Sequence record: NC_052663.1 | Origin: Escherichia phage VEcB | Strand: one strand, 5' to 3' | Length of the DNA: 64,000 bases | In this document: one piece after another, positions 1-64,000 of the stretch | How positions within the stretch are numbered: the stretch's first letter is position 1 | How the letters are laid out: every line of letters begins with the position of its first letter | Notes under the pieces: generated by a model | What the model saw: the letters and a program-made list of their open reading frames with translations, nothing else | Told to the model about the DNA's origin: nothing | Databases searched by the model: none | Made by a program: the position numbers and the translations under genes

Positions 1-302
1 TCGCTCGTTTTACAGGAACAGAAAAAGAAACGATTAATACATACGTTGGATTAAATAAAACATTCGACGTATTCTTTTATAATTTGTGTCTACAATCCGA
101 TCAGGCAGTAGCACAGTTACTTAACGTTTTCCCGATCCTAAGTAGTTATCGCTTAGGTGCGAAAGCGGGTGCAGCCTTTGGTTTCACTTCCTATTATGCC
201 ACAACTCCACCTCATGGTATAGGTGGTTTAGGTTCTCTTTACACAGAGGCTGAAGGAGATGATACAGGGCGAATGACTATGCTGATAGCTCAAATAGAAT
301 AA
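1..302 (+). CDS. 3' end of an upstream gene entering the window (open frame from nt 3, no stop until 302); probably a structural/tail protein
   Basis: Frame of ORF 84..302 stays open back to the window edge; lies directly upstream of the tail fibre module. Confidence 0.35.
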   Translation, partial: ARFTGTEKETINTYVGLNKTFDVFFYNLCLQSDQAVAQLLNVFPILSSYRLGAKAGAAFGFTSYYATTPPHGIGGLGSLYTEAEGDDTGRMTMLIAQIE

Positions 303-315
303 GGAGTTACTCTTA

Positions 316-1299
316 ATGGCAAAGCCACAATACTACCCTGACTGGGCGACACAAACAGTAACCCTCCCAGGAACGGGAAACACAAACAAGATTAGACCAA
401 AAGAAACCATCCGTAATGTTGGTATGGACTTTGGTCAGATTATGACTTGTGAAGAAATGAACTGGATCTTAAACAATATTGGGTCTTGGATTCGCTATAT
501 GCAAGATGAATTCTTCCCAACATTGCCTACTACATATCTTCCTATAGTCGGTACTAAAATTACAATGGCAGGTGATGCTACAGGTGAAGTTACATGGAAT
601 GGTAATGCTGCTGTAACATTATCTATTCAAGTCGTAGATAACAGCCATAATCACTTATCAGCTAACATTACAGACGCAACATCAAACCAAGTTGTAGGGA
701 ACGTCCTTGTTAAGCGTGATAATGGTGGTGCTATCTATGCAGGTGATATTTACACTTGTGGTACAGGTGCTACAGATCCTGCAACATTATTCTTTAGAAA
801 CTACAACGGACAAACAGTAGGTAATATGTCCTCTGAACCAGGTGCAGGTGGTCAACTCTATATTTATAGAATGAATCCATCAACTGGGGGAACATCTTGT
901 GCAGTCCGTTTATATGATGCAGGTTATGTTTTAATAGACAATCCTCGTTCTAATTCTGGTCAAGATACTGGTAATGGTAATGCTCTTGTAAGATTAGACT
1001 ATCTTAACTCCAGACTAAACTCATTGCAAAGCACACTGCAAAATAATATTAACAACGTTAATAGTAACTTGCAAGGCCAAATTAATAGCATTAACAATAG
1101 AGTTTCTTCTGTTGTGTCTGCTATCCGTCTTGGAACACGTATCCAAGCTGGTGTGTCTGAGTCTCGTTTCTATGCTGGTCACGTGATCACAGGTTGGGGT
1201 TTTGGTGACAAGAAAGAACTTCGTGGTGCTTGGTATTGGTCAGCCCCGCTACAATATTATATTAATGGTAGCTGGATAACAGTAACCAACGTTTCGTAA
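316..1299 (+). CDS. Putative tail fibre / receptor-binding protein with central coiled coil
   Basis: AAGGAG RBS; heptad-like segment DYLNSRLNSLQSTLQNNINNVNSNLQGQINSINNRV; followed by a tail fibre assembly gene. Confidence 0.5.
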   Translation: MAKPQYYPDWATQTVTLPGTGNTNKIRPKETIRNVGMDFGQIMTCEEMNWILNNIGSWIRYMQDEFFPTLPTTYLPIVGTKITMAGDATGEVTWNGNAAVTLSIQVVDNSHNHLSANITDATSNQVVGNVLVKRDNGGAIYAGDIYTCGTGATDPATLFFRNYNGQTVGNMSSEPGAGGQLYIYRMNPSTGGTSCAVRLYDAGYVLIDNPRSNSGQDTGNGNALVRLDYLNSRLNSLQSTLQNNINNVNSNLQGQINSINNRVSSVVSAIRLGTRIQAGVSESRFYAGHVITGWGFGDKKELRGAWYWSAPLQYYINGSWITVTNVS

Positions 1300-1308
1300 G
1301 GAGAGTCT

Positions 1309-1860
1309 ATGAAAAAAGATGTTATTTTTACAGGTTTTGAATTGTATGAACCAGAATTAACAGAAGAAAATATTCTTTATCTTTCTGTTGGTGGTGGTTT
1401 TTTGCAAGACAAAGATGGTAACGACTGGTATCAGCTTCAAAAAACTTTGATGGTAGAATATCCCGACGCTTATTTTATTACCTTAGATGATAATAATATT
1501 GTACGTGGTGCTACTAAAGATGTTACTACCTATTTCCCTGCCGGACAATCTATTTTAGTTACATATAATGTACCAGATAAAATAGAAGATGAAAGTAACA
1601 TTGGCTCTTGGCAATATGTTGAAGGTAAGTTTGTTCCTCACAATAATCTTGCTATTGAAGATGCTACTCTTAAGTTAGAAAAGGAGCTAACTTGGGCTAC
1701 GAATCAAGTGTCTGCGATTCAAGATTTAGAGGAATTACAAGGTTTATCTGAAGAACAAAAAGATTGGTTAGGAAAAGTTAAACTCTATCGTGCAACATTA
1801 ATTCAAATTAACGTTGAAGATGCACCTAATATAACTTGGCCTACAAGACCTAAGAAATAG
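1309..1860 (+). CDS. Tail fibre assembly protein (Tfa-like chaperone)
   Basis: C-terminal region (KLYRATLIQINVEDAPNITWPTRP) resembles the conserved C-terminus of lambda-type Tfa proteins; sits between fibre genes. Confidence 0.5.
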   Translation: MKKDVIFTGFELYEPELTEENILYLSVGGGFLQDKDGNDWYQLQKTLMVEYPDAYFITLDDNNIVRGATKDVTTYFPAGQSILVTYNVPDKIEDESNIGSWQYVEGKFVPHNNLAIEDATLKLEKELTWATNQVSAIQDLEELQGLSEEQKDWLGKVKLYRATLIQINVEDAPNITWPTRPKK

Positions 1861-1869
1861 GGGCAATGT

Positions 1870-2211
1870 ATGGAGCTAACAGAAGTATGGGATATCGCTA
1901 AAGAGGCGATTATCCCTCTTATTGGCGTAATCTGGGTGGTCTTCAAACAGAAGATAGATGATATGGCAAGTGATTTGGATAAAATGGAAGACAAATACCG
2001 CGAACTAGAAAAGAAGTTGGTGTTTGTTGAATCCACTTATGCTACCAAAGCAGAACTTGCTCAAATGCTTAACCAGATCAACTCTACATTAATGGCAAAT
2101 AATACTGCCTTAGAACAGAAGATTGAAAAAATAATGGATTTAAAAAATGCTCCTGTTCAATTAATGCTAGAGGAGATTACAAAGCGCACACAAAGTAAGG
2201 ACAAAAATTAA
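1870..2211 (+). CDS. Small protein with N-terminal hydrophobic helix and coiled coil, function unknown
   Basis: ORF track; N-terminal IIPLIGVIWVVF segment then charged coiled-coil-like sequence. Confidence 0.3.
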   Translation: MELTEVWDIAKEAIIPLIGVIWVVFKQKIDDMASDLDKMEDKYRELEKKLVFVESTYATKAELAQMLNQINSTLMANNTALEQKIEKIMDLKNAPVQLMLEEITKRTQSKDKN

Positions 2212-4625
2212 TGGCGAATTTTCCAACATATCCTGCTACGACACTAGAACAAGGTGTTGATCTGGTTATATTCTCGTCTAACCAGATGCATGATGTTATT
2301 AATGGAGATGCTACAGCAACTGTAGAAACCGAAACAGGTTTAATACCTACACTGCGTAAAGCACTTGTTGATAACTTCTTCTTTAAGAGTCCTGTTGCTT
2401 GGTCAGCAGGATCAACTGAAACTGTATTTAACCAGTTACGTTATTTTGAAAACGGTATCTTGAGTGGGTACTATTATGCCCCATCTGCCACTACTGCGAA
2501 CCCTGTACCTATGCAGGGCACACCTGTAGGAGACAGTAACTGGACTCTGTACGCTCTTAAAACTGAACAGTTAGCTTCAGATGTGTATCCTTGGTATTTT
2601 AAAGGTGCTACAGGATATGAAACAGAAATCAGTCCTCCTTATATCTTTGATAATGCTATTGTCACCATTAACGGTGTAATTCAGATTCAAGGTGAAGCAT
2701 TTACTATCAGAGATAGTAAAATTATTCTGGCAGAACCATTAGGTTTAGATCCGTCTACTGGTCTACCTAACAAATTGTTTGCTTTTATTGGTAAAACAAC
2801 AGCCTCTACTTCTTACGTAGAGAAAAACCTTTTGTCATCTACCACTGGTGCAGCAATGGTTGGTCTTCCATCTGGAGGCAACCTGTTACAAGCTCAATAC
2901 TTTGTAACGCCTGAGCAGTTTGGTGCAATTGGTGATGGAGTTACCGATGATACTCAAGCAATTTTAAAAACTATTACTTTCGCTAACACGAATAACATTC
3001 AAGTACGTGCAGATAAGAATTATAGATTCACAAGCTCAATTGCTATGTCTGGTATTCGTTGGTATGGTGGTACATTCACTGGTAACGGTGGAACAATGAT
3101 TTCTACTGTGTCCTGTTGGATGGAAAACGTTCGCTTTGAAAAATGTTATGTTAAGATGTTAGGTGGTGATTGCCGATTCTATCGTAATATCTTCTCCAAC
3201 GCAACATCTACAGCAGCATTCTTAATGCAAGCAATGACAAGTGAAGGTACGTTGGACTTCAGTTACAACGAAATGTATGGTTGTAAATATGCGATCCTGC
3301 AACAAGGTACTGGAGAAGTAATGACCTATGGGCGTTACTCTAACAACTATATTCACGATATCAAAGGTGATGCTATTGAACTTAACGTAGTTCAAAAACA
3401 CTACACTGAAGGTTTGATTATCGAGAATAACCACATTGCTAACGTAGATGCTTCTGGACAAGGGGCAAACTGGGGTATTGGTATTGGTGTAGCAGGTAGT
3501 GGCCCATATGGTGTTGATGTTCCTGATTCACAATATGTACGTAATTTCAGTATCGTTGGGAATAGGGTTTACAATTGCCGTCAATGTTTACACGTTGAAA
3601 TGGGTAAAAACTTCACAATACGTGATAATGAAGTTTATCCTAACACAGCAGTTTCAACAGGTACAGGTTTAACTACTTGTGGTGTTGCATTATACGGATG
3701 CCAAGATTTTGAAGTTGATGGTTTAACTGGTTATCTGCTCAATGATCCTTCTGTTTCAACACGTATGGTCTTTATTGACTGGGGTGTTAACAGTGGAAGA
3801 TATGCGGGGCCACCAATTAACTTTACAATTAAGAATTTGGATATTCCAGAATCTTCAATTGAGATTGCAACATCTGGATCAGATGCCTGGGAAAACTCTA
3901 CAATTGTTAGTAATATCAATTGTAATGTTTTTAAATGGCGTGGGCTACCATCTAGCTCTACCTTTAATAATATTCGTTGCCGTAGTATTGACTTTATTGG
4001 TCAACACGGAAGCGGAGAAGGAAGTGGTGGCGGTTTCTATACTCGCAGCCAATTCACGTATATGAAGTGGGTAGGATGTACAGCACTTAGCGGAGATGAA
4101 ACAACAGTTTCTTTTGCTAAAATCTACACTGATCGTTGCGATCAGGTTGGAAATAACTTTGGTGTTCCAACTGCTGTTGATGGTACAGGTCATCGTGGGC
4201 CAGTTTTAACTACTATTTCTGAACAATATTTTACAACTTATGATGAATTCCCAGGTGGGCGTGAATTCCCTACTGGAACAGTTATTCATTGTGCAAGCGG
4301 TAAAAAACATGTTGTTACAGTAGGTGGTGCTTTCTTTAGTGCCAACGAGAAAATAAAAGCAACTGTTACAGGTCAAACCTATCTACAGTCTAATGCTTTA
4401 AACTGGGCTAGTAATGGCTACGCTAAAGCAGCAGGTACTAAAATTGTTATTCCAGGTGCAGGTGCAAATGGCGGCGATCTTGTGACAACTATAGCACGTG
4501 CTACATATGTGACAAATAGTTTGTACACAATAGATATTGCAGATCCAATTGTAACACCTACAGCAGAGAATACACAAATCAAAGCTCTGAACCCTGTTAC
4601 TTTTGTTACTGTCAATAATGCTTAA
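2211..4625 (+). CDS. Tailspike / depolymerase with right-handed beta-helix (pectate-lyase-like) domain
   Basis: 804 aa; motif QFGAIGDGVTDDTQAILK typical of the N-terminus of pectate-lyase-fold beta-helices; repetitive G/N/T-rich beta-strand-like sequence; hairpin terminator downstream. Confidence 0.65.
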   Translation: MANFPTYPATTLEQGVDLVIFSSNQMHDVINGDATATVETETGLIPTLRKALVDNFFFKSPVAWSAGSTETVFNQLRYFENGILSGYYYAPSATTANPVPMQGTPVGDSNWTLYALKTEQLASDVYPWYFKGATGYETEISPPYIFDNAIVTINGVIQIQGEAFTIRDSKIILAEPLGLDPSTGLPNKLFAFIGKTTASTSYVEKNLLSSTTGAAMVGLPSGGNLLQAQYFVTPEQFGAIGDGVTDDTQAILKTITFANTNNIQVRADKNYRFTSSIAMSGIRWYGGTFTGNGGTMISTVSCWMENVRFEKCYVKMLGGDCRFYRNIFSNATSTAAFLMQAMTSEGTLDFSYNEMYGCKYAILQQGTGEVMTYGRYSNNYIHDIKGDAIELNVVQKHYTEGLIIENNHIANVDASGQGANWGIGIGVAGSGPYGVDVPDSQYVRNFSIVGNRVYNCRQCLHVEMGKNFTIRDNEVYPNTAVSTGTGLTTCGVALYGCQDFEVDGLTGYLLNDPSVSTRMVFIDWGVNSGRYAGPPINFTIKNLDIPESSIEIATSGSDAWENSTIVSNINCNVFKWRGLPSSSTFNNIRCRSIDFIGQHGSGEGSGGGFYTRSQFTYMKWVGCTALSGDETTVSFAKIYTDRCDQVGNNFGVPTAVDGTGHRGPVLTTISEQYFTTYDEFPGGREFPTGTVIHCASGKKHVVTVGGAFFSANEKIKATVTGQTYLQSNALNWASNGYAKAAGTKIVIPGAGANGGDLVTTIARATYVTNSLYTIDIADPIVTPTAENTQIKALNPVTFVTVNNA

Positions 4626-4629
4626 TTAA

Positions 4630-4652
4630 AAAGGGGCGAAAGCCCCTTTATA
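4630..4652 (+). terminator. Rho-independent terminator after the tailspike gene
   Basis: GGGGC-GAAA-GCCCC hairpin then TTTA-rich tail. Confidence 0.5.
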
Positions 4653-4666
4653 AAAGGAGTAGTAAA

Positions 4667-6628
4667 GTGATTTTAACACGTCCAAATAGTGCCATTGCAG
4701 ACATGGTAGAGTCTCGCTATAGAAAGCGTAGAAGTTTTGCAAGTGGTTTTACCTTAAGAGATGCTCGTGAAGCATTGCTCTTTGAAACTGACGGTAACTA
4801 CTATCAGTGGAAAGGTTCTCTACCTAAAGTTGTACCTGCTAACTCTACTCCTACATCTACTGGAGGGATTTCAGATACAGCTTGGAAAAATGTGGGTAAT
4901 GCAGATGACATTGCTCAAATAGAATCAGAATTAGATGCTATTGAAGCTGAAATTGAAGATCTTAGAGAATCCATTCCAGAAGCTGGTAAATCAGCTTACC
5001 AGATTGCCGTAGACAATGGTTTCCAAGGTGCTGAGACAGACTGGTTGGCTTCTTTAAAAGGTGATCCAGGTGCTCCATTAAAGCTGCTAGGGACGCTATC
5101 TAATACCAACCAATTACCTACAACCGGAAACAATGCAGGAGATGCATGGATTGTAGGAGAAAATATGTATGCTTGGGATGGTACTGCTTGGAGAAAAGTA
5201 AACTCACAGGGGCCAGAAGGTAAATCAGCTTATCAAGTTTGGCTTGCAGCAGGAAACCAAGGTACAGAACTAGATTATCTTGCTTCAATTAAAGGTGATA
5301 AAGGGGAACCTGGCCCAGAGGGGCCACAAGGTGTACCAGGTAACAATGCTAATGGTTTTGATTACCAAGGTGCAGCTAATTCCGTTTCAGATCTTCCTTC
5401 TGCATCTCCTGGAAACACATCTCAAGCATGGAGTATTGGTACATATCTATACGTGTCAAACGGTGTAGAATGGATCAATATGGGCGCTATAGTGGGGCCA
5501 AAAGGAGATAAAGGCGACAAAGGAGATAAGGGTAACACTGGTGATTCAGCTTATCAAGTCTGGTTAAACGCTGGTAACGTTGGTACTATTGACGAATATA
5601 TTGCCTCTCTGAAAGGAGAAAAAGGTGATAAGGGAGACAAGGGTGATCAAGGTGAGCAGGGTATACAAGGCTTGACGGGGCCAACTGGTGCAGGGTTGAC
5701 CATTATTGATATTCTGACTGACACTTCTGAACTACCACAAACTGGAGAAGATGGTGATGGTTATCTGATCAATAATGAACTTTGGGTTTGGTTGCAAGGA
5801 GCCACACAGTGGACAAATGTTGGTCGTTTAGCTGGTACTCCAATCACTGCAAAAGGACACGTTGCGTCTGCAAGTGCACTTCCTCCTACATCCAATTACG
5901 GTGATGCTTATCTAACGGAAGACACAGGTCATCTTTACATTTACACCTATGATGAACAAACTCAAACTGCTGAATATGTAGATATGGGTAGTTTGAAAGG
6001 TGATAAGGGTGAGAAAGGTGACGCTGGTACTAACGGTACGGATGGTGCAACTTGGATTGTTAAAACAACAGATCCAATCTCTAGTGATGGTAAACAAGGT
6101 GATTATGCCTTTAATATCTCCACTGGCGAGGTGTTCTTAAAAACATCTGCAACTGTCTGGACTTCTCAAGGTACACTACCTAGCATCACAGATGCACCTA
6201 GTGACGGTAAGATCTATGCTCGTAAAGATGGAGCATGGGAAGAACTAACTAGTTCTGTAGATGGTCAAGATATAGTTCCAACAAAAGTAACAGCTAATTT
6301 TATAGAGGTTACAGCATACACCAACAACTCTGTTATAGGTGACTGGACACCTCCAGGAACACATAACATGAATGTGTTGAATCTTACTGGTAACGCTACT
6401 ATAAAAGCATGGCCTGGTGTCGAAGATAGCACAAAACCTAAACCATTCTCTGCAATAGTTTATCTTATCCAAGATGCCACTGGAGGTCGTACTGTTACTT
6501 TAGATCCATCTTACAAAGTAATTGGTTCTAGTGATATTAATACAGATCCTAACGGAGTAACAATACTACAACTAACATATTGTGGTGTTGGCAATTACGT
6601 GGATGCTATTGTTGCTAAACGCACATAA
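4667..6628 (+). CDS. Tail fibre protein with collagen-like Gly-X-Y tracts and three copies of a ~35-aa repeat
   Basis: GTG start with AAAGGAG RBS; GDKGDKGDKGNTGDS, GEKGDKGDKGDQGEQGIQGLTGPTG; repeat SAYQ(I/V)..G..GTE.DYLAS(L/I)KG(D/E) present three times. Confidence 0.6.
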   Translation: MILTRPNSAIADMVESRYRKRRSFASGFTLRDAREALLFETDGNYYQWKGSLPKVVPANSTPTSTGGISDTAWKNVGNADDIAQIESELDAIEAEIEDLRESIPEAGKSAYQIAVDNGFQGAETDWLASLKGDPGAPLKLLGTLSNTNQLPTTGNNAGDAWIVGENMYAWDGTAWRKVNSQGPEGKSAYQVWLAAGNQGTELDYLASIKGDKGEPGPEGPQGVPGNNANGFDYQGAANSVSDLPSASPGNTSQAWSIGTYLYVSNGVEWINMGAIVGPKGDKGDKGDKGNTGDSAYQVWLNAGNVGTIDEYIASLKGEKGDKGDKGDQGEQGIQGLTGPTGAGLTIIDILTDTSELPQTGEDGDGYLINNELWVWLQGATQWTNVGRLAGTPITAKGHVASASALPPTSNYGDAYLTEDTGHLYIYTYDEQTQTAEYVDMGSLKGDKGEKGDAGTNGTDGATWIVKTTDPISSDGKQGDYAFNISTGEVFLKTSATVWTSQGTLPSITDAPSDGKIYARKDGAWEELTSSVDGQDIVPTKVTANFIEVTAYTNNSVIGDWTPPGTHNMNVLNLTGNATIKAWPGVEDSTKPKPFSAIVYLIQDATGGRTVTLDPSYKVIGSSDINTDPNGVTILQLTYCGVGNYVDAIVAKRT

Positions 6629-6631
6629 TCA

Positions 6632-6657
6632 AAGCCCCTTCGGGGGCTTATTATTTA
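6632..6657 (+). terminator. Rho-independent terminator after the collagen-like fibre gene
   Basis: GCCCC-TTCG-GGGGC hairpin followed by TTATTATTT. Confidence 0.55.
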
Positions 6658-6667
6658 AGGAGATTAA

Positions 6668-8554
6668 ATGTATCCTATTCCTTTATTTATGTCAACAACA
6701 TCAGCTTCAGTAGTAACAGCTACATCTATAACCACTTCCTCTATTGGTATTGCAATAGTTGGTAGTAAAAAGCAACTGACATACACAGTTTCACCGGAAG
6801 ATGGTGCGTTATTTGATATAGCTTTTTCATCTTCAGATAATACCAAAATGGTTATAGATAATAGTGGTATGATGGAGTTTGTTGCCGAAGGTGGTTTTGA
6901 TGCAATAATGACAGCTAAAAATAATTTAGGTGCTGTCTTAACTGATCAATCTGGTGGTTATGCTTCAGAATTAAGCGTGTACACTGAAAGTCTATCCGCT
7001 ATGGATGTAGGCACTACTCAACAGTTGGTTGCTACAATCAGTCCAGAAGGTGCTAAAGACCTTCCAGATATGGTAATTACATACACCACAACAGATCCAG
7101 AAGTAGCTACTGTAAGCCCTACAGGATTAATAACTGCTCTTAAAGATGGCAATTGCCGTATAGGTTGTACTGCAACGTATCAAGGAACAGTTGTGGCCTC
7201 TGATAGTTCTTATTTAGGTGTTAATGCTATTCCTGTTATTTCTAATGTAACAGCCGTGGCAAACAGTTATGGAGACGTTCGTGTTGCTTGGGATGTAACT
7301 GATCCACTAGACGGTGATACTTATACTGTAGAAGTATTAGATTTAAGTGATAATAGTGTTCAGTGGACTACAACAACCACGAATACTTACGCTTACTTTG
7401 ATATCTCTGACTCTATTCCTCTTTATGGGTTTGCTCCAACATACCTTAAAATTAGCGTTAAGAGCACCAAAGCAGCAGCCGTTATCTTTAATAACTCAAT
7501 AGCTACAGATGATTCGTTCATTAAAGAAGTTATTGTCTTTGCTGGACAAGATAACGTAAATGCACACTTTACAGAATTATCTGGTGCAAATAAAGCAGTA
7601 ATGAGTAGCACAACAACCCGTAATGCATATGCTACGCAACGTGGTTTAGCAAATGCTGAAGTTCTTCCGTTAAATACAGCTTCTGGATCATCAGCAGCAG
7701 ATAAATATGCTGACGATAAAGCTGGAACAGGTACACCAGACAACTACTGGTATGATCTGGATAACACAGCAGATGGGCCATGCTTAACTAACTTTATCAC
7801 TAAAGTCACACCTTATGCAAGTAAGGTTAAAGCAATTATTTGGGGACAAGGTGAAAATGATGCTGTATCAGCATCTTCGACTGTTGCAGGTAGGTACAGT
7901 AACACTACACGTTACCATGATGCTACGATAGCTATCTTTGATAAGATGCGTACAATAGTTCCTGCTTCTCAAGCAAAAATTGTTTGGCAGATCCTAGGAC
8001 GTTCTTATTTATATGGTGTAGAAGTTAATGGTGTGGATTGGCAGAAGTACAGAAATGTACAAAGAACCATCTCTACAGCACGTGATGATGTTATCATTGG
8101 TTCTTGGGTAGATGGTGCTGAACGTTACAGTGGTTATGTTTATGAAGAAGGTATTGATGGTCGTATCCATTATATTTCTTCTGTATATCAAACAGCAGCT
8201 ACAAAACTTGCTAAATCAGCAGCAGACGGTACAGATTTAACATCAACACCACCTGTTTGGGTTGATATGTCTGTTCCAACAGGAGGAGCCGCTGTAAGAC
8301 AAGCTAACCAAGATGCAATTATTTCTTGGGAACCAGCAGGATATACCAAACATTACTTCCGAAATGTAAACGTCCTCACAGCAGCAATTCTTACAGAACA
8401 AACTCTTGATACTAACACTTACACATTTACTTATGCAGATCAGGTTGAACAATACGGGTTTGCAGCAGGTACAGCAGTGTTTGATGTTGCACACTATGAT
8501 GCTGATAATGACGTGTTATCACCTCTTGTCAGATTTACAGTCAATGTTACATAA
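6668..8554 (+). CDS. Tail fibre/spike protein with Ig-like (Big_2-type) region and C-terminal SASA/SGNH-like carbohydrate esterase-like domain
   Basis: Big_2-like segment (PEVATVSPTGLITALKDGNCRIGCTA); C-terminal IIWGQGENDA resembles the W-x-QGE-(S/N)-D motif of sialate O-acetylesterase-like domains; upstream FAGQDNVN where GQSN would be expected. Confidence 0.45.
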   Translation: MYPIPLFMSTTSASVVTATSITTSSIGIAIVGSKKQLTYTVSPEDGALFDIAFSSSDNTKMVIDNSGMMEFVAEGGFDAIMTAKNNLGAVLTDQSGGYASELSVYTESLSAMDVGTTQQLVATISPEGAKDLPDMVITYTTTDPEVATVSPTGLITALKDGNCRIGCTATYQGTVVASDSSYLGVNAIPVISNVTAVANSYGDVRVAWDVTDPLDGDTYTVEVLDLSDNSVQWTTTTTNTYAYFDISDSIPLYGFAPTYLKISVKSTKAAAVIFNNSIATDDSFIKEVIVFAGQDNVNAHFTELSGANKAVMSSTTTRNAYATQRGLANAEVLPLNTASGSSAADKYADDKAGTGTPDNYWYDLDNTADGPCLTNFITKVTPYASKVKAIIWGQGENDAVSASSTVAGRYSNTTRYHDATIAIFDKMRTIVPASQAKIVWQILGRSYLYGVEVNGVDWQKYRNVQRTISTARDDVIIGSWVDGAERYSGYVYEEGIDGRIHYISSVYQTAATKLAKSAADGTDLTSTPPVWVDMSVPTGGAAVRQANQDAIISWEPAGYTKHYFRNVNVLTAAILTEQTLDTNTYTFTYADQVEQYGFAAGTAVFDVAHYDADNDVLSPLVRFTVNVT

Positions 8555-8559
8555 ACAAA

Positions 8560-8588
8560 AAGGAGCCAATAGGCTCCTTTTCTTTTAT
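8560..8588. terminator. Bidirectional terminator at the convergence of the + strand tail block and the - strand block
   Basis: GGAGCC-AATA-GGCTCC hairpin with T-tracts on both sides. Confidence 0.6.
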
Positions 8589-8589
8589 C

Positions 8590-9021
8590 TTAATCAGTGA
8601 AAATTACGCTCACATCTTCTTTAGAGAAGAGTTTATGATCTTCACCTTTTGTCTCAAGAGTTTCATACAGGTTAAGAAGTTCTGAAACATCTTTCTCTAC
8701 TAGTTTCTTCAATGTTGCAATTTTCTGTTTGCGATTTTTAATACGTTCAGCTACAACCTTACGTTGGTATCCGGCAGTACGATAACCTGAGAAAGTTACA
8801 CCAGTGAGACTTGCAGTTACAGGATCGTAATGACGTTCAATCTGAAATTTATTAAAAGGTACAGCGTCATCACGAATAATCTTACCGCCATTACTTACTT
8901 GACGAAGACCAGTAACTTGTTCTAGTCGTGCCATAGAAATCTTTGGAGACAGACCAGAGTCCAGGTTCATACCGTTGTTAATCAGTGCTTTCAGGGTGAT
9001 TTTGCTGTTCAGTGTACTCAT
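8590..9021 (-). CDS. Hypothetical protein
   Basis: ORF track; GGAGGAA RBS 7 nt upstream of ATG; start overlaps the end of the methyltransferase gene. Confidence 0.35.
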   Translation of the reverse strand: MSTLNSKITLKALINNGMNLDSGLSPKISMARLEQVTGLRQVSNGGKIIRDDAVPFNKFQIERHYDPVTASLTGVTFSGYRTAGYQRKVVAERIKNRKQKIATLKKLVEKDVSELLNLYETLETKGEDHKLFSKEDVSVIFTD

Positions 9022-9709
9022 TTAGTCGTTCCTCCGCTTGCTTAAAAATATTTACATCGGCTTCACAGCCTAAGTATTCTCTACCTGTTAAAAGTGCCGC
9101 AACTTGTGTTGTTGCACTCCCAGAGAAGAAGTCTAAGACTACATCTCCTTCGTTGGTGTGTATATTAATAAGGTCACAAAACAAAGTCAAGTGTTTTTGT
9201 GTTGGATGAAAACGATCTGCTCCTTGATAGATAGGATACTCAAACACACCCTTATGGTAGGAAGCATTGAAGGTTGGCTTCGAACCTTTAACACAAACAA
9301 TAGCCATCTCTTTAGCGTTACTAAGATAGTTAACACCACTGTTGATGGGTACAGGGTTTGTTTTAATCCATTCGATAGTACGGAACATACGAAAACCAAG
9401 CGGTTCAAGGATTTCACGTAGCTCCTGGATCTTCCAGATATCATACCAAACTATGCAAGTACCACCTTTTCTAAGCACCCTGTAGGCTTCTTTGAATACT
9501 TCTTTAAAGTAAGGAATATCTACAACATCCCAATCACCAAAGTTGTAAGATACACGGAATCTATCCGTATCTTTTCCAGTAGGCTCTCCAGATTGAAAAT
9601 TTGTGTCACGAGAAATAGCATATGGTGGGTCAGTAAGAATCAAATCTACACTATTGCTTTCGAGGGTTTGCAGGTAGTTTAATGCGGTGTTGTTTACAAA
9701 TTCGCTCAT
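8978..9709 (-). CDS. DNA methyltransferase, beta-class (N6-adenine or N4-cytosine)
   Basis: N-terminal DPPY motif (LILTDPPYAISRD) and C-terminal AdoMet motif (VLDFFSGSATT): the circularly permuted order typical of beta-class amino-MTases. Confidence 0.7.
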   Translation of the reverse strand: MSEFVNNTALNYLQTLESNSVDLILTDPPYAISRDTNFQSGEPTGKDTDRFRVSYNFGDWDVVDIPYFKEVFKEAYRVLRKGGTCIVWYDIWKIQELREILEPLGFRMFRTIEWIKTNPVPINSGVNYLSNAKEMAIVCVKGSKPTFNASYHKGVFEYPIYQGADRFHPTQKHLTLFCDLINIHTNEGDVVLDFFSGSATTQVAALLTGREYLGCEADVNIFKQAEERLNEYTEQQNHPESTD

Positions 9710-9717
9710 TATATCTC

Positions 9718-9746
9718 CTTCAAAGAAAAGGAGCCGTTAGGCTCCT
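9718..9746 (-). terminator. Terminator downstream of the SSB-like gene
   Basis: GGAGCC-GTTA-GGCTCC hairpin followed on the minus strand by TTTTCTTT. Confidence 0.5.
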
Positions 9747-9769
9747 TATATTCACACAATATTTAACTA

Positions 9770-10717
9770 TTAGAAACAGTGCAGGAAGTTTCGACCATAC
9801 TGCAAACCAATAGGAGCAAATGGGATATCATCATCGAAATCTTGAACAACAGGTTCTGGTTCTTTCGGTGCTGGCTCTTTCTTCTCTACTTTTTTAGTTT
9901 CTTTCTTAACTTCTTGTACTGGGGTAGACATTCCACGGATAGCAGCAGCTACTTTATCAGACAAAGCAAGAACTTCACGAGCAGCTTCAATAATCTCTTC
10001 TGCCGTTACAGTTTTACCTGTATGATCACGACAAGCGTTAAGAATTGCGTGTCCAACTGAAGCACCAAGATCATAGTCAGTCACATCAACGCCACGATCT
10101 TTAGCAATTTCTGCTTTCAGAGTAACAGTTGCAGATTGTACCACACCAGCCAAGTCGAAAGCATCACCTTTCACACCAGCACGTAGAAGCTCCAGAGCGC
10201 CATTTACAGCGTGTCCTGTTTCAATCCCTACAGTATCACGTTTTTTGTAGTTAGGTTTGCTACCTTCGTTATTAGATGGCTTATTTCCACCTTTTGAAGA
10301 AGATTGTGCTTGCTGAACACCTTCTGTTGAAAGAACAGTGATTTTACCTTTAGAGGAGTTGTAGTATGTTTTGCCATTCCATTCGGAAGGTTTAACATCC
10401 ATAGTTACTTCTACACCTTTTTCGATAGTAATCCACTTATCACCATCTTTAACTTGCAGGTTTTCATGTTCTGGGTGCAGTTTAACTTCACCTAGGCTAA
10501 CCCAAACACCTTTATCATCAGCACCAGCACCTTTCTCTTTAATAAGCAGAGATGCTTTGTGAGTTGATTCAATTTTCTTATCTGGCTGACCTGCAACCTT
10601 AATATAAGAGACTTTCATTTCATCAAACTTATCCAGTTTGACATATTCAACGATACCTTCAGCCCAGAATGCTTCTTTTTTAGTACGACGGTCGATTTCA
10701 GAATTAATTACTGGCAT
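9770..10717 (-). CDS. Putative ssDNA-binding / recombination-associated protein carrying an SSB C-terminal-tip-like motif (DFDDDIPF)
   Basis: GAGGAG RBS; C-terminal region PVVQDFDDDIPF matches the E. coli SSB acidic tip but is followed by 14 more residues. Confidence 0.45.
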   Translation of the reverse strand: MPVINSEIDRRTKKEAFWAEGIVEYVKLDKFDEMKVSYIKVAGQPDKKIESTHKASLLIKEKGAGADDKGVWVSLGEVKLHPEHENLQVKDGDKWITIEKGVEVTMDVKPSEWNGKTYYNSSKGKITVLSTEGVQQAQSSSKGGNKPSNNEGSKPNYKKRDTVGIETGHAVNGALELLRAGVKGDAFDLAGVVQSATVTLKAEIAKDRGVDVTDYDLGASVGHAILNACRDHTGKTVTAEEIIEAAREVLALSDKVAAAIRGMSTPVQEVKKETKKVEKKEPAPKEPEPVVQDFDDDIPFAPIGLQYGRNFLHCF

Positions 10718-10733
10718 AAATTCTCCTCTATAA

Positions 10734-11132
10734 TTACATTACTTTAACACAAAACTCTCGTAAAAGAGTAGCGTCAGTTTCTTCCAACAGGTATTTACCA
10801 AGACCAATACCAAATCCTATTTCACCACTTTCGAAATGGAGGATTTGTATCTTTTCTCCACCAAGGTTAATTACTTTTGCTTTTCCAGGATTATCCAAAA
10901 CATCTCGTATTGTATCCTGTAGTAACATAAGTTCACGTTTTGTGATAGTGGTTTCAGATATCTCTTTGTTTTCTACTCTCACTGTTAAACGATTGTATCC
11001 ACCAAAGAGACATAGTATTTGAATAAAAAAGGTATTATCTTGAGGTTCAACATCTTTTTTAGTTAGCTCAAGACGATTAGTTTCTCTACTATAGAACGTC
11101 TCGACTAAGATTTTAGAACGATTATCTGTCAT
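10734..11132 (-). CDS. Hypothetical protein
   Basis: ORF track; GAGGA RBS. Confidence 0.35.
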   Translation of the reverse strand: MTDNRSKILVETFYSRETNRLELTKKDVEPQDNTFFIQILCLFGGYNRLTVRVENKEISETTITKRELMLLQDTIRDVLDNPGKAKVINLGGEKIQILHFESGEIGFGIGLGKYLLEETDATLLREFCVKVM

Positions 11133-11175
11133 TCAAGTCCTCATAATAACACATAATTATAATGTTTGTCAACAC

Positions 11176-11769
11176 TTAAATTTTAAATTCTTCGTTGTTA
11201 AATGAATCCAGTGTACGTACTTCTGGTTCTTTGGGAATGAAAACGTCTTTTACAAAGCGGAACATAGGGAAACGTTCTGCCATTTTACGGACGTGTGCTT
11301 CTTTACCTGTGTATCGGTGATTAATAGTACAAATATTAGTTTTCAGTGCAAATTCAAAATCTGGATGATATACATAATTTTGACCATCCCAGTAACACAA
11401 GCAAATAGCTACATCAAAGTTCCATACGATTTCACTGCGTACACCTTCTTCCATGATCATAAAGTTAAACTTAAGATCTTTATAGTATGCTTCAAATACC
11501 CATTTCAAATGTGGTAGTTCGGCATAAGTGTGTTCTGTTTGCTTAGTAATTTGTTTAACATTACGTGCACCAACACCCAACATCAAAAATTTCTCTACTA
11601 ATACAAGTGTATTGTGGTTAGGCATACGCAAGTAAATGTCAATATCTTGCGCAGGTTTCTCTAATCGCCAGTCACGTACAGCGCCGCCAGCTACAATTGC
11701 AAACGGATCTACCAGTTGGCACATACGTAATACTTCTAAAGCTCGTACTTTTTGATCTTCAATATTCAT
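11176..11769 (-). CDS. Putative nucleotidyltransferase (Pol-beta superfamily, CCA-adding/poly(A) polymerase head-domain-like)
   Basis: Motif VAGGAVRDWRLEKPAQDIDIYL (GGxVRD ... DxD); start moved to internal ATG (11769) with AGGAG RBS instead of the GTG at 11790. Confidence 0.4.
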   Translation of the reverse strand: MNIEDQKVRALEVLRMCQLVDPFAIVAGGAVRDWRLEKPAQDIDIYLRMPNHNTLVLVEKFLMLGVGARNVKQITKQTEHTYAELPHLKWVFEAYYKDLKFNFMIMEEGVRSEIVWNFDVAICLCYWDGQNYVYHPDFEFALKTNICTINHRYTGKEAHVRKMAERFPMFRFVKDVFIPKEPEVRTLDSFNNEEFKI

Positions 11770-11777
11770 ATTTTCTC

Positions 11778-12374
11778 CTATCGTGTCCACTCTTTGTGTT
11801 GTTCTACATGCTCAAGCATTTCATTATATAGTGCTTTAAGATGTGGAACAACTCTTTCATCTTCAGTTTCAAAGAATTTTGTAAGCTGTTCTGCCTTAGC
11901 CTTCAACCAACAAAGATGCGCTTCAATTTCAGTATTAAAACGTCCCAGTGTTATAACACGTCCATCACGTTGAATATGGGCTTTATACTTTTTACGATCT
12001 TTTTCGTAACTACATCCTACCATAGTCCCATGAGATCTTTTACTTACTCTATAAGCTAAGAACTTGTTAAGATCTCCTGTTACTAAAAGACAGGTATCGG
12101 GAGAGTAAACTCTCCCTCCTATAATATCTTTATCAAGTTCTAAGTTTTCCCAGTTATCCCAAGTTTGCAACCAAGAGTAGAAATTGGAGAACAGTTTCCA
12201 TTCTTCACAAACCGTCACCCCATTATAACAAGGATCACGTTCTTGTTGACAAGGGGAGTAACACCTCCCCAACATAGCCATCCATTTCATATAATGCGGC
12301 GTTAGTTTCTTACTACCAGGTAGCGTACTCTCGCCTTCCAAATCATTAATACCTTCACCATATACGGTAAGCAT
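11778..12374 (-). CDS. AP2-domain DNA-binding protein, possibly homing-endonuclease-like
   Basis: AP2-like segment KKYKAHIQRDGRVITLGRFNTEIEAHLCWLKAKA; Cys-rich N-terminal region; sits immediately downstream of the DNA polymerase gene. Confidence 0.35.
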   Translation of the reverse strand: MLTVYGEGINDLEGESTLPGSKKLTPHYMKWMAMLGRCYSPCQQERDPCYNGVTVCEEWKLFSNFYSWLQTWDNWENLELDKDIIGGRVYSPDTCLLVTGDLNKFLAYRVSKRSHGTMVGCSYEKDRKKYKAHIQRDGRVITLGRFNTEIEAHLCWLKAKAEQLTKFFETEDERVVPHLKALYNEMLEHVEQHKEWTR

Positions 12375-12401
12375 AAAAACTCCTTTAAAATCAAAGAGAT
12401 G

Positions 12402-14981
12402 TCAGTGACAAGTTGACCATGAACTACCAACATCGTAACCAGCAGTGAGAGGTACATTAAGATTGTAATACTCACCAGCTTTATTAACAGCGATAGATGC
12501 TAATTCTCCAGCACGACTGTAGGCTGTAAACCAACCACCTTTCGGAGATTCATGTACGTTAGCCCAAATCTTGCCAGTACGTTTCTCTTCCTCTTCTTTC
12601 CAGGCATTAACCTTATCCAAACATTCTTTATCAATTTTCTTTTGTTCTTCTGGATCATCAACTTGAGTCCAACCTAAAGATTCTTTAGAGAACCATTTAA
12701 AATGCACCAGATCACGAGTTACTTCAAGCTGTGCTTCATCGTGATATGCAATCATTTGTTGAACGAATGACTTATTTTTCCAGTCATCAACAAAAAAGTC
12801 AACAGCTAATCCTTCTTCTTCGATAAGATCGTCGTAGATAACCATTGCTCTTTTTGCACAAATAACACCACCACTCTGGAACAGAGAGTTAAGTATTGCG
12901 TGTGCAGATCGTGTAGGTACTTTCCTACCATCAATACCAAGAATGTATTTCTTACCTGTTTTAACCCAAAAATCATGCAGACGTTCTTTAAGAAGCGCAA
13001 GAGGTTTTGCAGCTTCCCAGAAAGCATCGTATACAAGCTGTCCTGTATACATATCACTACCTATAGTTTTTGCTACTTTTGCAGCTTGAGCACCATAAGT
13101 AATACCATACTTAACAGATTTAGCAGGGCTTCGTTCAAACTTACGACCAATAGTGTCAGAAATACGTCGAGCCATCATTGTATGAACATCATTAGGTTTT
13201 TCCAATAATAGAGCATTACAATATTCATGTGGTTCCTGCTCGTACCGCCAACAGTAGTGTGATTCTATTTTTGCCTCAAGAGAATCAAAGTCATAACCAA
13301 TTTGGAAGTATTTTGGAACTTCTACACCAAATAAGTTACGCATTTCATATCCGTACAGAGATGTTACACGTGGGATATTTGCTACTAACCTATGTTTCAT
13401 ACGAGACGTAGCTGCATCACACGTTGCAGCAGGAGTCGGTATACGACCATCAGCCCTTACTGCCGCCAGATAACCTTTATCGTAATCCTCTTCATCCTCT
13501 TCCCAATCAGCACCACCGCCTAGAATAGAGTTTCTACGATGTTTATACGTAAGATACTGCACAATCTGCGTAGCATAAGGAAACTTTTCACCTAGTGCTT
13601 CCAAGTTAGGACAAATATCCTTCTCTTGCCCTTTTGTAAAGGAAGGGTTAGTAAGCACCTTAACACCACGACCTTTAGCTTTAGCAATACGATCTCTTAG
13701 TTTCCATTCCAAAGTTTCTGGTGTGCACTCCAGATGATCACATCTATCCTGGCAGAAGTTAGATGCTAATGTTTGATCAACATAGTCACGAATAGCTTTC
13801 TCCATTTGTGCTTCATCTTTCTTAATCTTAGTGCCAGATTTAAGAGTGATATCTTTATCTTTATATTCAGATGGACTCCAACCTAAACCAACTAACCAAT
13901 TTTTAATATGTGTAGTGTCGTCTAAAGTAGCAGGTACTGTAGGATCACAAATAGGTTCTTCTGCTGGAATAGGCAGTTTAAACTCTTTACCTAATGCAAA
14001 TAACCACCAACCATCTTCTTTTTGTACAAGTTCACCAGAATGTTTCTCTGCAAACTTTATCATGTTACTTGAAGGTTCACCATTCTTTTTAAACTGTAGT
14101 TTAGGTGGAATGAATGATTTCAAATAACCTTTAGTAGCAGGTTTAGGAGGTAGCACAGGTTCTGCCTCTAAACGACATGCTTCCATTCGAGCATCCAGAT
14201 CACGAATATTATCTTCTGCTTGCTTCATATTGAAAGCAAAGCCACGGTGCTCTTGACGTGTAATAATATCAGCTACACGTTGTTCTAAGTTAAATGGTTC
14301 AGACCACTTATTATAATCACCCCACTCTTCCATCAAATAACGGAACACTGCGGTGTTAGCTTTGTTATCGTAAATACAGTAATACAGCATATCTGCTGCA
14401 AATGTTTTAAATCTTTCAGTTTCAGGGATGTTTTTTCTAAAATCAATTTTAACATCCCCTCCAGCTTTCTTAGATAACTCTGCCAGACTATGACCACCGA
14501 AGCGATCAGGGTTTAGTGTCTTACTTAAGATCATAGTATCACAAATTTCAATGTTACTATTACCCCAAGTATTGTACTTAATACTGTAGTTGAGTTTAAA
14601 AAATAATTTAATTGCCAGTAAGTCAAAGTTAATGATGTTATGTCCAACTACTTTGGTAATTTTATAGTTTGAATTACCTTTAAATTTACCTGTTCCATTT
14701 ACAAAATCAGGAAAATCTTTAAGAGGGAAATGGGTATATTCTAAATGCTCATATTCCTCCAGTCGGTATTCATACTTTCCGTCAGTCTCAATATACGGAC
14801 GACCATCGAAAAGATATTTATCACCATCATGGAAAGCAATAATCTCTCCAGTATCATGACTTTCGCACACAATACAGTGCATTGCAAAACTATCTTTTAA
14901 ACGATATGGACTTGCCAAGTAATCTACACTTTCGTCATTAAGCAAGTTGTTACTTTCAATGTCGAAAGTAAAAGCTCCCAT
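12402..14981 (-). CDS. DNA polymerase, family A, with N-terminal 3'-5' exonuclease domain
   Basis: 859 aa; exo motif FDIESNNL; motif B-like RSPAKSVKYGITYGAQ; motif C HDEAQLEV; AAGGAGGGAG RBS. Confidence 0.8.
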   Translation of the reverse strand: MGAFTFDIESNNLLNDESVDYLASPYRLKDSFAMHCIVCESHDTGEIIAFHDGDKYLFDGRPYIETDGKYEYRLEEYEHLEYTHFPLKDFPDFVNGTGKFKGNSNYKITKVVGHNIINFDLLAIKLFFKLNYSIKYNTWGNSNIEICDTMILSKTLNPDRFGGHSLAELSKKAGGDVKIDFRKNIPETERFKTFAADMLYYCIYDNKANTAVFRYLMEEWGDYNKWSEPFNLEQRVADIITRQEHRGFAFNMKQAEDNIRDLDARMEACRLEAEPVLPPKPATKGYLKSFIPPKLQFKKNGEPSSNMIKFAEKHSGELVQKEDGWWLFALGKEFKLPIPAEEPICDPTVPATLDDTTHIKNWLVGLGWSPSEYKDKDITLKSGTKIKKDEAQMEKAIRDYVDQTLASNFCQDRCDHLECTPETLEWKLRDRIAKAKGRGVKVLTNPSFTKGQEKDICPNLEALGEKFPYATQIVQYLTYKHRRNSILGGGADWEEDEEDYDKGYLAAVRADGRIPTPAATCDAATSRMKHRLVANIPRVTSLYGYEMRNLFGVEVPKYFQIGYDFDSLEAKIESHYCWRYEQEPHEYCNALLLEKPNDVHTMMARRISDTIGRKFERSPAKSVKYGITYGAQAAKVAKTIGSDMYTGQLVYDAFWEAAKPLALLKERLHDFWVKTGKKYILGIDGRKVPTRSAHAILNSLFQSGGVICAKRAMVIYDDLIEEEGLAVDFFVDDWKNKSFVQQMIAYHDEAQLEVTRDLVHFKWFSKESLGWTQVDDPEEQKKIDKECLDKVNAWKEEEEKRTGKIWANVHESPKGGWFTAYSRAGELASIAVNKAGEYYNLNVPLTAGYDVGSSWSTCH

Positions 14982-15047
14982 TCTCCCTCCTTAAAATATT
15001 TCTAAAGTCTTAATTTGTTAATACTGTACCACAAATTAATTGTTTTG

Positions 15048-15078
15048 TAAAGGGGCTTTCGCCCCTTCTTGTTATTTA
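15048..15078 (-). terminator. Hairpin terminator between 15072..15467 and the DNA polymerase gene
   Basis: GGGGC-TTTCG-GCCCC hairpin. Confidence 0.4.
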
Positions 15079-15467
15079 TTGTCAGCACTTAGTTGTACTT
15101 TAATAAGGCAATTAGGGACACCATTGGTATTTCTCAAGCCTACACGTTCAATTTTAACAGTGCCTGTCAAACCATTAAAAGTGGAAACAATGTTATTAAT
15201 GTTTTCATCCTTACTAGCGATATCAAGAACAACTTTATCACTAACATTTTTCAGCATACGATCTACAAGCTCTCCCACAAAACCACTGGTAGTTTGAATG
15301 AGAAGGTATAGGCAACCATCCTCAAACCACAAATGTTCACCATAAGCATAACCGTATGGTTCTAACTCCGATCCATCTTGAAATTTAAACTTAGCAACAG
15401 TTTTCGTATAATCATACCCTAACGCAGAAGGGGATACCCCATAAAGGATATTTTCGTTGTCTTTCAT
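15072..15467 (-). CDS. Hypothetical protein (start moved to internal ATG with AAGGAG RBS)
   Basis: Longest ORF would overlap the primase-helicase 3' end by ~120 nt; internal Met MKDNENILYG has a canonical RBS. Confidence 0.4.
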   Translation of the reverse strand: MKDNENILYGVSPSALGYDYTKTVAKFKFQDGSELEPYGYAYGEHLWFEDGCLYLLIQTTSGFVGELVDRMLKNVSDKVVLDIASKDENINNIVSTFNGLTGTVKIERVGLRNTNGVPNCLIKVQLSADNK

Positions 15468-15477
15468 ATTTCTCTCC

Positions 15478-17250
15478 TTAATAAGAACCATCAGGAATAT
15501 TCTCTGGGTTACTTGTGTATTGATCGTAATCGTGAAGTGTAGCTGTTTTAATCTCATAGAAGAAACTACCTGCTGCACCAGTCTCTGAGAACTCACGGTT
15601 CTTTAGAATGTAGCAATATGTGCGGTTACGTTCCATAGGATCTTCAGCTTGTTTATCACGCTCCAGCGCAATTGTGATACCAGCACCTTTAGCAAGGAAG
15701 CTACTACCCATTGCATCATCTTCTACAATATGTTCATTACTATTGTTAGAAGACTTTTTAACGTGTGAAATTACAACAATGGTTATTGCATACTCTTTCA
15801 TAATGCGTTTCAGCCACGTCGCAAGTTCCTCTTGTTGTGACACGTCCATACCAGAAAGCAAGTCAGAATAAGGGTCGATAACAAGAATGGTTACTCCGAA
15901 ATAAATAATCATTTCCAGAACCTTCTCTTTAATCACATCTACGTTAGCTCCACGATCATCACAAACATAGAAACGTGGTGTTCCATCTTCTCGTTCGTAA
16001 AAATCACGAATCTTTTCTTCATTATCTTTTAAAATCTTTTCCTTCTCTTCTTTCGTTTTACGGTGAAGAGGGATATGCAAGAATGAAGACAGTAAGTTAC
16101 GAGAATACTTCTTATACGTTGCCTCCAAAGATAAAATACCAAGAGTATGTTCTGGGTGTGCAAGAATAATGTGTTTCGTAATCTCGTTAACCAACAGTGT
16201 CTTACCGATACTTGTTTTTGCAAGTATAACAGTAATTTCTTCTTCTACCAAGCCTCCACCTAACATATTCGAAGCAACACGCATGAATGGAGGAAGGGTG
16301 ATCATTTTAGCTTCCAGGCATTCCAAGGCTGCTTCATATAGTACGTTAGAAGCGTAAACACCAGCAGGTGTGTACAGTTTAGCTTTGAAAAAGCGATCAA
16401 TAAAATGATCAATTTTTCCTTCTACTAGTGCCTGGTTAGGATCTTTAACATCCGTTAGTTCCATCACGTAAACTTTATTACGTGGTAAGATTTTAACACA
16501 TTTCTCAACTGCTGCACGTCCAGCTTCATCATTATCCATACATAGAACAATCTTTTTAAATTGATCTAAGAATTTATAACGATGTTGAAGCTGCTTATGC
16601 AGAGATGTTTCGCCACAAGTACCAGATACTACAGCAGGAACAGGATATTTACCACCCTTGTTATAATCTTTTAGCATCTGTGTTGCAGCCAGCATATCGT
16701 GTTCACCACCAACGATTAGAATAGTACCGCTGTGGTTACGATATTTAAACTCCCCAAAAAGATCACAATCCTTTCCTGTTTCACCGATAGGATGTGAGAA
16801 ATCTTTTGGATCGATACGTTGTTTATACCCAGCAATATTGTAATCTTTAGTTGTAGGGTATAGTGTTGAAATTACTTCGCCAGTAGCTTCATCGTACATA
16901 TAACGTACACCGAAAGGCTTAGAGATATCTTCACGAATACCGCGATAACCTTTTGGATTAGTTCCAGTGCTGGCTTTTAGTTTATCATGTACTTCTGGAT
17001 TAAACTCACTACCCAAGATATCCTCCTCTTCAATTTCTTCGCCGTGTGCATTTAACCATTTTTGATCAGGGATAGTAAAGCCACAAGAAAAACAATGTGC
17101 GCCTCGATGGTCTTCATCGGCATCTAAGCCATATACCATCAAATTGTTTTGTGATCGATCACGCCCTCCTTTCATACAACGAGGACACCCAGTATGTCCT
17201 TCTTGACTTAGATCAATGTTATACCCATATTTATTTACAACATAAGACAC
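15478..17250 (-). CDS. Bifunctional DNA primase-helicase (T7 gp4-like: zinc ribbon, TOPRIM primase, DnaB-like helicase)
   Basis: GTG start with AGGAG RBS; zinc ribbon CPRC...CFSCGF; TOPRIM-like IVLCMDNDEAGRAA; Walker A AKTSIGKT and Walker B-like VLVIDPYSDL. Confidence 0.75.
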   Translation of the reverse strand: MSYVVNKYGYNIDLSQEGHTGCPRCMKGGRDRSQNNLMVYGLDADEDHRGAHCFSCGFTIPDQKWLNAHGEEIEEEDILGSEFNPEVHDKLKASTGTNPKGYRGIREDISKPFGVRYMYDEATGEVISTLYPTTKDYNIAGYKQRIDPKDFSHPIGETGKDCDLFGEFKYRNHSGTILIVGGEHDMLAATQMLKDYNKGGKYPVPAVVSGTCGETSLHKQLQHRYKFLDQFKKIVLCMDNDEAGRAAVEKCVKILPRNKVYVMELTDVKDPNQALVEGKIDHFIDRFFKAKLYTPAGVYASNVLYEAALECLEAKMITLPPFMRVASNMLGGGLVEEEITVILAKTSIGKTLLVNEITKHIILAHPEHTLGILSLEATYKKYSRNLLSSFLHIPLHRKTKEEKEKILKDNEEKIRDFYEREDGTPRFYVCDDRGANVDVIKEKVLEMIIYFGVTILVIDPYSDLLSGMDVSQQEELATWLKRIMKEYAITIVVISHVKKSSNNSNEHIVEDDAMGSSFLAKGAGITIALERDKQAEDPMERNRTYCYILKNREFSETGAAGSFFYEIKTATLHDYDQYTSNPENIPDGSY

Positions 17251-17262
17251 AGGATTCTCCTA

Positions 17263-17532
17263 CTAAAATGATTCGTTTGTCTCCATAATATATTGCATTT
17301 CCAAATCTTCCATATGTTTCTTAAATTGGTAAACAATTTCCGATGGGGAAATATCTATATCAAAAAGGTCTTTTGTACCAGAATAAAACCTAATACCATC
17401 AACAATAAGACCACCATAATAATCCCAATCACTTTCTCGTGAGAAAGGGTTAGGTTCTTCATAATAGTAATCTACTTCAACAATAATAGGTTCTTTATTA
17501 TCTTGTTTATACTCAAAATCAAAAGTGTGCAT
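17263..17532 (-). CDS. Hypothetical protein
   Basis: ORF track; tightly packed between primase and glycosyltransferase-like gene. Confidence 0.35.
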   Translation of the reverse strand: MHTFDFEYKQDNKEPIIVEVDYYYEEPNPFSRESDWDYYGGLIVDGIRFYSGTKDLFDIDISPSEIVYQFKKHMEDLEMQYIMETNESF

Positions 17533-18476
17533 TATAAATCCTCGATAAGCAGTCTGCGGGTTTCATTTAAATCATCAATATTGTAGTTATCTCTTACATA
17601 CTTAGCAAGAGCCAATCCTTTCTCAATACAAACATCAGGGGATTCGATTAAGTATTCTACAATATCTTTCCACTCTTTAACTGAATCAGCAAAGAAGATT
17701 AGATCTTTAAATTCTTCAGTATAATAGTTCTCTCGTGGCGAACAAACGAGTGGCAAACCTTTAGCACCAGCTTCAAGAATTTTTAAATTACTTTTGGCAT
17801 TATTAAAATGATTATTTACTAATGGAGCTATGGAGATTTGATGACCATCGTATGCTTCCATATAACACTCATAAGGACGAATACCTTCATAAACACAATC
17901 TGGTTGAATATTTTCTTTAATTTGCAACCATTGAGCACTACTTAACTCTTCGTGATCTCTACGAAATCCACATAAAGTTAAATCTTTACCAAAATCAGGA
18001 AGAATTGCTAAATCATGTTTATGTGTTTCACTTCCCGCCCAAACCAGTGGACTTTTAGAATAACGATCTTTAGTAAGAACAAACTGTCCTTCATCAAAAG
18101 GTAGTCCGTTAGGCACAATATGTACATTATCATTGTATTGGCTTAATTCAACCTTTAATGCCGGAGTTGTTGTAGTTACAAGATCACTTCTTTCAAGGAA
18201 CCATTTTAGGTCATCTCGGATTTGATTTTCAAATAATCCTTCAAGCATATGCCCTTCAGGAATAATTAAAGAATCATCCAGATCCATTACCAATTTAAAC
18301 CCAAGTTGTTTAAGAGCCAGGAAACCTGGCTTTCCACGTGTTGGTACTCCATTGAACACAAAAATATTATGCTTAGGATTAATGGTCAGTTTGCGTTTAT
18401 ATGGCAAAATGATTCTATGAAAATCACATACACTATACTTTTCATTTCCGCGTGTGTCAAGAATAATATTAGGCAT
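17532..18476 (-). CDS. Glycosyltransferase-like protein, paralog 1 (GT-B-like)
   Basis: Clear paralogy with 18488..19462 (shared DLDD ... QF(V/T)LTKDRYS ... (I/V)WAG ... SIAPLV(N/D)N.FNN.KSNLKILEAGAKGLP); layout loosely recalls T4 beta-glucosyltransferase. Confidence 0.4.
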   Translation of the reverse strand: MPNIILDTRGNEKYSVCDFHRIILPYKRKLTINPKHNIFVFNGVPTRGKPGFLALKQLGFKLVMDLDDSLIIPEGHMLEGLFENQIRDDLKWFLERSDLVTTTTPALKVELSQYNDNVHIVPNGLPFDEGQFVLTKDRYSKSPLVWAGSETHKHDLAILPDFGKDLTLCGFRRDHEELSSAQWLQIKENIQPDCVYEGIRPYECYMEAYDGHQISIAPLVNNHFNNAKSNLKILEAGAKGLPLVCSPRENYYTEEFKDLIFFADSVKEWKDIVEYLIESPDVCIEKGLALAKYVRDNYNIDDLNETRRLLIEDL

Positions 18477-18487
18477 ATAGCTCCTTA

Positions 18488-19462
18488 TTAAAGACTTTCA
18501 ATAACTTGACGACGCAGTTCATTAGCATCTGCAAGATTATAATTAAGACGAACGTGTTCTGCAAGCATCATACCACGATCTTCTGTGTATCTAGGGTTCC
18601 TCATTAGCTTGACAACTTCATAATGCCAAGATGCTTTAGAGTCTGCATAGATAACAGCCTTTGCATCTACCGGATTGAAGTACGGCAGCACAGGAGAACA
18701 GATAATAGGAAGACCCTTTGCACCTGCTTCCAAAATCTTCAAATTGCTTTTACAGTTGTTGAAGTCATTATCTACCAGAGGAGCAATTGCAATACTGTGA
18801 CCGTCATACACAGACATATACTCACCTAAATTTTTAATAGCTGGTTTATACTGTGCATTTGGAATTTTACGTTTTACTTTAACCCACTCCGCAGTAGTTA
18901 GATACTGACTATTATTTCCAACAGGTGCAGAAGGATACACTTCATACCCTGCAATTGTCAATAGCGTATCATCAAATGTATTAGCTACAAGAGATAAATC
19001 AGGTTCATGGCTTGCTCCTCCCGCCCAAATAATAGGCGTGTCAGAATAACGGTCTTTTGTCAAAGTAAATTGACCTTCGTCGTAAGGTAGTGCGTTTCTA
19101 ATAACGACAACATTACGATTTAAATGACGAATTTTGTAAGCTAGGTATTCTGTTGTTACAGTAACCACATCTGCTAACTTAATCATCTCTACAATAGTCT
19201 TTGAGTGATTAGTAAATACGCCAGCCATATAATGTTCAGGATTAAGCGAATAAAAATCATCTAAATCAACAATAATCTTAACACCTTGTGCCTTCAGGCG
19301 TTTAACTTCGTCTGATCCACGAGAATACACTCTATTAAAAACTAAAACGTCTTTCTTAGGTTTAAACGTATTTCCAGCAAATGGCATTACAATACGATGG
19401 TAATCACAACCACTGCCTAACTTATTATCACACTTAAGTACAGGAGTATTAGGATTTACCAT
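18488..19462 (-). CDS. Glycosyltransferase-like protein, paralog 2
   Basis: Paralog of 17532..18476; start moved to internal ATG (MVNPNTP) with GAGGAGG RBS, matching the paralog N-terminus. Confidence 0.4.
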   Translation of the reverse strand: MVNPNTPVLKCDNKLGSGCDYHRIVMPFAGNTFKPKKDVLVFNRVYSRGSDEVKRLKAQGVKIIVDLDDFYSLNPEHYMAGVFTNHSKTIVEMIKLADVVTVTTEYLAYKIRHLNRNVVVIRNALPYDEGQFTLTKDRYSDTPIIWAGGASHEPDLSLVANTFDDTLLTIAGYEVYPSAPVGNNSQYLTTAEWVKVKRKIPNAQYKPAIKNLGEYMSVYDGHSIAIAPLVDNDFNNCKSNLKILEAGAKGLPIICSPVLPYFNPVDAKAVIYADSKASWHYEVVKLMRNPRYTEDRGMMLAEHVRLNYNLADANELRRQVIESL

Positions 19463-20135
19463 ATTTTTGAGCCTCCTCATAAGAGATAAAAGTTTTACCA
19501 TTGCGAAGATCCTCCAGGGATTGTTTATATTGTTCCCAGTTTACACCAATCCCCTGTTCTTTCTCTTCTTTTGACAGATTCGCAAAAGGTAAAGGATTGT
19601 CTCCAAATACATCATCAGGATGGATAAACGCCATAATTCGAATAGGACATGGTACGCCTTGAATACCTCGGTTCAAACCTGCCAGTGGGACGCGATGAAT
19701 CCACTCTGCATCTTCATACCCATAGCCGTGGGTGTATGAGCGGAAATAGCCAGCTTTCTCAATAACTGCACGGGAATACATACCAAACTGGCACATTCCT
19801 AGCTCCCAAATAACCACTTCCCCTTCAATACCTTTTACTTTATCTTTAAAGTATTCAGGCATACCAAAGAAATCCCAACCATTTTCCTTCGCCTGTTTTA
19901 CAAAATATGTTTCCCAACCTTGAACAACAGGATAGCAATCATCATCAAAAATAAACCAGTAATCATATCCTTCATCATAAAACTTTTTCATCAGTTCATT
20001 ACGAGCATATGCAACACCTTTTCGTTCCCGATCATACTGTACAACAAAAGTAGCACTAGGATCAGTCACAAGATAATCTTTAAGAGGACGCTTACCTACA
20101 GTAATAACACCAACACCAATTTTTGTATTTTCCAA
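19449..20135 (-). CDS. Putative GT-A-fold glycosyltransferase (DxD-type)
   Basis: TTG start with AAGGAG RBS; YWFIFDDDCYP (DxD-like acidic motif) after an N-terminal nucleotide-binding-like region. Confidence 0.4.
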   Translation of the reverse strand: MENTKIGVGVITVGKRPLKDYLVTDPSATFVVQYDRERKGVAYARNELMKKFYDEGYDYWFIFDDDCYPVVQGWETYFVKQAKENGWDFFGMPEYFKDKVKGIEGEVVIWELGMCQFGMYSRAVIEKAGYFRSYTHGYGYEDAEWIHRVPLAGLNRGIQGVPCPIRIMAFIHPDDVFGDNPLPFANLSKEEKEQGIGVNWEQYKQSLEDLRNGKTFISYEEAQKYGKS

Positions 20136-20144
20136 AATAACTCC

Positions 20145-20708
20145 TTAAATAATTTTATTCATGTCTTGACAATGTAAAAGGTGTGAAACAGCTTTTCTAG
20201 GATCATCATTACCTAAACGGTATGTGTGAAATAAATATAACCCACGTAGTAAACCTAGCCTTTTATTGTTAGCGTGCAATGCTTTAGAGAAAATTATATC
20301 AAACTGTATTGATCTTTCCTCAAAAGGAATTTCATTCCACAGACTCTTACGAAAGAGAAGAAAGAATCCTGCTAAGATAGCATCTGTAGGTACTTCCTCT
20401 ATTGAGTTTCCCCATTCTAGATGTGCTCTTTTTGCAATCTCAATGTGGTGTAATATATTCGGATCTTCACTTCTTTCATTATTAAATAATTGATATGTTG
20501 ATCCCAATCTGTTACAAGATGCACCAAGAACATCAAAATCAGGATTTGAACGGACAATTGATTCCAGCCAAGCAGGTTGTTCTGGAAGAAGAAACATTGT
20601 ATCAATGTCTCTTAGGCAAATCCAACTATCTTCTGGTAAGACACTTATTGTGTCATTGATACCTTTTCCAATATCTCCAGAAAGATAGGGAGTTATGTGA
20701 AATATCAT
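20145..20708 (-). CDS. Hypothetical protein, possibly nucleotide-sugar transferase-like
   Basis: GGAGGGAG RBS; ICLRDIDTMF acidic motif; clustered with glycosyltransferase-like genes. Confidence 0.3.
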   Translation of the reverse strand: MIFHITPYLSGDIGKGINDTISVLPEDSWICLRDIDTMFLLPEQPAWLESIVRSNPDFDVLGASCNRLGSTYQLFNNERSEDPNILHHIEIAKRAHLEWGNSIEEVPTDAILAGFFLLFRKSLWNEIPFEERSIQFDIIFSKALHANNKRLGLLRGLYLFHTYRLGNDDPRKAVSHLLHCQDMNKII

Positions 20709-20765
20709 ACTCCCTCCGTATTATTACTTTAGCATTTTTAGACTAAAAAGTCCAAATGGTTTTAC

Positions 20766-20960
20766 CTATTGATTACGTTTTGCGAGTTCCATTTGGATAG
20801 CTAAACTGTGATCTCGTGCTTCCATATACTCTTTATATGTTTCATTAAGATGATCACGACAAACATCACGCAGTTTAATCAGCTTATCTGTAGGGATACC
20901 ACTAAGATCATCCCAAGATTTTACAACTTCACCAGTATCATTGATCCCAATGGTTTTCAT
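20766..20960 (-). CDS. Hypothetical small protein
   Basis: ORF track. Confidence 0.3.
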   Translation of the reverse strand: MKTIGINDTGEVVKSWDDLSGIPTDKLIKLRDVCRDHLNETYKEYMEARDHSLAIQMELAKRNQ

Positions 20961-21216
20961 CTACAACCTCCTTAATTGCTACAGCACAGTTTTTGCAGAT
21001 ACACTGCCCTTTACCTTTAGAAATCTGGATGTAAGGTTCATTTTCATTTTCGCCCTTACGTGAGTCATATATTACAGAATTGAAGCACACAACGCAAATA
21101 TTTTTTAAGATTGTATACTTATCAACTTTCTTTTTTGTTTTAAAGTTAACCTCAATAACATCAGCCATCAGTGTAACACTCCCAGTATGTTGTTTTGTGA
21201 CATAACCATAGAACAT
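20938..21216 (-). CDS. Hypothetical small Zn-ribbon protein (true start probably an internal Met)
   Basis: CVVC ... CICKNC cysteine pairs. Confidence 0.3.
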   Translation of the reverse strand: MFYGYVTKQHTGSVTLMADVIEVNFKTKKKVDKYTILKNICVVCFNSVIYDSRKGENENEPYIQISKGKGQCICKNCAVAIKEVVDENHWDQ

Positions 21217-21446
21217 TCAACATTATCGTGACTACGTGAAAAACGTTCCCAAACATCTTCATCGACTCGTAAAGCTATACAAGGATAGACGTTATCATTG
21301 ATCATTTCAATTGAATAAACATCCATATTGTCTTCGTCTTCGATGAACATCATTGCAAACTGTTCTAAATGTTTCCTAATGTAATGTACATCCTCTTCTG
21401 TAAGACCAATAACAAGATAACTTGCAACGATAACGCCATCTTTCAT
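21168..21446 (-). CDS. Hypothetical small acidic protein
   Basis: ORF track. Confidence 0.3.
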   Translation of the reverse strand: MKDGVIVASYLVIGLTEEDVHYIRKHLEQFAMMFIEDEDNMDVYSIEMINDNVYPCIALRVDEDVWERFSRSHDNVECSMVMSQNNILGVLH

Positions 21447-21456
21447 CTATATCTCC

Positions 21457-21966
21457 TTAGCGATAGAATTGATGTTCTTTGTAGCGGTACACTAGAACCA
21501 TATCTTTTTCCCAGTGTGCTCTTATTGTAGATTTTTTAAAGTATAATGCTCCTTTTGTAATATCTAATGCAATTCGTAATTCTGGAAAATGCGTATCGAG
21601 ATAAAGCAGACGTTCTGCTATAGCCTTAGCTTCCTTCCACTTATCACGTTCCATAACGTTGAATGTCTTTGTGTAAGAGAATTGTCCTTTTTGAAACAAA
21701 ACTTCTTTTATAGTATCAGGGAAATATGAATCTCTAGCCCTATTTAATACTACATTACCAACAGCAGACATACCGCGCTTTCCTTGATTACGACTTTCTG
21801 CATAGATTGCACAAGCTAATAGATTTTCTTTACTATCACGCTTTGTACACTTGTGAACTACTTTAGCAGTTTTTACGTTTGCAGCTTCGGCTTGCGCCAC
21901 GACAGGTGTAAATGTAAAAGCAGTTAAGGATAGTAACGCAATTGCGACAAAGGTTTTTATTGACAA
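21457..21966 (-). CDS. Secreted cell-wall hydrolase, SleB/CwlJ-like (candidate endolysin or lysis accessory)
   Basis: N-terminal signal peptide (AIALLSLTAFTFTPVVAQAEA); motif AIYAESRNQGKRGMSAVGNVVLNRARDSYFPDTIKEVLFQKGQFS resembles the Hydrolase_2 family. Confidence 0.5.
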   Translation of the reverse strand: MSIKTFVAIALLSLTAFTFTPVVAQAEAANVKTAKVVHKCTKRDSKENLLACAIYAESRNQGKRGMSAVGNVVLNRARDSYFPDTIKEVLFQKGQFSYTKTFNVMERDKWKEAKAIAERLLYLDTHFPELRIALDITKGALYFKKSTIRAHWEKDMVLVYRYKEHQFYR

Positions 21967-22058
21967 ACTTGCCTCCTATTTTGTTAAACGAACTTTTATT
22001 GTAACACAGAAGAGGCTGTTTTGCAAGTTGAGGGGGATTATCCCCCTCTTACACCCTG

Positions 22059-22661
22059 TTAGATGTTGTAGACCTTCGTATGAGTTACTACACCATCTTC
22101 TACAAAATCAATACGTTCTTGATCCGTAATTAGTGCAGACAATACTTTAAATTTAATTGTTACACGTTCAAAAGCTGGTTGACCATCTTTAAGATAATTA
22201 TGTTCAGTTGTTACTGTCTTGTTTACAAAATCAACTTTTGCTTTACCGTTTTCGCGCAAGTGGAATGTTTTTCCTGCTTTATACACAATTTCAACATTAC
22301 CTTCGAGAGTAATTCCTTCAAAAAGTTCACCCTCTTCTTCATTTTCTTCATTTTTGAACAGACGACGAAACTCTTCCATATCAAGATAAACAACATCTTC
22401 AGAATAACTATCAGTAAGGTATGTCTTACCATCCATTAACCCGAAATATTGCCAGATTGCCGAATAAACATCACTAGTTGATCCAAGGGTATCTCTGAGT
22501 TTAGTTCCACGGATTACTTCATAAACTTCAAAATTGAAACCAGACTGCAAAGCATTAAACAGTACATCACTAACTTCTAAAGCATAATCTTCATTGTTGT
22601 CAATATCCACAAGAAAATTACCGCTACGAATAAGTTTTTGACCTTCTAAAGTAATACCCAT
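22059..22661 (-). CDS. Hypothetical protein
   Basis: ORF track; RBS present; hairpin downstream. Confidence 0.4.
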   Translation of the reverse strand: MGITLEGQKLIRSGNFLVDIDNNEDYALEVSDVLFNALQSGFNFEVYEVIRGTKLRDTLGSTSDVYSAIWQYFGLMDGKTYLTDSYSEDVVYLDMEEFRRLFKNEENEEEGELFEGITLEGNVEIVYKAGKTFHLRENGKAKVDFVNKTVTTEHNYLKDGQPAFERVTIKFKVLSALITDQERIDFVEDGVVTHTKVYNI

Positions 22662-22679
22662 TGTTTTCTCCTCTTCTAT

Positions 22680-22706
22680 TTAAAATATGCGCCCCGAAGG
22701 GCGCTA
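22680..22706 (-). terminator. Terminator downstream of the TerD gene
   Basis: GCGCCC-GAAG-GGCGC hairpin followed on the minus strand by ATATTTTAAAT. Confidence 0.5.
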
Positions 22707-22713
22707 TGATTTA

Positions 22714-23310
22714 TTACTCGAACCAATCGTCGCCAGCGCCAAACGCTTTAACTACATCATAAATGTCAAGTCCAGCTTTACCTACACCATATGCTTTCAG
22801 TTTCCATTCGCTATCTTCCCGTACCAGGGAGGCAACGTGGCAAATGGTATTACCTGCAAGTTCTGGAGCCAAGAAGTCAAAATCCAGCAGTTCAACGTTA
22901 CGTTCATCATCGAAGATTTTAAGGAAACCTTCGGTAGCGTGACCAAGGCGTTTCTTACCCGTTTCGTCATCAATAGTGATTACGAATGCAATTTCCTGTG
23001 CTTCAGCAGAGATATTACCCAGTGTAACATCAATCTGCTCCATCTGTCCTACACCATCACGAACATCTTCACCTGCAAAAGTAGAACGTTCAGGATCAAA
23101 TTTCTGTGCGTAGCATACCAGGTGGCGAGGAGACAACAGTTCCGGCAGACCAGATGCATTGTGTCGGCAAATCAGAGCACTAACATCCAGATCCAGTTTT
23201 TCGTTAGATTTCCAAGAGAATTCCAGACGAATGCGTTTCAGTGCTGGTGCAATCTTTTTCAGAGAAACTTTTTCGCTAGAACCTTTTTTCAGGGAAATTT
23301 TCTGAGTCAT
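22714..23310 (-). CDS. TerD-family protein
   Basis: Colinear similarity to E. coli TerD: KISLKKGSSEKVSLKK (cf. VSLSKGGNVSLSK), DLDVSALIC (cf. DLDASAFLL), EIAFVITIDD (cf. KIIFVVTIHD), SEWKLKAYGVGKAGL (cf. GEWKFRAVGQGYAGG). Confidence 0.8.
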   Translation of the reverse strand: MTQKISLKKGSSEKVSLKKIAPALKRIRLEFSWKSNEKLDLDVSALICRHNASGLPELLSPRHLVCYAQKFDPERSTFAGEDVRDGVGQMEQIDVTLGNISAEAQEIAFVITIDDETGKKRLGHATEGFLKIFDDERNVELLDFDFLAPELAGNTICHVASLVREDSEWKLKAYGVGKAGLDIYDVVKAFGAGDDWFE

Positions 23311-23382
23311 AATTTATTATCTCCTTTGTTGTTAATTTACGTTATCTATTTTACTAATCTTTTCTACAAAGTCAAGCGTTTT

Positions 23383-24177
23383 TTACGCTTTTGCTCCGAA
23401 TTTTTTAACCCACTCGCCAAACTCTTCGGATAGCAGTTTATCGTAAAGTTCTTCGTCAGACAAGGACAAATCTGCAATACCGATAAAGTCAACGTTATCG
23501 TATTCTTTTGCCAAGTCTTTCAGGAATTTAAAGTTTGCATTACCTACACCAACCATAAACCAGTAAACAGGAGTGTTGCGGTGTTTGTTCAGCAAACTAC
23601 GTACTGCTGAAGTATCCATGTTCTCCCCGTCAGTTTGGAAGAAAATCATTGCAGGAGTACGATCAACTTGTGCATCAGTATCTACAACCTGTTCTACAAC
23701 AGTACGTGTAACTTCTACAAGTTCTTTTTTACCAGTCAGTTTAGCAAGGAAACCCTTAGCCGGAACTTCTTCATACTCAACGACTTCGCGTGTAATATTT
23801 TTCATAGGTACACTACCGAAGTATGTATCATAGATCTCTTGCATTACTGGAGCATAAGCTGTACCACCATTGATGCAAATGTTAGACATGCAAGAGCCGA
23901 CATAATCATCATATACATCAGCCGTTGCAGGAGGCAGTTCAAAAGAAGAACTATTGAAAGCCCACATGTCAATCTGTGCATTATCATCAAACTTCATACC
24001 AAACGGCAGCAGTTTACCTACAAAATCACTAACAGTGCCATCACGATATAGCTCACACATACTACCCGAAATATCTAAGGCGCTACCGACACGAAGAACA
24101 ACATCGTTAATCTTTTTCTTACGCAGAGATACAGTAAGAGTTTCTTGACGTTTTTTAAGACTGATTTTATTGGACAT
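23383..24177 (-). CDS. von Willebrand factor A domain protein (TerY/TerF-like) with short TerD-like N-terminal motif
   Basis: MIDAS motif DISGSM; N-terminus KISLKK...VSLRKK; adjacent to TerD. Confidence 0.6.
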   Translation of the reverse strand: MSNKISLKKRQETLTVSLRKKKINDVVLRVGSALDISGSMCELYRDGTVSDFVGKLLPFGMKFDDNAQIDMWAFNSSSFELPPATADVYDDYVGSCMSNICINGGTAYAPVMQEIYDTYFGSVPMKNITREVVEYEEVPAKGFLAKLTGKKELVEVTRTVVEQVVDTDAQVDRTPAMIFFQTDGENMDTSAVRSLLNKHRNTPVYWFMVGVGNANFKFLKDLAKEYDNVDFIGIADLSLSDEELYDKLLSEEFGEWVKKFGAKA

Positions 24178-24178
24178 A

Positions 24179-24448
24179 TTATTTCTCCTTTCTGACTGTA
24201 ATGTTAGTAACTTCTAAATCCACTTCTACCACTTCTGTATCATATAAAATACAGTTAAGTTGACCTCTTTGTGAACCGTTCAGACACATTGCTTGGTTTG
24301 TATTAACCTTAATAAACACTAAGTTTCTGAACGTATCTAAACCAGCATCTTGATAGGCAACATAATATACAAATGTATCACCTGCGTCAAGTTCTCCAAA
24401 ACATTTAGGTTCATCTGATTCGTCGTCTTTGATATTAAATTTAAGCAC
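24179..24448 (-). CDS. Hypothetical small protein
   Basis: ORF track. Confidence 0.3.
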   Translation of the reverse strand: MLKFNIKDDESDEPKCFGELDAGDTFVYYVAYQDAGLDTFRNLVFIKVNTNQAMCLNGSQRGQLNCILYDTEVVEVDLEVTNITVRKEK

Positions 24449-25004
24449 TATCTTCTCCTTTACCTACTTTCAAGCCTAAATAGAAAGCCTCTCTAGTGAT
24501 TTTTTGCAACTCGTTTAAAGAGATAGTTACAACTAAATCATCTTCAATTTCTAGCTTTGAGTCTTCTTCTGTCTCAATGCAAGTATTATGCACTTTGTGG
24601 TAAGGATTGTCAACACGTTTAAATTTATTATTTTCAGTGCTGAAGAAGCAATCTGGATCTTCCTCCCCATCACCCCAACCCTGGTTAGGATCTTCTTCAG
24701 ATCTTTCTGTTGGGATCTCGCCTGTAAAGTGCTCTTCTAATACCAGAGCAATCCCATCTCCAAGATCGGAAGAGAACATCAAATTACAAACTTCTTCCCA
24801 AGGCATAGACCACTTAAATCTTTTACGATTGCCATGTTTATCTTCTTCGTTAGAGAAAACACTACCATAACTATCATAATTCCCATACATCTCTTCGACA
24901 ACCTTACCACCTTTCAAAAGAAATAGGTAGCAAGGAGAGCCATCGAAAGAGGTAGAAAGAGCAGCATTACCAGACTCTTTGCACAAGAAACTAAAACACC
25001 CCAT
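24441..25004 (-). CDS. Hypothetical acidic protein
   Basis: ORF track. Confidence 0.35.
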   Translation of the reverse strand: MGCFSFLCKESGNAALSTSFDGSPCYLFLLKGGKVVEEMYGNYDSYGSVFSNEEDKHGNRKRFKWSMPWEEVCNLMFSSDLGDGIALVLEEHFTGEIPTERSEEDPNQGWGDGEEDPDCFFSTENNKFKRVDNPYHKVHNTCIETEEDSKLEIEDDLVVTISLNELQKITREAFYLGLKVGKGEDSA

Positions 25005-25204
25005 TATACACCAGCCTTAAGATCAATTAAAGCCAAAGTTGTTTCAGAGTGTGTTTGCTCGTCTACAGGTGCAGTCATATGATAATACAAAAAATCTTCA
25101 GCATCATACCAATCTGATTCTTGACCTTGTTTCCAACCATCAATGAAAGCATCTTCCATAATGGTTTGCAATTCTTCACGAGTTAAGTGAATATCTTTAC
25201 TCAT
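25004..25204 (-). CDS. Hypothetical small protein
   Basis: ORF track. Confidence 0.3.
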   Translation of the reverse strand: MSKDIHLTREELQTIMEDAFIDGWKQGQESDWYDAEDFLYYHMTAPVDEQTHSETTLALIDLKAGV

Positions 25205-25437
25205 TACACATTCTCCTCTTTTACCAATTCCATCGTTGAATTGTCAAAACCATCTTTAGAAGAATAGGTATAGACAGAACGTAGTTCTCGCAGGACAGTG
25301 AATACATTAGGATCATCTAACCAAGCATCCTGGAGGAGAACATAACGATCTTCATTGTCATACTGAACAGCAATCATAGAACCAGACAGTTTGTAAATTT
25401 TAATATTCATAATATATTTCTCCTTAAAGTAGACCAC
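25204..25437 (-). CDS. Hypothetical small protein
   Basis: ORF track. Confidence 0.3.
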   Translation of the reverse strand: MVYFKEKYIMNIKIYKLSGSMIAVQYDNEDRYVLLQDAWLDDPNVFTVLRELRSVYTYSSKDGFDNSTMELVKEENV

Positions 25438-26527
25438 GTTTAACAGTTTGAATCATACCATCTTCAAGAGATTGCACTTCTTGAATGTAATCAATACGAG
25501 CAGCACGGGCTTCAGTGTTGATTCGGTTAGTTTCTTCCAACATTTTAACTAAGTTTTCTTGATCGCGACGTAATGTTTCAATATCCAATACTTGACGATT
25601 AGCAAGTTTTGTAGCTTCAATTTGGTTTTGTGCAGCCAGATCACTACCCATTGCAATAGCAGCATTAAATTCATTCAGTACATTGTTCTGTGTATCGGCT
25701 GCTTTCTTCTGGCGTAAACTTTCAATATACATAGAAAAGTTTGCAGAGTAAGCAGGAATAACATTATTCACAATATTACGGGCTGATCGCATCAAACTTG
25801 CAGATACTTTCTGCATACTTTGTACACGTGGCCCCATCTGAACACACAGTAAACGCAAGGCTTTCAGGTCTGCAATACGAATTTCAAGCAGATCCATAGT
25901 ATCACGAGTACGTTGACGCTCTTCTACTTCATTTTCAGGTAGTGTATTAAGGCGAACTTCTTCTTTTTCATAAGTAGCTGTTAGAAGCTCTATATCCCTG
26001 TTTAAGCTAAGAGCATATTTTGCAATAGCCTCCTCTAAACGTTGCAGATATCGTAAAGAATCTTCTTCTTTTTTCAAATCTGTTTGGAGTGTCTTTACCA
26101 AACCTTCAATACGGTTATTGATGGTGTCAAATTCTCCAAACAAATCTTCTTTCATACCTAAAACTTTCTTAACTAGTTTACCTAAACCTTTAGATTGTTT
26201 AATAGAGTTAGGATCAAGTTGCTTTGCTTGCTTAATAAGTGCAGTTAAACGTTCACTCATTTCATCTCCCTGAGATGAACGCTGGTGTTTAAGCACTTCA
26301 GCATTAAGGTTACGAAGAGTAAGTCCTGCATCAGCACCAACCTGTTCAATCTCTTCACGAGACATTGGAGGCAGCATTTGTACAGGGCGTGCAACAGCAG
26401 GGGCATATACAGGGCTTGCATCCATAGCACTTGGAGCAAACAAAGACTTACTTTTTTCTGTTGTTGCCGTGAATACACTCATTTCAGACGGTTTGCTTTT
26501 TACGGCACTGATAAAAGGACTGGACAT
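25424..26527 (-). CDS. TelA-like (toxic anion resistance family) protein, tentative
   Basis: 367 aa, predominantly alpha-helical/coiled-coil; size and position within a TerC/TerD/vWA cluster fit TelA; not verified by profile. Confidence 0.4.
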   Translation of the reverse strand: MSSPFISAVKSKPSEMSVFTATTEKSKSLFAPSAMDASPVYAPAVARPVQMLPPMSREEIEQVGADAGLTLRNLNAEVLKHQRSSQGDEMSERLTALIKQAKQLDPNSIKQSKGLGKLVKKVLGMKEDLFGEFDTINNRIEGLVKTLQTDLKKEEDSLRYLQRLEEAIAKYALSLNRDIELLTATYEKEEVRLNTLPENEVEERQRTRDTMDLLEIRIADLKALRLLCVQMGPRVQSMQKVSASLMRSARNIVNNVIPAYSANFSMYIESLRQKKAADTQNNVLNEFNAAIAMGSDLAAQNQIEATKLANRQVLDIETLRRDQENLVKMLEETNRINTEARAARIDYIQEVQSLEDGMIQTVKRGLL

Positions 26528-26595
26528 TCAATTTCCTCCATATTCTTTAGTAAATGGTGATACCTCTGTACCACCATAATAACACAAGTTAAGTA

Positions 26596-27447
26596 TTAAA
26601 CAAACATATCTAAATAATTTGTAGTAATAAATGCTCCATCTGCTTCCAGATTAACATAACCCGTGGTATTAGCAGTTAAGAAATCTAGATCGAAGGACTC
26701 TTTAACACCCCGTACCTCAACACGAGAGATATCGAATACAGGTAGTGTAACAGCCTCTTCGTGCAATACCGTACCTTTGTAGGTTGCCTTAATGATAAAC
26801 TTGATATTACCTGTTCCAGCATCATATAAAACACTTTCAAACCCTTTGAGAGTATATTTATCACCAGAAGTGAAGTGCAAAGTTGCTTTGTTTACAGTAC
26901 GTTTCTTACGAGGAGTTCCTTTCACACGTTTATGATCACTACGTTTTTTGTATTTAGGAATGAATACAAACGATACACTCTCAAGAAAGGTATCAACATC
27001 AAGGATTTTAATATCCTCTGTTGCAGCAAATTTTGAAGTCGTTGCATCAAAATGCTTTTCCCTGCGATCATACATAAAGATATCAAACCGATCTTCTAAA
27101 TCAAACAAATTATGTATTTTAATTTCAGAATGCTTGCGCATTGCAGCAACCTTGAACTCTTCAAAACGTGGGTGTTCTACAAGTTCTTCAAGTTTTACAC
27201 CAAAGACAGTATATGGCTTCGAAGTCTTTTCTGGTGTTGGCATTACAGAAGCATAGTCCCCGATTGCGCTCTTAAAGCAAAATTGTTCTTGACCTGTATT
27301 TTTACCAACGAATTTACAGTATTCATCATCGTGCATACTTTCCTTGGTAGTACCAACAAACTCAAAACCATCTTTATTCTTCTCAAGGATTTCTTGATTA
27401 AAGATCCAACCTTCCAGGCGATATACTTTACCAACTTCTAGTTTCAT
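26596..27447 (-). CDS. Hypothetical protein within the Ter-like cluster
   Basis: ORF track; GAAGGAG RBS. Confidence 0.4.
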   Translation of the reverse strand: MKLEVGKVYRLEGWIFNQEILEKNKDGFEFVGTTKESMHDDEYCKFVGKNTGQEQFCFKSAIGDYASVMPTPEKTSKPYTVFGVKLEELVEHPRFEEFKVAAMRKHSEIKIHNLFDLEDRFDIFMYDRREKHFDATTSKFAATEDIKILDVDTFLESVSFVFIPKYKKRSDHKRVKGTPRKKRTVNKATLHFTSGDKYTLKGFESVLYDAGTGNIKFIIKATYKGTVLHEEAVTLPVFDISRVEVRGVKESFDLDFLTANTTGYVNLEADGAFITTNYLDMFV

Positions 27448-27482
27448 CTGTTTCTCCTTCTTATTTAATCTGTATTAAATTA

Positions 27483-28073
27483 TTAACGACGACGTGAGCT
27501 ACTAAAACTACGTTTCGACGAAGAATAACTTTTCGAAGACTTACTATAAGAACTAATAGGGCTTGAGTAAGACTTACGAGCAGAGTAATCACTATTCACT
27601 TTTGTTGTTGACGGGCGTGAATACGTTTGTACACTTTGCTGCTTAATTGTGTTTTGTTTAGTGGTTGTATATGTATTTCCTTGTTTATCATAAAAACTAT
27701 GCTTTTGTGTTGTATATGCTTTACTGTTAGTTGTAGGAGCAGCGTTGTTATTAATAATTGTTGTGCTGCTACCACCATCTCTATAACCGCCACCGCCACT
27801 ATTACCACTCAACATATGACCAAGAAGCATACCTGTAGCAAACTCACCTACACCAGAAGAACCACTGCCGCCTCCTTGCACAACAACTGTTGAAGGTTGT
27901 GCAGGTGCTGCTTGAACAACTTGAGGTGCAGGCTGATTTACATATTGTTCATCTACCATCTGATTTGGTGTTTGTTGGTAACGTTGATTTTGTACATTTT
28001 CAGAATCATCACAACCTACCAGCAATGCACTACCTAATACAACTGCAACAATAAAAGATTTAATGTTTTTCAT
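27483..28073 (-). CDS. Predicted lipoprotein with low-complexity Q/S/Y/G-rich body and basic Ser-rich tail
   Basis: Signal peptide plus lipobox (LLVGC); GGGSGSSG and SYSKSSKSYSSSKRSFSSSRRR tracts; start taken at internal Met MKNIKSF. Confidence 0.45.
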   Translation of the reverse strand: MKNIKSFIVAVVLGSALLVGCDDSENVQNQRYQQTPNQMVDEQYVNQPAPQVVQAAPAQPSTVVVQGGGSGSSGVGEFATGMLLGHMLSGNSGGGGYRDGGSSTTIINNNAAPTTNSKAYTTQKHSFYDKQGNTYTTTKQNTIKQQSVQTYSRPSTTKVNSDYSARKSYSSPISSYSKSSKSYSSSKRSFSSSRRR

Positions 28074-28269
28074 TTGTAACCCTCTCATTTAAAGTCTCAA
28101 CACAATTTTTAAAATCCCTAGAGAAACAATACATCTGTTCTCCGTTCCTGTTGATAGTAATTGTATGGTTATCAATATATGTTGTCAAGATAAAAATCAA
28201 ACAAAACAACCCTAGAGCAAAACAAATATTTTCAAACAGAATCCAAAGAACACGTAAAACCACCATCAG

Positions 28270-28300
28270 ATCACCTCAACAAAGCCCCCGAAGGGGCTTA
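28270..28300 (-). terminator. Terminator downstream of the TerC gene
   Basis: AGCCCC-CGAA-GGGGCT hairpin followed on the minus strand by TTTGTT. Confidence 0.5.
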
Positions 28301-28317
28301 ATGAATTAAGCAACAGT

Positions 28318-29283
28318 CTAGTCTTCTTTTTCAGGGAAGATTAAACTTGCAATAACACCCAGCCCAAGAGTACCTAACACAATATACATACTGATCGTCG
28401 GATCAATGTGTGCTGGCAGGAAACTCACTTTTGCGTGCAGAGTTTCTGCAAACGGGTGATACATCAGTTTTACACCCACAAATACCAGGACTACGATAAC
28501 TGCTTTCTCCAGATGAACCAAATACTTCAGTGCAACACTAAGAACAAAGAACAGAGCACGTAAACCTAAGATTGCACAGAGCATCGAAGAGAACACCAGC
28601 AGAGGTTCTTGTGTCACCGCAATTACCGCTGGAACAGAGTCTACTGCAAAGATTACGTCAACCATTTCCATTACAAACACACAAACCAGAGCCGGAGTTG
28701 CTACACGAACACCATTTTTGATTGTGAAGAACTTCTCACCATCCATCTGATCAGATACAGGGAACAGCTTACGAACAATGCGAGTAGCCCAGTGTTTAGA
28801 GTAATCAACTTCTGCATCATTATCCCCAGCGAATACCATTTTAGCCGCACAGAAAAGGATGACAGCACCGAAGAAGATATTAACATACCAGCCCAAACTC
28901 AACAAGTAAGTGCCTACTGCTACAAACACACCTCGGAAGACAATCGCACCTGCAATACCCCAAAGTAGAATTTTGTGCTGCAAGTGTGTGCTTTTAATAC
29001 CAAAACTTGCGAAGACTGCCACAAATACTACTAAGTTATCTACAGAAAGAGATTTCTCCAACACATACCCACTCAAGAACAAGCTCGCAAAATCAGCACC
29101 GTGTTGGAAGTATACAAAACCATAGTAGGCTAATGATACCCCAATCCAGAAAATTGACCAGCCAATTGCAGATTTAAATGAAATTTCTTTGTTTTCTCTG
29201 TGTCCAAAGAAGTCAATACAAATCGACAAGACTAAAATACCCACTAAAACAACCACATCAATAATTGGGAAACCCAGTTGCAT
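28318..29283 (-). CDS. TerC-family integral membrane protein
   Basis: Multiple TM helices; signature YVLEKSLSVDNLVVFV and second repeat DVIFAVDSVPAVIAV typical of TerC/Alx. Confidence 0.75.
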   Translation of the reverse strand: MQLGFPIIDVVVLVGILVLSICIDFFGHRENKEISFKSAIGWSIFWIGVSLAYYGFVYFQHGADFASLFLSGYVLEKSLSVDNLVVFVAVFASFGIKSTHLQHKILLWGIAGAIVFRGVFVAVGTYLLSLGWYVNIFFGAVILFCAAKMVFAGDNDAEVDYSKHWATRIVRKLFPVSDQMDGEKFFTIKNGVRVATPALVCVFVMEMVDVIFAVDSVPAVIAVTQEPLLVFSSMLCAILGLRALFFVLSVALKYLVHLEKAVIVVLVFVGVKLMYHPFAETLHAKVSFLPAHIDPTISMYIVLGTLGLGVIASLIFPEKED

Positions 29284-29360
29284 TCTTTTCTCCTCTTTAA
29301 TGCGGAGGACAATCCTCCGCTCTATGTCTTATACTATAAACTGTTTTTAAAGAAAGTCAA

Positions 29361-29609
29361 CTAGTTCAGTTCTGTAATTTTAAGTTTATCTTCTTTGTTA
29401 ATGATAGGGAAAGCTACAGCATCACCTACGTCATCAATAAAGCAAATAGCAAGACCACCTTCCACTTTGCTAATCTGACCATTAAAGGCGTGATACGGGG
29501 CAGGAACTTGATCTCCATCTTCAAGGAGAATAGCCTCGTAAACCTTGCCGATAGTACAATCACGAGTGTTTTTAAATTTTTCAAGCACTTCAACATTTAC
29601 TTTACGCAT
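29361..29609 (-). CDS. Hypothetical small protein
   Basis: ORF track. Confidence 0.3.
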   Translation of the reverse strand: MRKVNVEVLEKFKNTRDCTIGKVYEAILLEDGDQVPAPYHAFNGQISKVEGGLAICFIDDVGDAVAFPIINKEDKLKITELN

Positions 29610-29623
29610 ATAAAGATCCTCTC

Positions 29624-29830
29624 TTATTTGTTAGATTGAAAGATACCACGAAGTACCGCAAGAATGAACGTCACACAGACTACACTCCAAAACGTTACAG
29701 GAACATGATGCCAGTCTAAACCGATAATGTCAATCATATAGTTGTATGCTAAAAGCAGTAGCCAACTAGGGATTAACACAATCAAGAACACAACAATAAA
29801 ACAACCTAATACTGCTAAAACACCTGCCAT
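29624..29830 (-). CDS. Small membrane protein (two hydrophobic helices)
   Basis: ORF track; hydrophobic composition. Confidence 0.35.
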   Translation of the reverse strand: MAGVLAVLGCFIVVFLIVLIPSWLLLLAYNYMIDIIGLDWHHVPVTFWSVVCVTFILAVLRGIFQSNK

Positions 29831-29839
29831 ACTTTCTCC

Positions 29840-30556
29840 TTATTTCAGTTTGTAAACAATTACATTTAAACCTTTGTTCACTAGAGTTTCTTCGATCATA
29901 AGTTTTACAATATTCCAAGAACCTCCAGCCAAACCACAACCAAGCATTGGTAAACCTACAATTTTACCGCCTGAAGATACAACATCGTCTCCCATACTAT
30001 CTAACGCATTGTAGATAGCTTCATAATTCAGGTCACGCTTACCTTCCTCACGACGACTATAACCATATTGTCCATATAAATTATAAATTGTCAAATTGTT
30101 TTCTGCATACTTAGTAAACGTACCTAATTTTTTATAATCACCACGTTTAGTGGCACAATCTGCTTTAAACGCACCAGGCCACTTGCTTTTAATTTTTGGT
30201 GCAATACCACTACCCATAGTGCAAAAACAGTTACAGCAGTGTGCTATAGCGTCTATATCGCCTCTCTCGGCTGCTGCTAAAAGATCACCGTACACCTCAA
30301 TGATACCTGCTGGATAACTTGTTACAATTTCATCTTCCCAGTACATTTTCTCTACACCACCGATCAGTGCAAAGTTTTGTGTAATACGATCATCAATGTA
30401 ATTAAGACCTGAGACATACACAGCGTATTCATCACGTGCTGTGATACCTTGTACACGAATTCTTAAGACACCATCTTTATCTGTTGCTACACGCCCAAAA
30501 TCTTTTTCTGTAATATTGGTGATAGGATCTCCGAAAGTCATTACTTTATTAGACAT
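29840..30556 (-). CDS. Macro-domain-like protein (putative ADP-ribose binding/processing)
   Basis: DAIAHCCNCFCTMGSGIA aligns in pattern with the macro motif (AIVNAAN..LLGGGGVDGAI); second glycine-rich motif GLPMLGCGLAGGSW; ATG overlaps the PRTase stop (AGGGGA RBS). Confidence 0.4.
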   Translation of the reverse strand: MSNKVMTFGDPITNITEKDFGRVATDKDGVLRIRVQGITARDEYAVYVSGLNYIDDRITQNFALIGGVEKMYWEDEIVTSYPAGIIEVYGDLLAAAERGDIDAIAHCCNCFCTMGSGIAPKIKSKWPGAFKADCATKRGDYKKLGTFTKYAENNLTIYNLYGQYGYSRREEGKRDLNYEAIYNALDSMGDDVVSSGGKIVGLPMLGCGLAGGSWNIVKLMIEETLVNKGLNVIVYKLK

Positions 30557-31406
30557 AATAATCCCCTTTAACATTAGGTTTGTTGATAATGTTGCTTTCA
30601 AAAAATTGACGTAGGAAATCAAAGTTCTCTTTGTATTTTTCAATGTTATTGTAACCTTCTGCAAGGCAACCAAAGAACAGTTGTTCTACATAATACAAAG
30701 GAAGTTGTGAAAGTGCAATTTTAAAGTCAACTTCGCTTTGACTCATTAGATACTTAATAGGACGAACCAAACATTTAGCATCAGCTTCTTGCTTAATCAT
30801 TTTAATAAAAGCTGCCAGATTATTGATATAGTTGAAGTTAAGTGCAGCTTCGGTGTTGGCTTCTGTACCTTCATACTTTGCAAAGTACAGGAAAAACGTA
30901 TTGTTTTCAACACCTTCTTTGTCTAAAATTTCAATAAGTTTTTCTTCGTGTGTACCTGTAATATTAACATCATCAATGAAAATCAGATTTTTATCGCCCC
31001 AAAAATCACGATTGATAGAGAAAGTATCACCATCGATCAAAGCCTTACGATCTTCTTTGCTAAGAAATCCATAATCATTGATATAGCTTACTTTACGATG
31101 AACGATATCCCACTCTACTGCTTTACCTCCTTTGATAGAGATTAGGTAGTTGAGGTGATCTACAAAATGTTCAGATAACACTGTAGCTGCATTTTTAACA
31201 TAGTTATACGGAGATGGAATAACAACAGAACTTTCATTTACCAGTCGTTCTTCATATTTAGAAAAGAAACTTTCAGCCAGAATGCGTCCCATTCTTTTTG
31301 CTGCCTGGTTACTACCAAACTTTAGTTTGGAATAATCTGCAATGTTAAATTTTGCTTCCTTCAGGTTAGTAAAAGTATTAGCAAAATGTTGAATTTGATT
31401 ACGCAT
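30549..31406 (-). CDS. Phosphoribosyltransferase-like (PRTase) protein
   Basis: PRPP-binding-type motif NLIFIDDVNITGTHEEKL; 8-nt overlaps with both neighbouring genes. Confidence 0.55.
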   Translation of the reverse strand: MRNQIQHFANTFTNLKEAKFNIADYSKLKFGSNQAAKRMGRILAESFFSKYEERLVNESSVVIPSPYNYVKNAATVLSEHFVDHLNYLISIKGGKAVEWDIVHRKVSYINDYGFLSKEDRKALIDGDTFSINRDFWGDKNLIFIDDVNITGTHEEKLIEILDKEGVENNTFFLYFAKYEGTEANTEAALNFNYINNLAAFIKMIKQEADAKCLVRPIKYLMSQSEVDFKIALSQLPLYYVEQLFFGCLAEGYNNIEKYKENFDFLRQFFESNIINKPNVKGDYYV

Positions 31407-32055
31407 TAATAAGTTCCTCTTTTTTAAGTTTAGCCAACAAGTCTTCTGGATTAATAATATGACAGAACTTCATCCCTATGTCAACAGCTTTTCCATCATA
31501 AATCAAACTATCTCCAACGTGTAAAATCTCCTCTGGTGCGAGATCAAACGTCACCATTTCATCAAAAGAGAGTTTAAAAAACCTAGGATCTGGTTTACAC
31601 AAGCAAAACTCGTCAGAAAAATGCATAAAGTCGAATGGTAATTTTGTTAAGCCAGAATATACAGCTAAGAAACTACCTGGTACAAAATTAGTATTGCTCT
31701 TAATACTCAAAGAGTAGGTTGAACTTAACTCTTCCAACTTCTTGCAAAGTTCAGGATTCAATGTTGGAGGATGTTTTATAAACATTGCTAAACAGTCTCT
31801 TTTTAACCCATCCACTTTATCAAGATCAATGTTCAAACGAGTAGAAAGTGTTACCCAAGCATCCTTAGACGTTCCACAAATGCCTTTTTCTGCTTTTAAA
31901 TCCAAGAGAGTTTTTACCTCTTTATATACGGTAGCTGCTTCTACCTCAGAACAAGAGGCATACTCGGCAATAACCTTGTTGCGCTCTTCTGCATACAAAG
32001 GGTTAGCAGTAATAAGAGTATTCCATACATCAAAAGAAATATGCTTAACAGTCAT
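31399..32055 (-). CDS. HAD-superfamily hydrolase (phosphatase/dehalogenase-like)
   Basis: Motif I ISFDVWNTL, KPDPR, motif IV HVGDSLIYDG; start set at Met with GGAGG RBS. Confidence 0.6.
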   Translation of the reverse strand: MTVKHISFDVWNTLITANPLYAEERNKVIAEYASCSEVEAATVYKEVKTLLDLKAEKGICGTSKDAWVTLSTRLNIDLDKVDGLKRDCLAMFIKHPPTLNPELCKKLEELSSTYSLSIKSNTNFVPGSFLAVYSGLTKLPFDFMHFSDEFCLCKPDPRFFKLSFDEMVTFDLAPEEILHVGDSLIYDGKAVDIGMKFCHIINPEDLLAKLKKEELINA

Positions 32056-32225
32056 TTTTAATCCTCCGTCCAAAAGAATATCATCTGCTTAATTTTATTG
32101 ATCTCTTGATGTAGTAACTTTCCAGCATGTGATTGATCTTTAATATTGACAGCAAGAATTTCAAGCTCCGTTAGTTTTTCCTGGATAGCTTTATATTCAT
32201 CATCTGTAAGCATTTTCTTCCCCCT

Positions 32226-32429
32226 TTAGAATGGTAATCTTTGTATGTCACTTATCCCCACACCAAGAAGTCTAGCAATATCCTTATCTAAAAGCAACTC
32301 TTTTTGTTCTAAAATGTTAATCAGATCTCCTAATACTTCTTTAATGTCACGATCATTTTTAGCAACGTGACCACCTGCCGTATCAACTTTATCTTTAAAA
32401 ACAAAGTAATGATCCATAATACCCTCCAT
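32226..32429 (-). CDS. Hypothetical small protein
   Basis: ORF track. Confidence 0.3.
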   Translation of the reverse strand: MEGIMDHYFVFKDKVDTAGGHVAKNDRDIKEVLGDLINILEQKELLLDKDIARLLGVGISDIQRLPF

Positions 32430-32435
32430 ATAAAT

Positions 32436-32458
32436 AAAGGAGGCTTTCGCCTCCTTTT
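32436..32458. terminator. Hairpin terminator between the ATPase paralog A gene and 32226..32429
   Basis: GGAGGC-TTTC-GCCTCC hairpin with T-rich flanks. Confidence 0.45.
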
Positions 32459-32463
32459 ATCAC

Positions 32464-33624
32464 TTAGTAAGAACGACCACCAAACACATACTCTGTGTAG
32501 TTTTTACGTTCTTTGTTTTTAATAACAACTTCAATGTTGTTACCTTTATCATCGGTGAACACAAAGTGATAACCGTCACCACCCATTGTACGGATGTGTT
32601 TTTCATCATACGTCAGCAAGATACGGTCTACACCCCAGTAGTAGTCACCTTCTTCATCTTTGTCTTCTACTGTAACGACCCCTTCCATTTCAGGAAGATG
32701 TTCTTCTCCTAGCTTATGGTCTACAGCTACAACATAACGATTACCGCTAAACAAACCCTGTGCTGTCATACCGTCAATATCGGTATCTGCCGAAACATCT
32801 CCTGTACGATCTACACCGTTGACTTTCAGAAGTTTAACTTCTTTTGCAGCATAGCGGTGTTCAGTAATACTGATACCCATTAATGCAAGTGCATCAGAGA
32901 ATTTGTCATTAGGGTAACGGTTAAGTTCTTCTACTAATGACTGAACAATATCAAAGTTCAAGTCCACGGACAGATTATAAAGCGTTTCAAAATCTGGTAA
33001 AAAGGCTTTGTTCTCCAGATTTTTAGCCAGATAATCATCCATAGTAGCTTTAGGTAGTTTCTTATAGCTAAAACTGTAGAAAATACGGCTAGGACGATTA
33101 CGCAAAAATTCTGATACATAACCATCATTTTTAGTCAATACAAACAGCTTGTCATAACCACCAACACCATCCAGCAGGGTAAGCAAACCATCTTGTGCAT
33201 CTTTTTCAGCATACAGTTTATCAAATTCATCGATCATAATCATCACAGGTTGTGTGATTTTAGACATAAAGTTGATAAAGCCTTCACCATTAAAAGCACT
33301 ACCGATAGAAATAGTAGGAATACCCATTTCACGAAGAGCAGAAGACAGCATTTTAGCTTGCAAAGTTTTACCGCTACCTTTCGTACCCTCAAGGAGAACA
33401 CCTGTGTTTTTACCTTTGCGGCTAAGGAACGTCTTGATAATACGTTCTGATTTATCATCAGTATCACCGTATGTTACTGAAGGGACTTCCATATCGTTTT
33501 TAGGATACAGGAAGAACTCGCCACTTTGAGTAACACCTACACCAAAAGTTCCTGCTGGAATTTCTTCAATATCTGTACCAGACTTCTGACGCAGGAAGAT
33601 TTGATTGCCGAATACTGTAAACAT
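32464..33624 (-). CDS. P-loop NTPase (AAA-like), paralog A
   Basis: Walker A GTKGSGKT, Walker B MIMIDEFDK; colinear paralog of 49159..50286 on the + strand. Confidence 0.55.
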   Translation of the reverse strand: MFTVFGNQIFLRQKSGTDIEEIPAGTFGVGVTQSGEFFLYPKNDMEVPSVTYGDTDDKSERIIKTFLSRKGKNTGVLLEGTKGSGKTLQAKMLSSALREMGIPTISIGSAFNGEGFINFMSKITQPVMIMIDEFDKLYAEKDAQDGLLTLLDGVGGYDKLFVLTKNDGYVSEFLRNRPSRIFYSFSYKKLPKATMDDYLAKNLENKAFLPDFETLYNLSVDLNFDIVQSLVEELNRYPNDKFSDALALMGISITEHRYAAKEVKLLKVNGVDRTGDVSADTDIDGMTAQGLFSGNRYVVAVDHKLGEEHLPEMEGVVTVEDKDEEGDYYWGVDRILLTYDEKHIRTMGGDGYHFVFTDDKGNNIEVVIKNKERKNYTEYVFGGRSY

Positions 33625-33644
33625 AGTTTTCTCCTCTATTTAAT

Positions 33645-34115
33645 TTAGTCAGATTCCCAAATGTTGTCTTTCTTAACCCACATTCGTTGATTATCTGAAC
33701 CTCTATAACGTTTCGTTGTTGGTTGAGTCATATCATACTTACCATCTATTACTATGTCAACCAGTTTTTTAATTTTCTCTGGAATTTCTTCAAAAAGATA
33801 TCCTGTATATAAGACAATATCTTTTTTGTTTCCAAAACAATCTCTTACCTTCTCAAGAACATACTCTACAGTGTCAATGTTCTCTTTGTCAAGAGGTTCA
33901 CCACCTAAAACTGTTAATCCTTTAATGAAAGGTCGAGATAAATCTTCCAAGATAAGATCTAATGTTTCAGTAGTGAACTCTTGTCCGTAGTTATACGACC
34001 AGGCTTTCTGGTTGAAGCAGCCACGGCAACCGTGGCTACAACCGCTCACCCACAAAGAGCATCTTACACCGTCACCGTTGAGCATGTCAACAGGTTCATA
34101 TCCGGCGTAATTCAA
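33645..34115 (-). CDS. nrdG: Anaerobic ribonucleotide reductase activating protein (radical SAM)
   Basis: Cys cluster CSHGCRGC near N-terminus; 156 aa; directly downstream of nrdD; TTG start with RBS. Confidence 0.65.
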   Translation of the reverse strand: MNYAGYEPVDMLNGDGVRCSLWVSGCSHGCRGCFNQKAWSYNYGQEFTTETLDLILEDLSRPFIKGLTVLGGEPLDKENIDTVEYVLEKVRDCFGNKKDIVLYTGYLFEEIPEKIKKLVDIVIDGKYDMTQPTTKRYRGSDNQRMWVKKDNIWESD

Positions 34116-35050
34116 AAATGTTTCTCCCTTTCTAATACTTCTTGCATTTTACCTTTATTATAAGGGCGAGAGTTAGGGGCAGAAAGGTATCCTGACACTC
34201 TTCTGATCACAGATATGGATTCTTCTTCATGATTACCGCAACTTGGACACTCGAAGCCTTTAGCCGTTGCTTTAAATTCACCATGAAAACCACATTTGAA
34301 ACACTGATCTACAGGTTGGTTCACGCCAAAATAAGGAATTTTGTTGTAGGCATAATCTACAAGAGTTTCCAGTGCTTGCAAGTTATTTTTAAGGTTTGGT
34401 GTTTCTACATAACCTATGTTCCCACCATTACTAATTTGTGCAAAACCTTCCTCATAATCCCACTTTTGGAACGGGGTAGTGTGCATCCACACAGGTTGAT
34501 GGAAAGAGTTTGTCAAGTAGTCACGATCAATAGAACCAGGATAGCGATCATTTAATGCTTTGGCAAATTTATAGCACAAGGATTCTGCTGGTGTTCCATA
34601 CAAACTAAAAGCTAAACCAGAACGTTCTTTAAATGTGCCACAGATATCCTTCATATATTGAAGGATGTTTTTACCCATTGCTTTTGGATTGGTGTTACCT
34701 GGGTATAAAATCTCCATAGCTTCTGCTAAACCTACATAACCGATACTAATAGAGGCATAACCACCTTCGAATAGTTTACCAATCTCTTCATTAGCTTCTA
34801 GTCGAGCTAAAGCCCCTTCCATAAACAATGTAGGGTTTTGAGATGCTTTGGTATGTCTAATACGGTTAACACGTAGCATATGTGCCTTATACGCCATCTC
34901 CATATGTTGTTCCAACAGTTCAGTAAATAAGATGCCCTTTTCACGGGACTCTGCTGCAATGATAGGTAAGTTTAAAGAAACTACGCCTAAGTTGAAACGA
35001 CCATCATATTTTTCACCTTGCTCTGTTGCATAGTATGACAAGAAACTTCT
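34112..35050 (-). CDS. nrdD: Anaerobic ribonucleoside-triphosphate reductase, 3' exon (C-terminal half); upstream boundary is the intron 3' splice site, not mapped
   Basis: C-terminal Zn ribbon CFKCG...CPSCG and glycyl-radical motif RRVSGYL; the first residues of the track ORF are intron sequence. Confidence 0.7.
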   Translation of the reverse strand, partial: RSFLSYYATEQGEKYDGRFNLGVVSLNLPIIAAESREKGILFTELLEQHMEMAYKAHMLRVNRIRHTKASQNPTLFMEGALARLEANEEIGKLFEGGYASISIGYVGLAEAMEILYPGNTNPKAMGKNILQYMKDICGTFKERSGLAFSLYGTPAESLCYKFAKALNDRYPGSIDRDYLTNSFHQPVWMHTTPFQKWDYEEGFAQISNGGNIGYVETPNLKNNLQALETLVDYAYNKIPYFGVNQPVDQCFKCGFHGEFKATAKGFECPSCGNHEEESISVIRRVSGYLSAPNSRPYNKGKMQEVLEREKHF

Positions 35051-35083
35051 ACACATTATGTTCAAAGTGGCTCGCAAGGCCAC

Positions 35084-35814
35084 TCCCGCACCATTACGTG
35101 CTGCTGCATGTCACCATGCAGATCAGACTATATCTTCATGCTTAAAGCATGTCTACCATTTGGGGTGTCATAGGCTTACACCCTACGCTGCTACATTCAT
35201 CACAGCTAGTCGTTAGGCATTTCGTAACAGAACTCATAATCATAATTATTTGGTGCTCCGCGCTTTAAGATTGCAGATATTCTTTTTCTGTCCAACCCTA
35301 AAGCGTCAGCACAACATCTCAGACTTTTAAAGTAAAAAACTTCACCAGTAGCCTTATGAGTAGCTTTTACACTGTGACACCTTGTGTAGAAAGCATAACA
35401 GTTATTATCGTAACCCTCTTGCGTGTTGTCTGGACAAGATCCCCACTCAAGATTGTATACACTGTTGTCTTTCCTATTGTCACCTTTATGCTTCACATAA
35501 GGTAAATTGTCTGGATTGGGTAAAAACGCTTCAGCTACAAGTCTGTGCACCCGAAAGCAAACAGTTTTCTTGTTTTTACGTATTCTGACAAGTTGGTATC
35601 CTGTGTTTATTTCTTCCCACGAGCGAAGGATTCTTTCATCCTTATACCTGGTACAATAAACATTTCCAAGCTCGTCAATTTCATACCCTTCAAAATCACG
35701 AATTTGTTTTCTCATATCAGTACCCCCCTTCTTCTGTGTTGGGAGTTCTGTTACGTTTAGCACGGGATTGTCTCGTTGAGAGTTCCCCCGTTTAGGCAGA
35801 TTTTACATGAGCAG
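35084..35814 (-). mobile_element. Group I self-splicing intron interrupting nrdD, carrying an HNH endonuclease ORF
   Basis: nrdD is split into two same-strand ORFs; intervening RNA (minus strand) begins ...CUGCCUAAACGGGGGAACUCUCAACGAGACAAUCCCGUGCUAAACG, closely resembling the conserved core of T4-type group I introns; boundaries approximate. Confidence 0.6.
35206..35715 (-). CDS. Intron-encoded HNH homing endonuclease
   Basis: HNH-type motif HRLVAEAFLPNP...HKGDNRKDNSVYNLEWGS; start at internal ATG with AAGGGGGG RBS; lies within the nrdD intron. Confidence 0.6.
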   Translation of the reverse strand: MRKQIRDFEGYEIDELGNVYCTRYKDERILRSWEEINTGYQLVRIRKNKKTVCFRVHRLVAEAFLPNPDNLPYVKHKGDNRKDNSVYNLEWGSCPDNTQEGYDNNCYAFYTRCHSVKATHKATGEVFYFKSLRCCADALGLDRKRISAILKRGAPNNYDYEFCYEMPND

Positions 35815-36681
35815 TTATAGTTTACCCATGCTTGTGACGCGACCATCTGAAGATCCTGTAACTTCTTTGTTTAAAGGTACAGAGATAAAATCAGGATAAA
35901 TGCGTTCAGCACAACACTCCATTGCCAGTTGCTTCAAATCATAATTTGGATCGCCAGCTTTCATGTTAACACCATCTTCCAAGAAGAAGATAACTTTAGG
36001 AAACACAGGAGTTACCCTATCTTTTCCTAATCCTTGTTTGTGCACCATTAGGTAGTTTTTAGTGATCATTCTACCAAAAGCAGAGGTATCCAAACCTAAA
36101 CTAATTGTTATAAAAGGTGACTGACCATTTACACTCATTAGGGTGTTCACCTGGTAGATTAAAGTTTGCATTGCATCATAGACCTGTTTATCTACCATAC
36201 GCATAGCAATATCATAATCGCCAACATCGGCATATATTTTATTAAAACTTGCTTTAACGTATTGACTAAGCCCAGTATCAACATGTGCACAAGTTTGTCC
36301 ACCATATTGGCTAGAAGCTACTGCTTGAATAATTTGAGTTAGGACAGTAGTTGCTACACCAATAGATTTTGGTTTTTCAATATGTGCATTACCAATACGG
36401 AAACCGTTCTCAAGCATATCTTGGTAATTTACCAGGCAACAATTAGTTAAAGGTGAGAGTAAATAATCTAAATCGTGGATGTGACCATACCCACTTTTAT
36501 GCCATTCTGCTAAATCTTCAGGCAAAATATGGGTCATTGCCATGTGCTTGCTTAGGATACCTGCTAGTAAATCTCGGTGAGTATTAACAATCATTGCAGG
36601 TTTGTTTGCATTTTCACGAGTAAATTCTTCGGATGTTTGTTCGAGGAATCCGATTACATCCTCATATAGTTTTTGGGTCAT
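35815..36681 (-). CDS. nrdD: Anaerobic ribonucleoside-triphosphate reductase, 5' exon (N-terminal half); true exon end is the 5' splice site a little upstream of the in-frame stop
   Basis: Start at ATG with GGAGG RBS (MTQKLYEDV...); exon 1 plus exon 2 total about 600 aa. Confidence 0.65.
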   Translation of the reverse strand: MTQKLYEDVIGFLEQTSEEFTRENANKPAMIVNTHRDLLAGILSKHMAMTHILPEDLAEWHKSGYGHIHDLDYLLSPLTNCCLVNYQDMLENGFRIGNAHIEKPKSIGVATTVLTQIIQAVASSQYGGQTCAHVDTGLSQYVKASFNKIYADVGDYDIAMRMVDKQVYDAMQTLIYQVNTLMSVNGQSPFITISLGLDTSAFGRMITKNYLMVHKQGLGKDRVTPVFPKVIFFLEDGVNMKAGDPNYDLKQLAMECCAERIYPDFISVPLNKEVTGSSDGRVTSMGKL

Positions 36682-36699
36682 TAATCCTCCGTGGAAAAT

Positions 36700-36724
36700 A
36701 AAAGCCAGCATTAAGCTGGCTTTA
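36700..36724 (-). terminator. Terminator upstream of nrdD
   Basis: GCCAGC-ATTAA-GCTGGC hairpin followed on the minus strand by TTTTATTTT. Confidence 0.5.
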
Positions 36725-36770
36725 GGGTGGATCTTTATTTTAAATCTTTTTCGTAAGATTGTCCTTGATC

Positions 36771-37721
36771 TTAGTCAAGGTTTTTGGTAATACGTGTACA
36801 ACCGTCAGAAGTCAAACCGTCAACTTGAGTTTCCCAAGTGCCATGAATATTTCGGAACAATGTTGTTACACCTTTTGGTTCATTAATAATGATTGCCATA
36901 ACAAGTTTAGGATCGATAACAGACATAATCTTTTCCTCAATACCCTCTGTAATAACATTATTACGCACAATATTAATTACATCTTCTTGTACAGTAAGAG
37001 TGCTTACGTTCTTAAGAGTATATACCTGCTGCGTAGTGTAAATGATACGAACATAGCTTACAGAACGAGTAGGCACAGGTTTACGCGGTCGGCGAAAACG
37101 TGGTTTTGGTGAAGATTCAGTCTTACTTTCATTTTTTGAATAATACTCCTCAAACAGTTTAGTAAATGTTTTTACATCAACTACAAACCGATCTTTCCTA
37201 TATGGAGAATACTTATGTGCACCATTAATTCCACTGTTTTCATCAAAGAAAGTAATATTTTCTTCAGTTGAATATGTTAGATAATGGTCTGCATCTTTCC
37301 AATGTGGTTGTGGACAATGCGGATTACAAACGGAAAGCAGATAACTAATATCTTCTTCCGTTGCACTAGTATCCAGGAAACATGTATTATGCACAGACAG
37401 TTCTACTTTTTCAACCATATCCTTTTCTTTATCCTCTTTGGCAAGATACTCAGTACGAATAATATCCAGAAAATCTTTAGGTGTTACTTCCATAAATGTA
37501 TATTCAGGGTGAAGTTCCATATATTCAAATCCACAACCATCTAATTGCTGTAGGAAGTTAGGATAGAAGAACAAGTCATTAACACTATGAATCAGATCAT
37601 TGATTTCTGCTTCAGATGTGTAACCAAAACTCTTGTGAATTGCTTCATTAAGAATATGCAGGATACCCATCTCTTCTGCTGCTTTTTTAACTTCCAGTTT
37701 ATTAGCGTAAAATGCAATCAT
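36771..37721 (-). CDS. Hypothetical protein
   Basis: ORF track; AAGGAG RBS. Confidence 0.4.
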   Translation of the reverse strand: MIAFYANKLEVKKAAEEMGILHILNEAIHKSFGYTSEAEINDLIHSVNDLFFYPNFLQQLDGCGFEYMELHPEYTFMEVTPKDFLDIIRTEYLAKEDKEKDMVEKVELSVHNTCFLDTSATEEDISYLLSVCNPHCPQPHWKDADHYLTYSTEENITFFDENSGINGAHKYSPYRKDRFVVDVKTFTKLFEEYYSKNESKTESSPKPRFRRPRKPVPTRSVSYVRIIYTTQQVYTLKNVSTLTVQEDVINIVRNNVITEGIEEKIMSVIDPKLVMAIIINEPKGVTTLFRNIHGTWETQVDGLTSDGCTRITKNLD

Positions 37722-37738
37722 TATGTTCTCCTTCTAAA

Positions 37739-38173
37739 TTAGTTTAAAATTTCTTTGGCAATGGTAGAAGCAAGTTTTCCATCATATTGATTAGGATACT
37801 CTGCTTTAAGGTGTTTCATCATATCTGGCATTTTCTTGCCTGTCAAGGCAAATTCTTCAGCAATCGCTCGAAGGTCATCTTCAGATAGCATTTCTGGTAA
37901 ATATTTTTCCAGAGTGGTGATATCACGCATAGCTCGCTCACATTTGCTAATGGAAGCATTAACTTTCTTAAGTGAGTCTAGCTCCTCTTTAGCGTGTGCA
38001 ATACCAATCTTAACAATGTTAATCATAATATCATCTTCTGATTTATTTAGATTTGCCTTTTGAGTACGAGCAAGGTCAAACTCACCAATAATATTAGTTA
38101 ACAAAGCAAAAGCACCTTTATCGGTTGTACGTGCTAAGATACGATCTGCTTTCATTTGTGTCACAATAGACAT
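37739..38173 (-). CDS. GatB/YqeY-domain protein
   Basis: C-terminal MMKHLKAEYPNQYDGKLASTIAKEIL resembles the YqeY/GatB C-terminal domain; 144 aa. Confidence 0.5.
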   Translation of the reverse strand: MSIVTQMKADRILARTTDKGAFALLTNIIGEFDLARTQKANLNKSEDDIMINIVKIGIAHAKEELDSLKKVNASISKCERAMRDITTLEKYLPEMLSEDDLRAIAEEFALTGKKMPDMMKHLKAEYPNQYDGKLASTIAKEILN

Positions 38174-38185
38174 TCTATTCTCCTC

Positions 38186-38758
38186 TTATTTGCTAATGCT
38201 TTGAATCTTATTTACAACACGGTTTATTGCCAGTGAAGCCCTAGGCTCCGCAATACCTGTTGCATAGATATAAGGATGACCTTTTGGAGACTCCCTCATA
38301 CCGAATGAACCTAATTCTAAACCATATTCATCCTCTACGTCAACCCCAATATTAGTGGGTACTAAATATGTTTTAACTCCATAGTAAGTAGAGAAGAAAC
38401 AGCGCATAGAGTTAGCATACTCTTCAATTGTAGCATCAGGGTAGAACTCAATCAACTCCAATTTCAAGAAAATATTGAAATGAGTGTCATCTAAATTTTC
38501 TTCTGTACGGTAACATGGTGTTAGTGCCATATAAGGATTACCTGCTGCAAATTCAAAACCATCCTTCTCCATTTGCAGGAAAGATTGTTCTGCACTGGCT
38601 ACATAGTATTTACCGTTAGGATGCCCTAATGGGCGATCCTCTTTATTTTCTGGTAGTGTGTACGCCAGTATATCAGCATCCACGAGATATGGAACTTCCA
38701 ACATTTGTGCAAACCGACCATAGTAATCAATAGCTTGAGCTATTACTTCAACATTCAT
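38186..38758 (-). CDS. Hypothetical protein
   Basis: ORF track. Confidence 0.35.
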   Translation of the reverse strand: MNVEVIAQAIDYYGRFAQMLEVPYLVDADILAYTLPENKEDRPLGHPNGKYYVASAEQSFLQMEKDGFEFAAGNPYMALTPCYRTEENLDDTHFNIFLKLELIEFYPDATIEEYANSMRCFFSTYYGVKTYLVPTNIGVDVEDEYGLELGSFGMRESPKGHPYIYATGIAEPRASLAINRVVNKIQSISK

Positions 38759-39006
38759 GAGCGACCTCCATTGCGGAATGCACGTTTAGTAATGTTCGAC
38801 ATAGTGATCAAATCTTGAAGCGTCATATCAGGAAAATGCTGTTCAAGAACACCTTCAACAGCGCCTACAATATCTGATAACTCAATAAGTTGCATCAGCT
38901 TGCAATCTTGATCAATAGCATCCTGAAGTTCATAAAGCTCTTCCTGAATTTTAGCAATAGAACCATATTCCTCTTTGCTAATCTCCTTCAAATGATACCC
39001 TGCCAC
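38755..39006 (-). CDS. Hypothetical small protein
   Basis: ORF track; overlapping stop/start with neighbour. Confidence 0.3.
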   Translation of the reverse strand: MAGYHLKEISKEEYGSIAKIQEELYELQDAIDQDCKLMQLIELSDIVGAVEGVLEQHFPDMTLQDLITMSNITKRAFRNGGRS

Positions 39007-39016
39007 TTTAACCCCC

Positions 39017-41791
39017 TTAGTTTACCAGTTTATTTATATCTGGTAAAAGATTTATTTCACCTAAAAAATCACCTTCACCTTCCTCTAACCAACTCTCATA
39101 TGCTTGTGCATGATTATAGTTACCATCAAAAGAATCTGCAACAAATTTTTCTACAGCTTTTCGAGATGTGCCAGCGCCAAATACACCAAGTTTAATACCA
39201 TTGATCGGTAAAGTGGTGCTTGTTGGTACTTTCTCTGTTGCAACACGGTTGATATCTATAATCTCCTGTACGGTTGTGTTCCATTGTAAGCATTTAACAC
39301 AACGGGTATGCGCTACATACAGTAGGTTTCGCTCTGCCTCTTCCAGTCCTACCCATTCACCAGTCTTTTTATCATAGTTGGAAGGAAAATCATTAGCAAC
39401 AATAACCTGATCCCACTCCAAACCTTTAGACTTGTGTGCTGTAGTAAGTGTGACTTTTGCTGTAGGAGAATTTCTGTGCGTTCTAAGTGTATGTGCTATG
39501 GTGTTCGCCTTACCAGAAACTACGATGTTTAACAAGCGTTTAGCATCTGGATCAGCCTCTGCACACTCAACAAATTCATCCCAGTCTGCGTAAGGTAATA
39601 CAGTTTCATGTTTTACTTTCTCAATATCTCCTCTCCGAAGAGCATTAACACTATCTACCATAGAGATAAAATCCCTGGTATCTACGTTAATAATAATTTC
39701 TTCCCCATCTGCAATACGATCCATTGCCTCCATAAGCAAGGTTAAATTCTTGCGAAAGATGATAGTGTAAGGTTTTGTATAGTCTACAACATCTGATTTG
39801 TAGCTACCTACTACAGTATCAAAGCCTTTACCAACCAAAGGATGACGCAAAGGTTCTTTATCGCTTAAAATCATATTGGCAATGTTTGCCACTTTGGGGC
39901 CAAAACGGAAGCAAGCAGTTAATGGAAGCTCTGCCCCATACTTAGCTGTTTCAATCATCATATTAGAGCTACCTCTAAATTGATAAATGCAGTTGTGGCT
40001 AAGAATTTCATTGCCAAAGAAGTTAGCAGTATCCTCTACTTCAATATCATAATAGATACCCTCACTATCTACAATGTCCACAATCTCTTCTGCCGTTACA
40101 GTATCACCATCTTTTACCAACACAGACATGCCTTTAAACAAACCCGCTGCCGGAATTAAGTTATATTTGGCACTGTTCACAGAGGACATGCATTCTTTTA
40201 AAGATGCAAACGGAACTATTTCAAGGATCTTTTGTGCAAAACTCAATGCTTCACGATAAGAATTGAAATATTTACGTACACGGTAACGACCTTCCAATTT
40301 AGCAGCACTTACGCTTACACCTGCTTTAATCAGTGAAGAATAGATCGGCATTTCACTTTCTGTCCACTCAAAACTAACTTGTGTTCCTTTACAACCTTGT
40401 GCTCGCAAAGTCACTGTTAGCATTTTTCTTTCATCTACTGCACAATTGATGCTGTGCCAGTGTGGATAAGCAAAATGATAATCTTTATCCTCTAAAAGTT
40501 TAAAACCATTTTGTCCGAATTGTTCAAAGATGTTATTGATCCTTTCTTGATTAATGCCGCGTGAACTTGCTTCAAATACACAAGTAGGAATGCCATATTG
40601 TAAACTGTATGCCATTTCTTTTTCCATAGCAGCTTCACGGTTTTCAACAATATCCAACACCCATAATTTCTGTGCTTTTTCAGAACGTGTACGTTGCCCC
40701 AGTTTAGAAAAACCTTCTTTATCATCGAATTTGTTAGTGATCCCTACTCGGAAACCTAAATCTTTCCTCCACATTAGGTATACCACCATCTGATCATCTT
40801 TCAGAACATAGGATGAAGCCCAAATACGATGGTTATGTGTCATATCTAAAGTTTTACCTGTGGCAGTAATAATATTCCTACCTTTTGTACGTGTAGATAA
40901 AGTCTTATTTGTTACTTTTCTAAATGTAATTTTACCATTAGAATAAGACTCTACCTTATCACCGATTTGTAGGTCTTTCATTGTAACCTGACCATTCTCG
41001 GTATTAAGTACCGTGTTTTCCGACACACATTGGAATTCATCGCCCACTACCACAATTTGTTTTGCAGATTTAGCATTTCGCAGAATAGACAAGAATGCAG
41101 GGTTAACATCCTGGAATTCATCACCAAAAATAATGTCATAACCAAGGTCAGCACCTGATAATTCAAACAATTTTACATAGGTGTCATGCGTCATCAAAGT
41201 ATCTGTGTTAGGATCGATGCGCTCTCGCCACAATTGTTTTGCATACTTAACCACTTCTGTAATTAGTTTGTGTTCGTTAATACCTTTTCTTTTAATATCT
41301 GCAAGATGTACACTAGGAAAATGTTTACGGCTGATAAAAGGATCATCCGAAAATTCAAACTTACCTACGGTTTGCTTGATCATTAAACCGATCATAGCAC
41401 GAGTTAAAAGTGTTTTACCTCGTTTATCAATAAGATTATTAATCTTAAATTTCTTTGCTATCTCGCTACCTGTACCTGCAACGTTAACATACTGTCCTTC
41501 TGGTCGTGACAGTTTTGCGCGTAAACGATGATCCAGGAATTGATAGCAAATAGAATGCAATGTACGGCATTCTACATTTAGTGGCATCTTACGTCGTGCT
41601 TCTTCTGCCATGCTTTTATTGAAAGCTAAGTAAAGAATGCGATCTTCTGTACTGTTAGCCAGCAAATAAAGTGTTGACGTTTTGCCTGATCCAGATTTAG
41701 CTTGGATAGTTAAAAAGCGATGGTCTGGAAAAGCCTCCTTAATAGCTGTTTGCTCTTCTGTTGGAGTGAAGCTCAACTCTTTCTTAGCCAT
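39017..41791 (-). CDS. SF1 (UvrD/PcrA-like) DNA helicase interrupted by an intein
   Basis: Motif I AKSGSGKT, motif II GDEFQD, motif III split as VVVGDEFQ / [intein] / CIYQFRGSS; start at MAKKELS with AGAGG RBS. Confidence 0.7.
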   Translation of the reverse strand: MAKKELSFTPTEEQTAIKEAFPDHRFLTIQAKSGSGKTSTLYLLANSTEDRILYLAFNKSMAEEARRKMPLNVECRTLHSICYQFLDHRLRAKLSRPEGQYVNVAGTGSEIAKKFKINNLIDKRGKTLLTRAMIGLMIKQTVGKFEFSDDPFISRKHFPSVHLADIKRKGINEHKLITEVVKYAKQLWRERIDPNTDTLMTHDTYVKLFELSGADLGYDIIFGDEFQDVNPAFLSILRNAKSAKQIVVVGDEFQCVSENTVLNTENGQVTMKDLQIGDKVESYSNGKITFRKVTNKTLSTRTKGRNIITATGKTLDMTHNHRIWASSYVLKDDQMVVYLMWRKDLGFRVGITNKFDDKEGFSKLGQRTRSEKAQKLWVLDIVENREAAMEKEMAYSLQYGIPTCVFEASSRGINQERINNIFEQFGQNGFKLLEDKDYHFAYPHWHSINCAVDERKMLTVTLRAQGCKGTQVSFEWTESEMPIYSSLIKAGVSVSAAKLEGRYRVRKYFNSYREALSFAQKILEIVPFASLKECMSSVNSAKYNLIPAAGLFKGMSVLVKDGDTVTAEEIVDIVDSEGIYYDIEVEDTANFFGNEILSHNCIYQFRGSSNMMIETAKYGAELPLTACFRFGPKVANIANMILSDKEPLRHPLVGKGFDTVVGSYKSDVVDYTKPYTIIFRKNLTLLMEAMDRIADGEEIIINVDTRDFISMVDSVNALRRGDIEKVKHETVLPYADWDEFVECAEADPDAKRLLNIVVSGKANTIAHTLRTHRNSPTAKVTLTTAHKSKGLEWDQVIVANDFPSNYDKKTGEWVGLEEAERNLLYVAHTRCVKCLQWNTTVQEIIDINRVATEKVPTSTTLPINGIKLGVFGAGTSRKAVEKFVADSFDGNYNHAQAYESWLEEGEGDFLGEINLLPDINKLVN
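39992..41029 (-). mobile_element. Intein (about 346 aa) in helicase motif III
   Basis: Begins with Cys (CVSENTVLNTENGQ), block B TLDMTHNHRIW, block F/G DIEVEDTANFFGNEILSHN followed by extein Cys; extein junction reconstitutes GDEFQ-CIYQFRG. Confidence 0.6.
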
Positions 41792-41792
41792 T

Positions 41793-42269
41793 TCAACCTC
41801 TCTTAATTTGTTTAACAAGCATAGGAACAAAATCTCGTTTTAAAATTTGTTCAATAATATGATCAGGTAGCTGTTGGAAATTATAATTAAAAGCTACTGT
41901 CTCACCTTTAGGTGTTTCTACCCGCACATATAACATGTTACGAAGTTTATCCACTTGTGCTGTATATTCTAAACCATGTAATTGATGCATTGCAAACATC
42001 AAATCATCAGTTTCAGTTTGGAATCTATCATTTGCTTGCATTAAGGATAAGGTAAAAGGTAGATTTTCCCTAAGAGCCACCTTCTTAGGAACTAGTGAAG
42101 GAAAATACTCACCAATAACTTCCTGTGTAAGCTGGATACACTCTTTTTCAAGTTGGTTTTGTTCCTTAAGTTCACAAACACTTTTTTGTAAAGTGTTAAC
42201 CTCTTTTTGCAAAGCTGCTAGTTGAGCACTTAACTTTCTTTTTTGATTACGACCAAAACGTTTAGACAT
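41793..42269 (-). CDS. Hypothetical coiled-coil protein
   Basis: ORF track. Confidence 0.35.
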   Translation of the reverse strand: MSKRFGRNQKRKLSAQLAALQKEVNTLQKSVCELKEQNQLEKECIQLTQEVIGEYFPSLVPKKVALRENLPFTLSLMQANDRFQTETDDLMFAMHQLHGLEYTAQVDKLRNMLYVRVETPKGETVAFNYNFQQLPDHIIEQILKRDFVPMLVKQIKRG

Positions 42270-42277
42270 ATTTCCCC

Positions 42278-42793
42278 CTAGTAAAACCCTTTAACAATCT
42301 GTATTAACTCGGCACAACGGTTGACCAACTTTTCCTCATACAATACACGTTGTGGCATATGTTGTATAATATACTCCATTTGCTCATGCCATGTCCACTT
42401 TTCTTTTTTGTCTGGGATAACATCACTAGCACGAGAATTATCTTTTAATGTTTGTATAATCCAATTGCTTGGAAAGTGCTCTCCACCTTTCTTAAATGGT
42501 TTATAGTGGCCTAGAGTAAATTGAGAATCTCCTGTTAGAGCACCCAATTTATTTAGATGAATAATCAAACTACGAAACACGTAGTATTCATAGATGTTAT
42601 CCACCGTATAGCAAGCATAATATTTCAAGATGCCCTTATCTCGCGGATACTTACCAACATCCAGATTGCACCAGTTGACATTTTCTGGATCATAGTGGTG
42701 TTCCTTAAGCCATATTTCTCTTTCATCAAAGTCTGGATATATTACCGCCCTGCTTACAGAGTCAACAAGTGGAGATTGAGCATCAAAAAACAT
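42278..42793 (-). CDS. Hypothetical protein
   Basis: ORF track. Confidence 0.35.
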   Translation of the reverse strand: MFFDAQSPLVDSVSRAVIYPDFDEREIWLKEHHYDPENVNWCNLDVGKYPRDKGILKYYACYTVDNIYEYYVFRSLIIHLNKLGALTGDSQFTLGHYKPFKKGGEHFPSNWIIQTLKDNSRASDVIPDKKEKWTWHEQMEYIIQHMPQRVLYEEKLVNRCAELIQIVKGFY

Positions 42794-42814
42794 TATATTT
42801 TCCTTATTGGTTTG

Positions 42815-43180
42815 TTAAACGTTTTCTAAATCTTTTAAGGCATTACCCAACGTTAGAACAATAACATCGTTTGCTGCCTCTTCCCCATTGATATTGGTGA
42901 AATTTGGTGTGACAAAAGTAACCATATAAAACTCGTCTACCTGGAAGACAGCAATAACACCATCCATCTTAACATCTTGACGAAAGGAAAAACCAATCAT
43001 CTTCTCTTGCAAAGGCATATCCCCTTCCTTCATTACCGCTAGGGAGTTTTCAGGAATGTTATATTTATCTGCTCCGATGTAGATGTACGTAATGTTATCT
43101 TTATCGTGATGATACAGGGTTGCTTTTTCCATATCTAAACCTGACAGATCAAATACGTTAATTTCTTGTGTAGTCTTCAT
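42815..43180 (-). CDS. Hypothetical protein (start at internal Met with GGAGG RBS)
   Basis: ORF track; the longer form would overlap the upstream gene by ~100 nt. Confidence 0.35.
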   Translation of the reverse strand: MKTTQEINVFDLSGLDMEKATLYHHDKDNITYIYIGADKYNIPENSLAVMKEGDMPLQEKMIGFSFRQDVKMDGVIAVFQVDEFYMVTFVTPNFTNINGEEAANDVIVLTLGNALKDLENV

Positions 43181-43544
43181 AAATATCCTCCCAAATCCAA
43201 TAATCATCTGTGTAAGTAGGATGCCTTTTATCCCACTCTGTTCTAGCCCAAGCAACCGCTGCTACCAACACATCACCATGACAAGGTTGAGGTGCGCAGA
43301 AGCAAACTAAGTCTTTCCCTTCTAATTCTAACAAATCCTCAAGAGTGATTTTACCACAACGAATTTGTTCCCACAACCACTCTTTATATCTTTGTATAGT
43401 TGATCCTCGTGGTTCATCATCCTTTAACTTAAAAGGATTTGCAAACTTTGAGGCTTTTAACCCCATATGAGGCATAGCTCTGCCAATGTACACTGCACCT
43501 TCAGGTATTACTTTACCTAAGTGGTAAAAATTTAATACTTTCAT
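43158..43544 (-). CDS. Hypothetical protein with Cys/His motif (VCFCAPQPCHGDVL)
   Basis: ORF track; start at internal Met MKVLNF. Confidence 0.35.
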   Translation of the reverse strand: MKVLNFYHLGKVIPEGAVYIGRAMPHMGLKASKFANPFKLKDDEPRGSTIQRYKEWLWEQIRCGKITLEDLLELEGKDLVCFCAPQPCHGDVLVAAVAWARTEWDKRHPTYTDDYWIWEDIYEDYTRN

Positions 43545-43545
43545 A

Positions 43546-43896
43546 TTAACCCAAACACATCTGTGCAATCAAGCCCTGTATAAATTTATTAGCTTCTTTA
43601 CTGTCGTAATCAGTCTCTTCTGGATATCCATCTTCATCGTACACAACTGTACCTTCAATATACCCTGCCTCAATTAAGGCGCGGATCATATCAAATTGCC
43701 GGCATGAGTTACCAAATGGACGTTTACCATTAAAACACTCTTCTTCTCTCCATAACGTAGAGAGTAGTTGTCGGAAATATTCCCGTACAGTGACAGTACC
43801 AAGATCTGAATCCTCAAACATAACATCCAAGGCATCAGGATTGCTTTTCTCTACATAAGGAATATATTTAACACCATTAATAGTTACATCAAGCAT
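43546..43896 (-). CDS. Hypothetical protein
   Basis: ORF track. Confidence 0.35.
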   Translation of the reverse strand: MLDVTINGVKYIPYVEKSNPDALDVMFEDSDLGTVTVREYFRQLLSTLWREEECFNGKRPFGNSCRQFDMIRALIEAGYIEGTVVYDEDGYPEETDYDSKEANKFIQGLIAQMCLG

Positions 43897-44259
43897 TTAT
43901 TTCTCCTTATCATCATATTCTAGGAACATATCTGCACGATATGCTTTACGCTCTTCAAACTTAGCAGGATCTACAACAATAAGCAATACAAGGTTAACAT
44001 CTAAATACTTTTTAACAAATAGAAATAAATCTTTTCCACAGTTAAAACCTACACCAGTATAGGCATCCCCATATTGATCTACTGATTTAATCTTCTTACT
44101 AACCGTACATTCTATGCTATTCTTTTCTTCTTGGTATAAGGCTTTTCCACCCCAATATGTAAAGAATTTAGTACCGTCAGCACCAAGTTTAAAACCTTCT
44201 GTTGCATGTCCAGCAAATGAAAGTAAACATAACCAAGTAATCATCAGGTACTTTAGCAT
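43897..44259 (-). CDS. Predicted secreted protein
   Basis: Signal peptide MLKYLMITWLCLLSFAGHA at the internal Met. Confidence 0.35.
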   Translation of the reverse strand: MLKYLMITWLCLLSFAGHATEGFKLGADGTKFFTYWGGKALYQEEKNSIECTVSKKIKSVDQYGDAYTGVGFNCGKDLFLFVKKYLDVNLVLLIVVDPAKFEERKAYRADMFLEYDDKEK

Positions 44260-44260
44260 T

Positions 44261-44743
44261 TTAACCACCCAATTGCAAATGTTTAGAAAGAACAATATCC
44301 CATTGATCACCACAACCGTTATCTATGCGGAACATAATGTACGTATCATCTTCTTCTACAACATACCGTACCTCATAGGAGTTACAACAGCCTTCCCAAT
44401 TTTTAACAGCTTCTGGTGTATCATGTGTAAAAATTTCATTACCATCATATGACCAAAACAAAGGGGTAAGGTTTTCGAAGGTCAGTGAAGTAGGGTTTAC
44501 TTCATCTTTAACTGCTTCCTCATATTCTTTATGCGTTTGTACTGCTTTAGTTAGTGTACTCATGTCTATCTCCTTTTCTCCTTCTTGACTATGGAGGATA
44601 GCAAACTCTCTAAACTCCACTTCACGCCATGTTTTCAGGTAGTGCTTTATAATTTTATCAACATCTGCCTGTTCAACATTACTTTTCAAGCAATAGTAAT
44701 CATGGTCTTCGCCCATTCTACCCCATATGCTATACATTGTCAT
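44261..44743 (-). CDS. Hypothetical protein
   Basis: ORF track. Confidence 0.35.
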   Translation of the reverse strand: MTMYSIWGRMGEDHDYYCLKSNVEQADVDKIIKHYLKTWREVEFREFAILHSQEGEKEIDMSTLTKAVQTHKEYEEAVKDEVNPTSLTFENLTPLFWSYDGNEIFTHDTPEAVKNWEGCCNSYEVRYVVEEDDTYIMFRIDNGCGDQWDIVLSKHLQLGG

Positions 44744-45011
44744 CTGATTGATCCTTTACATTGTTCTTGGCATACACAGGAATAACATCGTCGTGATCTT
44801 TATTACTTTCATCTGTTAAAGCCCAAAACAATTTACCTGCTGGATGTTTAAAGATGTAAGCAATAGGTTCCTCTTCCTGGGCTTCTTTGCTACGGATACC
44901 ATCCCGCCAGGCAAGCCAAGTGTAGATCATCACTTCTTGACGTTCTTCTTCGTTAGGCCACATATGTGGTGGAAAGTTTTTATCAAACCATTGCTTAAAT
45001 TCTTCAGTCAT
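44730..45011 (-). CDS. Hypothetical small protein
   Basis: ORF track. Confidence 0.3.
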   Translation of the reverse strand: MTEEFKQWFDKNFPPHMWPNEEERQEVMIYTWLAWRDGIRSKEAQEEEPIAYIFKHPAGKLFWALTDESNKDHDDVIPVYAKNNVKDQSDDNV

Positions 45012-45021
45012 AGTCTACTCC

Positions 45022-45186
45022 TTAACGTACAAAGTTAATCTCTGCTTCTTTCAGCTTTGACACTTCTACATAACCACCATGATCATCTTTAATCCATTCT
45101 TTTCCTTTACGGATGATAACAGGATATGTAGAGTGAGTAAGTTTAGGTACAGATCTTTTTGTTTTAGTGATAGAAATGTTTTGCAT
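45022..45186 (-). CDS. Small ORF (54 aa), not in the ORF track
   Basis: ATG preceded by AAGGAG at ideal spacing; fills an otherwise empty gap. Confidence 0.3.
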   Translation of the reverse strand: MQNISITKTKRSVPKLTHSTYPVIIRKGKEWIKDDHGGYVEVSKLKEAEINFVR

Positions 45187-45246
45187 AGTAGTCTCCTTAG
45201 TAAATTTTACATAGAGTCTAGATTATTTAGTAGATAGAGTCAATAA

Positions 45247-45513
45247 CTAATTACTGTTAGATCTGTATTCTGTCTTCCATTCACAATGGTAAACTTCAAC
45301 AGGTTCTAACTTCCAATGTTCAGGAACTAATTCAGGACAATATCTACAAAAGAGAAATAGATAGATAACTAAGACAGGTATTAAATAGTAAAATGGTATA
45401 CGATCATAACCATACTTACGAGATAACATGTAGACATATAGATAGGGTATAACAATTAATCCTATAACTATAAGTAAGAAGAGAAGTATAAACCTTAGTG
45501 TAGTAACATCCAT
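45247..45513 (-). CDS. Small membrane protein
   Basis: Two hydrophobic helices; nested inverted repeat directly upstream. Confidence 0.35.
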   Translation of the reverse strand: MDVTTLRFILLFLLIVIGLIVIPYLYVYMLSRKYGYDRIPFYYLIPVLVIYLFLFCRYCPELVPEHWKLEPVEVYHCEWKTEYRSNSN

Positions 45514-45600
45514 AGTATTCTCTTATACAGTAATATACTCTGTTCCTGCCCCTCCATGAGTGACAGGAACAATATCTATAGAGAATACTAACTCGCTTCG
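45513..45600. repeat. Nested inverted repeats upstream of the membrane-protein gene 45247..45513
   Basis: Outer perfect 11-bp arms TAGTATTCTCT / AGAGAATACTA enclosing inner perfect 7-bp arms GTTCCTG / CAGGAAC. Confidence 0.5.
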
Positions 45601-45677
45601 CTCGTCACCTTTCAGGTTTAGGGTAGCATGTTTTTCTGAAAAAGTCAATACTCTCCACAAAACTTTACAAAATACTT

Positions 45678-45950
45678 TTACATAGGTACAACAGAGTCTG
45701 TTTTGAAGTCGTACATATGATTTACACCTGTGATTTTTGACATAGAGATTGCACGTTTAGCACCTGCAATTACCTGGTCTGTCTTCTTAATCTCTTCACG
45801 GAACTTACGTACAGTTAAAGAGAAGAAACGATGATCCATCCATTGACGATTCACACGATCACGCTTGAAGTGACGGAAATCTTCAATCTGTTTATTGCGC
45901 AATCGGCGCAGTACATGTAACAGTTTATAGTAAGGGTGTTTATTTTTCAT
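45678..45950 (-). CDS. Hypothetical small basic protein
   Basis: ORF track. Confidence 0.3.
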   Translation of the reverse strand: MKNKHPYYKLLHVLRRLRNKQIEDFRHFKRDRVNRQWMDHRFFSLTVRKFREEIKKTDQVIAGAKRAISMSKITGVNHMYDFKTDSVVPM

Positions 45951-45953
45951 AAT

Positions 45954-46382
45954 TTATTCTCCAAATCGAAAATCGTCAATATCATCAAACCATACACAAT
46001 GGCGAGTCCTTTCTTTTTCTGTTGCAGACATTGTTTCAACAGCTTTAGGACTAAGCACAACAGGAATGTAACGAACAGGTCGTTCATAATAGTAGCCATA
46101 CTTTTCTGTATTAGCTGCCTCAAAGACTTTACGGCGTTCTTCAAGATCTTCTATGGTGAATCCTACCATATAACCATCATGTTTGCTACCCCATCCTTCC
46201 TCACTTTCAACAATCGGGATATAAAAGCCGTTACGCGTCCCTGACGCTGGTTCTTCTTGAGCCTGACGGCAAGCCTCCCATCCTGCTTTAAAGACGTTAT
46301 AGAGCGATTTACGCACGTTATGAGTGCCGCTTTCGCTTGCTGGATAGAGTTCATTAAATTTATCTTGGATTTGTTGTGTCAT
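45954..46382 (-). CDS. Hypothetical protein
   Basis: ORF track. Confidence 0.35.
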   Translation of the reverse strand: MTQQIQDKFNELYPASESGTHNVRKSLYNVFKAGWEACRQAQEEPASGTRNGFYIPIVESEEGWGSKHDGYMVGFTIEDLEERRKVFEAANTEKYGYYYERPVRYIPVVLSPKAVETMSATEKERTRHCVWFDDIDDFRFGE

Positions 46383-46525
46383 ACTCGCCCCTTAGTGATT
46401 ATTTGACCAGCTAAACAAATAGCTTGTAGTACAATAAAGAAGTAGCCTAATTTTACACTACCCAATACCCAGAATGCAATGTTTGCAAACAAACAAAAAG
46501 CAATATTAAGTTTAAAGAATAACAT

Positions 46526-46726
46526 TTAATCCCCTTCATATTTAGGTAAAGGCATATATGCCACAATAGGAGGGTAATCAAAGTGAAAATGATGGTTCAC
46601 CACAATAATCTTACCAGACATACTTTTATGCACTTCACAATACCCTTTTTCACCATCTTCCATTACCACCACATACTCACCTAGTGGAATATCGTATGGA
46701 TCTTCTACTTTTACCCATTCTGTCAT
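46526..46726 (-). CDS. Hypothetical small protein
   Basis: ORF track. Confidence 0.3.
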   Translation of the reverse strand: MTEWVKVEDPYDIPLGEYVVVMEDGEKGYCEVHKSMSGKIIVVNHHFHFDYPPIVAYMPLPKYEGD

Positions 46727-46858
46727 TTTGTAAACTCCTCATAGTAAGGTAAAGCCTTGATCAGTTGTTCTGAAGTGCCATTTTGCACCCACGTAACACC
46801 ATTGTCAACAGAAACATACCCCTTTTTGTTAATAAATTTACGCAGACAACCAGTGAAC

Positions 46859-47038
46859 TTATTTTTGTAGATCATTTCTTCTTTCCTTTTTGATTACAGC
46901 CCCGTCACTTCCTTGCCAAACTTCCGCTCTGAATTCCATCTCAAACCACTCACCACCGCAAAAACGGCTGTGTTCAACACGTCTATCTTCCTTCATTGCT
47001 TCTTTAGCTTCGATAGAAGTTAGTTCGATGTTTTGCAT
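46859..47038 (-). CDS. Hypothetical small protein, first gene of the minus-strand block (start at internal ATG with AAGGAG RBS)
   Basis: The longer track ORF would run into the divergent promoter region. Confidence 0.3.
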   Translation of the reverse strand: MQNIELTSIEAKEAMKEDRRVEHSRFCGGEWFEMEFRAEVWQGSDGAVIKKERRNDLQK

Positions 47039-47156
47039 TTGCTTTTCTCCTTTCATTTGGTATGCGCTAATCTTAACAAAATAAAAATGTATGTCAATAC
47101 TTGATTTGAAATTAGTTTCTGGTACTCTGTGTGTATCGTAACAAAAGAGGTTAGAT

Positions 47157-47447
47157 ATGAACATCACACTAGCAACTAAGAATATTACAGAAACTTTCGA
47201 TGGTTTTGGCATTATTATTGCTGTTCATGGGCATAACGAAAAATGGTTAGCCTCTTTTGAAGAGGACAAAGAACGCAATGTACGTTTGAATGCACCAATC
47301 AAAGTTTTACACCAGGTAGGTGAGAATAAGAAACAATGGAGATCATACAAAGAGTGGAACATTACAAACGAATTAATACACAAACTTGACAAAGTGATAA
47401 ACATGTTCGACAATGCACCAAGCAGTGCAAAACGTGTTTTACTATAA
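47157..47447 (+). CDS. Hypothetical small protein
   Basis: ORF track; first + strand gene after the strand switch. Confidence 0.35.
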   Translation: MNITLATKNITETFDGFGIIIAVHGHNEKWLASFEEDKERNVRLNAPIKVLHQVGENKKQWRSYKEWNITNELIHKLDKVINMFDNAPSSAKRVLL

Positions 47448-47458
47448 AGGAGAGTGAT

Positions 47459-47812
47459 ATGAAAATTGTACACGATGAAATTCAATTTGAAGAGAGTGAT
47501 CTTCTTGATCTGGATGTGACACTAAGTAAACTGATCTACAACGCACTTTCTGCATATCGTGCAAAAGTGATAGCCACAAACAATGTTAAAATTCCTAGCG
47601 GGTTACTTCGTCGGATGTACCCACACGCTAAAGGTGACTATCTACCTTATATGGAAGAACGAGCAGCAGAACACTGGTTAGAAATTCTTGAAAAAATGGA
47701 GTCCTCTTTTAAGGATTCAACCCCACCTGAAGAAGTTAATGAAAAACAACGGCAAGAGCGTTTAGAAGGTCGTATTTTGTTTGCTAAGTATTTCCATAAT
47801 TTGTGGAGCTAA
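47459..47812 (+). CDS. Hypothetical protein
   Basis: ORF track; RBS AAGGAGAG. Confidence 0.4.
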   Translation: MKIVHDEIQFEESDLLDLDVTLSKLIYNALSAYRAKVIATNNVKIPSGLLRRMYPHAKGDYLPYMEERAAEHWLEILEKMESSFKDSTPPEEVNEKQRQERLEGRILFAKYFHNLWS

Positions 47813-47910
47813 ACATAGCTGGTAAAATCACTTATATGTTCTTAGTATACTTGTGTAAAGAAGTTATCTAACAGGTGTTGAGTGGACTATTAAATTAGGA
47901 GGGCTTTAAT

Positions 47911-48249
47911 ATGTTTAGTAAAGAAATGAGAGAAGTAATTGCCACTTTGGTAGTTGATCATGGTGTTGAAGTTGAGCGTCACGTTTGGAACGATGAACCT
48001 CCTTTCTTCGATTTGGCATCACGAGCTAAAAGTCATATGCACCTGCTGGAAGACGGTAATGAGTTTGTTCTCCGTATGCGTTATGATCGAGAGTTTCGAA
48101 TTCCGCTTGACACTGAACCAGATGGTGTAGTAATGTGGTTGGCAGAACATTTCGCATACGATGCACTACATGGAAGAAGTTTTGGTAATGAGCGTTGGGA
48201 TGCCATTTGTCGTAAGCATAATATTGAACCAGAGTACGGAGTTTTATAA
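47911..48249 (+). CDS. Hypothetical protein
   Basis: ORF track; RBS AGGAGGG. Confidence 0.4.
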   Translation: MFSKEMREVIATLVVDHGVEVERHVWNDEPPFFDLASRAKSHMHLLEDGNEFVLRMRYDREFRIPLDTEPDGVVMWLAEHFAYDALHGRSFGNERWDAICRKHNIEPEYGVL

Positions 48250-48500
48250 TGTTAAGTATCAAACCTAAAATGATAACAGCAGATGAAGCAGACTTTATTT
48301 TCAAATGTGGACGTGTATGGAGAGAGTTCACAAAAGGGAATGAAGTGGTTGTTGTTGTCGAACACAAGATATCTATTCAGGATCTGTTTGGACAATATGT
48401 TGATGTTATTAAATTAGGTATTGACAAGGGTTTAGTTGAGGTGTTAACATTAGATCAAGTTGAAGCAGAGCACCTCGACAAAGTAGTGGTTGAATTTTAA
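48249..48500 (+). CDS. Hypothetical small protein
   Basis: ORF track; overlapping stop/start. Confidence 0.35.
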   Translation: MLSIKPKMITADEADFIFKCGRVWREFTKGNEVVVVVEHKISIQDLFGQYVDVIKLGIDKGLVEVLTLDQVEAEHLDKVVVEF

Positions 48501-48520
48501 AATACAGACGGGAGAAAGGT

Positions 48521-48694
48521 ATGAGTTTCTTTGTTACAGTATTTATGGCTATCTGGATTGTAGTCTCACTCGTTCTTTTCCTGGTGGGTTGTCTGGAAGA
48601 GATTAAGAAAGCGGTTATTTGCGGTTTCTTTGGCTTTATTATCTCTCCTGCCTGGATGTGGTTCTTCATTATGATTGGTTTCCTTAAAAGGTAA
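48521..48694 (+). CDS. Small membrane protein (57 aa, two hydrophobic helices), not in the ORF track
   Basis: ATG with GGGAGAAAGG RBS; strongly hydrophobic. Confidence 0.35.
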   Translation: MSFFVTVFMAIWIVVSLVLFLVGCLEEIKKAVICGFFGFIISPAWMWFFIMIGFLKR

Positions 48695-48708
48695 GTGAGG
48701 AATAAAGA

Positions 48709-49146
48709 ATGAGTAAAACAAACGCAATCGCAGATAAAGCAACGGATGTACTTCTGAACATGGTTAACGTCACTATTCAAACAATGAGTGATGTTGTGGA
48801 GTTTGGAAAACAACAAATTCCAGAAGTAATCCATCAATTGTTAGTGTGGAAAGCAGTATCCGCAGGTTTATGGCAACTTTTTAGTATTTGCTTTATGTTT
48901 ATTACTTTTATTGCTGTACGGAACCTCGTAAAAGCAATTAAAGATAAAGAATGCCTGTGGTCACGAGATCGCTATGGTGAAGTATCTGCTTTACCTATTG
49001 TTGGCCTTGTTGTCTGTGCTTTCTTTTTCTTTTTAGGATTTGTTATTTTCTTTTCGAATTTTGATTGGCTAAAAATCATTATTGCACCAAAAGTGTATCT
49101 GATTGAATTTGCTGCTGATTTAATTCGTTCATCTCAACAAAGATAA
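48709..49146 (+). CDS. Membrane protein
   Basis: Several hydrophobic segments; RBS GTGAGGAA. Confidence 0.4.
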   Translation: MSKTNAIADKATDVLLNMVNVTIQTMSDVVEFGKQQIPEVIHQLLVWKAVSAGLWQLFSICFMFITFIAVRNLVKAIKDKECLWSRDRYGEVSALPIVGLVVCAFFFFLGFVIFFSNFDWLKIIIAPKVYLIEFAADLIRSSQQR

Positions 49147-49158
49147 AAGGGGTTTAAA

Positions 49159-50286
49159 ATGAAATACACGATTTATGGTGATATTGTAAGTGTAAATAAA
49201 GATATGGGCGTGGAATCTAACTATCTTCCACCTGGATTCTATACTGTTAGTCGTGATCCCCTTGGCAATTATTTTTTAAGCCGTGGTAATCTGACAGGTG
49301 TACCGGATGTTCTGTATGGTGAAACAGAAAAACGAGCAAATCACGTTATTCGTACATTCCATCGCCGGAGTGCACAAGGTAAAAATACAGGCTTGCTTCT
49401 GACAGGAACTAAGGGCAGTGGTAAAACTATGTTAGCCAAACTCATTAGTCGTGACCTTGTAGAAGAAGGTATTCCAACTATTATGGTTACTCAAGCCTAC
49501 AGCGATGCTAATTTCATTGAACTTATTAGCAAGATCACCGACAAAGCAGTGATTATTTTTGACGAGTTTGATAAAGTATATGAGAAGAAACAAGATCAAG
49601 AAGCACTTCTCACTTTGTTAGATGGTACTGGCAGTGGTAATAAACTGTTTATTCTGACTAAAAACAGTGGTTTTATCTCTGAATTCTTTTTAAATCGTCC
49701 TAGTCGTGTGTTTTATAATTTTAATTATGATAAAATCTCACTAGAAACTATGATTGACTATTTAGATAAAAACCTGGATAACAAAGCACACTTTGATAAT
49801 TTCCAAAGACTTTGGGATGTAAGTTTAGAGTTGTCCTTTGATGTGATCCAAGGTATAGTAGAAGAACTTAATTTCTACCCTGATTTGTCCTTTAAAGAAT
49901 GCATCTCTATGATGGGCGTTTCTTTGGGTGGTGGTAATAAATGGGATATCAGCAGCGTTGTTATTAATGGGAAACTTCAGAAAGTTAGCTGGGTATCTAG
50001 TTGGCATAACTTTACACCTGCAATCTTTTTAGGTGGTTCGTGCACACTAGACGTGTATTTGTCATCTCCAAGTGATGCAGACTCTAAAGAAGCCCTTGCT
50101 AATAGCTCTTACGTGGTTTTTGATGATGAAGGCGATGCTCGAATTCCATTGAATGCGACAAAAATGAAAGCAGATCTTATCACAGGCGGTAAAATCGTTG
50201 TGTTTAGTGATGATCCAGAAGATTCTTTCCGTATTGTTCTGGAACCAACTATCACCAATGGTGCAACTTTGGCAAGTGTGTTTTAA
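49159..50286 (+). CDS. P-loop NTPase (AAA-like), paralog B
   Basis: Walker A GTKGSGKT, Walker B IIFDEFDK; colinear with 32464..33624; hairpin terminator downstream. Confidence 0.55.
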   Translation: MKYTIYGDIVSVNKDMGVESNYLPPGFYTVSRDPLGNYFLSRGNLTGVPDVLYGETEKRANHVIRTFHRRSAQGKNTGLLLTGTKGSGKTMLAKLISRDLVEEGIPTIMVTQAYSDANFIELISKITDKAVIIFDEFDKVYEKKQDQEALLTLLDGTGSGNKLFILTKNSGFISEFFLNRPSRVFYNFNYDKISLETMIDYLDKNLDNKAHFDNFQRLWDVSLELSFDVIQGIVEELNFYPDLSFKECISMMGVSLGGGNKWDISSVVINGKLQKVSWVSSWHNFTPAIFLGGSCTLDVYLSSPSDADSKEALANSSYVVFDDEGDARIPLNATKMKADLITGGKIVVFSDDPEDSFRIVLEPTITNGATLASVF

Positions 50287-50299
50287 GTAAGCCAGCAAA

Positions 50300-50326
50300 T
50301 AAAAACCCGCTTCGGCGGGTTTTCTT
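50300..50326 (+). terminator. Rho-independent terminator after ATPase paralog B
   Basis: AAAACCCGC-TTCG-GCGGGTTTTCTT. Confidence 0.6.
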
Positions 50327-50360
50327 GCATTAATGCCAGATTTAATAAGAGGAGTAGTAG

Positions 50361-51350
50361 ATGGCAGCACCAAAATCATGGGAACAATATAAAGAAGAGT
50401 GTATACCAATAGCAGAGAGTAAGCAAATCCAAATCTTAGGATGGACGGGACAATGGAAAGGGGTCCACACAAAACTTGATTTGTTGTGCCATTGTGGTTA
50501 TAAATGGGATACTACAAGTATTAACAGTTTTAAATGTGGTAGCGGTTGTCCACAATGTAGGAGGAAGAATATAAGGAAGTCACAAACAATGTCCGACGAT
50601 CAACATATTGCAGATTTCTTTTCTACAGGGGAATTTAAGGAAGGCACTATCTTCACTAACACAGGAACACGGGGTAAAGGATGTAGGAATATTATCTGGA
50701 TGGTTGAATGTCCTGTTTGCTCTCATGATGAATATGTTCAAGCAGGTGTTTGTGATGGTAAATTTTACTCTGAAGGAGATAACCTTAAACGAGGGTATAT
50801 TCCGTGTCGTTGTGGGAACTATCGGTATACAGAAGACCAGATCACCTATAGGGTAAAAAAGGAAGTAGAAGGGAAAGGGTATGTCTGGGTAGATTGGATT
50901 ACCAAACCCTCTTCTATAGGTAAGTTTAAATATCTTTGTCTTGTGCATGGTGAGCAGATAGGGAGTGCTCATAATTTATTAAGCCTCGGTCGAGGTTGTC
51001 CTATGTGTGCTGGTCATAGTCAGCAGCAGTTATATATTAATATTGTTAAGGATGATAATATTATAGTTGCTCTTAAGTTTGGTATAGCTAAAGATAGTGA
51101 TAGACGATTAAAAATTCAAAATAGCCGTAATATGTTTCCTATGGAGCGTATTTGTTTATATGATTTTAGCACAGTAAAACAATGTAAGGCTGCTGAAAGA
51201 GCTATAAAGAAAAAATTAAAAACTGGTATTTTAACGGAAAGAGAGTTGAAAGACGGTTATACAGAAACAGTAAGTGTTTCTGATTTGGAAAATCTTCAAA
51301 AAATTATTACACAATATGGTGGCAAATTAGTATACAGTAAGGAGATGTAA
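50361..51350 (+). CDS. Zinc-ribbon-rich protein, possibly nuclease/homing-endonuclease-like
   Basis: Several CxxC pairs (CGSGCPQC, CPVCSHDE, CPMC); RBS AAGAGGAG. Confidence 0.3.
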   Translation: MAAPKSWEQYKEECIPIAESKQIQILGWTGQWKGVHTKLDLLCHCGYKWDTTSINSFKCGSGCPQCRRKNIRKSQTMSDDQHIADFFSTGEFKEGTIFTNTGTRGKGCRNIIWMVECPVCSHDEYVQAGVCDGKFYSEGDNLKRGYIPCRCGNYRYTEDQITYRVKKEVEGKGYVWVDWITKPSSIGKFKYLCLVHGEQIGSAHNLLSLGRGCPMCAGHSQQQLYINIVKDDNIIVALKFGIAKDSDRRLKIQNSRNMFPMERICLYDFSTVKQCKAAERAIKKKLKTGILTERELKDGYTETVSVSDLENLQKIITQYGGKLVYSKEM

Positions 51351-51902
51351 ATGCGGATTACTGATAAGTATGTGTTCTTCTTTTCAGCAAAAGATGAATT
51401 TAGCAACTGGTATCTATCATCTTTTATTGAACCTTTAGCACCCAAGTATAATAATTCTATTACAAGTTCTGTTGAATTTACTTGTGTGGAACAATATATG
51501 ATGTGGAGAAAAGCATGTTTGTTTTATGATTACAGTATTGCATCTTCTATTTTAACCGGAGATCTAAGATATACAGGAGAAAAAGAACAAGCATATTATA
51601 AGCGACTAGGCAGATTAGTTAAAGATTATGATGAAGATACCTGGACTTCTTTACGGGAGAAGATTGTCAAACGTGGTTTGTATCTTAAATACACACAAAA
51701 TGAAGATCTCAAAAATAAACTTATAACCTACGCAGATAAGGAGTTCGTAGAGGCAAGCCCTTATGATTCTATTTATGGTATCAAAATGGGGATGTGGGAT
51801 CGTGACGTGGAAAATAAGGACTGTTGGAAAGGACAAAATCTTTTAGGAAAATGGCATACAGACCTTGCTGTTTATCTAAAAGCACAATCTGATATTTCCT
51901 GA
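51351..51902 (+). CDS. NADAR-domain (YbiA-like) protein
   Basis: Motifs FFFSAKDEFSNWYLSSF and W..G.NLLGKWHTDL match the NADAR/DUF1768 family pattern; ATG overlaps the upstream stop. Confidence 0.55.
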   Translation: MRITDKYVFFFSAKDEFSNWYLSSFIEPLAPKYNNSITSSVEFTCVEQYMMWRKACLFYDYSIASSILTGDLRYTGEKEQAYYKRLGRLVKDYDEDTWTSLREKIVKRGLYLKYTQNEDLKNKLITYADKEFVEASPYDSIYGIKMGMWDRDVENKDCWKGQNLLGKWHTDLAVYLKAQSDIS

Positions 51903-52099
51903 TATTTTGAAAATTTTTATTTTTATAAAAAGGGGTGTGGGTTTCATGTACGGAAATTCACCCTCTGAATAATATATTCAGAGTAAATATTATTTTGTAC
52001 TCTGTTAATAAATTATTTAATTTGTTTGTTGGATTATGATATCTGGTTTTTAAAAGGCATACTATCTCTTAACTACTATTTATAACAGAACAGTAAAAT

Positions 52100-52330
52100 C
52101 ATTTTTATAAAAAGGACAAAATTATTTAAAGTTTTTACAGATTTTTGGATACAAATTTTGAAAATGAAAAGTTCAAGTTTGGTCAAAATTATTTAAAGTT
52201 TTTGTATGTATTTCTATCCATATTTTGAAAATGAAAACTTCAATTTTTTAAAAATTCCCCAGTTTATTTAAAGTTTTTTTGCCTTTTTCCGTAGAAAAAT
52301 GAAAAATGAAAAGTTCAATTTCGTGTTTTT
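52100..52330. repeat. Three tandem ~65-70-bp direct repeats in an AT-rich non-coding region
   Basis: Each unit carries AAATTATTTAAAGTTTTT and TTTTGAAAATGAAAAGTTCAA; TTTTTATAAAAAGG also occurs twice upstream. Confidence 0.6.
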
Positions 52331-52339
52331 ATAGGTGTG

Positions 52340-52455
52340 CTAATGAGAATCATTTTCGTTTGTAAATGAGAATCATTATCATTTAACTATGTAAGTGATA
52401 ATCATTCTCAGTAAGAGAATGAGAATCATTAGCAAATGAGAATTTTATCATTTAG
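52340..52455. promoter_or_regulatory. Cluster of five 13-bp palindromes AATGAGAATCATT (and variants) resembling the Fur-box core
   Basis: Copies at ~52342, 52365, 52397 (inverted), 52430, 52434; the 52362-52380 copy matches 16/19 positions of GATAATGATAATCATTATC. Confidence 0.5.
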
Positions 52456-52714
52456 AGAATAACGCGCAGGGGTGGTGTTTGTCTCGCGCTCCCGTGTCCC
52501 CTCGCCATACAATAAGAATAGCATAACCAACAACAAAAGCAAGCGATTATTTTTATCTTTACATTTCTTTACAAATTTATTTTAGACGAGCTACCGGCGA
52601 TCAACCTTCCAACCAGTGCCCCCTGGTATGTTAGCCCCGCCTTTACGCCGTGGGGGTGGCGCTTCCTCTTCTGTATGTAAAACAGTATAAGCCCGATCCC
52701 TGGGCTTGTCAAGA

Positions 52715-53062
52715 TTATTTTTTGTTTTCTTGCCAGGATAGGACACCTAACCAAAAATACATGTCGCCCCGCGCCCCTGGTGGGATCTTGCTTTCCCCGC
52801 CGCCACTGCAAGCCCATAGATAACCATTTGCGAACGTATCAAAATGATCTATTTCTTCCACCTTATGATCGCCCAGGTTGAGAACGGTTTCAACCTTTAA
52901 GCCCGTTGCGCTTGCTACCTGGTGCACCGTGCCGCCTTGCCAGCCCAATGAGTGCATGAGGTGTAAAGTAGTATTTGTCATGGTATCGCCCTTTCTTTGA
53001 TGTGCGCCCTGGTTGGCGCGGTAGAAAGATAATAGCCCCTTTCCTTTATAGATAGCAAGCAA
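52715..53062 (-). CDS. Hypothetical protein inside a GC-rich island (true start possibly the internal Met MTNTT)
   Basis: ORF track; local GC clearly above the window average. Confidence 0.3.
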   Translation of the reverse strand: MLAIYKGKGLLSFYRANQGAHQRKGDTMTNTTLHLMHSLGWQGGTVHQVASATGLKVETVLNLGDHKVEEIDHFDTFANGYLWACSGGGESKIPPGARGDMYFWLGVLSWQENKK

Positions 53063-53248
53063 AAAAGAAATGAAAAAAGATTAAAAAAGGGGTTGACGTT
53101 CCTCACCTGGTAGCGTATTATTCATCTTGTCGAGGGGGGCGAGGCACAACGACAATAAACAAAAGGAGGGCGCAATGTAGGACGGGCAAAGGTGAGGATC
53201 TCCACAATCCACCGTCACAATAACATTACTTATAAAAGGTTGATAACG

Positions 53249-53344
53249 ATGGTCAAGAAAGAAAACAGCTTGACGGTTGGAACGATTAACGCTATCATTC
53301 TCGCCGTTCCATTTTGGATTGTAGTTGCGGTTATTATTTTCTAA
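53249..53344 (+). CDS. Small hydrophobic peptide (31 aa), not in the ORF track
   Basis: ATG downstream of TTGACG-N17-TATTAT promoter-like sequence; single TM-like helix. Confidence 0.25.
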   Translation: MVKKENSLTVGTINAIILAVPFWIVVAVIIF

Positions 53345-53353
53345 AAAATATTC

Positions 53354-53413
53354 TTGACAACGTTTTTTAATCTGATAAGATGTATCACATAGGGCGGGAA
53401 ATGGTTTCCCGCC
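53354..53413 (+). promoter_or_regulatory. Sigma70-type promoter (TTGACA ... TAAGAT) plus conserved leader hairpin GGCGGGAAA-TGG-TTTCCCGCC
   Basis: -35 TTGACA, 16-nt spacer, -10 TAAGAT; perfect 9-bp stem with 3-nt loop starting near the predicted +1. Confidence 0.6.
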
Positions 53414-53435
53414 AAATCAAAGAAAGGGTAATGCA

Positions 53436-53798
53436 ATGAGCAAGCAAATCAATACTATCATGTTAAACCTGGTATCTTTCCGCGACGACGTGAAAAATCT
53501 TCCACGTGATGCAGTGGATGCACGGATCGAAAGCTATCGCTCACAGATCGCAACGCTACCGCTAAAACGTGATCAACATGCCGCTAATATGATGCTTAAT
53601 GCTATGCTTAAAAAGATGATTCAATGTGATCTTACCCTGGCTTATGAATATGCTGGCGATCTCTTTGTAACATATAGCAAGCCCGTACCAGGTATGAGCA
53701 CAACCGAAGAATTGCATGCCTTAAATCTGCGACAAGATGCATGGGATAACATGCGCCGTGTTATGGTATGGGTAGAAAGCGGTAAAATTTACGAATAA
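53436..53798 (+). CDS. Hypothetical early protein
   Basis: ORF track; preceded by sigma70 promoter plus conserved leader hairpin. Confidence 0.5.
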   Translation: MSKQINTIMLNLVSFRDDVKNLPRDAVDARIESYRSQIATLPLKRDQHAANMMLNAMLKKMIQCDLTLAYEYAGDLFVTYSKPVPGMSTTEELHALNLRQDAWDNMRRVMVWVESGKIYE

Positions 53799-53804
53799 AA
53801 ACGG

Positions 53805-53856
53805 TTGACATTGCACTAAAACCTGATAAACTATCTTAAAGCGGGAATAGTTCCCG
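53805..53856 (+). promoter_or_regulatory. Sigma70-type promoter (TTGACA ... TAAACT) plus hairpin variant AGCGGGAA-TA-GTTCCCGCT
   Basis: Same architecture as 53354-53413. Confidence 0.5.
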
Positions 53857-53875
53857 CTTACATAGGATAAAACTT

Positions 53876-54023
53876 TATGAAACAATATGTAATGAGTATT
53901 CACACCAAAAACGGCGCTACTGTTACGACTCCGGCACGGTTTGCACTTGTAAACCGTTGCAAGAGACTAAAACGAGAGCTAAAAAACAACCGTGCAACGG
54001 GCTTTAAACGCTGGGGAGGATAA
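53876..54023 (+). CDS. Candidate mini-ORF region (two overlapping ~43-aa frames, one Cys-rich, one basic); which is translated is unresolved
   Basis: Follows promoter plus hairpin at 53805-53856; weak RBS. Confidence 0.2.
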
Positions 54024-54025
54024 TC

Positions 54026-54286
54026 TTGTTTTTTCTAAAAGTTTTTGATAATGTGATCGCTTTTGAACATGCTACAACGTTCGACCTGGCGAGATACGCT
54101 ATCAGGTTTAAAGATAATGTTTATCCCCGTGCTGGCGGCGGTTACACTATTTTTAATCATCGTAATTCCCAACTAACGGATATAACTAATCCAGATCCGG
54201 GCGTGTATCGCATAGGCTGGCTACCGTCAAAAGACGCGGCAAGCATGTTTAAGGTATGTAAACTACTAACAGAAGAGGCGAACTAA
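54026..54286 (+). CDS. Hypothetical early protein (TTG start)
   Basis: GGGGAGGA RBS 5 nt upstream of TTG. Confidence 0.4.
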   Translation: MFFLKVFDNVIAFEHATTFDLARYAIRFKDNVYPRAGGGYTIFNHRNSQLTDITNPDPGVYRIGWLPSKDAASMFKVCKLLTEEAN

Positions 54287-54287
54287 C

Positions 54288-54842
54288 ATGGGGCGTGAGT
54301 ATGTGATCCAGTCCTGGGTAAAGCATGACGCTAATGATCCGCGCATAATACCAGATGACATGATCGATCACATGGTAGGGTATAGCGGGGAGCAGATAGG
54401 AAATCGAGCGGCAAAGAGCAACGGCAACACAAAGGCGCGATCCGTTCGCCCTGGTTGGCTGGCAAATGGTAACGCTGACATTGCAAGCGCCGCAGATCCA
54501 AGCGATGACGCTAAAAATAATCCCTTATACAGTATTGATCCGGCTTTTAAGGTGTTGGAAGAGTATCCCGCTAAATTAGCCGCACTAGATAAAGCATACG
54601 AAGAAAAACGGGTGGCATGGACGGTATACAACACCGCTAAAATGGTGCTAGATGCAAAATTGATTAAAGCCCAGGAGAAGATCAATAAACTTGTTGCAGT
54701 AGCGCAAGAGGAAGACCAGGACGACCAGGAGGAAGAGGAAGAAATCATGCCTACCCTGGAAGAGGAAGAGATCCAGCCATACATGCCGACGGAAGAGGAA
54801 AAAAGACAAGCCCTAAAAAATTATGAAAATTGTATTGTGTAA
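54288..54842 (+). CDS. Hypothetical early protein with strongly acidic C-terminal tail
   Basis: C-terminal EEDQDDQEEEEEIMPTLEEEEIQ. Confidence 0.45.
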   Translation: MGREYVIQSWVKHDANDPRIIPDDMIDHMVGYSGEQIGNRAAKSNGNTKARSVRPGWLANGNADIASAADPSDDAKNNPLYSIDPAFKVLEEYPAKLAALDKAYEEKRVAWTVYNTAKMVLDAKLIKAQEKINKLVAVAQEEDQDDQEEEEEIMPTLEEEEIQPYMPTEEEKRQALKNYENCIV

Positions 54843-54845
54843 GGC

Positions 54846-54951
54846 TTGACATATGCAAACAAGCCCCGTAATATGTACCACATAAAGCGGGGCAACGCCC
54901 CATAAGGTGAAATAAAAAATCACTTGACACCTGAAATCAGTAAGCTATAAT
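54846..54951 (+). promoter_or_regulatory. Tandem promoters: TTGACA-N17-TAATAT with hairpin variant (GCGGGGC-AAC-GCCCC), then consensus TTGACA-N16-TATAAT
   Basis: Two consensus -35 hexamers 78 bp apart, both upstream of the 59-aa ORF at 54989. Confidence 0.55.
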
Positions 54952-54988
54952 GCTTATATAGATTGAAACATTACTAAGGAATAAAAGC

Positions 54989-55168
54989 ATGGCTATTATT
55001 GCAAAGACTGAGATCGTAGGTTTAGATTCTATCATCCTGGCATATGAGGAAGCTATAGAAATGTATGTGGTTTCCTATGGTGATTATATCCGTGAATATA
55101 AATCTATTGATCTAGCTTTTGAATGCTATATTCGCCAGGTCAATAAAGCCTATGATGATTATCGTTAA
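54989..55168 (+). CDS. Small early protein (59 aa), not in the ORF track
   Basis: ATG with AAGGA RBS; tandem promoters upstream. Confidence 0.4.
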   Translation: MAIIAKTEIVGLDSIILAYEEAIEMYVVSYGDYIREYKSIDLAFECYIRQVNKAYDDYR

Positions 55169-55187
55169 AAGTTTTAGTCTTGTGCTA

Positions 55188-55216
55188 TTGACAACGAACG
55201 ATAGTACAAGCATAAT
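55188..55216 (+). promoter_or_regulatory. Sigma70-type promoter (TTGACA-N17-CATAAT)
   Basis: Consensus -35; upstream of 55264..55629. Confidence 0.5.
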
Positions 55217-55263
55217 AACTTTTATCGGGAATACTCCTAACTAATCAAAAGAGATTAAAGACT

Positions 55264-55629
55264 ATGGCTAAAAATATCAATGTTTCTGCTTATGCTACCC
55301 TGGCTAACACTGCTAAAATTGAACTATCCAGCATTGAAGCGGTACATATTAGCGCCCGTCGCTGGTTTCAAAAGTCTTATGGTAACACTTATTTCTCTTT
55401 GATGGTTGACGTTGAGATCGGCGGTAAACTGATTGAAGTCGTTAACGTTCCGTTTCAATATGGCTACGGGGATCATTTTGATACCGTTGCCCTAGAAGAG
55501 TTTAGCAAGGTTATCAACCTGGAAGGTAAAGAATTTTCAAATTATGCCTACCTTTCCCGTTTTTGCCGTGACAATGGGATCACTGTATACAGTCATGCAA
55601 GCGATGTTAAACGTAAAAAAGATTTATAA
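55264..55629 (+). CDS. Hypothetical early protein
   Basis: ORF track; own promoter (TTGACA ... CATAAT). Confidence 0.45.
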   Translation: MAKNINVSAYATLANTAKIELSSIEAVHISARRWFQKSYGNTYFSLMVDVEIGGKLIEVVNVPFQYGYGDHFDTVALEEFSKVINLEGKEFSNYAYLSRFCRDNGITVYSHASDVKRKKDL

Positions 55630-55635
55630 AAAGCA

Positions 55636-55696
55636 TTGACAGCACGAATAAAAAGCATATAATACTTATATCGAGAGCGGGAATAGTTCCCGCCTC
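55636..55696 (+). promoter_or_regulatory. Consensus sigma70 promoter (TTGACA-N16-TATAAT) plus hairpin GAGCGGGAA-TA-GTTCCCGCCTC
   Basis: Perfect -35 and -10 hexamers; hairpin near +1. Confidence 0.6.
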
Positions 55697-55717
55697 ACTG
55701 AAAAAGAGATTAACATC

Positions 55718-55957
55718 ATGGCTAAATCTAAAATGTTCTTAGGTCACAAAAACAAAACTCATTGGAATGTAAGCCTTTGGATCAACAACGATGAAGGTTT
55801 TTATAATCTTGCGCGTGAATTTATCGCAGCTAACACCAATAAGAATGACGCAGCGCGTGATATGATGTTATTTCTTGAAAGTATGGATCAAGATAAAACG
55901 CCAGACGGTTACAAGTTCAGTAAAACCGCGATCCGTGCCGCTATGGTTGGAATGTAA
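55718..55957 (+). CDS. Hypothetical early protein
   Basis: ORF track; promoter TTGACA-N16-TATAAT plus hairpin upstream. Confidence 0.45.
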   Translation: MAKSKMFLGHKNKTHWNVSLWINNDEGFYNLAREFIAANTNKNDAARDMMLFLESMDQDKTPDGYKFSKTAIRAAMVGM

Positions 55958-56052
55958 AGGAGACATAAAAATGAAACATCGTTCGACCTATCTCACAAAA
56001 CGTTTTAGCTTAGATCATAAATTGGGCTATTACGGAAGAAATAGAAAATAAT

Positions 56053-56112
56053 TTGACAACGTTTTAAATTAGTGTAAGATATATCACATAGGGCGGGAAA
56101 TGGTTTCCCGCC
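56053..56112 (+). promoter_or_regulatory. Sigma70-type promoter plus canonical leader hairpin; near-identical copy of the 53354-53430 element
   Basis: About 45 bp (ATCACATAGGGCGGGAAATGGTTTCCCGCCAAATCAAAGAAAGG) identical to the leader of 53436..53798. Confidence 0.6.
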
Positions 56113-56134
56113 AAATCAAAGAAAGGTTATCATT

Positions 56135-56362
56135 ATGGCTATCGTTATTGTTCGCGTATCCGGTACGGTTGGAATCTCTCAGGTAGTAGCAGTTATCACA
56201 GAGAAGAAAGGGGATGATCTTCACTCCTCCTTGAATAGCTGGGCGGTCGCTAACTTTGGGCAATGGTCGAGCGTTGAGTACATCGAAGCCTACCAGGTGC
56301 CGACGATTAGCCTAACCGATCTAAATGTTGATCGCTTGTTGTGCCTGGATGGATTAAACTAA
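56135..56362 (+). CDS. Hypothetical early protein
   Basis: ORF track; promoter/leader nearly identical to that of 53436..53798. Confidence 0.45.
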   Translation: MAIVIVRVSGTVGISQVVAVITEKKGDDLHSSLNSWAVANFGQWSSVEYIEAYQVPTISLTDLNVDRLLCLDGLN

Positions 56363-56370
56363 AAATAATC

Positions 56371-56427
56371 TTGACAAGATAACTAAAATCAGTAAAATGT
56401 AATGCATAGGGCGGCAATAGTGCCGCT
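56371..56427 (+). promoter_or_regulatory. Sigma70-type promoter (TTGACA-N16-TAAAAT) plus hairpin GGGCGGCA-ATA-GTGCCGCTC
   Basis: Same architecture; hairpin variant shared with 60181-60237. Confidence 0.55.
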
Positions 56428-56449
56428 CATAGTAAGAGAGATTATCAAA

Positions 56450-56665
56450 ATGGCTAATATCCGCACACTGTTAAAAAATGCAAGTCAAGTTTTATTTTCA
56501 GATGACGAGTATTTCAACAAAGACATTACAGGCGTGAAAAATTTAAAAGACGTGAAGGATGTTATCGGTATCCGTGGATCTTTACGTAAAGGTGACATAT
56601 ACGGTAACAAGGTGCAATATAAACTGTCAAAAGATTATGATTTTACTTTGACATTTATTTCATAA
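56450..56665 (+). CDS. Hypothetical early protein (start at internal ATG after the leader hairpin)
   Basis: Track ORF N-terminus is the translated hairpin; ATG with AGAGAG RBS. Confidence 0.45.
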   Translation: MANIRTLLKNASQVLFSDDEYFNKDITGVKNLKDVKDVIGIRGSLRKGDIYGNKVQYKLSKDYDFTLTFIS

Positions 56666-56671
56666 AACCGC

Positions 56672-56732
56672 TTGCAATACTGCAAAAATAAAGTAAACTG
56701 TATTCATCAAGGCGGTGGAATAGCTCACCGCC
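56672..56732 (+). promoter_or_regulatory. Sigma70-type promoter (TTGCAA-N16-TAAACT) plus hairpin GGCGGTG-GAATAGCT-CACCGCC
   Basis: Same architecture with a divergent loop. Confidence 0.5.
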
Positions 56733-56756
56733 TAACAAAGAGAAGAGGAAAACATC

Positions 56757-56927
56757 ATGATCACTTTCGCCACCCGTGAAGCCGCTCGCAACGTTGCACG
56801 TAAAGTTAATGCCGCCAACCTGGGCGCTACGCTTAAAGCCCCGGTAAAAGATGAATCAGGAAAATGGATCTTCCCTGGTCTGCGTCACGCTGATAAGCTG
56901 GGAACATTAACGTTAAAAAATAAATAA
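56757..56927 (+). CDS. Small early protein (56 aa), not in the ORF track
   Basis: ATG with AAGAGGAAAA RBS; promoter plus hairpin upstream. Confidence 0.4.
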   Translation: MITFATREAARNVARKVNAANLGATLKAPVKDESGKWIFPGLRHADKLGTLTLKNK

Positions 56928-56934
56928 TATCCGC

Positions 56935-56993
56935 TTGACAGTAGCATGATTTATAAGTAAAGTAACAACAACGGCGGGAAATGGTTTCCCGCC
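56935..56993 (+). promoter_or_regulatory. Sigma70-type promoter (TTGACA-N17-TAAAGT) plus canonical hairpin GGCGGGAAA-TGG-TTTCCCGCC
   Basis: Canonical hairpin identical to the 53392 and 61294 copies. Confidence 0.55.
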
Positions 56994-57013
56994 ATCAATA
57001 AAGAGATAAGATT

Positions 57014-57373
57014 ATGAAATCAGCAAAAGCAATTAAAACTTACATTGTGTCGGCTATTTCTTTTGAAGGTACTACAACAGAAAAAGAAAAGATCACCGAA
57101 CTGATGCGCCGTTTTAACTCTGAATACTGGTATCCCGATAATCAAAAACGTTACAATTATAACGTGATCAAGGCGATAGCCTCATGGTTACAAGGTTTAC
57201 CGTCAGACATTAACATCGCCTTTGATTATAACGAGATTGATCATTTATTAATTGAATGGAAGTACATAAAAGAAACAAGCAAAGAAACAACCGTTACCCG
57301 TGAGCGGGAAAATTATTGGTTATATATTGCAAGCATGATCGTAATCCTGGCAAAACAGCATAACGTGGCGTAA
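57014..57373 (+). CDS. Hypothetical early protein
   Basis: ORF track; promoter plus canonical hairpin upstream. Confidence 0.45.
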   Translation: MKSAKAIKTYIVSAISFEGTTTEKEKITELMRRFNSEYWYPDNQKRYNYNVIKAIASWLQGLPSDINIAFDYNEIDHLLIEWKYIKETSKETTVTRERENYWLYIASMIVILAKQHNVA

Positions 57374-57388
57374 TTAAGAGGAAGAAAC

Positions 57389-57526
57389 ATGAACGCATCA
57401 CAGCAGATCGAAAAATTCAACCGCAGCAAGGCGCGTAAAGATTGGAACGAAGAGATCACCAAAAAAGGCGACAAGCGGAACAAAACAAAAAGAGATCGCA
57501 GCACAAAAAGATACTGGAACGAATAA
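57389..57526 (+). CDS. Small highly basic protein (45 aa), not in the ORF track
   Basis: ATG with AAGAGGAAG RBS; K/R-rich; immediately followed by a rho-independent terminator. Confidence 0.4.
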   Translation: MNASQQIEKFNRSKARKDWNEEITKKGDKRNKTKRDRSTKRYWNE

Positions 57527-57530
57527 CAAA

Positions 57531-57556
57531 AAAGGGCGCAATAAGCGCCCTTTTAG
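57531..57556 (+). terminator. Rho-independent terminator
   Basis: GGGCGC-AATAA-GCGCCC followed by TTTT. Confidence 0.6.
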
Positions 57557-57644
57557 CTTATATAGAGGCTTGTTACCCATAGGCAATGGTAACGCCAGGA
57601 TAAGCCTATAAACCACGTTAGACAGCTTTACAGGAGCTTTAAAA

Positions 57645-57827
57645 ATGAAATTAGACGAAATAAGCAAGGCACTAGCCCAGGGGCAAAGGTTATGCGCCCG
57701 ATATCGTGATCAATATGGCTTCATAACCAGCGGCGTGATCCTGGGGATTGAAGGCAATAAGATTTTTATTGACACGTTGAAAAACGTTGTATATAGTGAC
57801 AATATAATCTCAATAAAACATATATGA
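57645..57827 (+). CDS. Hypothetical small protein
   Basis: ORF track. Confidence 0.4.
   Translation: MKLDEISKALAQGQRLCARYRDQYGFITSGVILGIEGNKIFIDTLKNVVYSDNIISIKHI
57769..57797 (+). promoter_or_regulatory. Sigma70-type promoter (TTGACA-N17-TATAGT) embedded in the 3' end of ORF 57645..57827
   Basis: Consensus hexamers; drives the signal-peptide gene at 57836. Confidence 0.45.
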
Positions 57828-57835
57828 GGCAAGAA

Positions 57836-58237
57836 ATGAAAAAATTATTGATCGCTGGTTTAATCTCTTTTGGCATGGTTGGAACATCTAGCGCGGCGAT
57901 ATCCTCCACAGTAGCAGAATTAAGCGCCGTTGATGCAATGGAAAACGTCATGCTTATTAATAATGCGATCCCCGATGAAATCATGGAGGATTCACACATG
58001 ATCGCTTATGGTGCTGTTACACAACTAACGGCAAAAATAGATAAATCTATTGTTAACGGCTTAAATGAAGATGTGCCATGTGAAATTATTACCAGTGTGC
58101 TGACTACTCAAAATTTTACGCCGTGGTTAAAAAGTATTCAAAAAGTACACAGTACAGCCGCAGATCGTAGTAATGAAAAACTAGTGTCAGCACTTGCAAC
58201 GTATACCCTAGCAAAATGCACCGAGATAAAAGATTGA
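57836..58237 (+). CDS. Predicted secreted/periplasmic protein
   Basis: Signal peptide MKKLLIAGLISFGMVGTSSA; promoter TTGACA-N17-TATAGT inside the 3' end of the upstream ORF. Confidence 0.45.
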   Translation: MKKLLIAGLISFGMVGTSSAAISSTVAELSAVDAMENVMLINNAIPDEIMEDSHMIAYGAVTQLTAKIDKSIVNGLNEDVPCEIITSVLTTQNFTPWLKSIQKVHSTAADRSNEKLVSALATYTLAKCTEIKD

Positions 58238-58262
58238 CAACATAGAAAGCACGTTATAAGAT
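58234..58262 (+). promoter_or_regulatory. Sigma70-type promoter (TTGACA-N17-TAAGAT), no hairpin
   Basis: Consensus -35; upstream of 58285..58587. Confidence 0.5.
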
Positions 58263-58284
58263 ACACACAACAAAGGAGAACTAC

Positions 58285-58587
58285 ATGAACGGCATAGCTA
58301 AAACGTTTTTTCTTTTTTCTGGTGTAAATGATCCATCAATAAAAGTCGATAGTGTAAAAGAAAACAATACTATCACCGCTAAATTGTTTCAAGATGAAAC
58401 AAATAACGTGCTAATCATTAATCTTAAAGAAATAACGAAAGGTTATTATACTATTGCTTACCATGCAATCTATCATGCTGGTACTAGTGAGGAAGTGCAA
58501 ACAAGCAACAACGAAAGCGCGGCGCTACCTGGTGATCTGGTGCTGGGCGTTATCAGTTTAATTGTCAATGATTTTTTTAAGGAGTAA
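58285..58587 (+). CDS. Hypothetical protein
   Basis: ORF track; promoter TTGACA ... TAAGAT upstream; RBS AAAGGAG. Confidence 0.45.
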   Translation: MNGIAKTFFLFSGVNDPSIKVDSVKENNTITAKLFQDETNNVLIINLKEITKGYYTIAYHAIYHAGTSEEVQTSNNESAALPGDLVLGVISLIVNDFFKE

Positions 58588-58591
58588 AACC

Positions 58592-58687
58592 ATGCCCTAT
58601 TTACATTTATTTTTCGGGATCTTATTGTCAGGATCTTTTTTCTTCTGTATACTTGTTTCTATTGTAAACCACGTTTTAAGACATTAA
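58592..58687 (+). CDS. Small hydrophobic peptide (31 aa), not in the ORF track
   Basis: ATG 4 nt after the upstream stop; RBS AAGGAG embedded in the upstream gene end. Confidence 0.3.
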   Translation: MPYLHLFFGILLSGSFFFCILVSIVNHVLRH

Positions 58688-58696
58688 GGAAACAAC

Positions 58697-58816
58697 ATGA
58701 AAATTATTCCCGTACAGTATAGCGTAATAAATCCAGCATATGAGGAAGGAAGGAAAACAAGCATGGTTTTATGTTATATTGCTACTATAGCCATGTTGTT
58801 ATATATTGTGTTTTAA
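58697..58816 (+). CDS. Small peptide with C-terminal hydrophobic helix (39 aa), not in the ORF track
   Basis: ATG with AAGGAAAC RBS. Confidence 0.3.
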   Translation: MKIIPVQYSVINPAYEEGRKTSMVLCYIATIAMLLYIVF

Positions 58817-58845
58817 TAGGTTTTATAGTTGTACGCTTTAAAGGC

Positions 58846-58880
58846 TTGACAATTTTTTGTTATGCTTTAAACTATATCTT
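58846..58880 (+). promoter_or_regulatory. Sigma70-type promoter (TTGACA ... TAAACT)
   Basis: Consensus -35; upstream of 58917..59240. Confidence 0.45.
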
Positions 58881-58916
58881 GAAAACGGCAAAGGCCGCAA
58901 ACAAAAGGGTAAAATT

Positions 58917-59240
58917 ATGAAATCTGTGATCGGTGTTTATTTGGATAACTCTGATTTTTTCTATCATCGCGCTCGTTTCCTTGATGCGATTGAAATGATA
59001 GAATCAGGCTTTAAAGAGTATCGCCTTGCACATGATGACCTGGAAGCATTACAGGGCAATAGTGTTTTTACATTGCAAGCTAAAGCACTATGCAAAAGCC
59101 GAATCGACATTGCGAGCAAAAAGATAGAACGCGGCATGTCCTGGTTGCGCACCGCAGAAATCAACATGGGGCAATGGTACGGCGAAAACTTAGAAAATAA
59201 ACATGCTTTTGTCAATGTAGAAAATATTGAAGATTATTGA
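58917..59240 (+). CDS. Hypothetical early protein (start at internal ATG)
   Basis: Promoter TTGACA at ~58846; RBS AAAGGGTAAAA. Confidence 0.45.
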   Translation: MKSVIGVYLDNSDFFYHRARFLDAIEMIESGFKEYRLAHDDLEALQGNSVFTLQAKALCKSRIDIASKKIERGMSWLRTAEINMGQWYGENLENKHAFVNVENIEDY

Positions 59241-59302
59241 TTGACAGCACACTGAACGGGTAGTATATTGTATCTCATAGAGCGGGGAAATGGTTTCCCC
59301 GC
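59241..59302 (+). promoter_or_regulatory. Sigma70-type promoter (TTGACA-N17-TATATT) plus hairpin GCGGGGAAA-TGG-TTTCCCCGC
   Basis: Same architecture. Confidence 0.55.
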
Positions 59303-59322
59303 CTTAAAAGAAGAGATAAGCT

Positions 59323-59607
59323 ATGAAGATCACAAAAGCACTTTCCAACTATGCAGCACGTCGCGGCTTATGTTTAACCGTTGAAAACCTGGGGAAAGAA
59401 GATTTTTTGTGCTTTTGGGAGCTTGAGAATGATAATGAGTGGATCTTCTCTTATTCTATCTGCGAAGATCAAAACGGTTGTTTATTAACCTGGCGCGGTA
59501 ATATCTATCTACCGGAAGAAATCAAAGAAGAATTGCCAGGCACGATCATGACTGAGAAACAGCTTAAGGAAGTGATTAATTTTGTAGGGCAAAACATTAA
59601 AAAATAA
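59323..59607 (+). CDS. Hypothetical early protein
   Basis: ORF track; promoter plus hairpin upstream. Confidence 0.45.
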   Translation: MKITKALSNYAARRGLCLTVENLGKEDFLCFWELENDNEWIFSYSICEDQNGCLLTWRGNIYLPEEIKEELPGTIMTEKQLKEVINFVGQNIKK

Positions 59608-59608
59608 T

Positions 59609-59668
59609 TTGACACTAGGCAAACAACGTAGTAAAGTTTATCACATAGGGCGGGAAATGGTTTCCCGC
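59609..59668 (+). promoter_or_regulatory. Sigma70-type promoter (TTGACA-N17-TAAAGT) plus hairpin GGGCGGGAAA-TGG-TTTCCCGC
   Basis: Same architecture. Confidence 0.55.
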
Positions 59669-59691
59669 TCACAACAGAAGAGAAACACATC

Positions 59692-59862
59692 ATGATCCCG
59701 ACTATGTTTTACGTATCGCGCAAAGGTCACAATATTTTTTGGTCTGAAGATTTAAATGAAGCCATGACGTTTGCCCGTGATCGTGTTGCTATCGGTGGCG
59801 TTAACATTACTGTAACCGATGAAAACGGCATTGAATACTATAACGGCGACGATGAAGAGTAA
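59692..59862 (+). CDS. Small early protein (56 aa), not in the ORF track
   Basis: ATG with AGAAGAGAAA RBS after promoter plus hairpin. Confidence 0.4.
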   Translation: MIPTMFYVSRKGHNIFWSEDLNEAMTFARDRVAIGGVNITVTDENGIEYYNGDDEE

Positions 59863-59869
59863 TTAATAA

Positions 59870-59890
59870 GGCGGGGGAGTATTCCCCGCC
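59870..59890 (+). promoter_or_regulatory. Leader-type hairpin (GGCGGGGGA-GTA-TTCCCCGCC) without an adjacent consensus promoter
   Basis: Occurs between a stop codon and the RBS of 59910..60179. Confidence 0.4.
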
Positions 59891-59909
59891 GTCAATAAAG
59901 AGGTAAATC

Positions 59910-60179
59910 ATGAAAATATCTTTGGACGTTGCAATCAAGGCCATCGAATCCGGTTACACCCTGGTTAAAGATGATAAGGCTAAAACCGTGCACCACGTTA
60001 ACAAGGAAACAGGCGAAAGCATGATCACATATAAAGCCGCCTACTTTCTCCAATCAGTAGCAGATCCGCGCGTACAACGCCAGGTTACGGCGGCTATTGC
60101 TAAAAAATTATGTGCTTTACAGGGTATAAGTTTTAACGAGATCGCCCCGTGTTTTGACTGGTCGAGCTTGAAAAAATAG
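59910..60179 (+). CDS. Hypothetical early protein
   Basis: ORF track; preceded by a leader-type hairpin without an obvious promoter. Confidence 0.45.
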   Translation: MKISLDVAIKAIESGYTLVKDDKAKTVHHVNKETGESMITYKAAYFLQSVADPRVQRQVTAAIAKKLCALQGISFNEIAPCFDWSSLKK

Positions 60180-60180
60180 T

Positions 60181-60237
60181 TTGACAACAATTATAAATCG
60201 GGTAGAATGTATTTCGTAGGGCGGCAATAGTGCCGCT
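60181..60237 (+). promoter_or_regulatory. Sigma70-type promoter (TTGACA-N16-TAGAAT) plus hairpin GGGCGGCA-ATA-GTGCCGCTC
   Basis: Hairpin identical to the 56408-56427 copy. Confidence 0.55.
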
Positions 60238-60259
60238 CATAACTAAAAGAGAAATCAGC

Positions 60260-60454
60260 ATGGCGCTTAAAAAACTAACAAGCAATACTCGTTGGGATGA
60301 AATCGACGGAGAAGTTTACATTTTCGCCCGTAAACCAGGTGATCAAAAATGGTCAAAGGCTTTTACTTGCCACCCTGCAACAATAGATCTAATAAAAAGT
60401 AAAGGTTTACGTGAAGCGGTAGCAAGAAGTTTACTGATCCCTTATAAAAAATAG
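60260..60454 (+). CDS. Hypothetical small protein (start at internal ATG)
   Basis: Promoter TTGACA-N16-TAGAAT plus hairpin upstream. Confidence 0.4.
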   Translation: MALKKLTSNTRWDEIDGEVYIFARKPGDQKWSKAFTCHPATIDLIKSKGLREAVARSLLIPYKK

Positions 60455-60455
60455 T

Positions 60456-60517
60456 TTGACAATACGCGGTTATCTGGTAAAGTGTACGACATAGGGCGGG
60501 GCAATAAGGCAACGCCC
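60456..60517 (+). promoter_or_regulatory. Sigma70-type promoter (TTGACA-N16-TAAAGT) plus degenerate GC-rich hairpin
   Basis: Same architecture. Confidence 0.45.
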
Positions 60518-60535
60518 ATTAATGAGGGTAGAATC

Positions 60536-60640
60536 ATGTTAGAGAAAATTTTCACGGTTGTAGTAGTTGGCCTGGCGTTATCGGTTGGATTGGTTGCAAC
60601 TATGGCTAACATGATCCTATCTTCCCACGGTATTGGATAA
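60536..60640 (+). CDS. Small hydrophobic peptide (34 aa), not in the ORF track
   Basis: ATG with GAGGG RBS; single TM-like helix. Confidence 0.3.
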   Translation: MLEKIFTVVVVGLALSVGLVATMANMILSSHGIG

Positions 60641-60650
60641 GGTGAATCAA

Positions 60651-60866
60651 ATGATCACGAATAAGACAGGTAAAACAGAATTTTTACGCGGCTTGCAAAT
60701 AGGTAAGCCTGAGATCTGGCATTGCACTAAATCCGCGCATAATGAAATGAAAGATTTTACCGCTACTTTACAACGTGTTAAAATATCTATCACACAGAAA
60801 AAAGCCTTGTTAGTAGTAGAAAACGAGATACCGCAAACCATTATTATTGTCGAGCGTACAGCATGA
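60651..60866 (+). CDS. Hypothetical small protein (start at internal ATG)
   Basis: RBS AAGGTGA. Confidence 0.4.
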   Translation: MITNKTGKTEFLRGLQIGKPEIWHCTKSAHNEMKDFTATLQRVKISITQKKALLVVENEIPQTIIIVERTA

Positions 60867-61249
60867 AAACAGAAATCATTATTGAAATCATCAACGGTTA
60901 TAAAGAAGCCTTTATTTTTGCTGAATCAGCCAGGGATCATGAAGGTAATTTTATTGATAACTTAGACGATTATGATTTTTCAGATCAAGCCCACCAGCGG
61001 ATCATTCATGACGTAGCGGCTTATTGTGATGCCAATGATGCTGCTATCTCTGAGGCAATGAGCGACGGCGCAACAGCAAACCAGATCGGGAATGATTTAC
61101 ATTTTACCCGTAACGGTCACGGCGTAGGCTTTTGGGATCGCCCTGAAATATACACTACTAACACCGCCAACCGCCTAACAAATGCAGCTAAATTAATGCC
61201 ATCGGTGCATGCTTACATTGGTGAAGATAATTTGATTTATATCGAATAA
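60863..61249 (+). CDS. Hypothetical acidic protein
   Basis: ORF track; overlapping stop/start; D/E-rich. Confidence 0.4.
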   Translation: MKTEIIIEIINGYKEAFIFAESARDHEGNFIDNLDDYDFSDQAHQRIIHDVAAYCDANDAAISEAMSDGATANQIGNDLHFTRNGHGVGFWDRPEIYTTNTANRLTNAAKLMPSVHAYIGEDNLIYIE

Positions 61250-61255
61250 AAAGTA

Positions 61256-61314
61256 TTGACACCGATCCCCAATATGGTATTATTTACCACGTAGGCGGGA
61301 AATGGTTTCCCGCC
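61256..61314 (+). promoter_or_regulatory. Sigma70-type promoter (TTGACA-N16-TATTAT) plus canonical hairpin
   Basis: Canonical GGCGGGAAA-TGG-TTTCCCGCC. Confidence 0.6.
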
Positions 61315-61337
61315 AGGTAATCAAAAAGGTAAATACT

Positions 61338-61727
61338 ATGCGCAACCTGGTTTCTGTTTCTAACGTTGAAAAATTTCAATCTTTACAGGGTATCGTTAAC
61401 AACGTAGCGCCTTTTTTAGTCAACGGCTTGATTGCAAAGATGAAAAATAAACATCATGCGGCATGGTCTGCTTACTGCTTTGATAATGATGAAAAAGCGG
61501 CTGAAATGATGTTAAATATGCTGTTAGACAGTGTAGAATCATCTTTACCGGAAAACATCGCAGAAGAGATCACCTATCGTTATAATATGGCGATCACTTA
61601 CCAGGAGGTTGCGCAATTTAATATGATGGACGATGACGAACAACAGGATCAGGAAATGTTTTGGGAGTATGCAGATCGTCAATCGGCTTTTGATGAAAAG
61701 TTAGCAATGTATTATAACGAATATTAA
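61338..61727 (+). CDS. Hypothetical acidic protein (start at internal ATG after the leader hairpin)
   Basis: Promoter TTGACA-N16-TATTAT plus canonical hairpin; acidic tract MMDDDEQQDQEMFWEY; terminator downstream. Confidence 0.45.
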   Translation: MRNLVSVSNVEKFQSLQGIVNNVAPFLVNGLIAKMKNKHHAAWSAYCFDNDEKAAEMMLNMLLDSVESSLPENIAEEITYRYNMAITYQEVAQFNMMDDDEQQDQEMFWEYADRQSAFDEKLAMYYNEY

Positions 61728-61740
61728 TACACGGTAAAAG

Positions 61741-61770
61741 AAAGGGGCGCACTAAGCGCCCTTTTTTTTT
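61741..61770 (+). terminator. Rho-independent terminator
   Basis: GGGGCGC-ACTAA-GCGCCC followed by a T9 run. Confidence 0.7.
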
Positions 61771-62115
61771 GTATTCTTTTTTCACGATGGAAGTAACACG
61801 TAAAGAATAGGCGTAAAGGTGGCGTAAAACAGCCTAAAACCGATTATAACCGCTTAAACAAGGTAGGAATGATTAATCACCTTACCAGGATGAAAAAGCT
61901 GTTATAAAGCTATCTAGGGCGTTTAAAGAACATAGGAAATAATTTGCTTTTTATCTTGCCTTTTATCCTGCTTTTGATTATTATTATGGAACGGGCGGCA
62001 CCTGGGGACAGGGGAAGATAATCACCGGAAGATCCCGCTATATATTGATAGCTAACATCTATCAAACAACAAAACATCAAAGGAATAAACTATCAAATCT
62101 TTACAATCTTATCTA

Positions 62116-62144
62116 TTGACCGATAAATCATAACCGTTTAATAT
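62116..62144 (+). promoter_or_regulatory. Sigma70-type promoter (TTGACC-N17-TAATAT)
   Basis: Near-consensus hexamers upstream of 62193..62429. Confidence 0.45.
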
Positions 62145-62192
62145 TGTTTTTAGAGGGTAGAACATACCCAAAACGAAAACAGGAAAAAGAAA

Positions 62193-62429
62193 ATGAAAGA
62201 AGTCATGATCCTCAAAAAATCACCTATTTTACGTGGTGGCTTTATCGCTTACTCTGATGATCTGTTAATTGCAACGGTTGCAAAAATACTAAAATCAGAA
62301 GAGGATAGTAAAAACGGCGTTTATCGTATCTGTTTCACCCGTGGGAAATTGCAAGGCAAGATCGCCTATGCTTTTGATTTACAAGATGTAAATGATAAAA
62401 TCTGCGCTGTTATTGATTATGCAAAATAA
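62193..62429 (+). CDS. Hypothetical small protein
   Basis: Promoter TTGACC-N17-TAATAT upstream. Confidence 0.4.
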   Translation: MKEVMILKKSPILRGGFIAYSDDLLIATVAKILKSEEDSKNGVYRICFTRGKLQGKIAYAFDLQDVNDKICAVIDYAK

Positions 62430-62441
62430 TTAACTTTCTTA

Positions 62442-62470
62442 TTGACACCGGATCACGCTTACATTATTAT
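62442..62470 (+). promoter_or_regulatory. Sigma70-type promoter (TTGACA-N17-TATTAT) with degenerate leader (CACGTAGGGCAAATCATTTT)
   Basis: Consensus -35; leader keeps the CAC-TAGGGC start but lost the stem. Confidence 0.5.
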
Positions 62471-62516
62471 TTATCACGTAGGGCAAATCATTTTAAACGG
62501 TAAACGAGGAATCACC

Positions 62517-62900
62517 ATGAGCAATATCATCAACCTGGCGGCTACTGTAAACGGTAAAGACTTTAACGGCGCTGTAGATCGTGATCCTATGTGGTGCTTG
62601 TCAGTATTTAAAGGTGATTTAGTTGAAGTTAGAACAACCGAAGGGTATAGCGATGATTATAAATGCGAGATCCATTTACATAACTGGTACACGGGTAAAA
62701 CTTATGCGCTGAATCACGCGTTTATCGGGAAAATTGAATATCGTGAGATGATCGACGAAGAAACGGGGCAAGATTTTAGCCAGCATGTTTATATTCGTTC
62801 CGAAACATTAGCCGAACGTTTGATCGAGAAAATGAAAGCAAAAAATAAAATTAATTTATCTCATTGGATTGATATAACAAACGATCCTGCTTATCAGTAA
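62517..62900 (+). CDS. Hypothetical protein (start at internal ATG)
   Basis: Promoter TTGACA-N17-TATTAT upstream; terminator downstream. Confidence 0.45.
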   Translation: MSNIINLAATVNGKDFNGAVDRDPMWCLSVFKGDLVEVRTTEGYSDDYKCEIHLHNWYTGKTYALNHAFIGKIEYREMIDEETGQDFSQHVYIRSETLAERLIEKMKAKNKINLSHWIDITNDPAYQ

Positions 62901-62912
62901 ATAACATTTCAT

Positions 62913-62945
62913 ACCAGGGCGCACAAAGCGCCCTTTCTTTTTACC
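62913..62945 (+). terminator. Rho-independent terminator closing the small-gene array
   Basis: AGGGCGC-ACAAA-GCGCCCT followed by TTCTTTTT. Confidence 0.6.
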
Positions 62946-63149
62946 TAAATAAAGATGATAGCTTTTACCTATCAAAAACGTTCACCGAAAAAAGTGAATA
63001 GATCGCGGTATCGAGCTAATCAAGGAGCAGATGAATAACCATACCATGAAGATCATAAGGCGTTTACAACGTGTTTTAGACCGCTTGTTTTTAATTTCTT
63101 CATGCAACTATCTGGCAAAAACAGCCTTTTTCTTGTCTTTCCTCTTAAA

Positions 63150-63222
63150 TAATAATCATTCTCATTTATAGCTGATTATTTATGCAATAAACTGAATAAT
63201 GTAATAATGATAATCATTCTTA
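63150..63222. promoter_or_regulatory. Two further Fur-box-like palindromes
   Basis: AATAATCATTCTCATT at ~63151 and TAATAATGATAATCATTCT at ~63202 (16/19 to the Fur-box consensus, core AATGATAATCATT exact). Confidence 0.45.
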
Positions 63223-64000
63223 ACTTAAGGCCATCTAACCTATAAAATAATAAGCTATCTAACTAAATTAAAGCTAATTATCTCACCTTTATTTATAACT
63301 TACTGTTACTATCTCATTGATAACCTTATATTAAACAACAATAACTAATATAAATCATTACCAAGCTAAATATAATCTATCTAACCTTTAAAACTATAAC
63401 TATAATCTATTGAATTATTGCACAAAGTAACTATTAAATCGTTAGTAACATTACTAAATAATTCATATCCTATCTATTTATGATCTAACCTTTACCTTCT
63501 TATCTATTACCTAAGTAATCATTTCATACAATAACTATAACAAGAAATATAATTCGCAAGCGTATCATTAGCAGCCTATGCCGGACACATAGGCGGCTAA
63601 TAATAACGCAACTACACACCCCACATAATAACCATCACCGATAGTTATTATTTGTGCTTATGTAGCTTGCAACAATTGCAAGCGCAACAATATACATGGT
63701 ATATTGTATTCCCTTACATTGTTGCGGTGCGTTATTATTAGCTAATGTTTAGAACATTGGCTATAATATAAGCTATCCAATAATAAACATAATGAATAAT
63801 GATACTGAAATGAATAATGACACTGATGATCATAATGCGCCACCTTCCAGGGGGCGCTATGTGAACACAAAGAAATCTTTCTTGTCAAGAAAAATATTAC
63901 CACTATTGCGCAAAATTATTTTTATCTGAATAGATGATTTTTCATACTATTGCCCCCTTGATTATTACTATTTGTTGAGTATAGTTATCCCTATTTGTTG

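Follow-up and report, generated by a model that had tools for sequence, protein, structure and literature searches.

The closest described counterparts are the PeSL (promoter-early stem-loop) cassettes of the T4-like phages RB49/phi1, PST/T4 and nt-1/KVP40 (Arbiol et al. 2010, PMC2839356; Comeau et al. 2014, PMC4122927). These are composed of an AT-rich tract with an upstream stop codon, a near-consensus sigma70 promoter, a stable GC stem-loop, a Shine-Dalgarno sequence (SD) and the ATG; in variable regions they are densely arrayed beside ORFans, and they are found at indel and replacement junctions. The Certrevirus phages (Vequintavirinae) CB7, CR3, CR8 and CR9 have arrays of early promoters that are sigma70-like and carry UP elements (Buttimer et al. 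2020, PMC7344957); for rV5, 33 promoters are listed (PMC3606486). Both of the latter papers describe promoters only and, in distinction to the locus reported here, mention no stem-loop, cassette or recombination role.

All of the PeSL features above recur in Escherichia phage VEcB (NC_052663.1), of which a window of 64,000 nucleotides was analysed. The window was assigned to Justusliebigvirus, a phi92-like coliphage, with 97% identity to Escherichia phage alia and 284 related records. Judged by its sequence, the stretch 53350-62945 is the variable early-gene block of this phi92-like E. coli phage. As in Certrevirus and rV5, consensus host-type promoters are concentrated in a block of short hypothetical ORFs of a related large myovirus. 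The lineage of VEcB is Stephanstirmvirinae, while the PeSL phages are Straboviridae; the stems are of the GGCGGGAAA type and not the Gn-loop-Cn of RB49-type PeSLs; and terminator activity and mini-circles are features of the T4-like systems.

The original prediction described about 25 small genes, most with their own promoter, and this holds since 29 small plus-strand genes (26-184 aa) are present, 19 of them with a promoter immediately upstream. All ten array proteins that were scanned match PHROG families of unknown function; the host takeover and anti-defence suggested earlier for such products are candidate roles. The extreme promoter density that had been claimed (at least 17 sites) was confirmed: taking as strong those promoters in which an exact TTGACA is separated by 16-18 nt from a TAnnnT -10 (at least 4/6 matching), we counted 18 on the plus strand of 53350-62945 against 0.30 expected from 1000 dinucleotide-preserving shuffles (sd 0.55, maximum 3). 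Exact TTGACA occurs 19 times (3.0 expected), and the other 54 kb of the window contain only 3 such plus-strand promoter sites. Two weaker promoters (TTGCAA at 56672 and TTGACC at 62116) bring the total to 20, all oriented with the genes and nearly all intergenic.

Each cassette occupies the gap from the stop codon of one gene to the start of the next. Its order, as read from predicted elements, is an A-rich UP-like tract with a stop codon (in most cassettes 0-9 nt from the -35), the consensus sigma70 -35 and -10, a conserved CACATAG start region, a GC stem-loop in 13 cassettes, an A-rich linker with the SD, predicted to be unstructured, and the ATG (Table 1). The GC inverted repeat said to follow the predicted start in about a dozen copies was thus found as 13 promoter-associated stem-loops; a fourteenth stem-loop, 59870-59890, has no promoter and is kept in relatives, and 7 of the 20 promoters have no hairpin. 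The variants quoted earlier are all present, except that the second has a 4-nt loop, GGGCGGCA-ATAG-TGCCGCTC. Regular copies have stems of 5-10 bp and loops of 3-6 nt. The 5' edge of the hairpin is 6-14 nt past the -10 and the 3' edge 17-24 nt ahead of the ATG. Folded as RNA, the hairpins have a predicted stability of about -15 to -17 kcal/mol, and the 62-nt leaders have folding z-scores of -1.9 to -4.1, with the hairpin predicted to be isolated and SD and ATG unpaired.

The stem-loop always lies 3' of the -10 (10 of 21 promoters in the RB49 comparison), and none is inside or 5' of the promoter, whereas among 94 promoter-like sites of RB49 ten stem-loops are in the -35/-10 interval, twelve over the -10 and four downstream. 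The hairpin-after-promoter arrangement is kept in Justusliebigvirus, Phapecoctavirus and Vequintavirus. In Certrevirus and RB49 the stem-loop occupies the -35/-10 interval or the surroundings of the -10, and therefore cannot be in the transcript of that promoter.

Table 1. Predicted features of the early-gene block of phage VEcB and of one further cassette of the window.
Feature	Position	Strand	Details
Cassette 1	53342-53435	+	UP-like tract, promoter 53354-53381 (TTGACA-16-TAAGAT), CACATAG, SD; gene 53436-53798
Cassette 1 hairpin	53393-53413	+	GGCGGGAAA-TGG-TTTCCCGCC
Cassette 2	53793-53876	+	promoter 53805-53832; hairpin 53839-53859 (AAGCGGGAA-TAG-TTCCCGCTT); gene 53877-54023
Genes 54026-54286, 54288-54842		+	co-transcribed after 53877-54023 (cassette 2)
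Tandem promoters	54846-54951	+	54846-54874, then perfect-consensus 54924-54951 without hairpin; gene 54989-55168
Short hairpin of promoter 54846-54874	54889-54901	+	GGGGC-AAC-GCCCC
Promoter without cassette hairpin	55188-55216	+	gene 55264-55629
Cassette	55624-55717	+	perfect-consensus promoter 55636-55663; genes 55718-55957, 55973-56051
Hairpin of cassette 55624-55717	55677-55693	+	GCGGGAA-TAG-TTCCCGC; extendable to 55673-55696
Cassette	56041-56134	+	promoter 56053-56080; hairpin 56092-56112; gene 56135-56362; 88% identity with cassette 1 over 77 nt
Cassette	56359-56449	+	promoter 56371-56398; hairpin 56409-56428 (GGGCGGCA-ATAG-TGCCGCTC); gene 56450-56665
Cassette	56660-56756	+	weaker promoter (TTGCAA at 56672); gene 56757-56927
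Hairpin of cassette 56660-56756	56711-56732	+	GGCGGTGG-AATAGC-TCACCGCC; 8 pairs, 6-nt loop; innermost pair a G.T wobble (G-C in relatives)
Cassette	56923-57013	+	promoter 56935-56963; hairpin 56973-56993; genes 57014-57373, 57389-57526
Intrinsic terminator	57530-57558	+	GGGCGC-loop-GCGCCC, then T run; closes first transcription block
Two hairpin-less promoters	57769-57797, 58234-58262	+	genes 57836-58237 and 58285-58587
Genes 58592-58687, 58697-58816		+	small membrane-like ORFs
Promoter with weak downstream hairpin	58846-58873	+	gene 58917-59240
Cassette	59229-59322	+	promoter 59241-59269; hairpin 59282-59302 (GCGGGGAAA-TGG-TTTCCCCGC); gene 59323-59607
Cassette	59597-59691	+	promoter 59609-59637; hairpin 59648-59670; gene 59692-59862
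Stand-alone hairpin	59870-59890	+	GGCGGGGGA-GTA-TTCCCCGCC; promoter-less; 8 nt past stop codon, 19 nt ahead of ATG of gene 59910-60179
Cassette	60169-60259	+	promoter 60181-60208; hairpin 60219-60238; gene 60260-60454
Cassette	60444-60535	+	promoter 60456-60483; imperfect hairpin 60494-60517; genes 60536-60640, 60651-60866, 60863-61249
Cassette	61244-61337	+	promoter 61256-61283; hairpin 61294-61314; gene 61338-61727
Intrinsic terminator	61745-61772	+	GGGGCGC-ACTAA-GCGCCCT, then T9
Promoter 62116-62144 (TTGACC)	block 62116-62470	+	gene 62193-62429
Promoter	62442-62470	+	degenerate hairpin remnant CACGTAGGGCAAATC; gene 62517-62900
Gene 62517-62900		+	Pfam Phage_30_8
Intrinsic terminator	62916-62942	+	closes array
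Complete cassette outside the block	29284-29365	-	TTGACT-17-TAGTAT, CATAG, SD; gene 29283-28318
Hairpin of minus-strand cassette	29320-29302	-	GCGGAGGA-TTG-TCCTCCGC

Among close relatives the -35 shows no differences (0/264) and the stems 14 in 757 positions (1.8%), compared to 6.6% in the promoter spacer and 6.8% at third codon positions. Stem divergence is thus about 3.7-fold slower than that of spacer or third codon positions (Fisher test P = 3e-8) and on par with first and second codon positions. In the orthologues of the cassette of gene 61338-61727 in Av-05, PVP-SE1, GAP31 and KP13-26 the hairpin is kept with compensatory stem changes, and in five genera the orthologous cassettes 5' of a single conserved gene carry the hairpins GGCGGGAAA/TTTCCCGCC, GACGGGGAG/TTCCCCGTC and GCCGGGGAA/TTCCCCGGC. 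In a seed alignment 96% of cells are paired (39-63% in slid controls), with both-sided changes in 6 of 9 pairs. These data agree with the selection for structure proposed earlier and support selection on pairing rather than on the sequence of the stems, with the caveat that templated DNA mutation or whole-hairpin swapping can also keep palindromes perfect and mimic compensatory evolution.

A double-stranded DNA operator at about +5 to +25, by which a dimeric phage repressor would shut off the early promoters, is a very improbable reading of the inverted repeat. Many co-regulated promoters do have the palindrome across their start region, the hairpins share a GCGG...CCGC core, and the Certrevirus palindromes occupy the promoter spacer, the classical operator position. 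However, the arms differ within one phage (GGCGGGAAA, GGGCGGCA, GGCGGTGG, GCGGGGAAA, GCGGAGGA), the distance between the shared GCGG/CCGC cores is 12 or 15 nt, loop and stem lengths vary, both-sided changes keep pairing and not sequence, one copy is promoter-less and seven promoters have no repeat. The operator alternative of the original prediction is therefore not retained.

At the RNA level, RNase III requires roughly two helical turns. The intergenic hairpins separating early messages in T7, which are RNase III sites, resemble the present ones in being RNA structures between genes, but with 7-10 bp the VEcB stems fall far short of that length, which makes the processing role also put forward for the hairpin unlikely. 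As predicted, the array leaders share with the stabilisers of ompA and papA a stable hairpin near the 5' end and, 3' of it, a ribosome-binding region free of structure. In the 1992 work of Emory, Bouvet and Belasco on ompA and papA, a hairpin reportedly protects only if it is practically terminal, and an overhang of 3-5 nt is said to be at the limit.

That the hairpin is purely such a strict 5'-terminal stabiliser, without a role in read-through transcripts, is quite unlikely. Its stability and isolation, its closeness to the predicted +1 and the conservation of this arrangement in three genera favour a stabiliser. Against it, the hairpin starts 3-5 nt past the predicted +1, giving a predicted overhang outside 0-2 nt, the promoter-less copy is conserved and the stem-loop is 5' of +1 in related phages. 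In addition, internal stem-loops which are not at the very end are readily bypassed by RNase E (PMC9943677). The stabiliser role proposed earlier is plausible, with a borderline predicted overhang.

Intrinsic terminators, being GC-rich intergenic stem-loops, are a further likeness, and the record of phage Paula labels several copies "terminator". These labels are on the strand that carries none of the genes, as the A-rich flank 5' of the hairpin becomes a T run when read in that direction. The original PeSL proposal, in which the hairpin acts only on transcripts arriving from upstream as terminator or attenuator, would prevent a pile-up of transcription along the promoter array and needs no role in the hairpin's own transcript. 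It would explain why the stem-loop is free to lie anywhere between stop codon and next SD, within the promoter as in Certrevirus and RB49 or 3' of it as in VEcB, and why the promoter-less hairpin at 59870 is conserved; the DNA 3' of the hairpins is A/T-rich, and the drop in lacZ expression 3' of a PeSL stem-loop was similar to that caused by rrnB T1 (PMC2839356). We nevertheless regard it as rather unlikely, as the leader hairpins have no U-tract 3' on the gene strand and none was called as a plus-strand terminator, whereas the three real terminators at block ends (57530, 61745 and 62916), a hairpin family distinct from the leader hairpins, each have a T run. An efficient terminator 5-25 nt past +1 would also kill the output of its own promoter.

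Recombination has left traces at the cassettes. Cassette 1 (53354) is chimeric: its promoter corresponds to that of one Paula cassette, its hairpin to that of the following one; the two parental cassettes flank an extra gene in relatives, which is missing here, and the crossover is in the 5' arm of the hairpin. In phages muut and KKE7M another gene takes the place of 56450-56665, the junctions being within the cassette of 56450-56665 and the following one, two relatives have an insertion junction at 60474-60500, and gene 62193-62429 is replaced in several relatives. Compared to six relatives, 10 of 14 junctions fall in cassettes, which make up about 60% of the intergenic DNA, so that cassettes show no excess of junctions over intergenic DNA in general.

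The palindrome might be kept at the DNA level, as a recombination-prone single-stranded hairpin by which a mobile regulatory cassette would be exchanged and spread, its pairing renewed by templated quasi-palindrome mutation or whole-hairpin swapping and not by RNA selection. Besides the chimeric crossover, hairpins are touched by the junctions 56390-56414, 60474-60500 and 61306, the loop is where junctions of RB49 were mapped (PMC2839356), and the position relative to the promoter is free across lineages. There is also no sense-strand bias in mean folding energy (-9.0 sense, -9.3 antisense) or in wobble pairs as counted by a strand-symmetric finder (G.T 3, A.C/C.A 9), while a model-fitted alignment gives 34 and 11. 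Still, we consider this reading doubtful: among close relatives the stems are conserved to the same degree as first and second codon positions, and genera whose proteins are about 50% identical keep the hairpin at the same orthologous site, which points to a direct benefit and not to second-order evolvability. In duplex DNA, cruciforms are not known to extrude from short GC stems that have loops of 3 nt.

The reading we favour, with a probability of roughly 0.55, is that a single compact cassette of PeSL architecture, in about 20 copies, serves the small early genes, with the stem-loop as a candidate RNA-level transcript-boundary element and the cassettes as crossover points. Counting against it are the strand tests above, which are ambiguous and do not favour sense RNA, the borderline overhang and the bypass by RNase E, the stem-loop position in Certrevirus and RB49, the seven promoters without a hairpin and the lack of junction enrichment over intergenic DNA. 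Unmodified host RNA polymerase would fire all array promoters immediately after infection. As the stem-loop starts 3-5 nt past the predicted +1, it would be 5'-proximal in its own message and intergenic in read-through messages. Acting in RNA, it may hinder 5'-end-dependent decay, block 3' exonucleases and/or attenuate read-through, with the ribosome site beside it left open. The PeSL design is known in T4-like phages and apparently not yet described for the phi92-like group, in which the repeated 80-95 bp cassettes may serve as crossover points for the gain, loss and swapping of genes.

The stretch 53350-62945 is a real and clearly non-random array, and it represents the promoter-early stem-loop (PeSL) design known from T4-like phages in a further phage lineage rather than a new design. 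Strict promoters, defined by an exact TTGACA, a spacer of 16-18 nt and a TAnnnT -10 box with at least 4 of 6 matches, number 18 on its + strand, against a mean of 0.30 and a maximum of 3 in 1000 dinucleotide-preserving shuffles; the + strand of the other 54 kb of the window contains only 3. The extreme promoter density of the original prediction is therefore confirmed, as is its claim that most genes have their own promoter (19 of 29 have one directly upstream). Two weaker promoters bring the total in the array to 20, and two of the 18 TTGACA promoters match the sigma70 consensus at 12/12 positions, the others being near-consensus. In 13/20 cassettes the upstream gene ends, with its stop codon, 0-9 nt ahead of the -35, within an A-rich tract (consensus AAAAAATART); at -49 to -40, A makes up a fraction of 0.54 versus a background of 0.34. 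In one place two promoters occur 78 nt apart with no gene in between, the first with a short hairpin and the second a perfect consensus without hairpin; this arrangement, kept in relatives, may be the relic of a lost gene cassette.

A GC stem-loop of about -15 kcal/mol is found downstream of 13 of the 20 promoters, so that the repeated GC-rich inverted repeat of the original prediction stands, including its variants as a repeat family, except that the loop of one variant had been parsed one base off. The stem-loop starts 6-14 nt after the -10 (mode 10-12), which is followed on its downstream side by a conserved ATCACATAG, and ends 17-24 nt before the ATG, with a Shine-Dalgarno (SD) sequence of the AAAGAG/AAGG type in between. 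In the predicted 62-nt leaders the hairpin is isolated, and both SD and ATG are unpaired. From -35 to ATG, hairpin cassettes with a single promoter span 79-85 nt and hairpin-less ones 51-77 nt. Cassettes repeat one another, those with promoter starts at 53354 and 56053 being 88% identical over 77 nt, and a fourteenth stem-loop is present without a promoter.

Coordinates of cassettes, hairpins and neighbouring features in the window
Feature	Position	Strand	Description
Hairpin after a stop codon	22030-22048	-	GC hairpin (GAGGGGGA-TTA-TCCCCCTC) just upstream of a TTGCAA-17-TACAAT promoter
Cassette outside the array	29284-29365	-	Promoter, CATAG, hairpin (GCGGAGGA-TTG-TCCTCCGC) and SD; precedes a 321-aa gene
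Tandem repeat	52117-52247		67 bp, 2 copies, 82% matches, between upstream gene block and early array
Divergent promoter	52712	-	Just 3' of the tandem repeat
Divergent promoters	53093, 53270	+	Just 3' of the tandem repeat
CACATAG or CATAG	53386-53392 and equivalents		At the predicted transcription start
Tandem promoters	54846-54951		No gene in between
Genes starting ATGGCTA	54989, 55264, 55718, 56135, 56450		Met-Ala-Ile/Lys/Asn
Gene absent from muut and AMO3598	54989-55168		Removed by a 269-bp deletion
Weaker promoters	56672, 62116		
Intrinsic terminators	57530, 61745, 62916		GGGCGC-loop-GCGCCC, then T run
Stem-loop without promoter	59870-59890		
Conserved gene	61338		Its cassette was traced to distant relatives
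Homology breaks	53368-53400, 55658-55672, 56390-56414, 56687-56692, 60474-60500, 61306, 62120, 62440-62468		Against six close relatives; all within cassettes
Gene-free stretch	62950-64000		AT-rich (33% GC), after the final terminator; runs beyond the window end

The PeSL cassettes of T4-like phages consist of an AT-rich tract with a stop codon, a consensus early promoter, a stem-loop, an SD and an ATG, and are located in variable regions beside ORFans and at indel junctions (Arbiol et al. 2010, PMC2839356; Comeau et al. 2014, PMC4122927). In vivo, the stem-loop of a PeSL lowers transcription of what follows it. The cassettes of the window have the same order of parts and the same setting. Along its whole length the flagged stretch shares 97% identity with Escherichia phage alia, and it recurs in 284 phage records, other members of Justusliebigvirus (phi92-like myoviruses, Stephanstirmvirinae) among them. 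Annotated relatives carry here only small + strand genes, all labelled hypothetical, while the remainder of the window contains larger genes, mainly on the opposite strand. Pfam and PHROGs searches with the ten largest array proteins gave no functional assignment except DUF7249 and Phage_30_8, and all ten belong to PHROG families without known function, in keeping with the ORFans that PeSLs flank. Gene content also varies between close relatives, as in the hyperplastic regions that harbour PeSLs.

The covariance-model search suggested in the original prediction, with a model made from the 18-copy seed alignment (A2, below), recovered copies in relatives exclusively in early regions, and in the window one further full cassette (29284-29365), located in the opposite-strand module; the cassette is thus not restricted to the ORFan array. 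Upstream of another promoter, a GC hairpin follows directly on a stop codon (22030-22048) and by its placement would be an example, in VEcB itself, of the PeSL subclass with the stem-loop upstream of the -35. An Rfam 15 scan of 52500-64000 with E up to 1 returned four weak, chance-level matches, all far below the gathering score. Where transcription is predicted to start, CACATAG or CATAG is kept in at least six genera (loci L007-L014 of the compared relatives), even where the leader hairpin is lacking, for example ggcggCATAGgtaagag in SSBI34; this conservation suggests that the initiating sequence is under a constraint of its own.

The leader hairpins, those following the -10, are not intrinsic terminators, since they have no T run on the transcribed strand; their 3' flanks are A-rich, and no terminator was called on the + strand at any of them. 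Three ordinary intrinsic terminators of a distinct hairpin family do split the array into three blocks. In the record of phage Paula several leader hairpins carry a terminator label on the strand that codes for none of the genes, and our terminator scan did likewise, because an A-rich sense flank is a T run in reverse; true antisense terminators were rejected, there being no - strand genes in this place. RNase III processing sites were rejected on account of the short stems. Hairpin promoters of the N4 type for a virion RNA polymerase were rejected as the hairpins lie downstream of complete sigma70 promoters, and also because CB7, a related phage of the genus Certrevirus, is reported to have no RNA polymerase gene (PMC7344957).

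Selection on the stem structure, proposed from stem covariation, is supported by three sets of data. Orthologous cassettes of seven close relatives, anchored by 90 nt of the gene that follows and each compared to the window, showed 0/264 differences in the -35 and 14/757 (1.8%) in the stems, versus 6.6% in the promoter spacer, 5.3% in the loops, 6.8% at third codon positions and 1.3-1.4% at first and second positions (Fisher P = 3e-8 for stems versus spacer and third positions combined, on phylogenetically non-independent data). The cassette upstream of the conserved gene 61338 could be traced to Av-05, PVP-SE1, GAP31 and KP13-26, at 44-71% protein identity, with promoter, hairpin and SD kept in all, and its stems differ across genera by changes on both sides (GGCGGGAAA/TTTCCCGCC, GACGGGGAG/TTCCCCGTC and GCCGGGGAA/TTCCCCGGC). 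In a seed alignment (A2) of 18 ungapped copies of equal geometry, used since a MAFFT alignment (A1) of 14 hairpins had its 3' arm out of register, 96% of positions were paired versus 39-63% with slid partners, and both-sided changes occurred in 6 of 9 pairs, a test which is partly circular because the copies were picked for hairpin formation. The same variability makes a repressor operator, the DNA-level reading of the original prediction, highly improbable: in place of a conserved half-site at fixed spacing, arm sequences, arm lengths, loop lengths and spacing all vary within the phage, and the changes are compensatory.

Ten of fourteen homology junctions fall in cassettes, which make up 13.9% of the region (P about 2e-6 against the whole region), the indel association expected of PeSLs. 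In Paula, alia, KKE7M and KKP_3264 an additional, phi92 gp226-like gene stands between two cassettes. Cassette 53354 of the window is a chimera of these two: its promoter is that of the first, its hairpin that of the second, and the crossover is in the 5' arm. Cassettes, however, account for about 60% of intergenic DNA, so that there is no enrichment beyond intergenic sequence and cassette-mediated exchange is consistent with the data but not proven. That the palindrome itself is an element of recombination or templated mutation at the DNA level we regard as improbable. As to RNA or DNA as the level of action, the folding energies of 218 unique promoter-downstream segments do not differ between sense and antisense (-9.0 and -9.3; shuffled -4.7), and wobble asymmetry depends on the method, G.T versus A.C being 34 to 11 on the model-fitted alignment but 3 to 9 (internal mismatches) with a strand-symmetric finder.

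Several observations concern the borders of the array and its genes. The tandem repeat 5' of it is carried as a repeat_region in the annotations of alia and muut. In muut and AMO3598 the junction of the 269-bp deletion lies exactly in the ATGGCTA common to two neighbouring genes. The gene-free stretch at its 3' end, in which short direct repeats (ATCTAACCTWTAAAA-like) occur together with several inverted repeats, matches an unannotated gap of about 1.8 kb in alia and is probably the counterpart of the "non-coding" box drawn for rV5; an origin, packaging or a regulatory role are candidate functions. Several records named "Campylobacter phage" (MG065645, MG065689, MG065639, MG065656 and MG065650) agree with this coliphage region at about 95% identity, which points to wrong host labels or contamination, and the 39.7-kb "Enterococcus phage heks" record (MT119359) matches cassette 1 and the start of its gene at 89% over 73 nt.

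The reading we favour, with a probability of roughly 0.55, is that of PeSL-type early cassettes fired by the host polymerase, whose selected stem-loop most likely works at the RNA level, as a transcript-boundary element, and whose repeats serve as crossover points. The assignment of the units to the PeSL type has good support; the role in RNA we infer. Unmodified host polymerase would fire the promoters, the stem-loop would be 5'-proximal in the message of its own cassette and intergenic in read-through messages, and the repeated cassettes would act as crossover points. A stem-loop acting solely as attenuator of transcripts from upstream is possible, if unlikely. A strict 5' stabiliser is doubtful: a predicted start at the CA of CACATAG, which lies 6-8 nt past the -10, would put 3-5 unpaired nucleotides ahead of the hairpin, a borderline overhang for a 5'-terminal protective hairpin (limit about 0-4 unpaired nt), and stem-loops away from the very end are readily bypassed by RNase E (PMC9943677). 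A literature search on Justusliebigvirus, Phapecoctavirus and Vequintavirinae found no usable transcriptome or start-site data.

A stem-loop downstream of the -10 is one of five published PeSL subclasses (PMC2839356). We classified its position relative to the promoter at all loci, RB49 PeSLs included. It is always downstream of the -10 in the window (10/21 promoters, with none within the promoter or 5' of it), in other Justusliebigvirus (31/67) and in Vequintavirus (4/16), and mostly so in Phapecoctavirus (14/27, with single copies upstream of the -35 or overlapping the -35 or -10). In Certrevirus KaOmega it is mostly between -35 and -10 (12/24), some Certrevirus cassettes having two stem-loops, in spacer and leader, and in RB49, with 94 promoter-like sites, it lies between the boxes (10), over the -10 (12) or downstream (4). 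For Certrevirus and rV5, the published accounts of early sigma70 promoter arrays do not mention stem-loops (PMC7344957, PMC3606486), and a full-text search for "PeSL" retrieved papers on T4-like phages only. RB49 and Certrevirus-type cassettes have a motif set in common which is lacking in the window's own lineage: TGTTGAC (14/25 promoters in RB49, L016; 6/21 in KaOmega, L013; 16/28 in SSBI34, L014), AAACGA in the leader (11/25, 5/21 and 6/28, background about 0.03) and CACATA after the -10. This sharing reflects either exchange of cassettes across families or convergence. Compatible with it, and with the leader position kept always or mostly in three genera, would be one mobile module family spanning unrelated virulent enterobacterial myoviruses (Straboviridae Krischvirus, Vequintavirinae, Stephanstirmvirinae), with a freely placed stem-loop that moved to the leader in E. 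coli Stephanstirmvirinae, marking early mRNAs for privileged survival; leader stem-loop and CACATAG could then, for instance, shield these mRNAs from phage-accelerated host mRNA decay. We hold this wider reading to be rather a long shot.

In public phage records such as that of Paula the hairpins are ignored or labelled as terminators on the wrong strand, and seeing them as parts of promoter cassettes would correct the annotation of several hundred therapeutic-candidate coliphage genomes. A practical by-product would be the cassettes themselves, as expression units that are compact, insulated and predicted to be very strong. Thirteen naturally occurring versions of a single hairpin, all in the same position, together with promoters lacking a hairpin and a hairpin lacking a promoter as internal controls, form a series which could settle what PeSL stem-loops do, a question standing since 2010. 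The PeSL design reaches beyond T4-like phages, to Stephanstirmvirinae and Vequintavirinae, and may perhaps be a general way to express and shuffle accessory early genes, the pool usually searched for anti-defence and host-takeover functions.

Follow-up and report, generated by a model that had tools for sequence, protein, structure and literature searches.

Escherichia phage VEcB carries almost the same promoter and leader in front of two small genes whose products are unrelated, and the question raised by this locus is how the two copies came to be alike. We analyzed a window of 64,000 nucleotides (NC_052663.1), by which we mean the whole stretch, from this phi92-like myovirus (Justusliebigvirus) coliphage. 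The original prediction had seen a two-copy repeat and ascribed it to recent duplication or recombination of regulatory cassettes, a process that might shuffle early genes between phages. A precedent for the phenomenon is already published, the PeSLs of T4-like phages (PMC2839356, PMC4122927).

Pairwise alignment confirmed the near-identity of the two sites. The 64 kb contain the exact 44-mer ATCACATAGGGCGGGAAATGGTTTCCCGCCAAATCAAAGAAAGG at just two sites, 53384-53427 and 56083-56126. Each site lies in a segment of 77 nt (53354-53430 and 56053-56129); the two segments are 88% identical, and their mismatches are confined to the promoter spacer. The first copy, unit 1, is a chimera at 53354..53435 on the + strand (57.9 bits with the covariance model described below), with the -35 element TTGACA at 53354, the -10 element TAAGAT at 53376-53381, a CACATAG box, a hairpin at 53393-53413, the SD AAAGGG and the ATG at 53436. 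The second copy, unit 5 (56053..56134, + strand, also 57.9 bits), has its -35 element at 56053, TAAGAT at 56075-56080, the box, a hairpin at 56092-56112, an SD and the ATG at 56135. The identity ends at the SD, where AAAGG is followed by GTAATGCAATG in unit 1 and by TTATCATTATG in unit 5, and the flanks are unrelated on both sides. Behind unit 1 lies a 120-aa ORF (53436..53798, + strand; phi92 gp227 homologue, PHROG 7352) and behind unit 5 a 75-aa ORF (56135..56362, + strand; phi92 gp233 homologue, PHROG 13850); the two proteins are unrelated (BLASTP E = 9.5), belong to separate PHROGs and are both of unknown function. Since the identity stops before the coding regions and the proteins differ, as had been claimed, a simple gene duplication was not supported.

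Instead of a two-copy repeat, we found a family of about 15 units. No other pair among the roughly 16 related units is as close as units 1 and 5 (86% by global alignment); the second-best pair is 78% identical, and the median pairwise identity is 61%. About 15 units lie in the early region (53-62.5 kb), compared with a single one in the other 52 kb. The layout consists of an AT-rich stretch, a strong, near-consensus host sigma-70 promoter (TTGACA, 16-17 nt, TAnnnT), about 11 nt with a CAYRTAG box, the hairpin, an SD and the ATG, and units precede most small early genes in the same orientation as the genes. The box is conserved around the predicted transcription start. The hairpin is GC-rich, has 7-9 bp and a predicted fold of -12 to -18 kcal/mol (-14 to -18 kcal/mol in the unit catalogue); its first paired base lies 11-12 nt from the -10 element in 51 of the 77 distinct units, and the distance from hairpin to ATG is 17-24 nt (about 20-24 nt in the general layout), with the SD in between, 8-15 nt 3' of the hairpin. 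On the + strand of 52.8-63 kb, 23 promoters have at least 10 of 12 consensus matches, and about 20 units show TTGACA, 16-17 nt and TAnnnT with 10-12 of 12 matches and A/T-rich 5' flanks. The 21-nt hairpin, allowing up to one mismatch, occurs five times on the + strand against none expected from 100 shuffles, so that chance is excluded. Over the 64 kb the covariance model gave 11 + strand matches (53384-61322) and one - strand match at 29293, with nothing further at E < 0.1. A search of Rfam 15 returned no family at the gathering score, and none of four sub-threshold chance matches fell on the hairpins. All 10 ORFs tested against PHROGs were of unknown function.

The remaining early units, all on the + strand, differ in completeness. 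Unit 0 (53093..53174) has TTGACG-17-TATTAT and a degenerate hairpin remnant. Unit 2 (53805..53876) has a promoter and a hairpin at 53839-53859 (AAGCGGGAATAGTTCCCGCTT) and is followed by a 48-aa ORF. Unit 3 (54846..54988) comprises an orphan promoter with a hairpin at 54888-54903 and no ORF; directly behind it, at 54924, a second consensus promoter, which lacks a hairpin, leads into a 59-aa ORF. Unit 4 (55636..55717) has TTGACA-16-TATAAT and a hairpin at 55677-55693 ahead of a 79-aa ORF. Promoters with hairpins were also found in unit 6 (56371..56449; hairpin 56411-56426, GCGGCAATAGTGCCGC), unit 7 (56672..56756; TTGCAA promoter, hairpin 56710-56733, AGGCGGTG..CACCGCCT), unit 8 (56935..57013; hairpin 56973-56993), unit 9 (59241..59322; hairpin 59282-59302), unit 10 (59609..59691; with box, hairpin 59650-59668 and a G·U outer pair), unit 12 (60181..60259; hairpin 60221-60236), unit 13 (60456..60535; a longer imperfect hairpin at about 60495-60518), unit 14 (61256..61337; hairpin 61294-61314) and unit 15 (62116..62192; TTGACC promoter, divergent hairpin GGGTAGAACATACCC). 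The hairpin 21-mers of units 8 and 14 are those of units 1 and 5. Unit 11 (59862..59909) has a hairpin at 59870-59890 and a leader without its own promoter, and unit 16 (62442..62516) has a promoter and a ATCACGTAGGGC box without a hairpin. The sole unit outside the early region (29284..29360, - strand, 44.9 bits) has TTGACT-16-TATAGT, a CATAG box, the hairpin GCGGAGGATTGTCCTCCGC and an SD, and drives the gene of a TerC-family membrane protein (28318-29283, - strand).

The hairpin is structurally conserved and under selection as a structure on the sense strand. In the alignment, 97.9% of the cells are paired, and compensatory double changes occur in five of the nine pairs (47 cells). The covariation score was 0.248 against 0.138 in shuffles (reached in 0 of 500) and collapsed once the partners were slid, although the units behind these statistics are not independent, many of them being orthologues. 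Of the 77 units, 61 fold more stably as the sense strand. Internal non-Watson-Crick positions are G·U in 23 cases and A·C in 2, an excess that may partly reflect a C-to-T bias on the non-template strand; tolerance of G·U but not of A·C points to pairing of the sense-strand RNA.

The history of unit 1 was read from its relatives. In close relatives this locus holds two cassettes, gp226 and gp227. Matches of the window to alia, Paula and 92CQ stop at 53400 and restart at 53368, and the relatives are 323-356 bp longer. Among the matches listed (94-96% identity, nearly all E. coli phages), the junction was covered only as two pieces, and its span was about 587 bp compared with 231 bp in the window. 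Exactly one 356-bp cassette, the gp226 homologue, is absent from the window, in register. The window sequence is that of unit A through CACATAGGGCGG and that of unit B from GAAATGG onward, and unit 1 has the gp226 promoter fused to the gp227 hairpin and leader, with the joint within the left arm of the hairpin. These alignments demonstrate that two neighbouring cassettes recombined to give unit 1. The leader of the gp227 cassette (hairpin plus AAATCAAAGAAAGG) is the same as that of the gp233 cassette in one sub-lineage (92CQ, JLBYU50, A110a and the window), and the gp226 promoter is a close relative of the gp233 promoter. The gp227 promoters themselves vary, being A in the window and ukendt, B in alia and phi92, and a unit-4-like cassette in SP27, and the alleles of the gp233 promoter form mosaics built of segments of about 10 nt. 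We propose that the likeness of units 1 and 5 arose by recombination among family members, which would have left gp227 and gp233 with a shared leader. In the window lineage, an in-register unequal crossover in the left hairpin arm, GGCGG, would then have deleted the 356-bp gp226 cassette, placing the gp226 promoter ahead of gp227. Recombination, as one half of the original prediction, thus found support; fresh duplication did not, and unequal crossover with homogenisation among family members probably takes its place.

The comparison with 12 related phages also supported the idea that recombination of regulatory cassettes shuffles early genes, since cassette-sized indels and replacements were found with their junctions in units. 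In JLBYU50 and A110a, the unit-0 promoter is fused to the gp226 hairpin between GGGG and GCAATAG, and unit 4 is present twice, with a 70-nt overlap, on either side of an additional cassette. Both phi92 and PHB05 lack the cassette with the 59-aa ORF (junction at ATGGCTA); 92CQ, ukendt and ZCKP1 lack the unit-15 cassette, with the junction in the -35 hexamers, and in Paula another cassette stands in its place. Single cassettes also occur in other phage subfamilies. The unit-12 cassette is 91% identical in the rV5-like phage PDX, which joins 55170 to 60173 and has this cassette immediately behind the 59-aa ORF. The unit-4 cassette (55636-55957) is about 78-80% identical to the 350-kb Asteriusvirus jumbo phages.

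By alignment, the homology breakpoints of the relatives fall in units: of 54 distinct endpoints, 34 lie in unit intervals, whose share of the region is 21% (p about 5e-11). The enrichment fits either recombination at the repeats or survival of intergenic junctions alone, two readings that are inseparable because nearly all intergenic DNA here is unit DNA; in addition, conserved islands, the hairpin among them, are places where BLAST alignments tend to stop. The junctions lie upstream of the -35 element, in the -35 element, in the hairpin, at the SD or ATG and at stop codons; one end of the PHB05 junction joining 56981 to 57304 is inside an ORF. Some junctions share just 5-14 nt, which suggests microhomology or template switching and not classical homologous exchange. 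With 30-80 nt of similar sequence before most early genes, the recombination and replication machinery can delete, insert or swap modules. Whole promoter-plus-gene modules would be exchanged in this way and the genes left unbroken, a mechanism like that put forward for PeSLs. We consider it highly probable that units 1 and 5 belong to a dispersed family of early-expression cassettes with leader hairpins, that their likeness came about through recombination between units, and that modules are exchanged at the units.

Other explanations of the repeat were weighed against this one. If the hairpin were a terminator or attenuator insulating each cassette from upstream read-through, which is the role that the first PeSL papers gave their stem-loop, or a terminator for the opposite strand, several observations would fit: PeSL stem-loops of RB49 and phi1 lowered lacZ read-through (PMC2839356), the GenBank record of Paula annotates the hairpins as opposite-strand terminators, and a simple scan found three terminator-like matches on the - strand (59890-59870, 56997-56969 and 54902-54888). 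However, the early region has no genes on the - strand, and the hairpin lies 3' of the predicted start of its own promoter, so that an efficient terminator would abort the transcript of its own gene. No T-run follows the unit hairpins on the + strand (units 1 and 5 continue AAATCAAAG, others CTCACAAC and similar), terminator-like matches in the region are not above chance (11 against 9.1 expected from shuffles), and canonical terminators with a T-run form a different hairpin family at 57530-57554, 61734-61772 and 62916-62934. Termination is unlikely on these grounds; the lack of a T-run and a hairpin beginning at about +4 of the predicted transcript led us to read it as a 5'-leader RNA hairpin. 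A DNA operator, at which a dimeric phage or host protein represses or activates all early promoters jointly, could account for the constant spacing, in many promoters, between the -10 element and a perfect 21-bp inverted repeat, and for the well-conserved central AAURGUU and neighbouring CAYRTAG box. Yet a single consensus would be expected of an operator, whereas the stems vary and stay complementary (GCGGG/CCCGC, GCGGC/GCCGC, GGCGGTG/CACCGCC, GCGGAGG/CCTCCGC and GTGGGG/CCCCAC), stem length and loop size are variable, and bulges are tolerated along with the G·U pairs counted above, which makes an operator quite improbable. The record of phAPEC8 (JX561091) places a 'putative promoter determined with PHIRE' exactly on RTAGGGCGGCAATGGTGCCG, the 20-nt box and hairpin, as if the repeat were a phage-specific promoter for a modified or phage-encoded polymerase. 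PHIRE, however, detects merely over-represented 20-mers, and each motif lies 10-12 nt past a near-consensus sigma-70 promoter that is sufficient alone, ends about 20 nt from the start codon and covaries as a stem, unlike promoters; such a polymerase is very hard to credit here.

The box and hairpin might also be a recognition site in RNA or single-stranded DNA, either the target of a phage regulator or nuclease acting post-transcriptionally on early mRNAs, or a recombination site like the attC of integrons through which cassettes are actively mobilised, an idea also raised by the PeSL authors (PMC2839356). The box and the loop AAURGUU are conserved beyond the needs of stability alone, and two independent junctions sharing about 5 nt lie in the left arm of the hairpin, the gp226 deletion of the window and 53138 in JLBYU50 and A110a. 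But the loop sequence is dispensable, as shown by two inverted loops in JLBYU50, and the junctions are spread over the whole unit, which fits general or microhomology recombination and not a single cleavage site; we hold this possibility to be as doubtful as an operator. The exact 44-mer, present in the window at units 1 and 5 only, could in principle come from a simple recent duplication, or from two promoters and leaders converging independently on an optimum, without any role in gene shuffling. Against duplication stand the roughly 15 graded family members and the orthologous units of relatives, by which unit 1 is chimeric and a cassette was lost between, and convergence cannot explain identity over 44 bases, some of which are spacer positions with no function, so that either origin is extremely improbable.

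For the preferred reading as a leader RNA hairpin, promoter geometry suggests that host RNA polymerase would start about 7 nt past the -10 element, which would put the hairpin at the extreme 5' end of the early mRNA with 3-5 nt unpaired. Judged by work on ompA, 3-5 unpaired 5' nucleotides are borderline for protection. The leaders of the E. coli ompA and papA mRNAs reportedly carry 5'-terminal stabiliser stem-loops (Emory, Bouvet and Belasco, and Bouvet and Belasco, both in 1992). The VEcB units likewise have a stable hairpin a few nucleotides from the predicted 5' end, upstream of the ribosome-binding site and not overlapping it, but they recur, related in sequence, in front of many genes of one genome and carry a conserved loop and an upstream box. 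RNase E and RppH favour accessible, unpaired 5' ends (PMC3997798). We infer that the hairpin functions as a 5' protective leader. Most likely it slows decay that starts from the 5' end of the mRNA (RppH/RNase E), and it would keep the context of the ribosome site constant, whichever gene follows.

The closest known kind of element is the PeSL (promoter-early stem-loop) of T4-like phages, described in RB49/phi1, T4/PST and KVP40/nt-1 (Arbiol et al. 2010, PMC2839356; Comeau et al. 2014, PMC4122927). PeSLs are likewise multi-copy motifs of about 70-100 nt. From an AT-rich stretch they run through a strong sigma-70 promoter and a stem-loop with G-rich and C-rich arms to an SD and the ATG, and they are found in a plastic early region, where the ORFs on either side are small and have no known function. 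Their near relatives also vary by insertion, deletion and replacement of motif-bounded ORFs, leaving chimeric motifs, with crossovers mapped within the motif, the stem-loop included. The phages, however, are Straboviridae there and Stephanstirmvirinae here, and the hairpin covariance model R1 found no match to the RB49 PeSLs (35 kb), which read GTTGACAGGGGATC..GATCCCCTATAAT, and thus no sequence homology. In the commonest RB49 classes the stem-loop lies between the -35 and -10 elements or over the -10 element, upstream of the start site, whereas in VEcB it lies 11-12 nt past the -10 element, inside the predicted transcript, which implies a role at the RNA level instead of or besides terminating upstream transcripts. 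Since a minority class of PeSLs is 'downstream of the -10' (Arbiol et al., PMC2839356), position alone does not exclude the VEcB units.

Two further systems bear a likeness to the VEcB cassettes. The morons of lambdoid phages (the Hendrix/Juhala concept; PMC2839356) are also single genes with their own promoter that are mobile between phage genomes; morons usually have a terminator and are not thought to move via conserved flanking repeats, whereas in VEcB the conserved promoter-leader unit itself is likely the exchange site. As a separate observation, the TerC gene with its own unit (29360-28318) looks moron-like. The PeSL authors compared PeSLs with integron cassettes (PMC2839356), and the arrays of small promoter-adjacent ORF cassettes with imperfect hairpin palindromes between them do recall attC sites, but every VEcB cassette has its own promoter and the junctions are scattered, with no single conserved crossover point.

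The element is shared by phi92/phAPEC8-like phages, rV5-like phages and the 350-kb Asteriusvirus jumbo phages, all large and virulent. It is conceivable, but distinctly unlikely, that the CAYRTAG box and hairpin go beyond a passive role in stability and homology and form a dedicated folded RNA or single-stranded DNA recognition element, used by at least three unrelated coliphage groups for co-regulation of all early transcripts by a factor or for active exchange of promoter-plus-gene cassettes. If so, it would serve phage families as a common currency in which early genes, possibly with anti-defence roles, are passed horizontally.

The original prediction held that a near-identical promoter and leader segment lies upstream of two unrelated small genes, and the comparison bore this out. 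A 44-mer occurs exactly twice in the 64-kb window, at 53384 and 56083, and the 77-nt units around the two copies (53354-53430 and 56053-56129) are 88% identical, with all mismatches in the promoter spacer. The identity runs from the -35 hexamer to the Shine-Dalgarno (SD) sequence and ends there instead of continuing into the genes, and the flanks beyond are unrelated. The 120-aa and 75-aa proteins encoded downstream showed no similarity to each other (BLASTP E = 9.5), belong to separate PHROGs of unknown function, and contain no Pfam domain. The repeated segments are a real, non-random feature, and the first reading of them was sensible.

The two segments are members of a family and not a stand-alone pair. 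The 21-nt hairpin GGCGGGAAATGGTTTCCCGCC has further copies at 56973 and 61294, and another with one mismatch at 59649, where none is expected by chance; variant hairpins lie on the + strand at 53839, 54888, 55677, 56411, 56710, 59282, 59870, 60221, and about 60495. Each unit consists of TTGACA, 16 to 17 nt, TAnnnT, about 11 nt with a CAYRTAG box at the end, the hairpin, about 20 to 24 nt with an SD sequence, and ATG. Many unrelated early ORFs open with ATGGCTA (Met-Ala), at 54989, 55264, 55718, 56135, and 56450 (and 60260), and the conservation of the units therefore extends into the first codons. In a global alignment among 16 units, unit 1 (53354-53435) and unit 5 (56053-56134) formed the top pair at 86% identity, followed by a pair at 78%, with a median of 61%.

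MAFFT and RNAalifold gave no consensus structure for 38 units because the 3' arms were misaligned, and a covariance model of the box and hairpin, seeded with 12 equal-length units, was therefore used instead. In the 64 kb, the model found 11 + strand matches from 53384 to 61322, with unit 1 and unit 5 tied for the top score, and one - strand match at 29293-29330; there was no other match at E < 0.1. This - strand match marks the one unit that lies outside the early array (29360-28318, with its gene); it drives an integral membrane protein of the TerC family (Pfam PF03741, E = 1e-38). The TerC-family gene and its unit are set amid genes of another module, and the gene with its own unit looks like a moron-type insertion.

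The early region is 97 to 98% identical to that of Escherichia phages PATM, Eryne, outra, and alia, which are phi92-like myoviruses (Justusliebigvirus, Stephanstirmvirinae), and is the counterpart of phi92 gp226 to gp248, an array of small genes of unknown function near the right terminal repeat. The window and 12 relatives drawn from GenBank phages yielded 77 distinct units. Several oddly labelled public records also match this coliphage region at 89 to 95% identity, including 19 unannotated "UNVERIFIED Campylobacter phage" records (e.g., A110a, MG065689, 146 kb), "Enterococcus phage heks" (MT119359, nt 1-609), and "Pseudomonas phage PsgM04F"; these records are probably mislabelled or contaminated. 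Just 5' of the early array, the non-coding, AT-rich interval 52101-52450 holds three direct repeats of about 75 to 79 nt (71 to 73% identical), with short GAGAAT(C/G)A-type repeats after them. In alia, "repeat_region" features are annotated at the corresponding position; the rV5 paper has a "non-coding" box. The interval may be a replication origin or regulatory region.

Where the window has unit 1, alia, phi92, Paula, and 92CQ have two cassettes, each a unit with its small gene. In these relatives, unit A (TTGACAACGTTTTTTAATCTGATAAGATGTATCACATAGGGCGG-CAATAGTGCCGC...) precedes gp226 (90 aa), and unit B (TTGACACTGAAAAATAATTTGGTAATATATACCACATAAGGCGG-GAAATGGTTTCCCGCC...) precedes gp227. The window sequence is that of unit A through CACATAGGGCGG and that of unit B from GAAATGG on, the BLAST matches of the window to the relatives overlap at 53368-53400, and the 356 bp extra in the relatives is the exact spacing of units A and B. 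Unit 1 is thus the product of an in-register unequal exchange, with the crossover inside GGCGG of the hairpin left arm. Because every best-matching record listed (94 to 96% identity, nearly all E. coli phages) covers the gp226 junction only as two pieces, with a span of about 587 bp, the gp226 deletion appears specific to the lineage of the window phage.

In its right half (hairpin plus AAATCAAAGAAAGG), unit 1 carries the allele of 92CQ, JLBYU50, and A110a, which equals the gp233 leader; alia, phi92, and Paula have AGGCCATCAAAGAAAGG in place of AAATCAAAGAAAGG. Promoter A differs little from some of the gp233 promoter alleles, and JLBYU50 unit 5 is 98.7% identical to window unit 1 over 78 nt. 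The near-identity of unit 1 and unit 5 thus results from homogenisation among units combined with one cassette deletion. Of the proposed duplication or recombination of regulatory cassettes, recombination stood, given the chimeric unit 1 and the missing 356 bp, while simple duplication was ruled out by the graded family and the same chimeric unit. An assembly collapse could also account for a missing gp226 cassette, but this is unlikely because the shared sequence is too short: the similarity of the parental units there covers about 33 bases at most, and the longest unbroken identity seen at the junction is about 5 to 6 nt.

Other cassettes also differ among the relatives. An extra 77-aa cassette lies between two unit-4 copies in JLBYU50 and A110a, with matches overlapping by 70 nt (55622-55691). 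The 59-aa ORF cassette (54996-55263) is absent from phi92 and PHB05, with the junction (54995/55264) in the shared ATGGCTA start, and the unit-15 cassette is absent from 92CQ, ukendt, and ZCKP1, with the junction in both -35 hexamers (62120/62440); in Paula, a different gene fills the unit-15 slot. The absence of 60240-60445 from 92CQ leaves two promoter-hairpin units in tandem, and JLBYU50 lacks 58920-62692, with the junction at SD/ATG. The rV5-like phage PDX has the stop codon of the 59-aa ORF (55170) joined to 60173, 8 nt before the unit 12 -35 hexamer, and in Phapecoctavirus the gene order is different. Orphan promoter-hairpin units that lack an ORF and abut the next promoter were seen in the window (unit 3, 54846-54988) and in 92CQ (about 10443-10560); they look like scars of deleted cassette genes. 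An 87-bp insert (55958-56044) between the 79-aa ORF stop codon and unit 5, found only in the window, alia, and Paula, has a good SD sequence and a 26-aa mini-ORF (MKHRSTYLTKRFSLDHKLGYYGRNRK).

Asteriusvirus jumbo phages share the cassette at 55636-55957 (unit 4 plus the 79-aa ORF) at 78 to 80% identity; the homology extends from the -35 hexamer, or from a point at most about 40 nt past it, as far as the stop codon. The layout of promoter, box, hairpin, and SD sequence recurs in these phages (TTGCAA-17-TATAAT-GTTTTACATCGAGAGCGGGAACACTTCCCGC): in SP27 (LC494302, about 1980-5180) it stands before several small ORFs, and a unit-4-like cassette there precedes the gp227 homologue. The 350-kb Asteriusvirus and the 146-kb window phage have the unit-4 cassette and the gp227 homologue in common, while order and units differ.

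Across the region, 34 of 54 distinct homology endpoints fall inside unit intervals covering 21% of it (p about 5e-11). Since nearly all intergenic DNA is unit DNA, this enrichment fits both recombination at repeats and survival of intergenic junctions, and the chimeric units and overlapping matches carry more weight as evidence. The junctions are scattered over many unit positions, a pattern more in keeping with general or microhomology recombination, or with template switching at the hairpin, than with a site-specific mechanism.

The hairpin could act in the transcript, as a double-stranded operator, or as a terminator. In the model-based alignment (126 matches, 77 distinct), which is fitted to the model and includes many orthologues, 97.9% of cells were paired, with both-side changes in 5 of 9 pairs (47 cells). 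The covariation score was 0.248, against 0.138 when shuffled (0/500), and collapsed once partners were slid. Stems stayed complementary despite divergence (GCGGG/CCCGC, GCGGC/GCCGC, GGCGGTG/CACCGCC, GCGGAGG/CCTCCGC, and GTGGGG/CCCCAC), internal non-Watson-Crick positions were G·U in 23 cases and A·C in 2, and the sense-strand RNA fold was the more stable in 61 of the 77 units. Because of these compensatory stems, the G·U excess, and the stabler sense fold, the sequence evidence favours pairing in the sense transcript over a double-stranded operator, although part of the G·U excess could come from a C-to-T bias of the non-template strand. No T-run follows the unit hairpins; canonical terminators with a T-run, at 57530-57554, 61734-61772, and 62916-62934, belong to a separate hairpin family. 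These three form a small repeat family of GGGCGC-AATAA/ACTAA/ACAAA-GCGCCC and then a T-run.

No Rfam family matched the unit hairpins. A sub-threshold RT-17 RNA match at 54891-54989 (27.4 bits against a gathering score of 40.4, E = 0.089), which overlaps orphan unit 3 and the next promoter, is most likely chance. In JLBYU50, the units at 3905 and 6717 have loops inverted relative to all orthologues (AATAGTT to AACTATT and CAATAGTG to CACTATTG), a signature of template switching at a palindrome, which suggests that the loop sequence is dispensable.

The analysis shows how the units are built, how many there are, and how they are oriented, that their structure is conserved, and that recombinant junctions occur in them. 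The first paired base lies 11 to 12 nt past the -10 hexamer in 51 of the 77 distinct units, and by established promoter geometry transcription is predicted to start about 7 nt past the -10 hexamer. The hairpin would then form at positions +3 to +6 of every early mRNA. RppH and RNase E prefer unpaired 5' ends (review PMC3997798, citing ompA work). Given this preference and the ompA work, the hairpin would stabilise early transcripts and give every early gene one leader context.

The promoter-early stem-loops (PeSLs) of T4-like phages resemble the window units in being composites of promoter and stem-loop, in occurring in multiple copies in a plastic region of small ORFs, and in having ORF indels bounded by chimeric motifs (PMC2839356, PMC4122927). 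However, the RB49 motifs, read directly, have stem-loops between -35 and -10 or over -10, within the promoter, while the window-unit hairpin is predicted to be transcribed. The published PeSL definition admits several hairpin positions (PMC2839356), and the window units fit that definition and appear to work like PeSLs. We found no sequence similarity to the RB49 motifs, none of which the hairpin model matched; the units are an independent family from a different phage lineage, with a hairpin that would be transcribed. By the PeSL precedent, the repeated units would be substrates for cassette loss, gain, and swap.

In existing annotation, phAPEC8 (JX561091) lists the box and hairpin as a "putative promoter determined with PHIRE," and Paula (LR865361) has them as a "terminator" on the strand that the genes do not use; both labels look mistaken. 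We did not find the units of rV5-, phi92-, or phAPEC8-like phages described in the literature searched, although the phi92 genome paper may mention them; the rV5 paper reports 33 sigma-70 promoters and leaves the hairpin unmentioned. The system is of an already described kind, new in its phage group and slightly different layout, and is unlikely to surprise specialists versed in PeSL work.

The units are useful for annotation, correcting database entries in which the hairpins appear as a "phage promoter" or as a "terminator on the opposite strand," and form a natural library of compact strong-promoter-plus-leader parts. Few coliphages are isolated as often as the phi92-, phAPEC8-, and rV5-like phages, which are also therapy candidates. 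No part of their genomes varies more or is less well understood than the early region, which is full of small genes that probably serve host takeover or counter-defence. The units extend the PeSL idea past T4-like phages, in a version whose hairpin would be transcribed, and help in grasping early-region mosaicism. If the cassette indeed doubles as a recombination substrate, the unit rule would locate cassette boundaries, and the mosaicism of the early region, including the cassettes common with jumbo phages, would be explained.

What the first reader, a model, noticed from the sequence alone, without database searches (positions are those of the whole stretch)
59870..59890. Leader-type hairpin without its own promoter
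GGCGGGGGA-GTA-TTCCCCGCC sits between the stop of the 56-aa ORF and the RBS of 59910..60179 with no TTGACA/TATAAT pair upstream. This favours an RNA-level role (processing site or stability element within a polycistronic transcript) over a purely promoter-linked operator.
Basis: seen in the sequence. Interest (0 to 1): 0.45.

Follow-up and report, generated by a model that had tools for sequence, protein, structure and literature searches.

The report
Promoter-less copy of early-gene cassette hairpin
The hairpin is real and has no promoter, but it is one stray copy of a repeated promoter-hairpin-ribosome-site unit that phi92-like coliphages place before their early genes and use as a recombination joint, so it is an understandable by-product of gene shuffling, not a special leader.

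Summary
GGCGGGGGA-GTA-TTCCCCGCC (59870-59890) folds stably (-17.3 kcal/mol, z -3.4). It lies between the stop of a 56-aa ORF and the Shine-Dalgarno of an 89-aa ORF, with no sigma-70-like promoter upstream.

The window is a phi92-like coliphage (Justusliebigvirus). The hairpin belongs to a family of about 13 GC hairpins (consensus GGCGGGAAA-TGG-TTTCCCGCC) in the early region, 53.3-61.3 kb. Every other copy starts 9-12 nt after the -10 of a TTGACA-N16/17-TAnnnT promoter and about 20 nt before an ATG. This copy keeps the hairpin, spacer, SD and ATG and lacks only the promoter.

It sits inside a two-gene module (56 aa, hairpin, 89 aa) flanked by two complete cassettes. Phage phi92 lacks the module and has a single chimeric cassette, with the crossover inside the hairpin arm. 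In other relatives, homology breaks within a few bases of this hairpin.

These units resemble the PeSL cassettes of T4-like phages, but here the stem-loop lies in the transcribed leader and has no U-tract.

The 89-aa gene is most likely expressed by read-through from the promoter at 59609. A functionless recombination scar remains a serious rival.

The parts
59609..59637 (+). Sigma-70-like promoter TTGACA-N17-TAAAGT of the cassette upstream of the 56-aa ORF. It is the only promoter-like site available to transcribe both the 56-aa and the 89-aa ORFs.
59648..59670 (+). Canonical cassette hairpin GGGCGGGAAA-TGG-TTTCCCGCTC, 11 nt after the -10. It forms the left flank of the two-gene module.
59692..59862 (+). 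56-aa ORF, conserved phage protein of unknown function (phrog_20874, E 4e-45).
59860..59869 (+). TAATTAATAA: the stop codon plus an AT-rich spacer that occupies the place of the promoter and leader of a normal cassette.
59870..59890 (+). The finding: a promoter-less hairpin GGCGGGGGA-GTA-TTCCCCGCC, a member of the early-cassette hairpin family.
59891..59909 (+). Cassette-type spacer and SD (GTCAATAAAGAGGTAAATC). The run TCAATAAAGAG is shared with the cassette at 56973.
59910..60179 (+). 89-aa ORF with no Pfam or PHROG family. In phages phiWec181 and A7_1 the same gene has its own promoter and hairpin.
60181..60238 (+). Right-flank cassette: TTGACA-N16-TAGAAT plus hairpin GGGCGGCA-ATAG-TGCCGCTC (60219-60238), upstream of the gp243-like ORF.
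53393..53413 (+). Family member with promoter (GGCGGGAAATGGTTTCCCGCC).
53839..53859 (+). Family member with promoter (AAGCGGGAATAGTTCCCGCTT).
55673..55696 (+). Family member with promoter (GCGGGAA-TAG-TTCCCGC core).
56092..56112 (+). Family member with promoter.
56409..56428 (+). Family member with promoter (type B, GGGCGGCAATAGTGCCGCTC).
56710..56733 (+). Family member (AGGCGGTG-GAATAGCT-CACCGCCT) behind a weaker TTGCAA-N16-TAAACT promoter.
56973..56993 (+). Family member with promoter. Its downstream spacer is the closest match to that of the promoter-less copy.
59282..59302 (+). Family member with promoter, upstream of the gp242-like ORF.
60494..60517 (+). Imperfect family member (GGGCG..GCAATAAGGC..CGCCC) behind the promoter at 60456, upstream of a 34-aa membrane-peptide ORF.
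61294..61314 (+). Family member with promoter.

Best explanation
The hairpin is a promoter-less copy of the repeated unit that phi92-like phages place in front of their immediate-early genes. That unit consists of a strong sigma-70 promoter, a short leader, a GC hairpin, an A-rich spacer, an SD and an ATG. This copy keeps everything from the hairpin to the ATG at the normal spacing. The promoter and leader are replaced by the 3' end of the 56-aa ORF.

It forms the internal joint of a two-gene module (56 aa, hairpin, 89 aa) that is bounded by two complete cassettes and moves as one piece. The 89-aa gene is therefore transcribed by read-through from the promoter at 59609, and the hairpin forms in the intercistronic RNA.

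Shown: family membership; absence of a promoter; conservation of complementarity rather than of half-site spacing; presence or absence of the module with a crossover inside the hairpin arm; clustering of rearrangement breakpoints at this hairpin.

Inferred: (a) at the DNA level the hairpins serve as homology patches and as breakage or template-switch points that shuffle early genes, as PeSLs do in T4-like phages; (b) at the RNA level this copy does what any stable GC stem-loop between cistrons does, acting as a barrier to exonucleolytic or 5'-end-dependent decay, and it does not terminate transcription. I put about 0.85 on the identity and origin part, and about 0.35-0.4 on a selected RNA-stability role for this particular copy.
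For: Family and architecture. There are 12 perfect-stem GC hairpins on the + strand between 53393 and 61294 and none of this type elsewhere in the window. 11 of the 12 lie 9-12 nt after a TTGACA-N16/17-TAnnnT promoter and 19-23 nt before an ATG. Across six genomes and contigs there are 71 sense copies with 38 distinct cores, and the copy after the 56-aa ORF is the only one that consistently lacks a promoter. In the whole genome of the closest relative, ESCO8, the family is confined to the first 10 kb or so of the early region; the other hairpins there are classic A-run/T-run terminators.

Structure is conserved, not spacing. 88.3% of cells are paired against 73.3% in shuffles (0 of 500 reach it). 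9 of 10 pairs show changes on both sides. The covariation score is 0.457 against 0.185 in shuffles and at most 0.139 in slid controls.

Module. The single gp242-gp243 cassette of phi92 equals the window's left cassette up to GGGCGG and its right cassette from CAATAGTGCC onward.

Breakpoints. Homology to relatives ends at query positions 173, 199, 206 or 225, or begins at 214. All of these lie within about 25 nt of the hairpin.

The genes downstream have their own cassettes elsewhere. In A7_1 and phiWec181 the 89-aa gene, and in A7_1 also the 45-aa gene that replaces it in tuntematon, each carry their own promoter and hairpin.

No terminator features. The stem is followed by GTCAATAAAG and not by a T-run.

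Retention. The hairpin follows the 56-aa ORF in two genera and in at least six sequence variants, and all of them can fold.
Against: Nothing here shows that the RNA hairpin does anything. There are no transcript ends and no expression data, and a literature search found no transcriptome for this subfamily. The strand-specific test is inconclusive: 10 of 13 copies fold slightly better in the sense direction, but wobble counts are 20 G.U against 16 A.C. The promoter-less copy has an atypical loop, scores about equally on both strands (19.7 against 18.5 bits) and may be flipped relative to the ZCKP1 version, which suggests relaxed constraint. Phage UP17 lacks the GC hairpin altogether. Palindromes can be kept by arm-to-arm repair without selection. 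Some breakpoints lie at the edges of the hairpin and not inside shared sequence (for example phAPEC8, with an ATA microhomology). That points to illegitimate events as much as to homologous exchange. The sequences compared are closely related and not independent.
Confidence: 0.55

Rival explanations
1. It is a pure scar. The hairpin is what remains of a cassette whose promoter was lost when the 56-aa gene was joined to it. It has no function in this context and persists because palindromes repair themselves and too little time has passed for decay.
For: The loop and flanks are atypical and the copy scores equally on both strands. There is a possible loop inversion and G-run length variation among close relatives. 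UP17 does without it. Predicted SD accessibility is the same with the hairpin, with shuffled arms, or with the hairpin deleted: 0.676, 0.669 and 0.742.
Against: The hairpin is retained after the 56-aa ORF in both Justusliebigvirus and Phapecoctavirus, whichever gene follows. Three independent deletions (the ZCKP1 type, phAPEC8 and the tuntematon type) stop at or after its 3' edge and do not remove it. Every variant keeps at least 7 pairs.
Confidence: 0.25
2. It is a sense-strand terminator or attenuator, like the stem-loop of T4-type PeSLs. It would limit read-through from the promoter at 59609 into the 89-aa gene.
For: In RB49 and phi1 a PeSL stem-loop cloned between a promoter and lacZ reduced expression about as much as the rrnB T1 terminator (PMC2839356, read). 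The stem here is GC-rich and stable.
Against: There is no T-run after the stem on the + strand, and the terminator scan does not call it on the + strand. The 89-aa gene has no other promoter, so efficient termination would silence it. In canonical cassettes the hairpin lies downstream of the start site, so a terminator there would also abort the cassette's own transcripts.
Confidence: 0.08
3. It is a double-stranded DNA operator: a palindrome bound by a phage or host repressor that shuts off early promoters. This copy would be an inactive leftover.
For: The sequence is palindromic, it lies at about +3 to +25 of strong promoters, and the GGCGGGAA half-site is conserved as far as rV5.
Against: The spacing between GGCGG and CCGCC varies from 8 to 12 nt, and stems change by paired substitutions. 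A dimeric DNA binder would not tolerate that. At least six strong early promoters have no hairpin. No candidate binding protein was identified.
Confidence: 0.05
4. It is a minus-strand rho-independent terminator, as automatic annotation of phage Paula labels these hairpins.
For: The scan calls 59890..59870 on the - strand, followed by TTATTAATTA. Paula annotates the homologous site as a terminator on the strand opposite to the genes.
Against: All genes in this region are on the + strand, so there is no convergent transcript to stop. The other family members have no T-run on the - strand either. The T-rich stretch is simply the complement of the stop codon and the AT-rich spacer.
Confidence: 0.02

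Closest known systems
PeSL (promoter-early stem-loop) cassettes of T4-like phages RB49/phi1, PST/T4 and nt-1/KVP40 (Arbiol et al. 2010, PMC2839356; Comeau et al. 2014, PMC4122927)
   Same: Both are repeated intergenic units in a region of small genes of unknown function. Both combine a near-consensus sigma-70 promoter (TTGACA-N17-TATAAT type) with a stem-loop that has a G-rich arm, a loop and a C-rich arm, followed by the SD and ATG of the next gene. In both, close relatives differ by insertion or deletion of the genes between two units, leaving one chimeric unit with a crossover in or next to the stem-loop (here phi92 against the window).
   Different: The host phages here are Stephanstirmvirinae, with a few copies in rV5, not T4-like. 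The stem-loop begins 9-12 nt after the -10, in the transcribed leader, and not between the -35 and -10 or over the -10. It has no U-tract, so its role as a terminator is doubtful. The copy in question has no promoter at all. Mini-circles and promoter or terminator activity have not been tested.
5'-terminal stabilising stem-loops of E. coli mRNAs (ompA 5' UTR type; from my own knowledge of Emory, Bouvet and Belasco 1992)
   Same: The canonical family members would place a stable hairpin a few nucleotides from the predicted 5' end of each early mRNA, upstream of the SD.
   Different: Start sites are predicted, not mapped. The predicted overhang of 2-5 nt is borderline for protection. The promoter-less copy is internal to a transcript and could act this way only after an upstream cleavage.
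Intercistronic stem-loops that protect upstream mRNA from 3' exonucleases (REP elements such as malE-malF; from my own knowledge)
   Same: A GC-rich stem-loop just after a stop codon, inside an operon, with no U-tract.
   Different: There is no sequence relation to REP. It is a single 9-pair stem. No data exist on differential stability of the two cistrons.
Rho-independent terminators of the same genome
   Same: A GC-rich stem with a short loop.
   Different: The genuine terminators of this phage are AAAGGGGC-GAAA-GCCCCTTT types flanked by A-runs and T-runs (for example 57530-57554, 61734-61772 and 62916-62934). The family discussed here lacks the T-run.

Membership tests
Early promoter-hairpin-SD cassette family of phi92-like phages (defined here) | GC-rich stem of 7-10 pairs of the GGCGG...CCGCC type with a short loop, on the gene-sense strand | tested here: met
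   The leave-one-out model R2 finds the site at 19.7 bits, E 1.2e-3.
Early promoter-hairpin-SD cassette family of phi92-like phages (defined here) | A-rich spacer, SD and ATG 19-23 nt downstream of the stem | tested here: met
   19 nt from the stem to the ATG. The run TCAATAAAGAG is shared with the cassette at 56973.
Early promoter-hairpin-SD cassette family of phi92-like phages (defined here) | TTGACA-N16/17-TAnnnT promoter ending 9-12 nt upstream of the stem, with a CACATAG-like leader | tested here: not met
   The upstream sequence is coding sequence followed by TAATTAATAA, and no site reaches 9 of 12.
Early promoter-hairpin-SD cassette family of phi92-like phages (defined here) | Family-typical loop AAT(A/G)(G/C) in the sense orientation | tested here: not met
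   The loop region is GAGTA. The minus strand reads AATAC, and the site scores about equally on both strands.
PeSL cassettes of T4-like phages | Strong sigma-70-like early promoter within the unit | tested here: not met
   Not met for this copy. Met for the other 11 copies in the window.
PeSL cassettes of T4-like phages | Stem-loop between the -35 and -10, or overlapping the -10 | tested here: not met
   Family stems start 9-12 nt after the -10. The PeSL layout is taken from PMC2839356.
PeSL cassettes of T4-like phages | Located between small, variable genes, with indels between close relatives bounded by two units that collapse into one chimeric unit | tested here: met
   phi92 compared with the window; other arrangements.
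PeSL cassettes of T4-like phages | Stem-loop acts as a transcription terminator or attenuator | not testable with these tools
   The sequence argues against an intrinsic terminator because there is no T-run, but activity needs an assay.
PeSL cassettes of T4-like phages | Excised mini-circles carrying one chimeric unit plus the cargo gene | not testable with these tools
   Requires inverse PCR on infected cells or virions.
Rho-independent terminator | GC-rich stem-loop immediately followed by a U-run on the transcribed strand | tested here: not met
   The + strand tail is GTCAATAAAG. Only the - strand is called, and there it has no gene to terminate.
Curated RNA families (Rfam 15) | A match at or above a family's gathering score | tested here: not met
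   No match at any hairpin in 52000-64000, even at E up to 1.
5'-terminal stabilising stem-loop | Hairpin within a few unpaired nucleotides of the mRNA 5' end | tested here: not met
   This copy has no promoter, so it has no 5' end nearby. For the canonical copies the feature is only inferred from the distance between the -10 and the stem.

The most novel reading that the evidence does not exclude
The hairpins are a shared RNA operator. A phage-encoded or host protein (a translational repressor, an RNA chaperone or an endoribonuclease) recognises the stem-loop about 8 nt upstream of the SD in a dozen or more immediate-early mRNAs and coordinates their shut-off or decay. The promoter-less copy would then be kept because it holds the 89-aa gene in that post-transcriptional regulon even though the gene has no promoter of its own. 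This would be a regulon-wide early-mRNA control element in a phage group with no described transcriptional programme.
Probability: 0.1. Interest if true: 0.7.

Novelty: new variant of a known kind. Interest (0 to 1): 0.3.

Why it matters
On its own the hairpin is a minor feature. It is useful as a natural dissection of a repeated unit, because it shows that the hairpin-SD half can exist and be inherited without the promoter half. Together with the phi92 comparison, it shows that cassette-mediated shuffling of early genes, so far described for T4-like phages, also operates in phi92/rV5-like phages that are widely used in phage-therapy collections. In practical terms, automatic annotation currently labels these hairpins as minus-strand terminators, which is almost certainly wrong. 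The cassettes also mark where gene content is likely to differ between otherwise nearly identical therapeutic phages.

Tried and rejected
1. Chance hairpin: rejected.

2. Hidden promoter upstream: none at 9 of 12 or better between 59638 and 59997. I also read 59820-59869 by eye for -35/-10 pairs and found none.

3. Known RNA family: no Rfam match.

4. RBS insulator idea: predicted accessibility of the SD and AUG is the same with the hairpin, with shuffled arms, and with the hairpin deleted. Dropped.

5. Strand-asymmetry test for RNA-level against DNA-level selection: the sense strand is slightly favoured in folding energy, but G.U and A.C counts are 20 and 16. Inconclusive, and not used as evidence.

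6. Function of the flanking proteins: the 56-aa ORF is phrog_20874 (unknown function); the 89-aa ORF has no Pfam or PHROG family. No help.

7. More homologues from IMG/VR: only two loci. A metagenome pattern scan gave 27 stretches of which only 3 were relevant; the rest were chance matches to the 20-mer.

8. Literature: the rV5 genome paper and a 2025 Stephanstirmvirinae paper do not mention promoter-proximal hairpins or cassette shuffling, and no transcriptome for the subfamily was found.

9. MAFFT alignment of all 12 hairpins put the 4-nt-loop types out of register. I replaced it with covariance-model alignment.

Full report
WHAT THE WINDOW IS. A 2.5-kb stretch around the finding is 94-99% identical to about 170 coliphage genomes of the phi92 group (Stephanstirmvirinae: Justusliebigvirus and Phapecoctavirus). 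The best match is phage ESCO8 at 98.8%. The region from about 53 kb to the end of the window is the start of the early, rightward block of small genes of unknown function. It corresponds to ESCO8 73.2 to 62.1 kb on the minus strand.

THE OBSERVATION. The sequence at 59870-59890 is GGCGGGGGAGTATTCCCCGCC.
- As RNA it forms nine pairs (seven G-C, one G.U, one A-U) around a three-base loop: -17.3 kcal/mol, z = -3.39, and none of 200 shuffles folds as well.
- It stays formed in a 211-nt context.
- It lies 7 nt after the TAA of a 56-aa ORF (59692-59862), 6 nt before AAAGAGG (59897-59903) and 19 nt before the ATG of an 89-aa ORF (59910-60179).
- The consensus scan finds no + strand promoter-like site between the ones starting at 59609 and 59998.

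IT IS ONE MEMBER OF A FAMILY. A scan for perfect GC-rich stems finds twelve hairpins of one type on the + strand between 53393 and 61294. The consensus is GGCGGGAAA-TGG-TTTCCCGCC, with variants GGGCGGCA-ATAG-TGCCGCTC, AAGCGGGAA-TAG-TTCCCGCTT and AGGCGGTG-GAATAGCT-CACCGCCT. The only other GC hairpins in the window are ordinary terminators.
- Eleven of the twelve begin 9-12 nt after the -10 of a TTGACA-N16/17-TAnnnT promoter and end 19-23 nt before an ATG preceded by an SD. An imperfect thirteenth copy sits behind the promoter at 60456.
- At least six equally strong promoters in the same region have no hairpin. One of them (62442) keeps the conserved leader TATCACGTAGGGC but not the stem. Promoter and hairpin are therefore separable in both directions.
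- In the complete ESCO8 genome this hairpin type occurs only in the first 10 kb or so of the early block. The other stems are AAAGGGGC-GAAA-GCCCCTTT-type terminators.
- A covariance model built from eight window copies recovers 71 sense-strand copies (38 distinct cores) in the window, ESCO8, tuntematon, A7_1 and several metagenomic contigs.
- The only copy that consistently lacks a promoter is the one after the 56-aa ORF. The 56703 type has a weaker TTGCAA promoter, and one ESCO8 copy has a mutated -35.
- A model built without the finding still detects it at 19.7 bits, E about 1e-3. It scores 18.5 bits on the opposite strand, whereas canonical copies score 35-43 bits in sense and 17-25 in antisense. 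The stem is therefore typical of the family, while the loop and flanks are not.
- rV5, from a different subfamily, has a few early promoters followed after 10 nt by GGCGGGAA-TGT-TTCCCGCC or GGCGGGAA-AAC-TTCCCGCC.
- No Rfam family matches any of these hairpins.

WHAT IS CONSERVED IS THE ABILITY TO PAIR.
- On the model-based alignment 88.3% of cells are standard pairs, against 73.3% after shuffling (0 of 500 shuffles reach it).
- Nine of ten pairs show changes on both sides.
- The covariation score is 0.457, against 0.185 for shuffles and at most 0.139 for slid controls.
- Caveats: the alignment was fitted to the model, it includes both strands of some loci, and the sequences are related.
- The distance between the GGCGG and CCGCC blocks varies from 8 to 12 nt among copies. 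That fits a folded single strand and does not fit a dimeric protein site on duplex DNA.
- I could not decide whether the folded strand that matters is RNA or DNA. Ten of thirteen copies fold slightly better in the sense direction. However, G.U pairs (sense only) and A.C pairs (which would be wobble in antisense) number 20 and 16.

THE PROMOTER-LESS COPY SITS AT A RECOMBINATION JOINT.

1. Phage phi92 lacks both the 56-aa and the 89-aa gene. Its single cassette between gp242 and gp243 is identical to the window's left cassette (59590-59654) through promoter, leader and GGGCGG. From CAATAGTGCCGCTC onward it is identical to the window's right cassette (60226-60270). The crossover therefore lies inside the 5' arm of the hairpin. 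The window thus carries a two-gene module, with one promoter and the promoter-less hairpin in its middle, flanked by two complete cassettes. This is the pattern described for PeSL-mediated indels in RB49 and phi1 (PMC2839356).

2. A blastn search of 59692-60179 against phage genomes shows where homology stops:
- at the stop codon in UP17, which has an AT-rich hairpin in place of the GC hairpin;
- exactly at the 3' end of the hairpin in ZCKP1, AV126, ECML-183-2 and TSP7_1;
- 7 nt after it in phAPEC8 and 10C3, where it is fused directly to the next cassette's hairpin with that cassette's promoter deleted;
- just past the ATG in tuntematon, ESCO13 and about 14 others in the sampled rows, where a different 45-aa gene follows;
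- in phiWec181 and A7_1, homology only begins at the SD-ATG junction.

3. In A7_1 and phiWec181 the 89-aa gene has its own full cassette (TTGACA-N17-TAGTAT, then 10 nt, then GGGGCG-ACAA-CGCCCC). In A7_1 the 45-aa gene, which lies next to it, also has its own promoter and hairpin.

4. Between the window and ESCO8 (98.8% identical) the hairpin upstream of the 56-aa ORF differs in type: GGGCGGGAAATGGTTTCCCGCTC against GGGCGGCAATAGTGCCGCTC. Cassettes therefore convert one another.

VARIANTS OF THE PROMOTER-LESS COPY. The following forms were found:
- GGCGGGGGAGTATTCCCCGCC in the window, Paula, ESCO8 and phAPEC8;
- versions with one G fewer or one G more, and GGCGGGGGGTATTCCCCGCC, in metagenomic and viral contigs;
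- GGCGGGATTAATCCCGCC in tuntematon;
- GGCGGGGAATACTTCCCGCC in ZCKP1.

The outer stem never changes, and the apical part and loop change while pairing is kept. The G-run differences could be sequencing errors. The minus strand of the window copy matches the ZCKP1 copy better than the plus strand does (19 against 17 identities). The ZCKP1 loop AATAC is a normal family loop, also found in the 45-aa gene's own cassette in A7_1. This suggests that the window version is a flipped hairpin. The evidence for that rests on a few loop bases and is weak.

HOW IT MOST LIKELY WORKS. Shown:
- it is a family copy without a promoter;
- the hairpin-spacer-SD-ATG half is intact;
- no T-run follows it;
- the nearest upstream promoter-like site is at 59609;
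- the copy is the internal joint of a module that is present or absent as a unit.

Inferred:
- the 89-aa gene is read from a bicistronic transcript that starts near 59645;
- the stem-loop forms in the RNA between the two cistrons;
- there it can act only as a generic structural barrier, either to 3' exonucleases working back into the 56-aa cistron, or to 5'-end-dependent decay if the AU-rich UAAUUAAUAA just upstream is cut;
- at the DNA level the hairpins act as patches of homology and as points of breakage or template switching that reshuffle early genes.

Predicted SD accessibility does not depend on the hairpin, so I dropped the idea of an RBS insulator. For the canonical copies, a predicted start 6-8 nt after the -10 would leave 2-5 unpaired bases before the stem. 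That resembles 5'-terminal stabilising hairpins known from E. coli (my own knowledge), but no start sites have been mapped.

RIVALS.
- A functionless scar is the strongest rival. The atypical loop, the equal scores on both strands, UP17 doing without the hairpin, and self-repair of palindromes all favour it. Against it, the hairpin is retained across two genera, and three independent deletions stop at its 3' edge.
- A sense-strand terminator, as shown for a T4-type PeSL stem-loop, is unlikely because there is no T-run and the downstream gene has no other promoter.
- A duplex-DNA operator is unlikely because the half-site spacing varies.
- The minus-strand terminator given in the Paula annotation has nothing to terminate.

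COMPARISON WITH WHAT IS KNOWN. The closest described system is the PeSL cassette of T4-like phages (PMC2839356, PMC4122927).
- Shared features: a near-consensus sigma-70 promoter, a G-arm/loop/C-arm stem, the SD and ATG of a small gene of unknown function, and indels bounded by two units that collapse into a chimeric one.
- Differences: a different phage lineage; the stem lies in the transcribed leader and not within the promoter; there is no terminator-like tail; and the copy in question has no promoter.

My literature searches found no description of these units in rV5- or phi92-like phages. That is not proof that none exists.

VERDICT. The feature is real and has been explained. The better-supported account is that this is a promoter-less copy of a PeSL-like early cassette at a gene-shuffling joint. 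Interest is modest.

Noticed in passing
window 53354-61314 (+ strand): About 13 repeated units (TTGACA promoter, CACATAG-like leader, GC hairpin, A-rich spacer, SD, ATG) precede the small early genes. I found no description of them for phi92/rV5-like phages in the literature I could search.
   Followed up: yes
L044 (phi92) 3537-3645 compared with window 59590-59654 and 60226-60270: phi92 lacks the 56-aa and 89-aa genes. It has one chimeric cassette with the crossover inside the hairpin's 5' arm (GGGCGG|CAATAG).
   Followed up: yes
window 59648-59670 compared with ESCO8 (L009 16419-16454, minus strand): Two phages that are 98.8% identical carry different hairpin types at the same cassette (type A in the window, type B in ESCO8). 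This suggests conversion between cassettes.
   Followed up: partly
window 59870-59890 compared with L006 (ZCKP1) 879-898: The loop of the promoter-less hairpin looks inverted relative to the ZCKP1 version. The window's minus strand GGCGGGGAATACTCCCCCGCC compares with ZCKP1 GGCGGGGAATACTTCCCGCC at 19 identities, against 17 for the plus strand.
   Followed up: partly
L043 (Enterococcus phage heks, MT119359.1, record positions about 177-900): One end of this 39.7-kb Enterococcus phage record carries phi92-like coliphage genes and an 89%-identical copy of the cassette. It is probably a chimeric assembly or contamination, and it comes from the same wastewater phage collection as tuntematon.
   Followed up: partly
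one search hits H18-H20 (MG065639, MG065645, MG065689): Records named Campylobacter phage A150, A145 and A110a (about 146 kb, unannotated) are 96.7% identical to this coliphage region. The host assignment looks doubtful.
   Followed up: no
L001 (phage Paula) regulatory features, e.g. locus 4066-4091: Automatic annotation labels the cassette hairpins as terminators on the strand opposite to all the genes. This is almost certainly a prediction artefact.
   Followed up: yes
window 62442-62500: A strong promoter (TTGACA-N17-TATTAT) keeps the family leader TTATCACGTAGGGC but has no stem after it. It looks like a cassette that has lost its hairpin, the mirror image of the finding.
   Followed up: partly
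window 55188-55240: The promoter TTGACA-N17-CATAAT is followed by ...TATCGGGAATACTCCTAAC. This contains the family apical motif GGGAATACTCC without the outer stem and may be a decayed hairpin.
   Followed up: no
window 60456-60640: This cassette has an imperfect hairpin (GGGCG..CGCCC with an internal loop) and precedes a conserved 34-aa hydrophobic peptide ORF (60536-60640, phrog_14631). The mechanical ORF list extends it to a GTG at 60482, inside the promoter and hairpin.
   Followed up: partly
L007 (UP17) 871-940: Where other phages have the GC hairpin, UP17 has TTGACA-N18-TAAAAT with an AT-rich hairpin AAGCTGTATTTTTAAAATACAGCTT overlapping the -10. That layout is closer to T4-type PeSLs.
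   Followed up: no
L045 (rV5), locus positions about 20723, 18164 and 14682 counted on the reverse strand: rV5 has a few early promoters followed after 10 nt by GGCGGGAA-loop-TTCCCGCC hairpins, so the architecture extends to Vequintavirinae at lower density.
   Followed up: partly
window 54891-54989: A weak, sub-threshold Rfam match to RT-17 RNA (27.4 bits against a gathering score of 40.4, E 0.089). Probably chance.
   Followed up: no
ESCO8 record 61162-62888 (L009 11162-12888); by the offset used here (window position = 126095 minus ESCO8 position) about window 63200-64000 and beyond the window's end: A stretch of about 1.7 kb with no annotated gene inside the early block. rV5 is reported to have a similar non-coding box (PMC3606486).
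   Followed up: no
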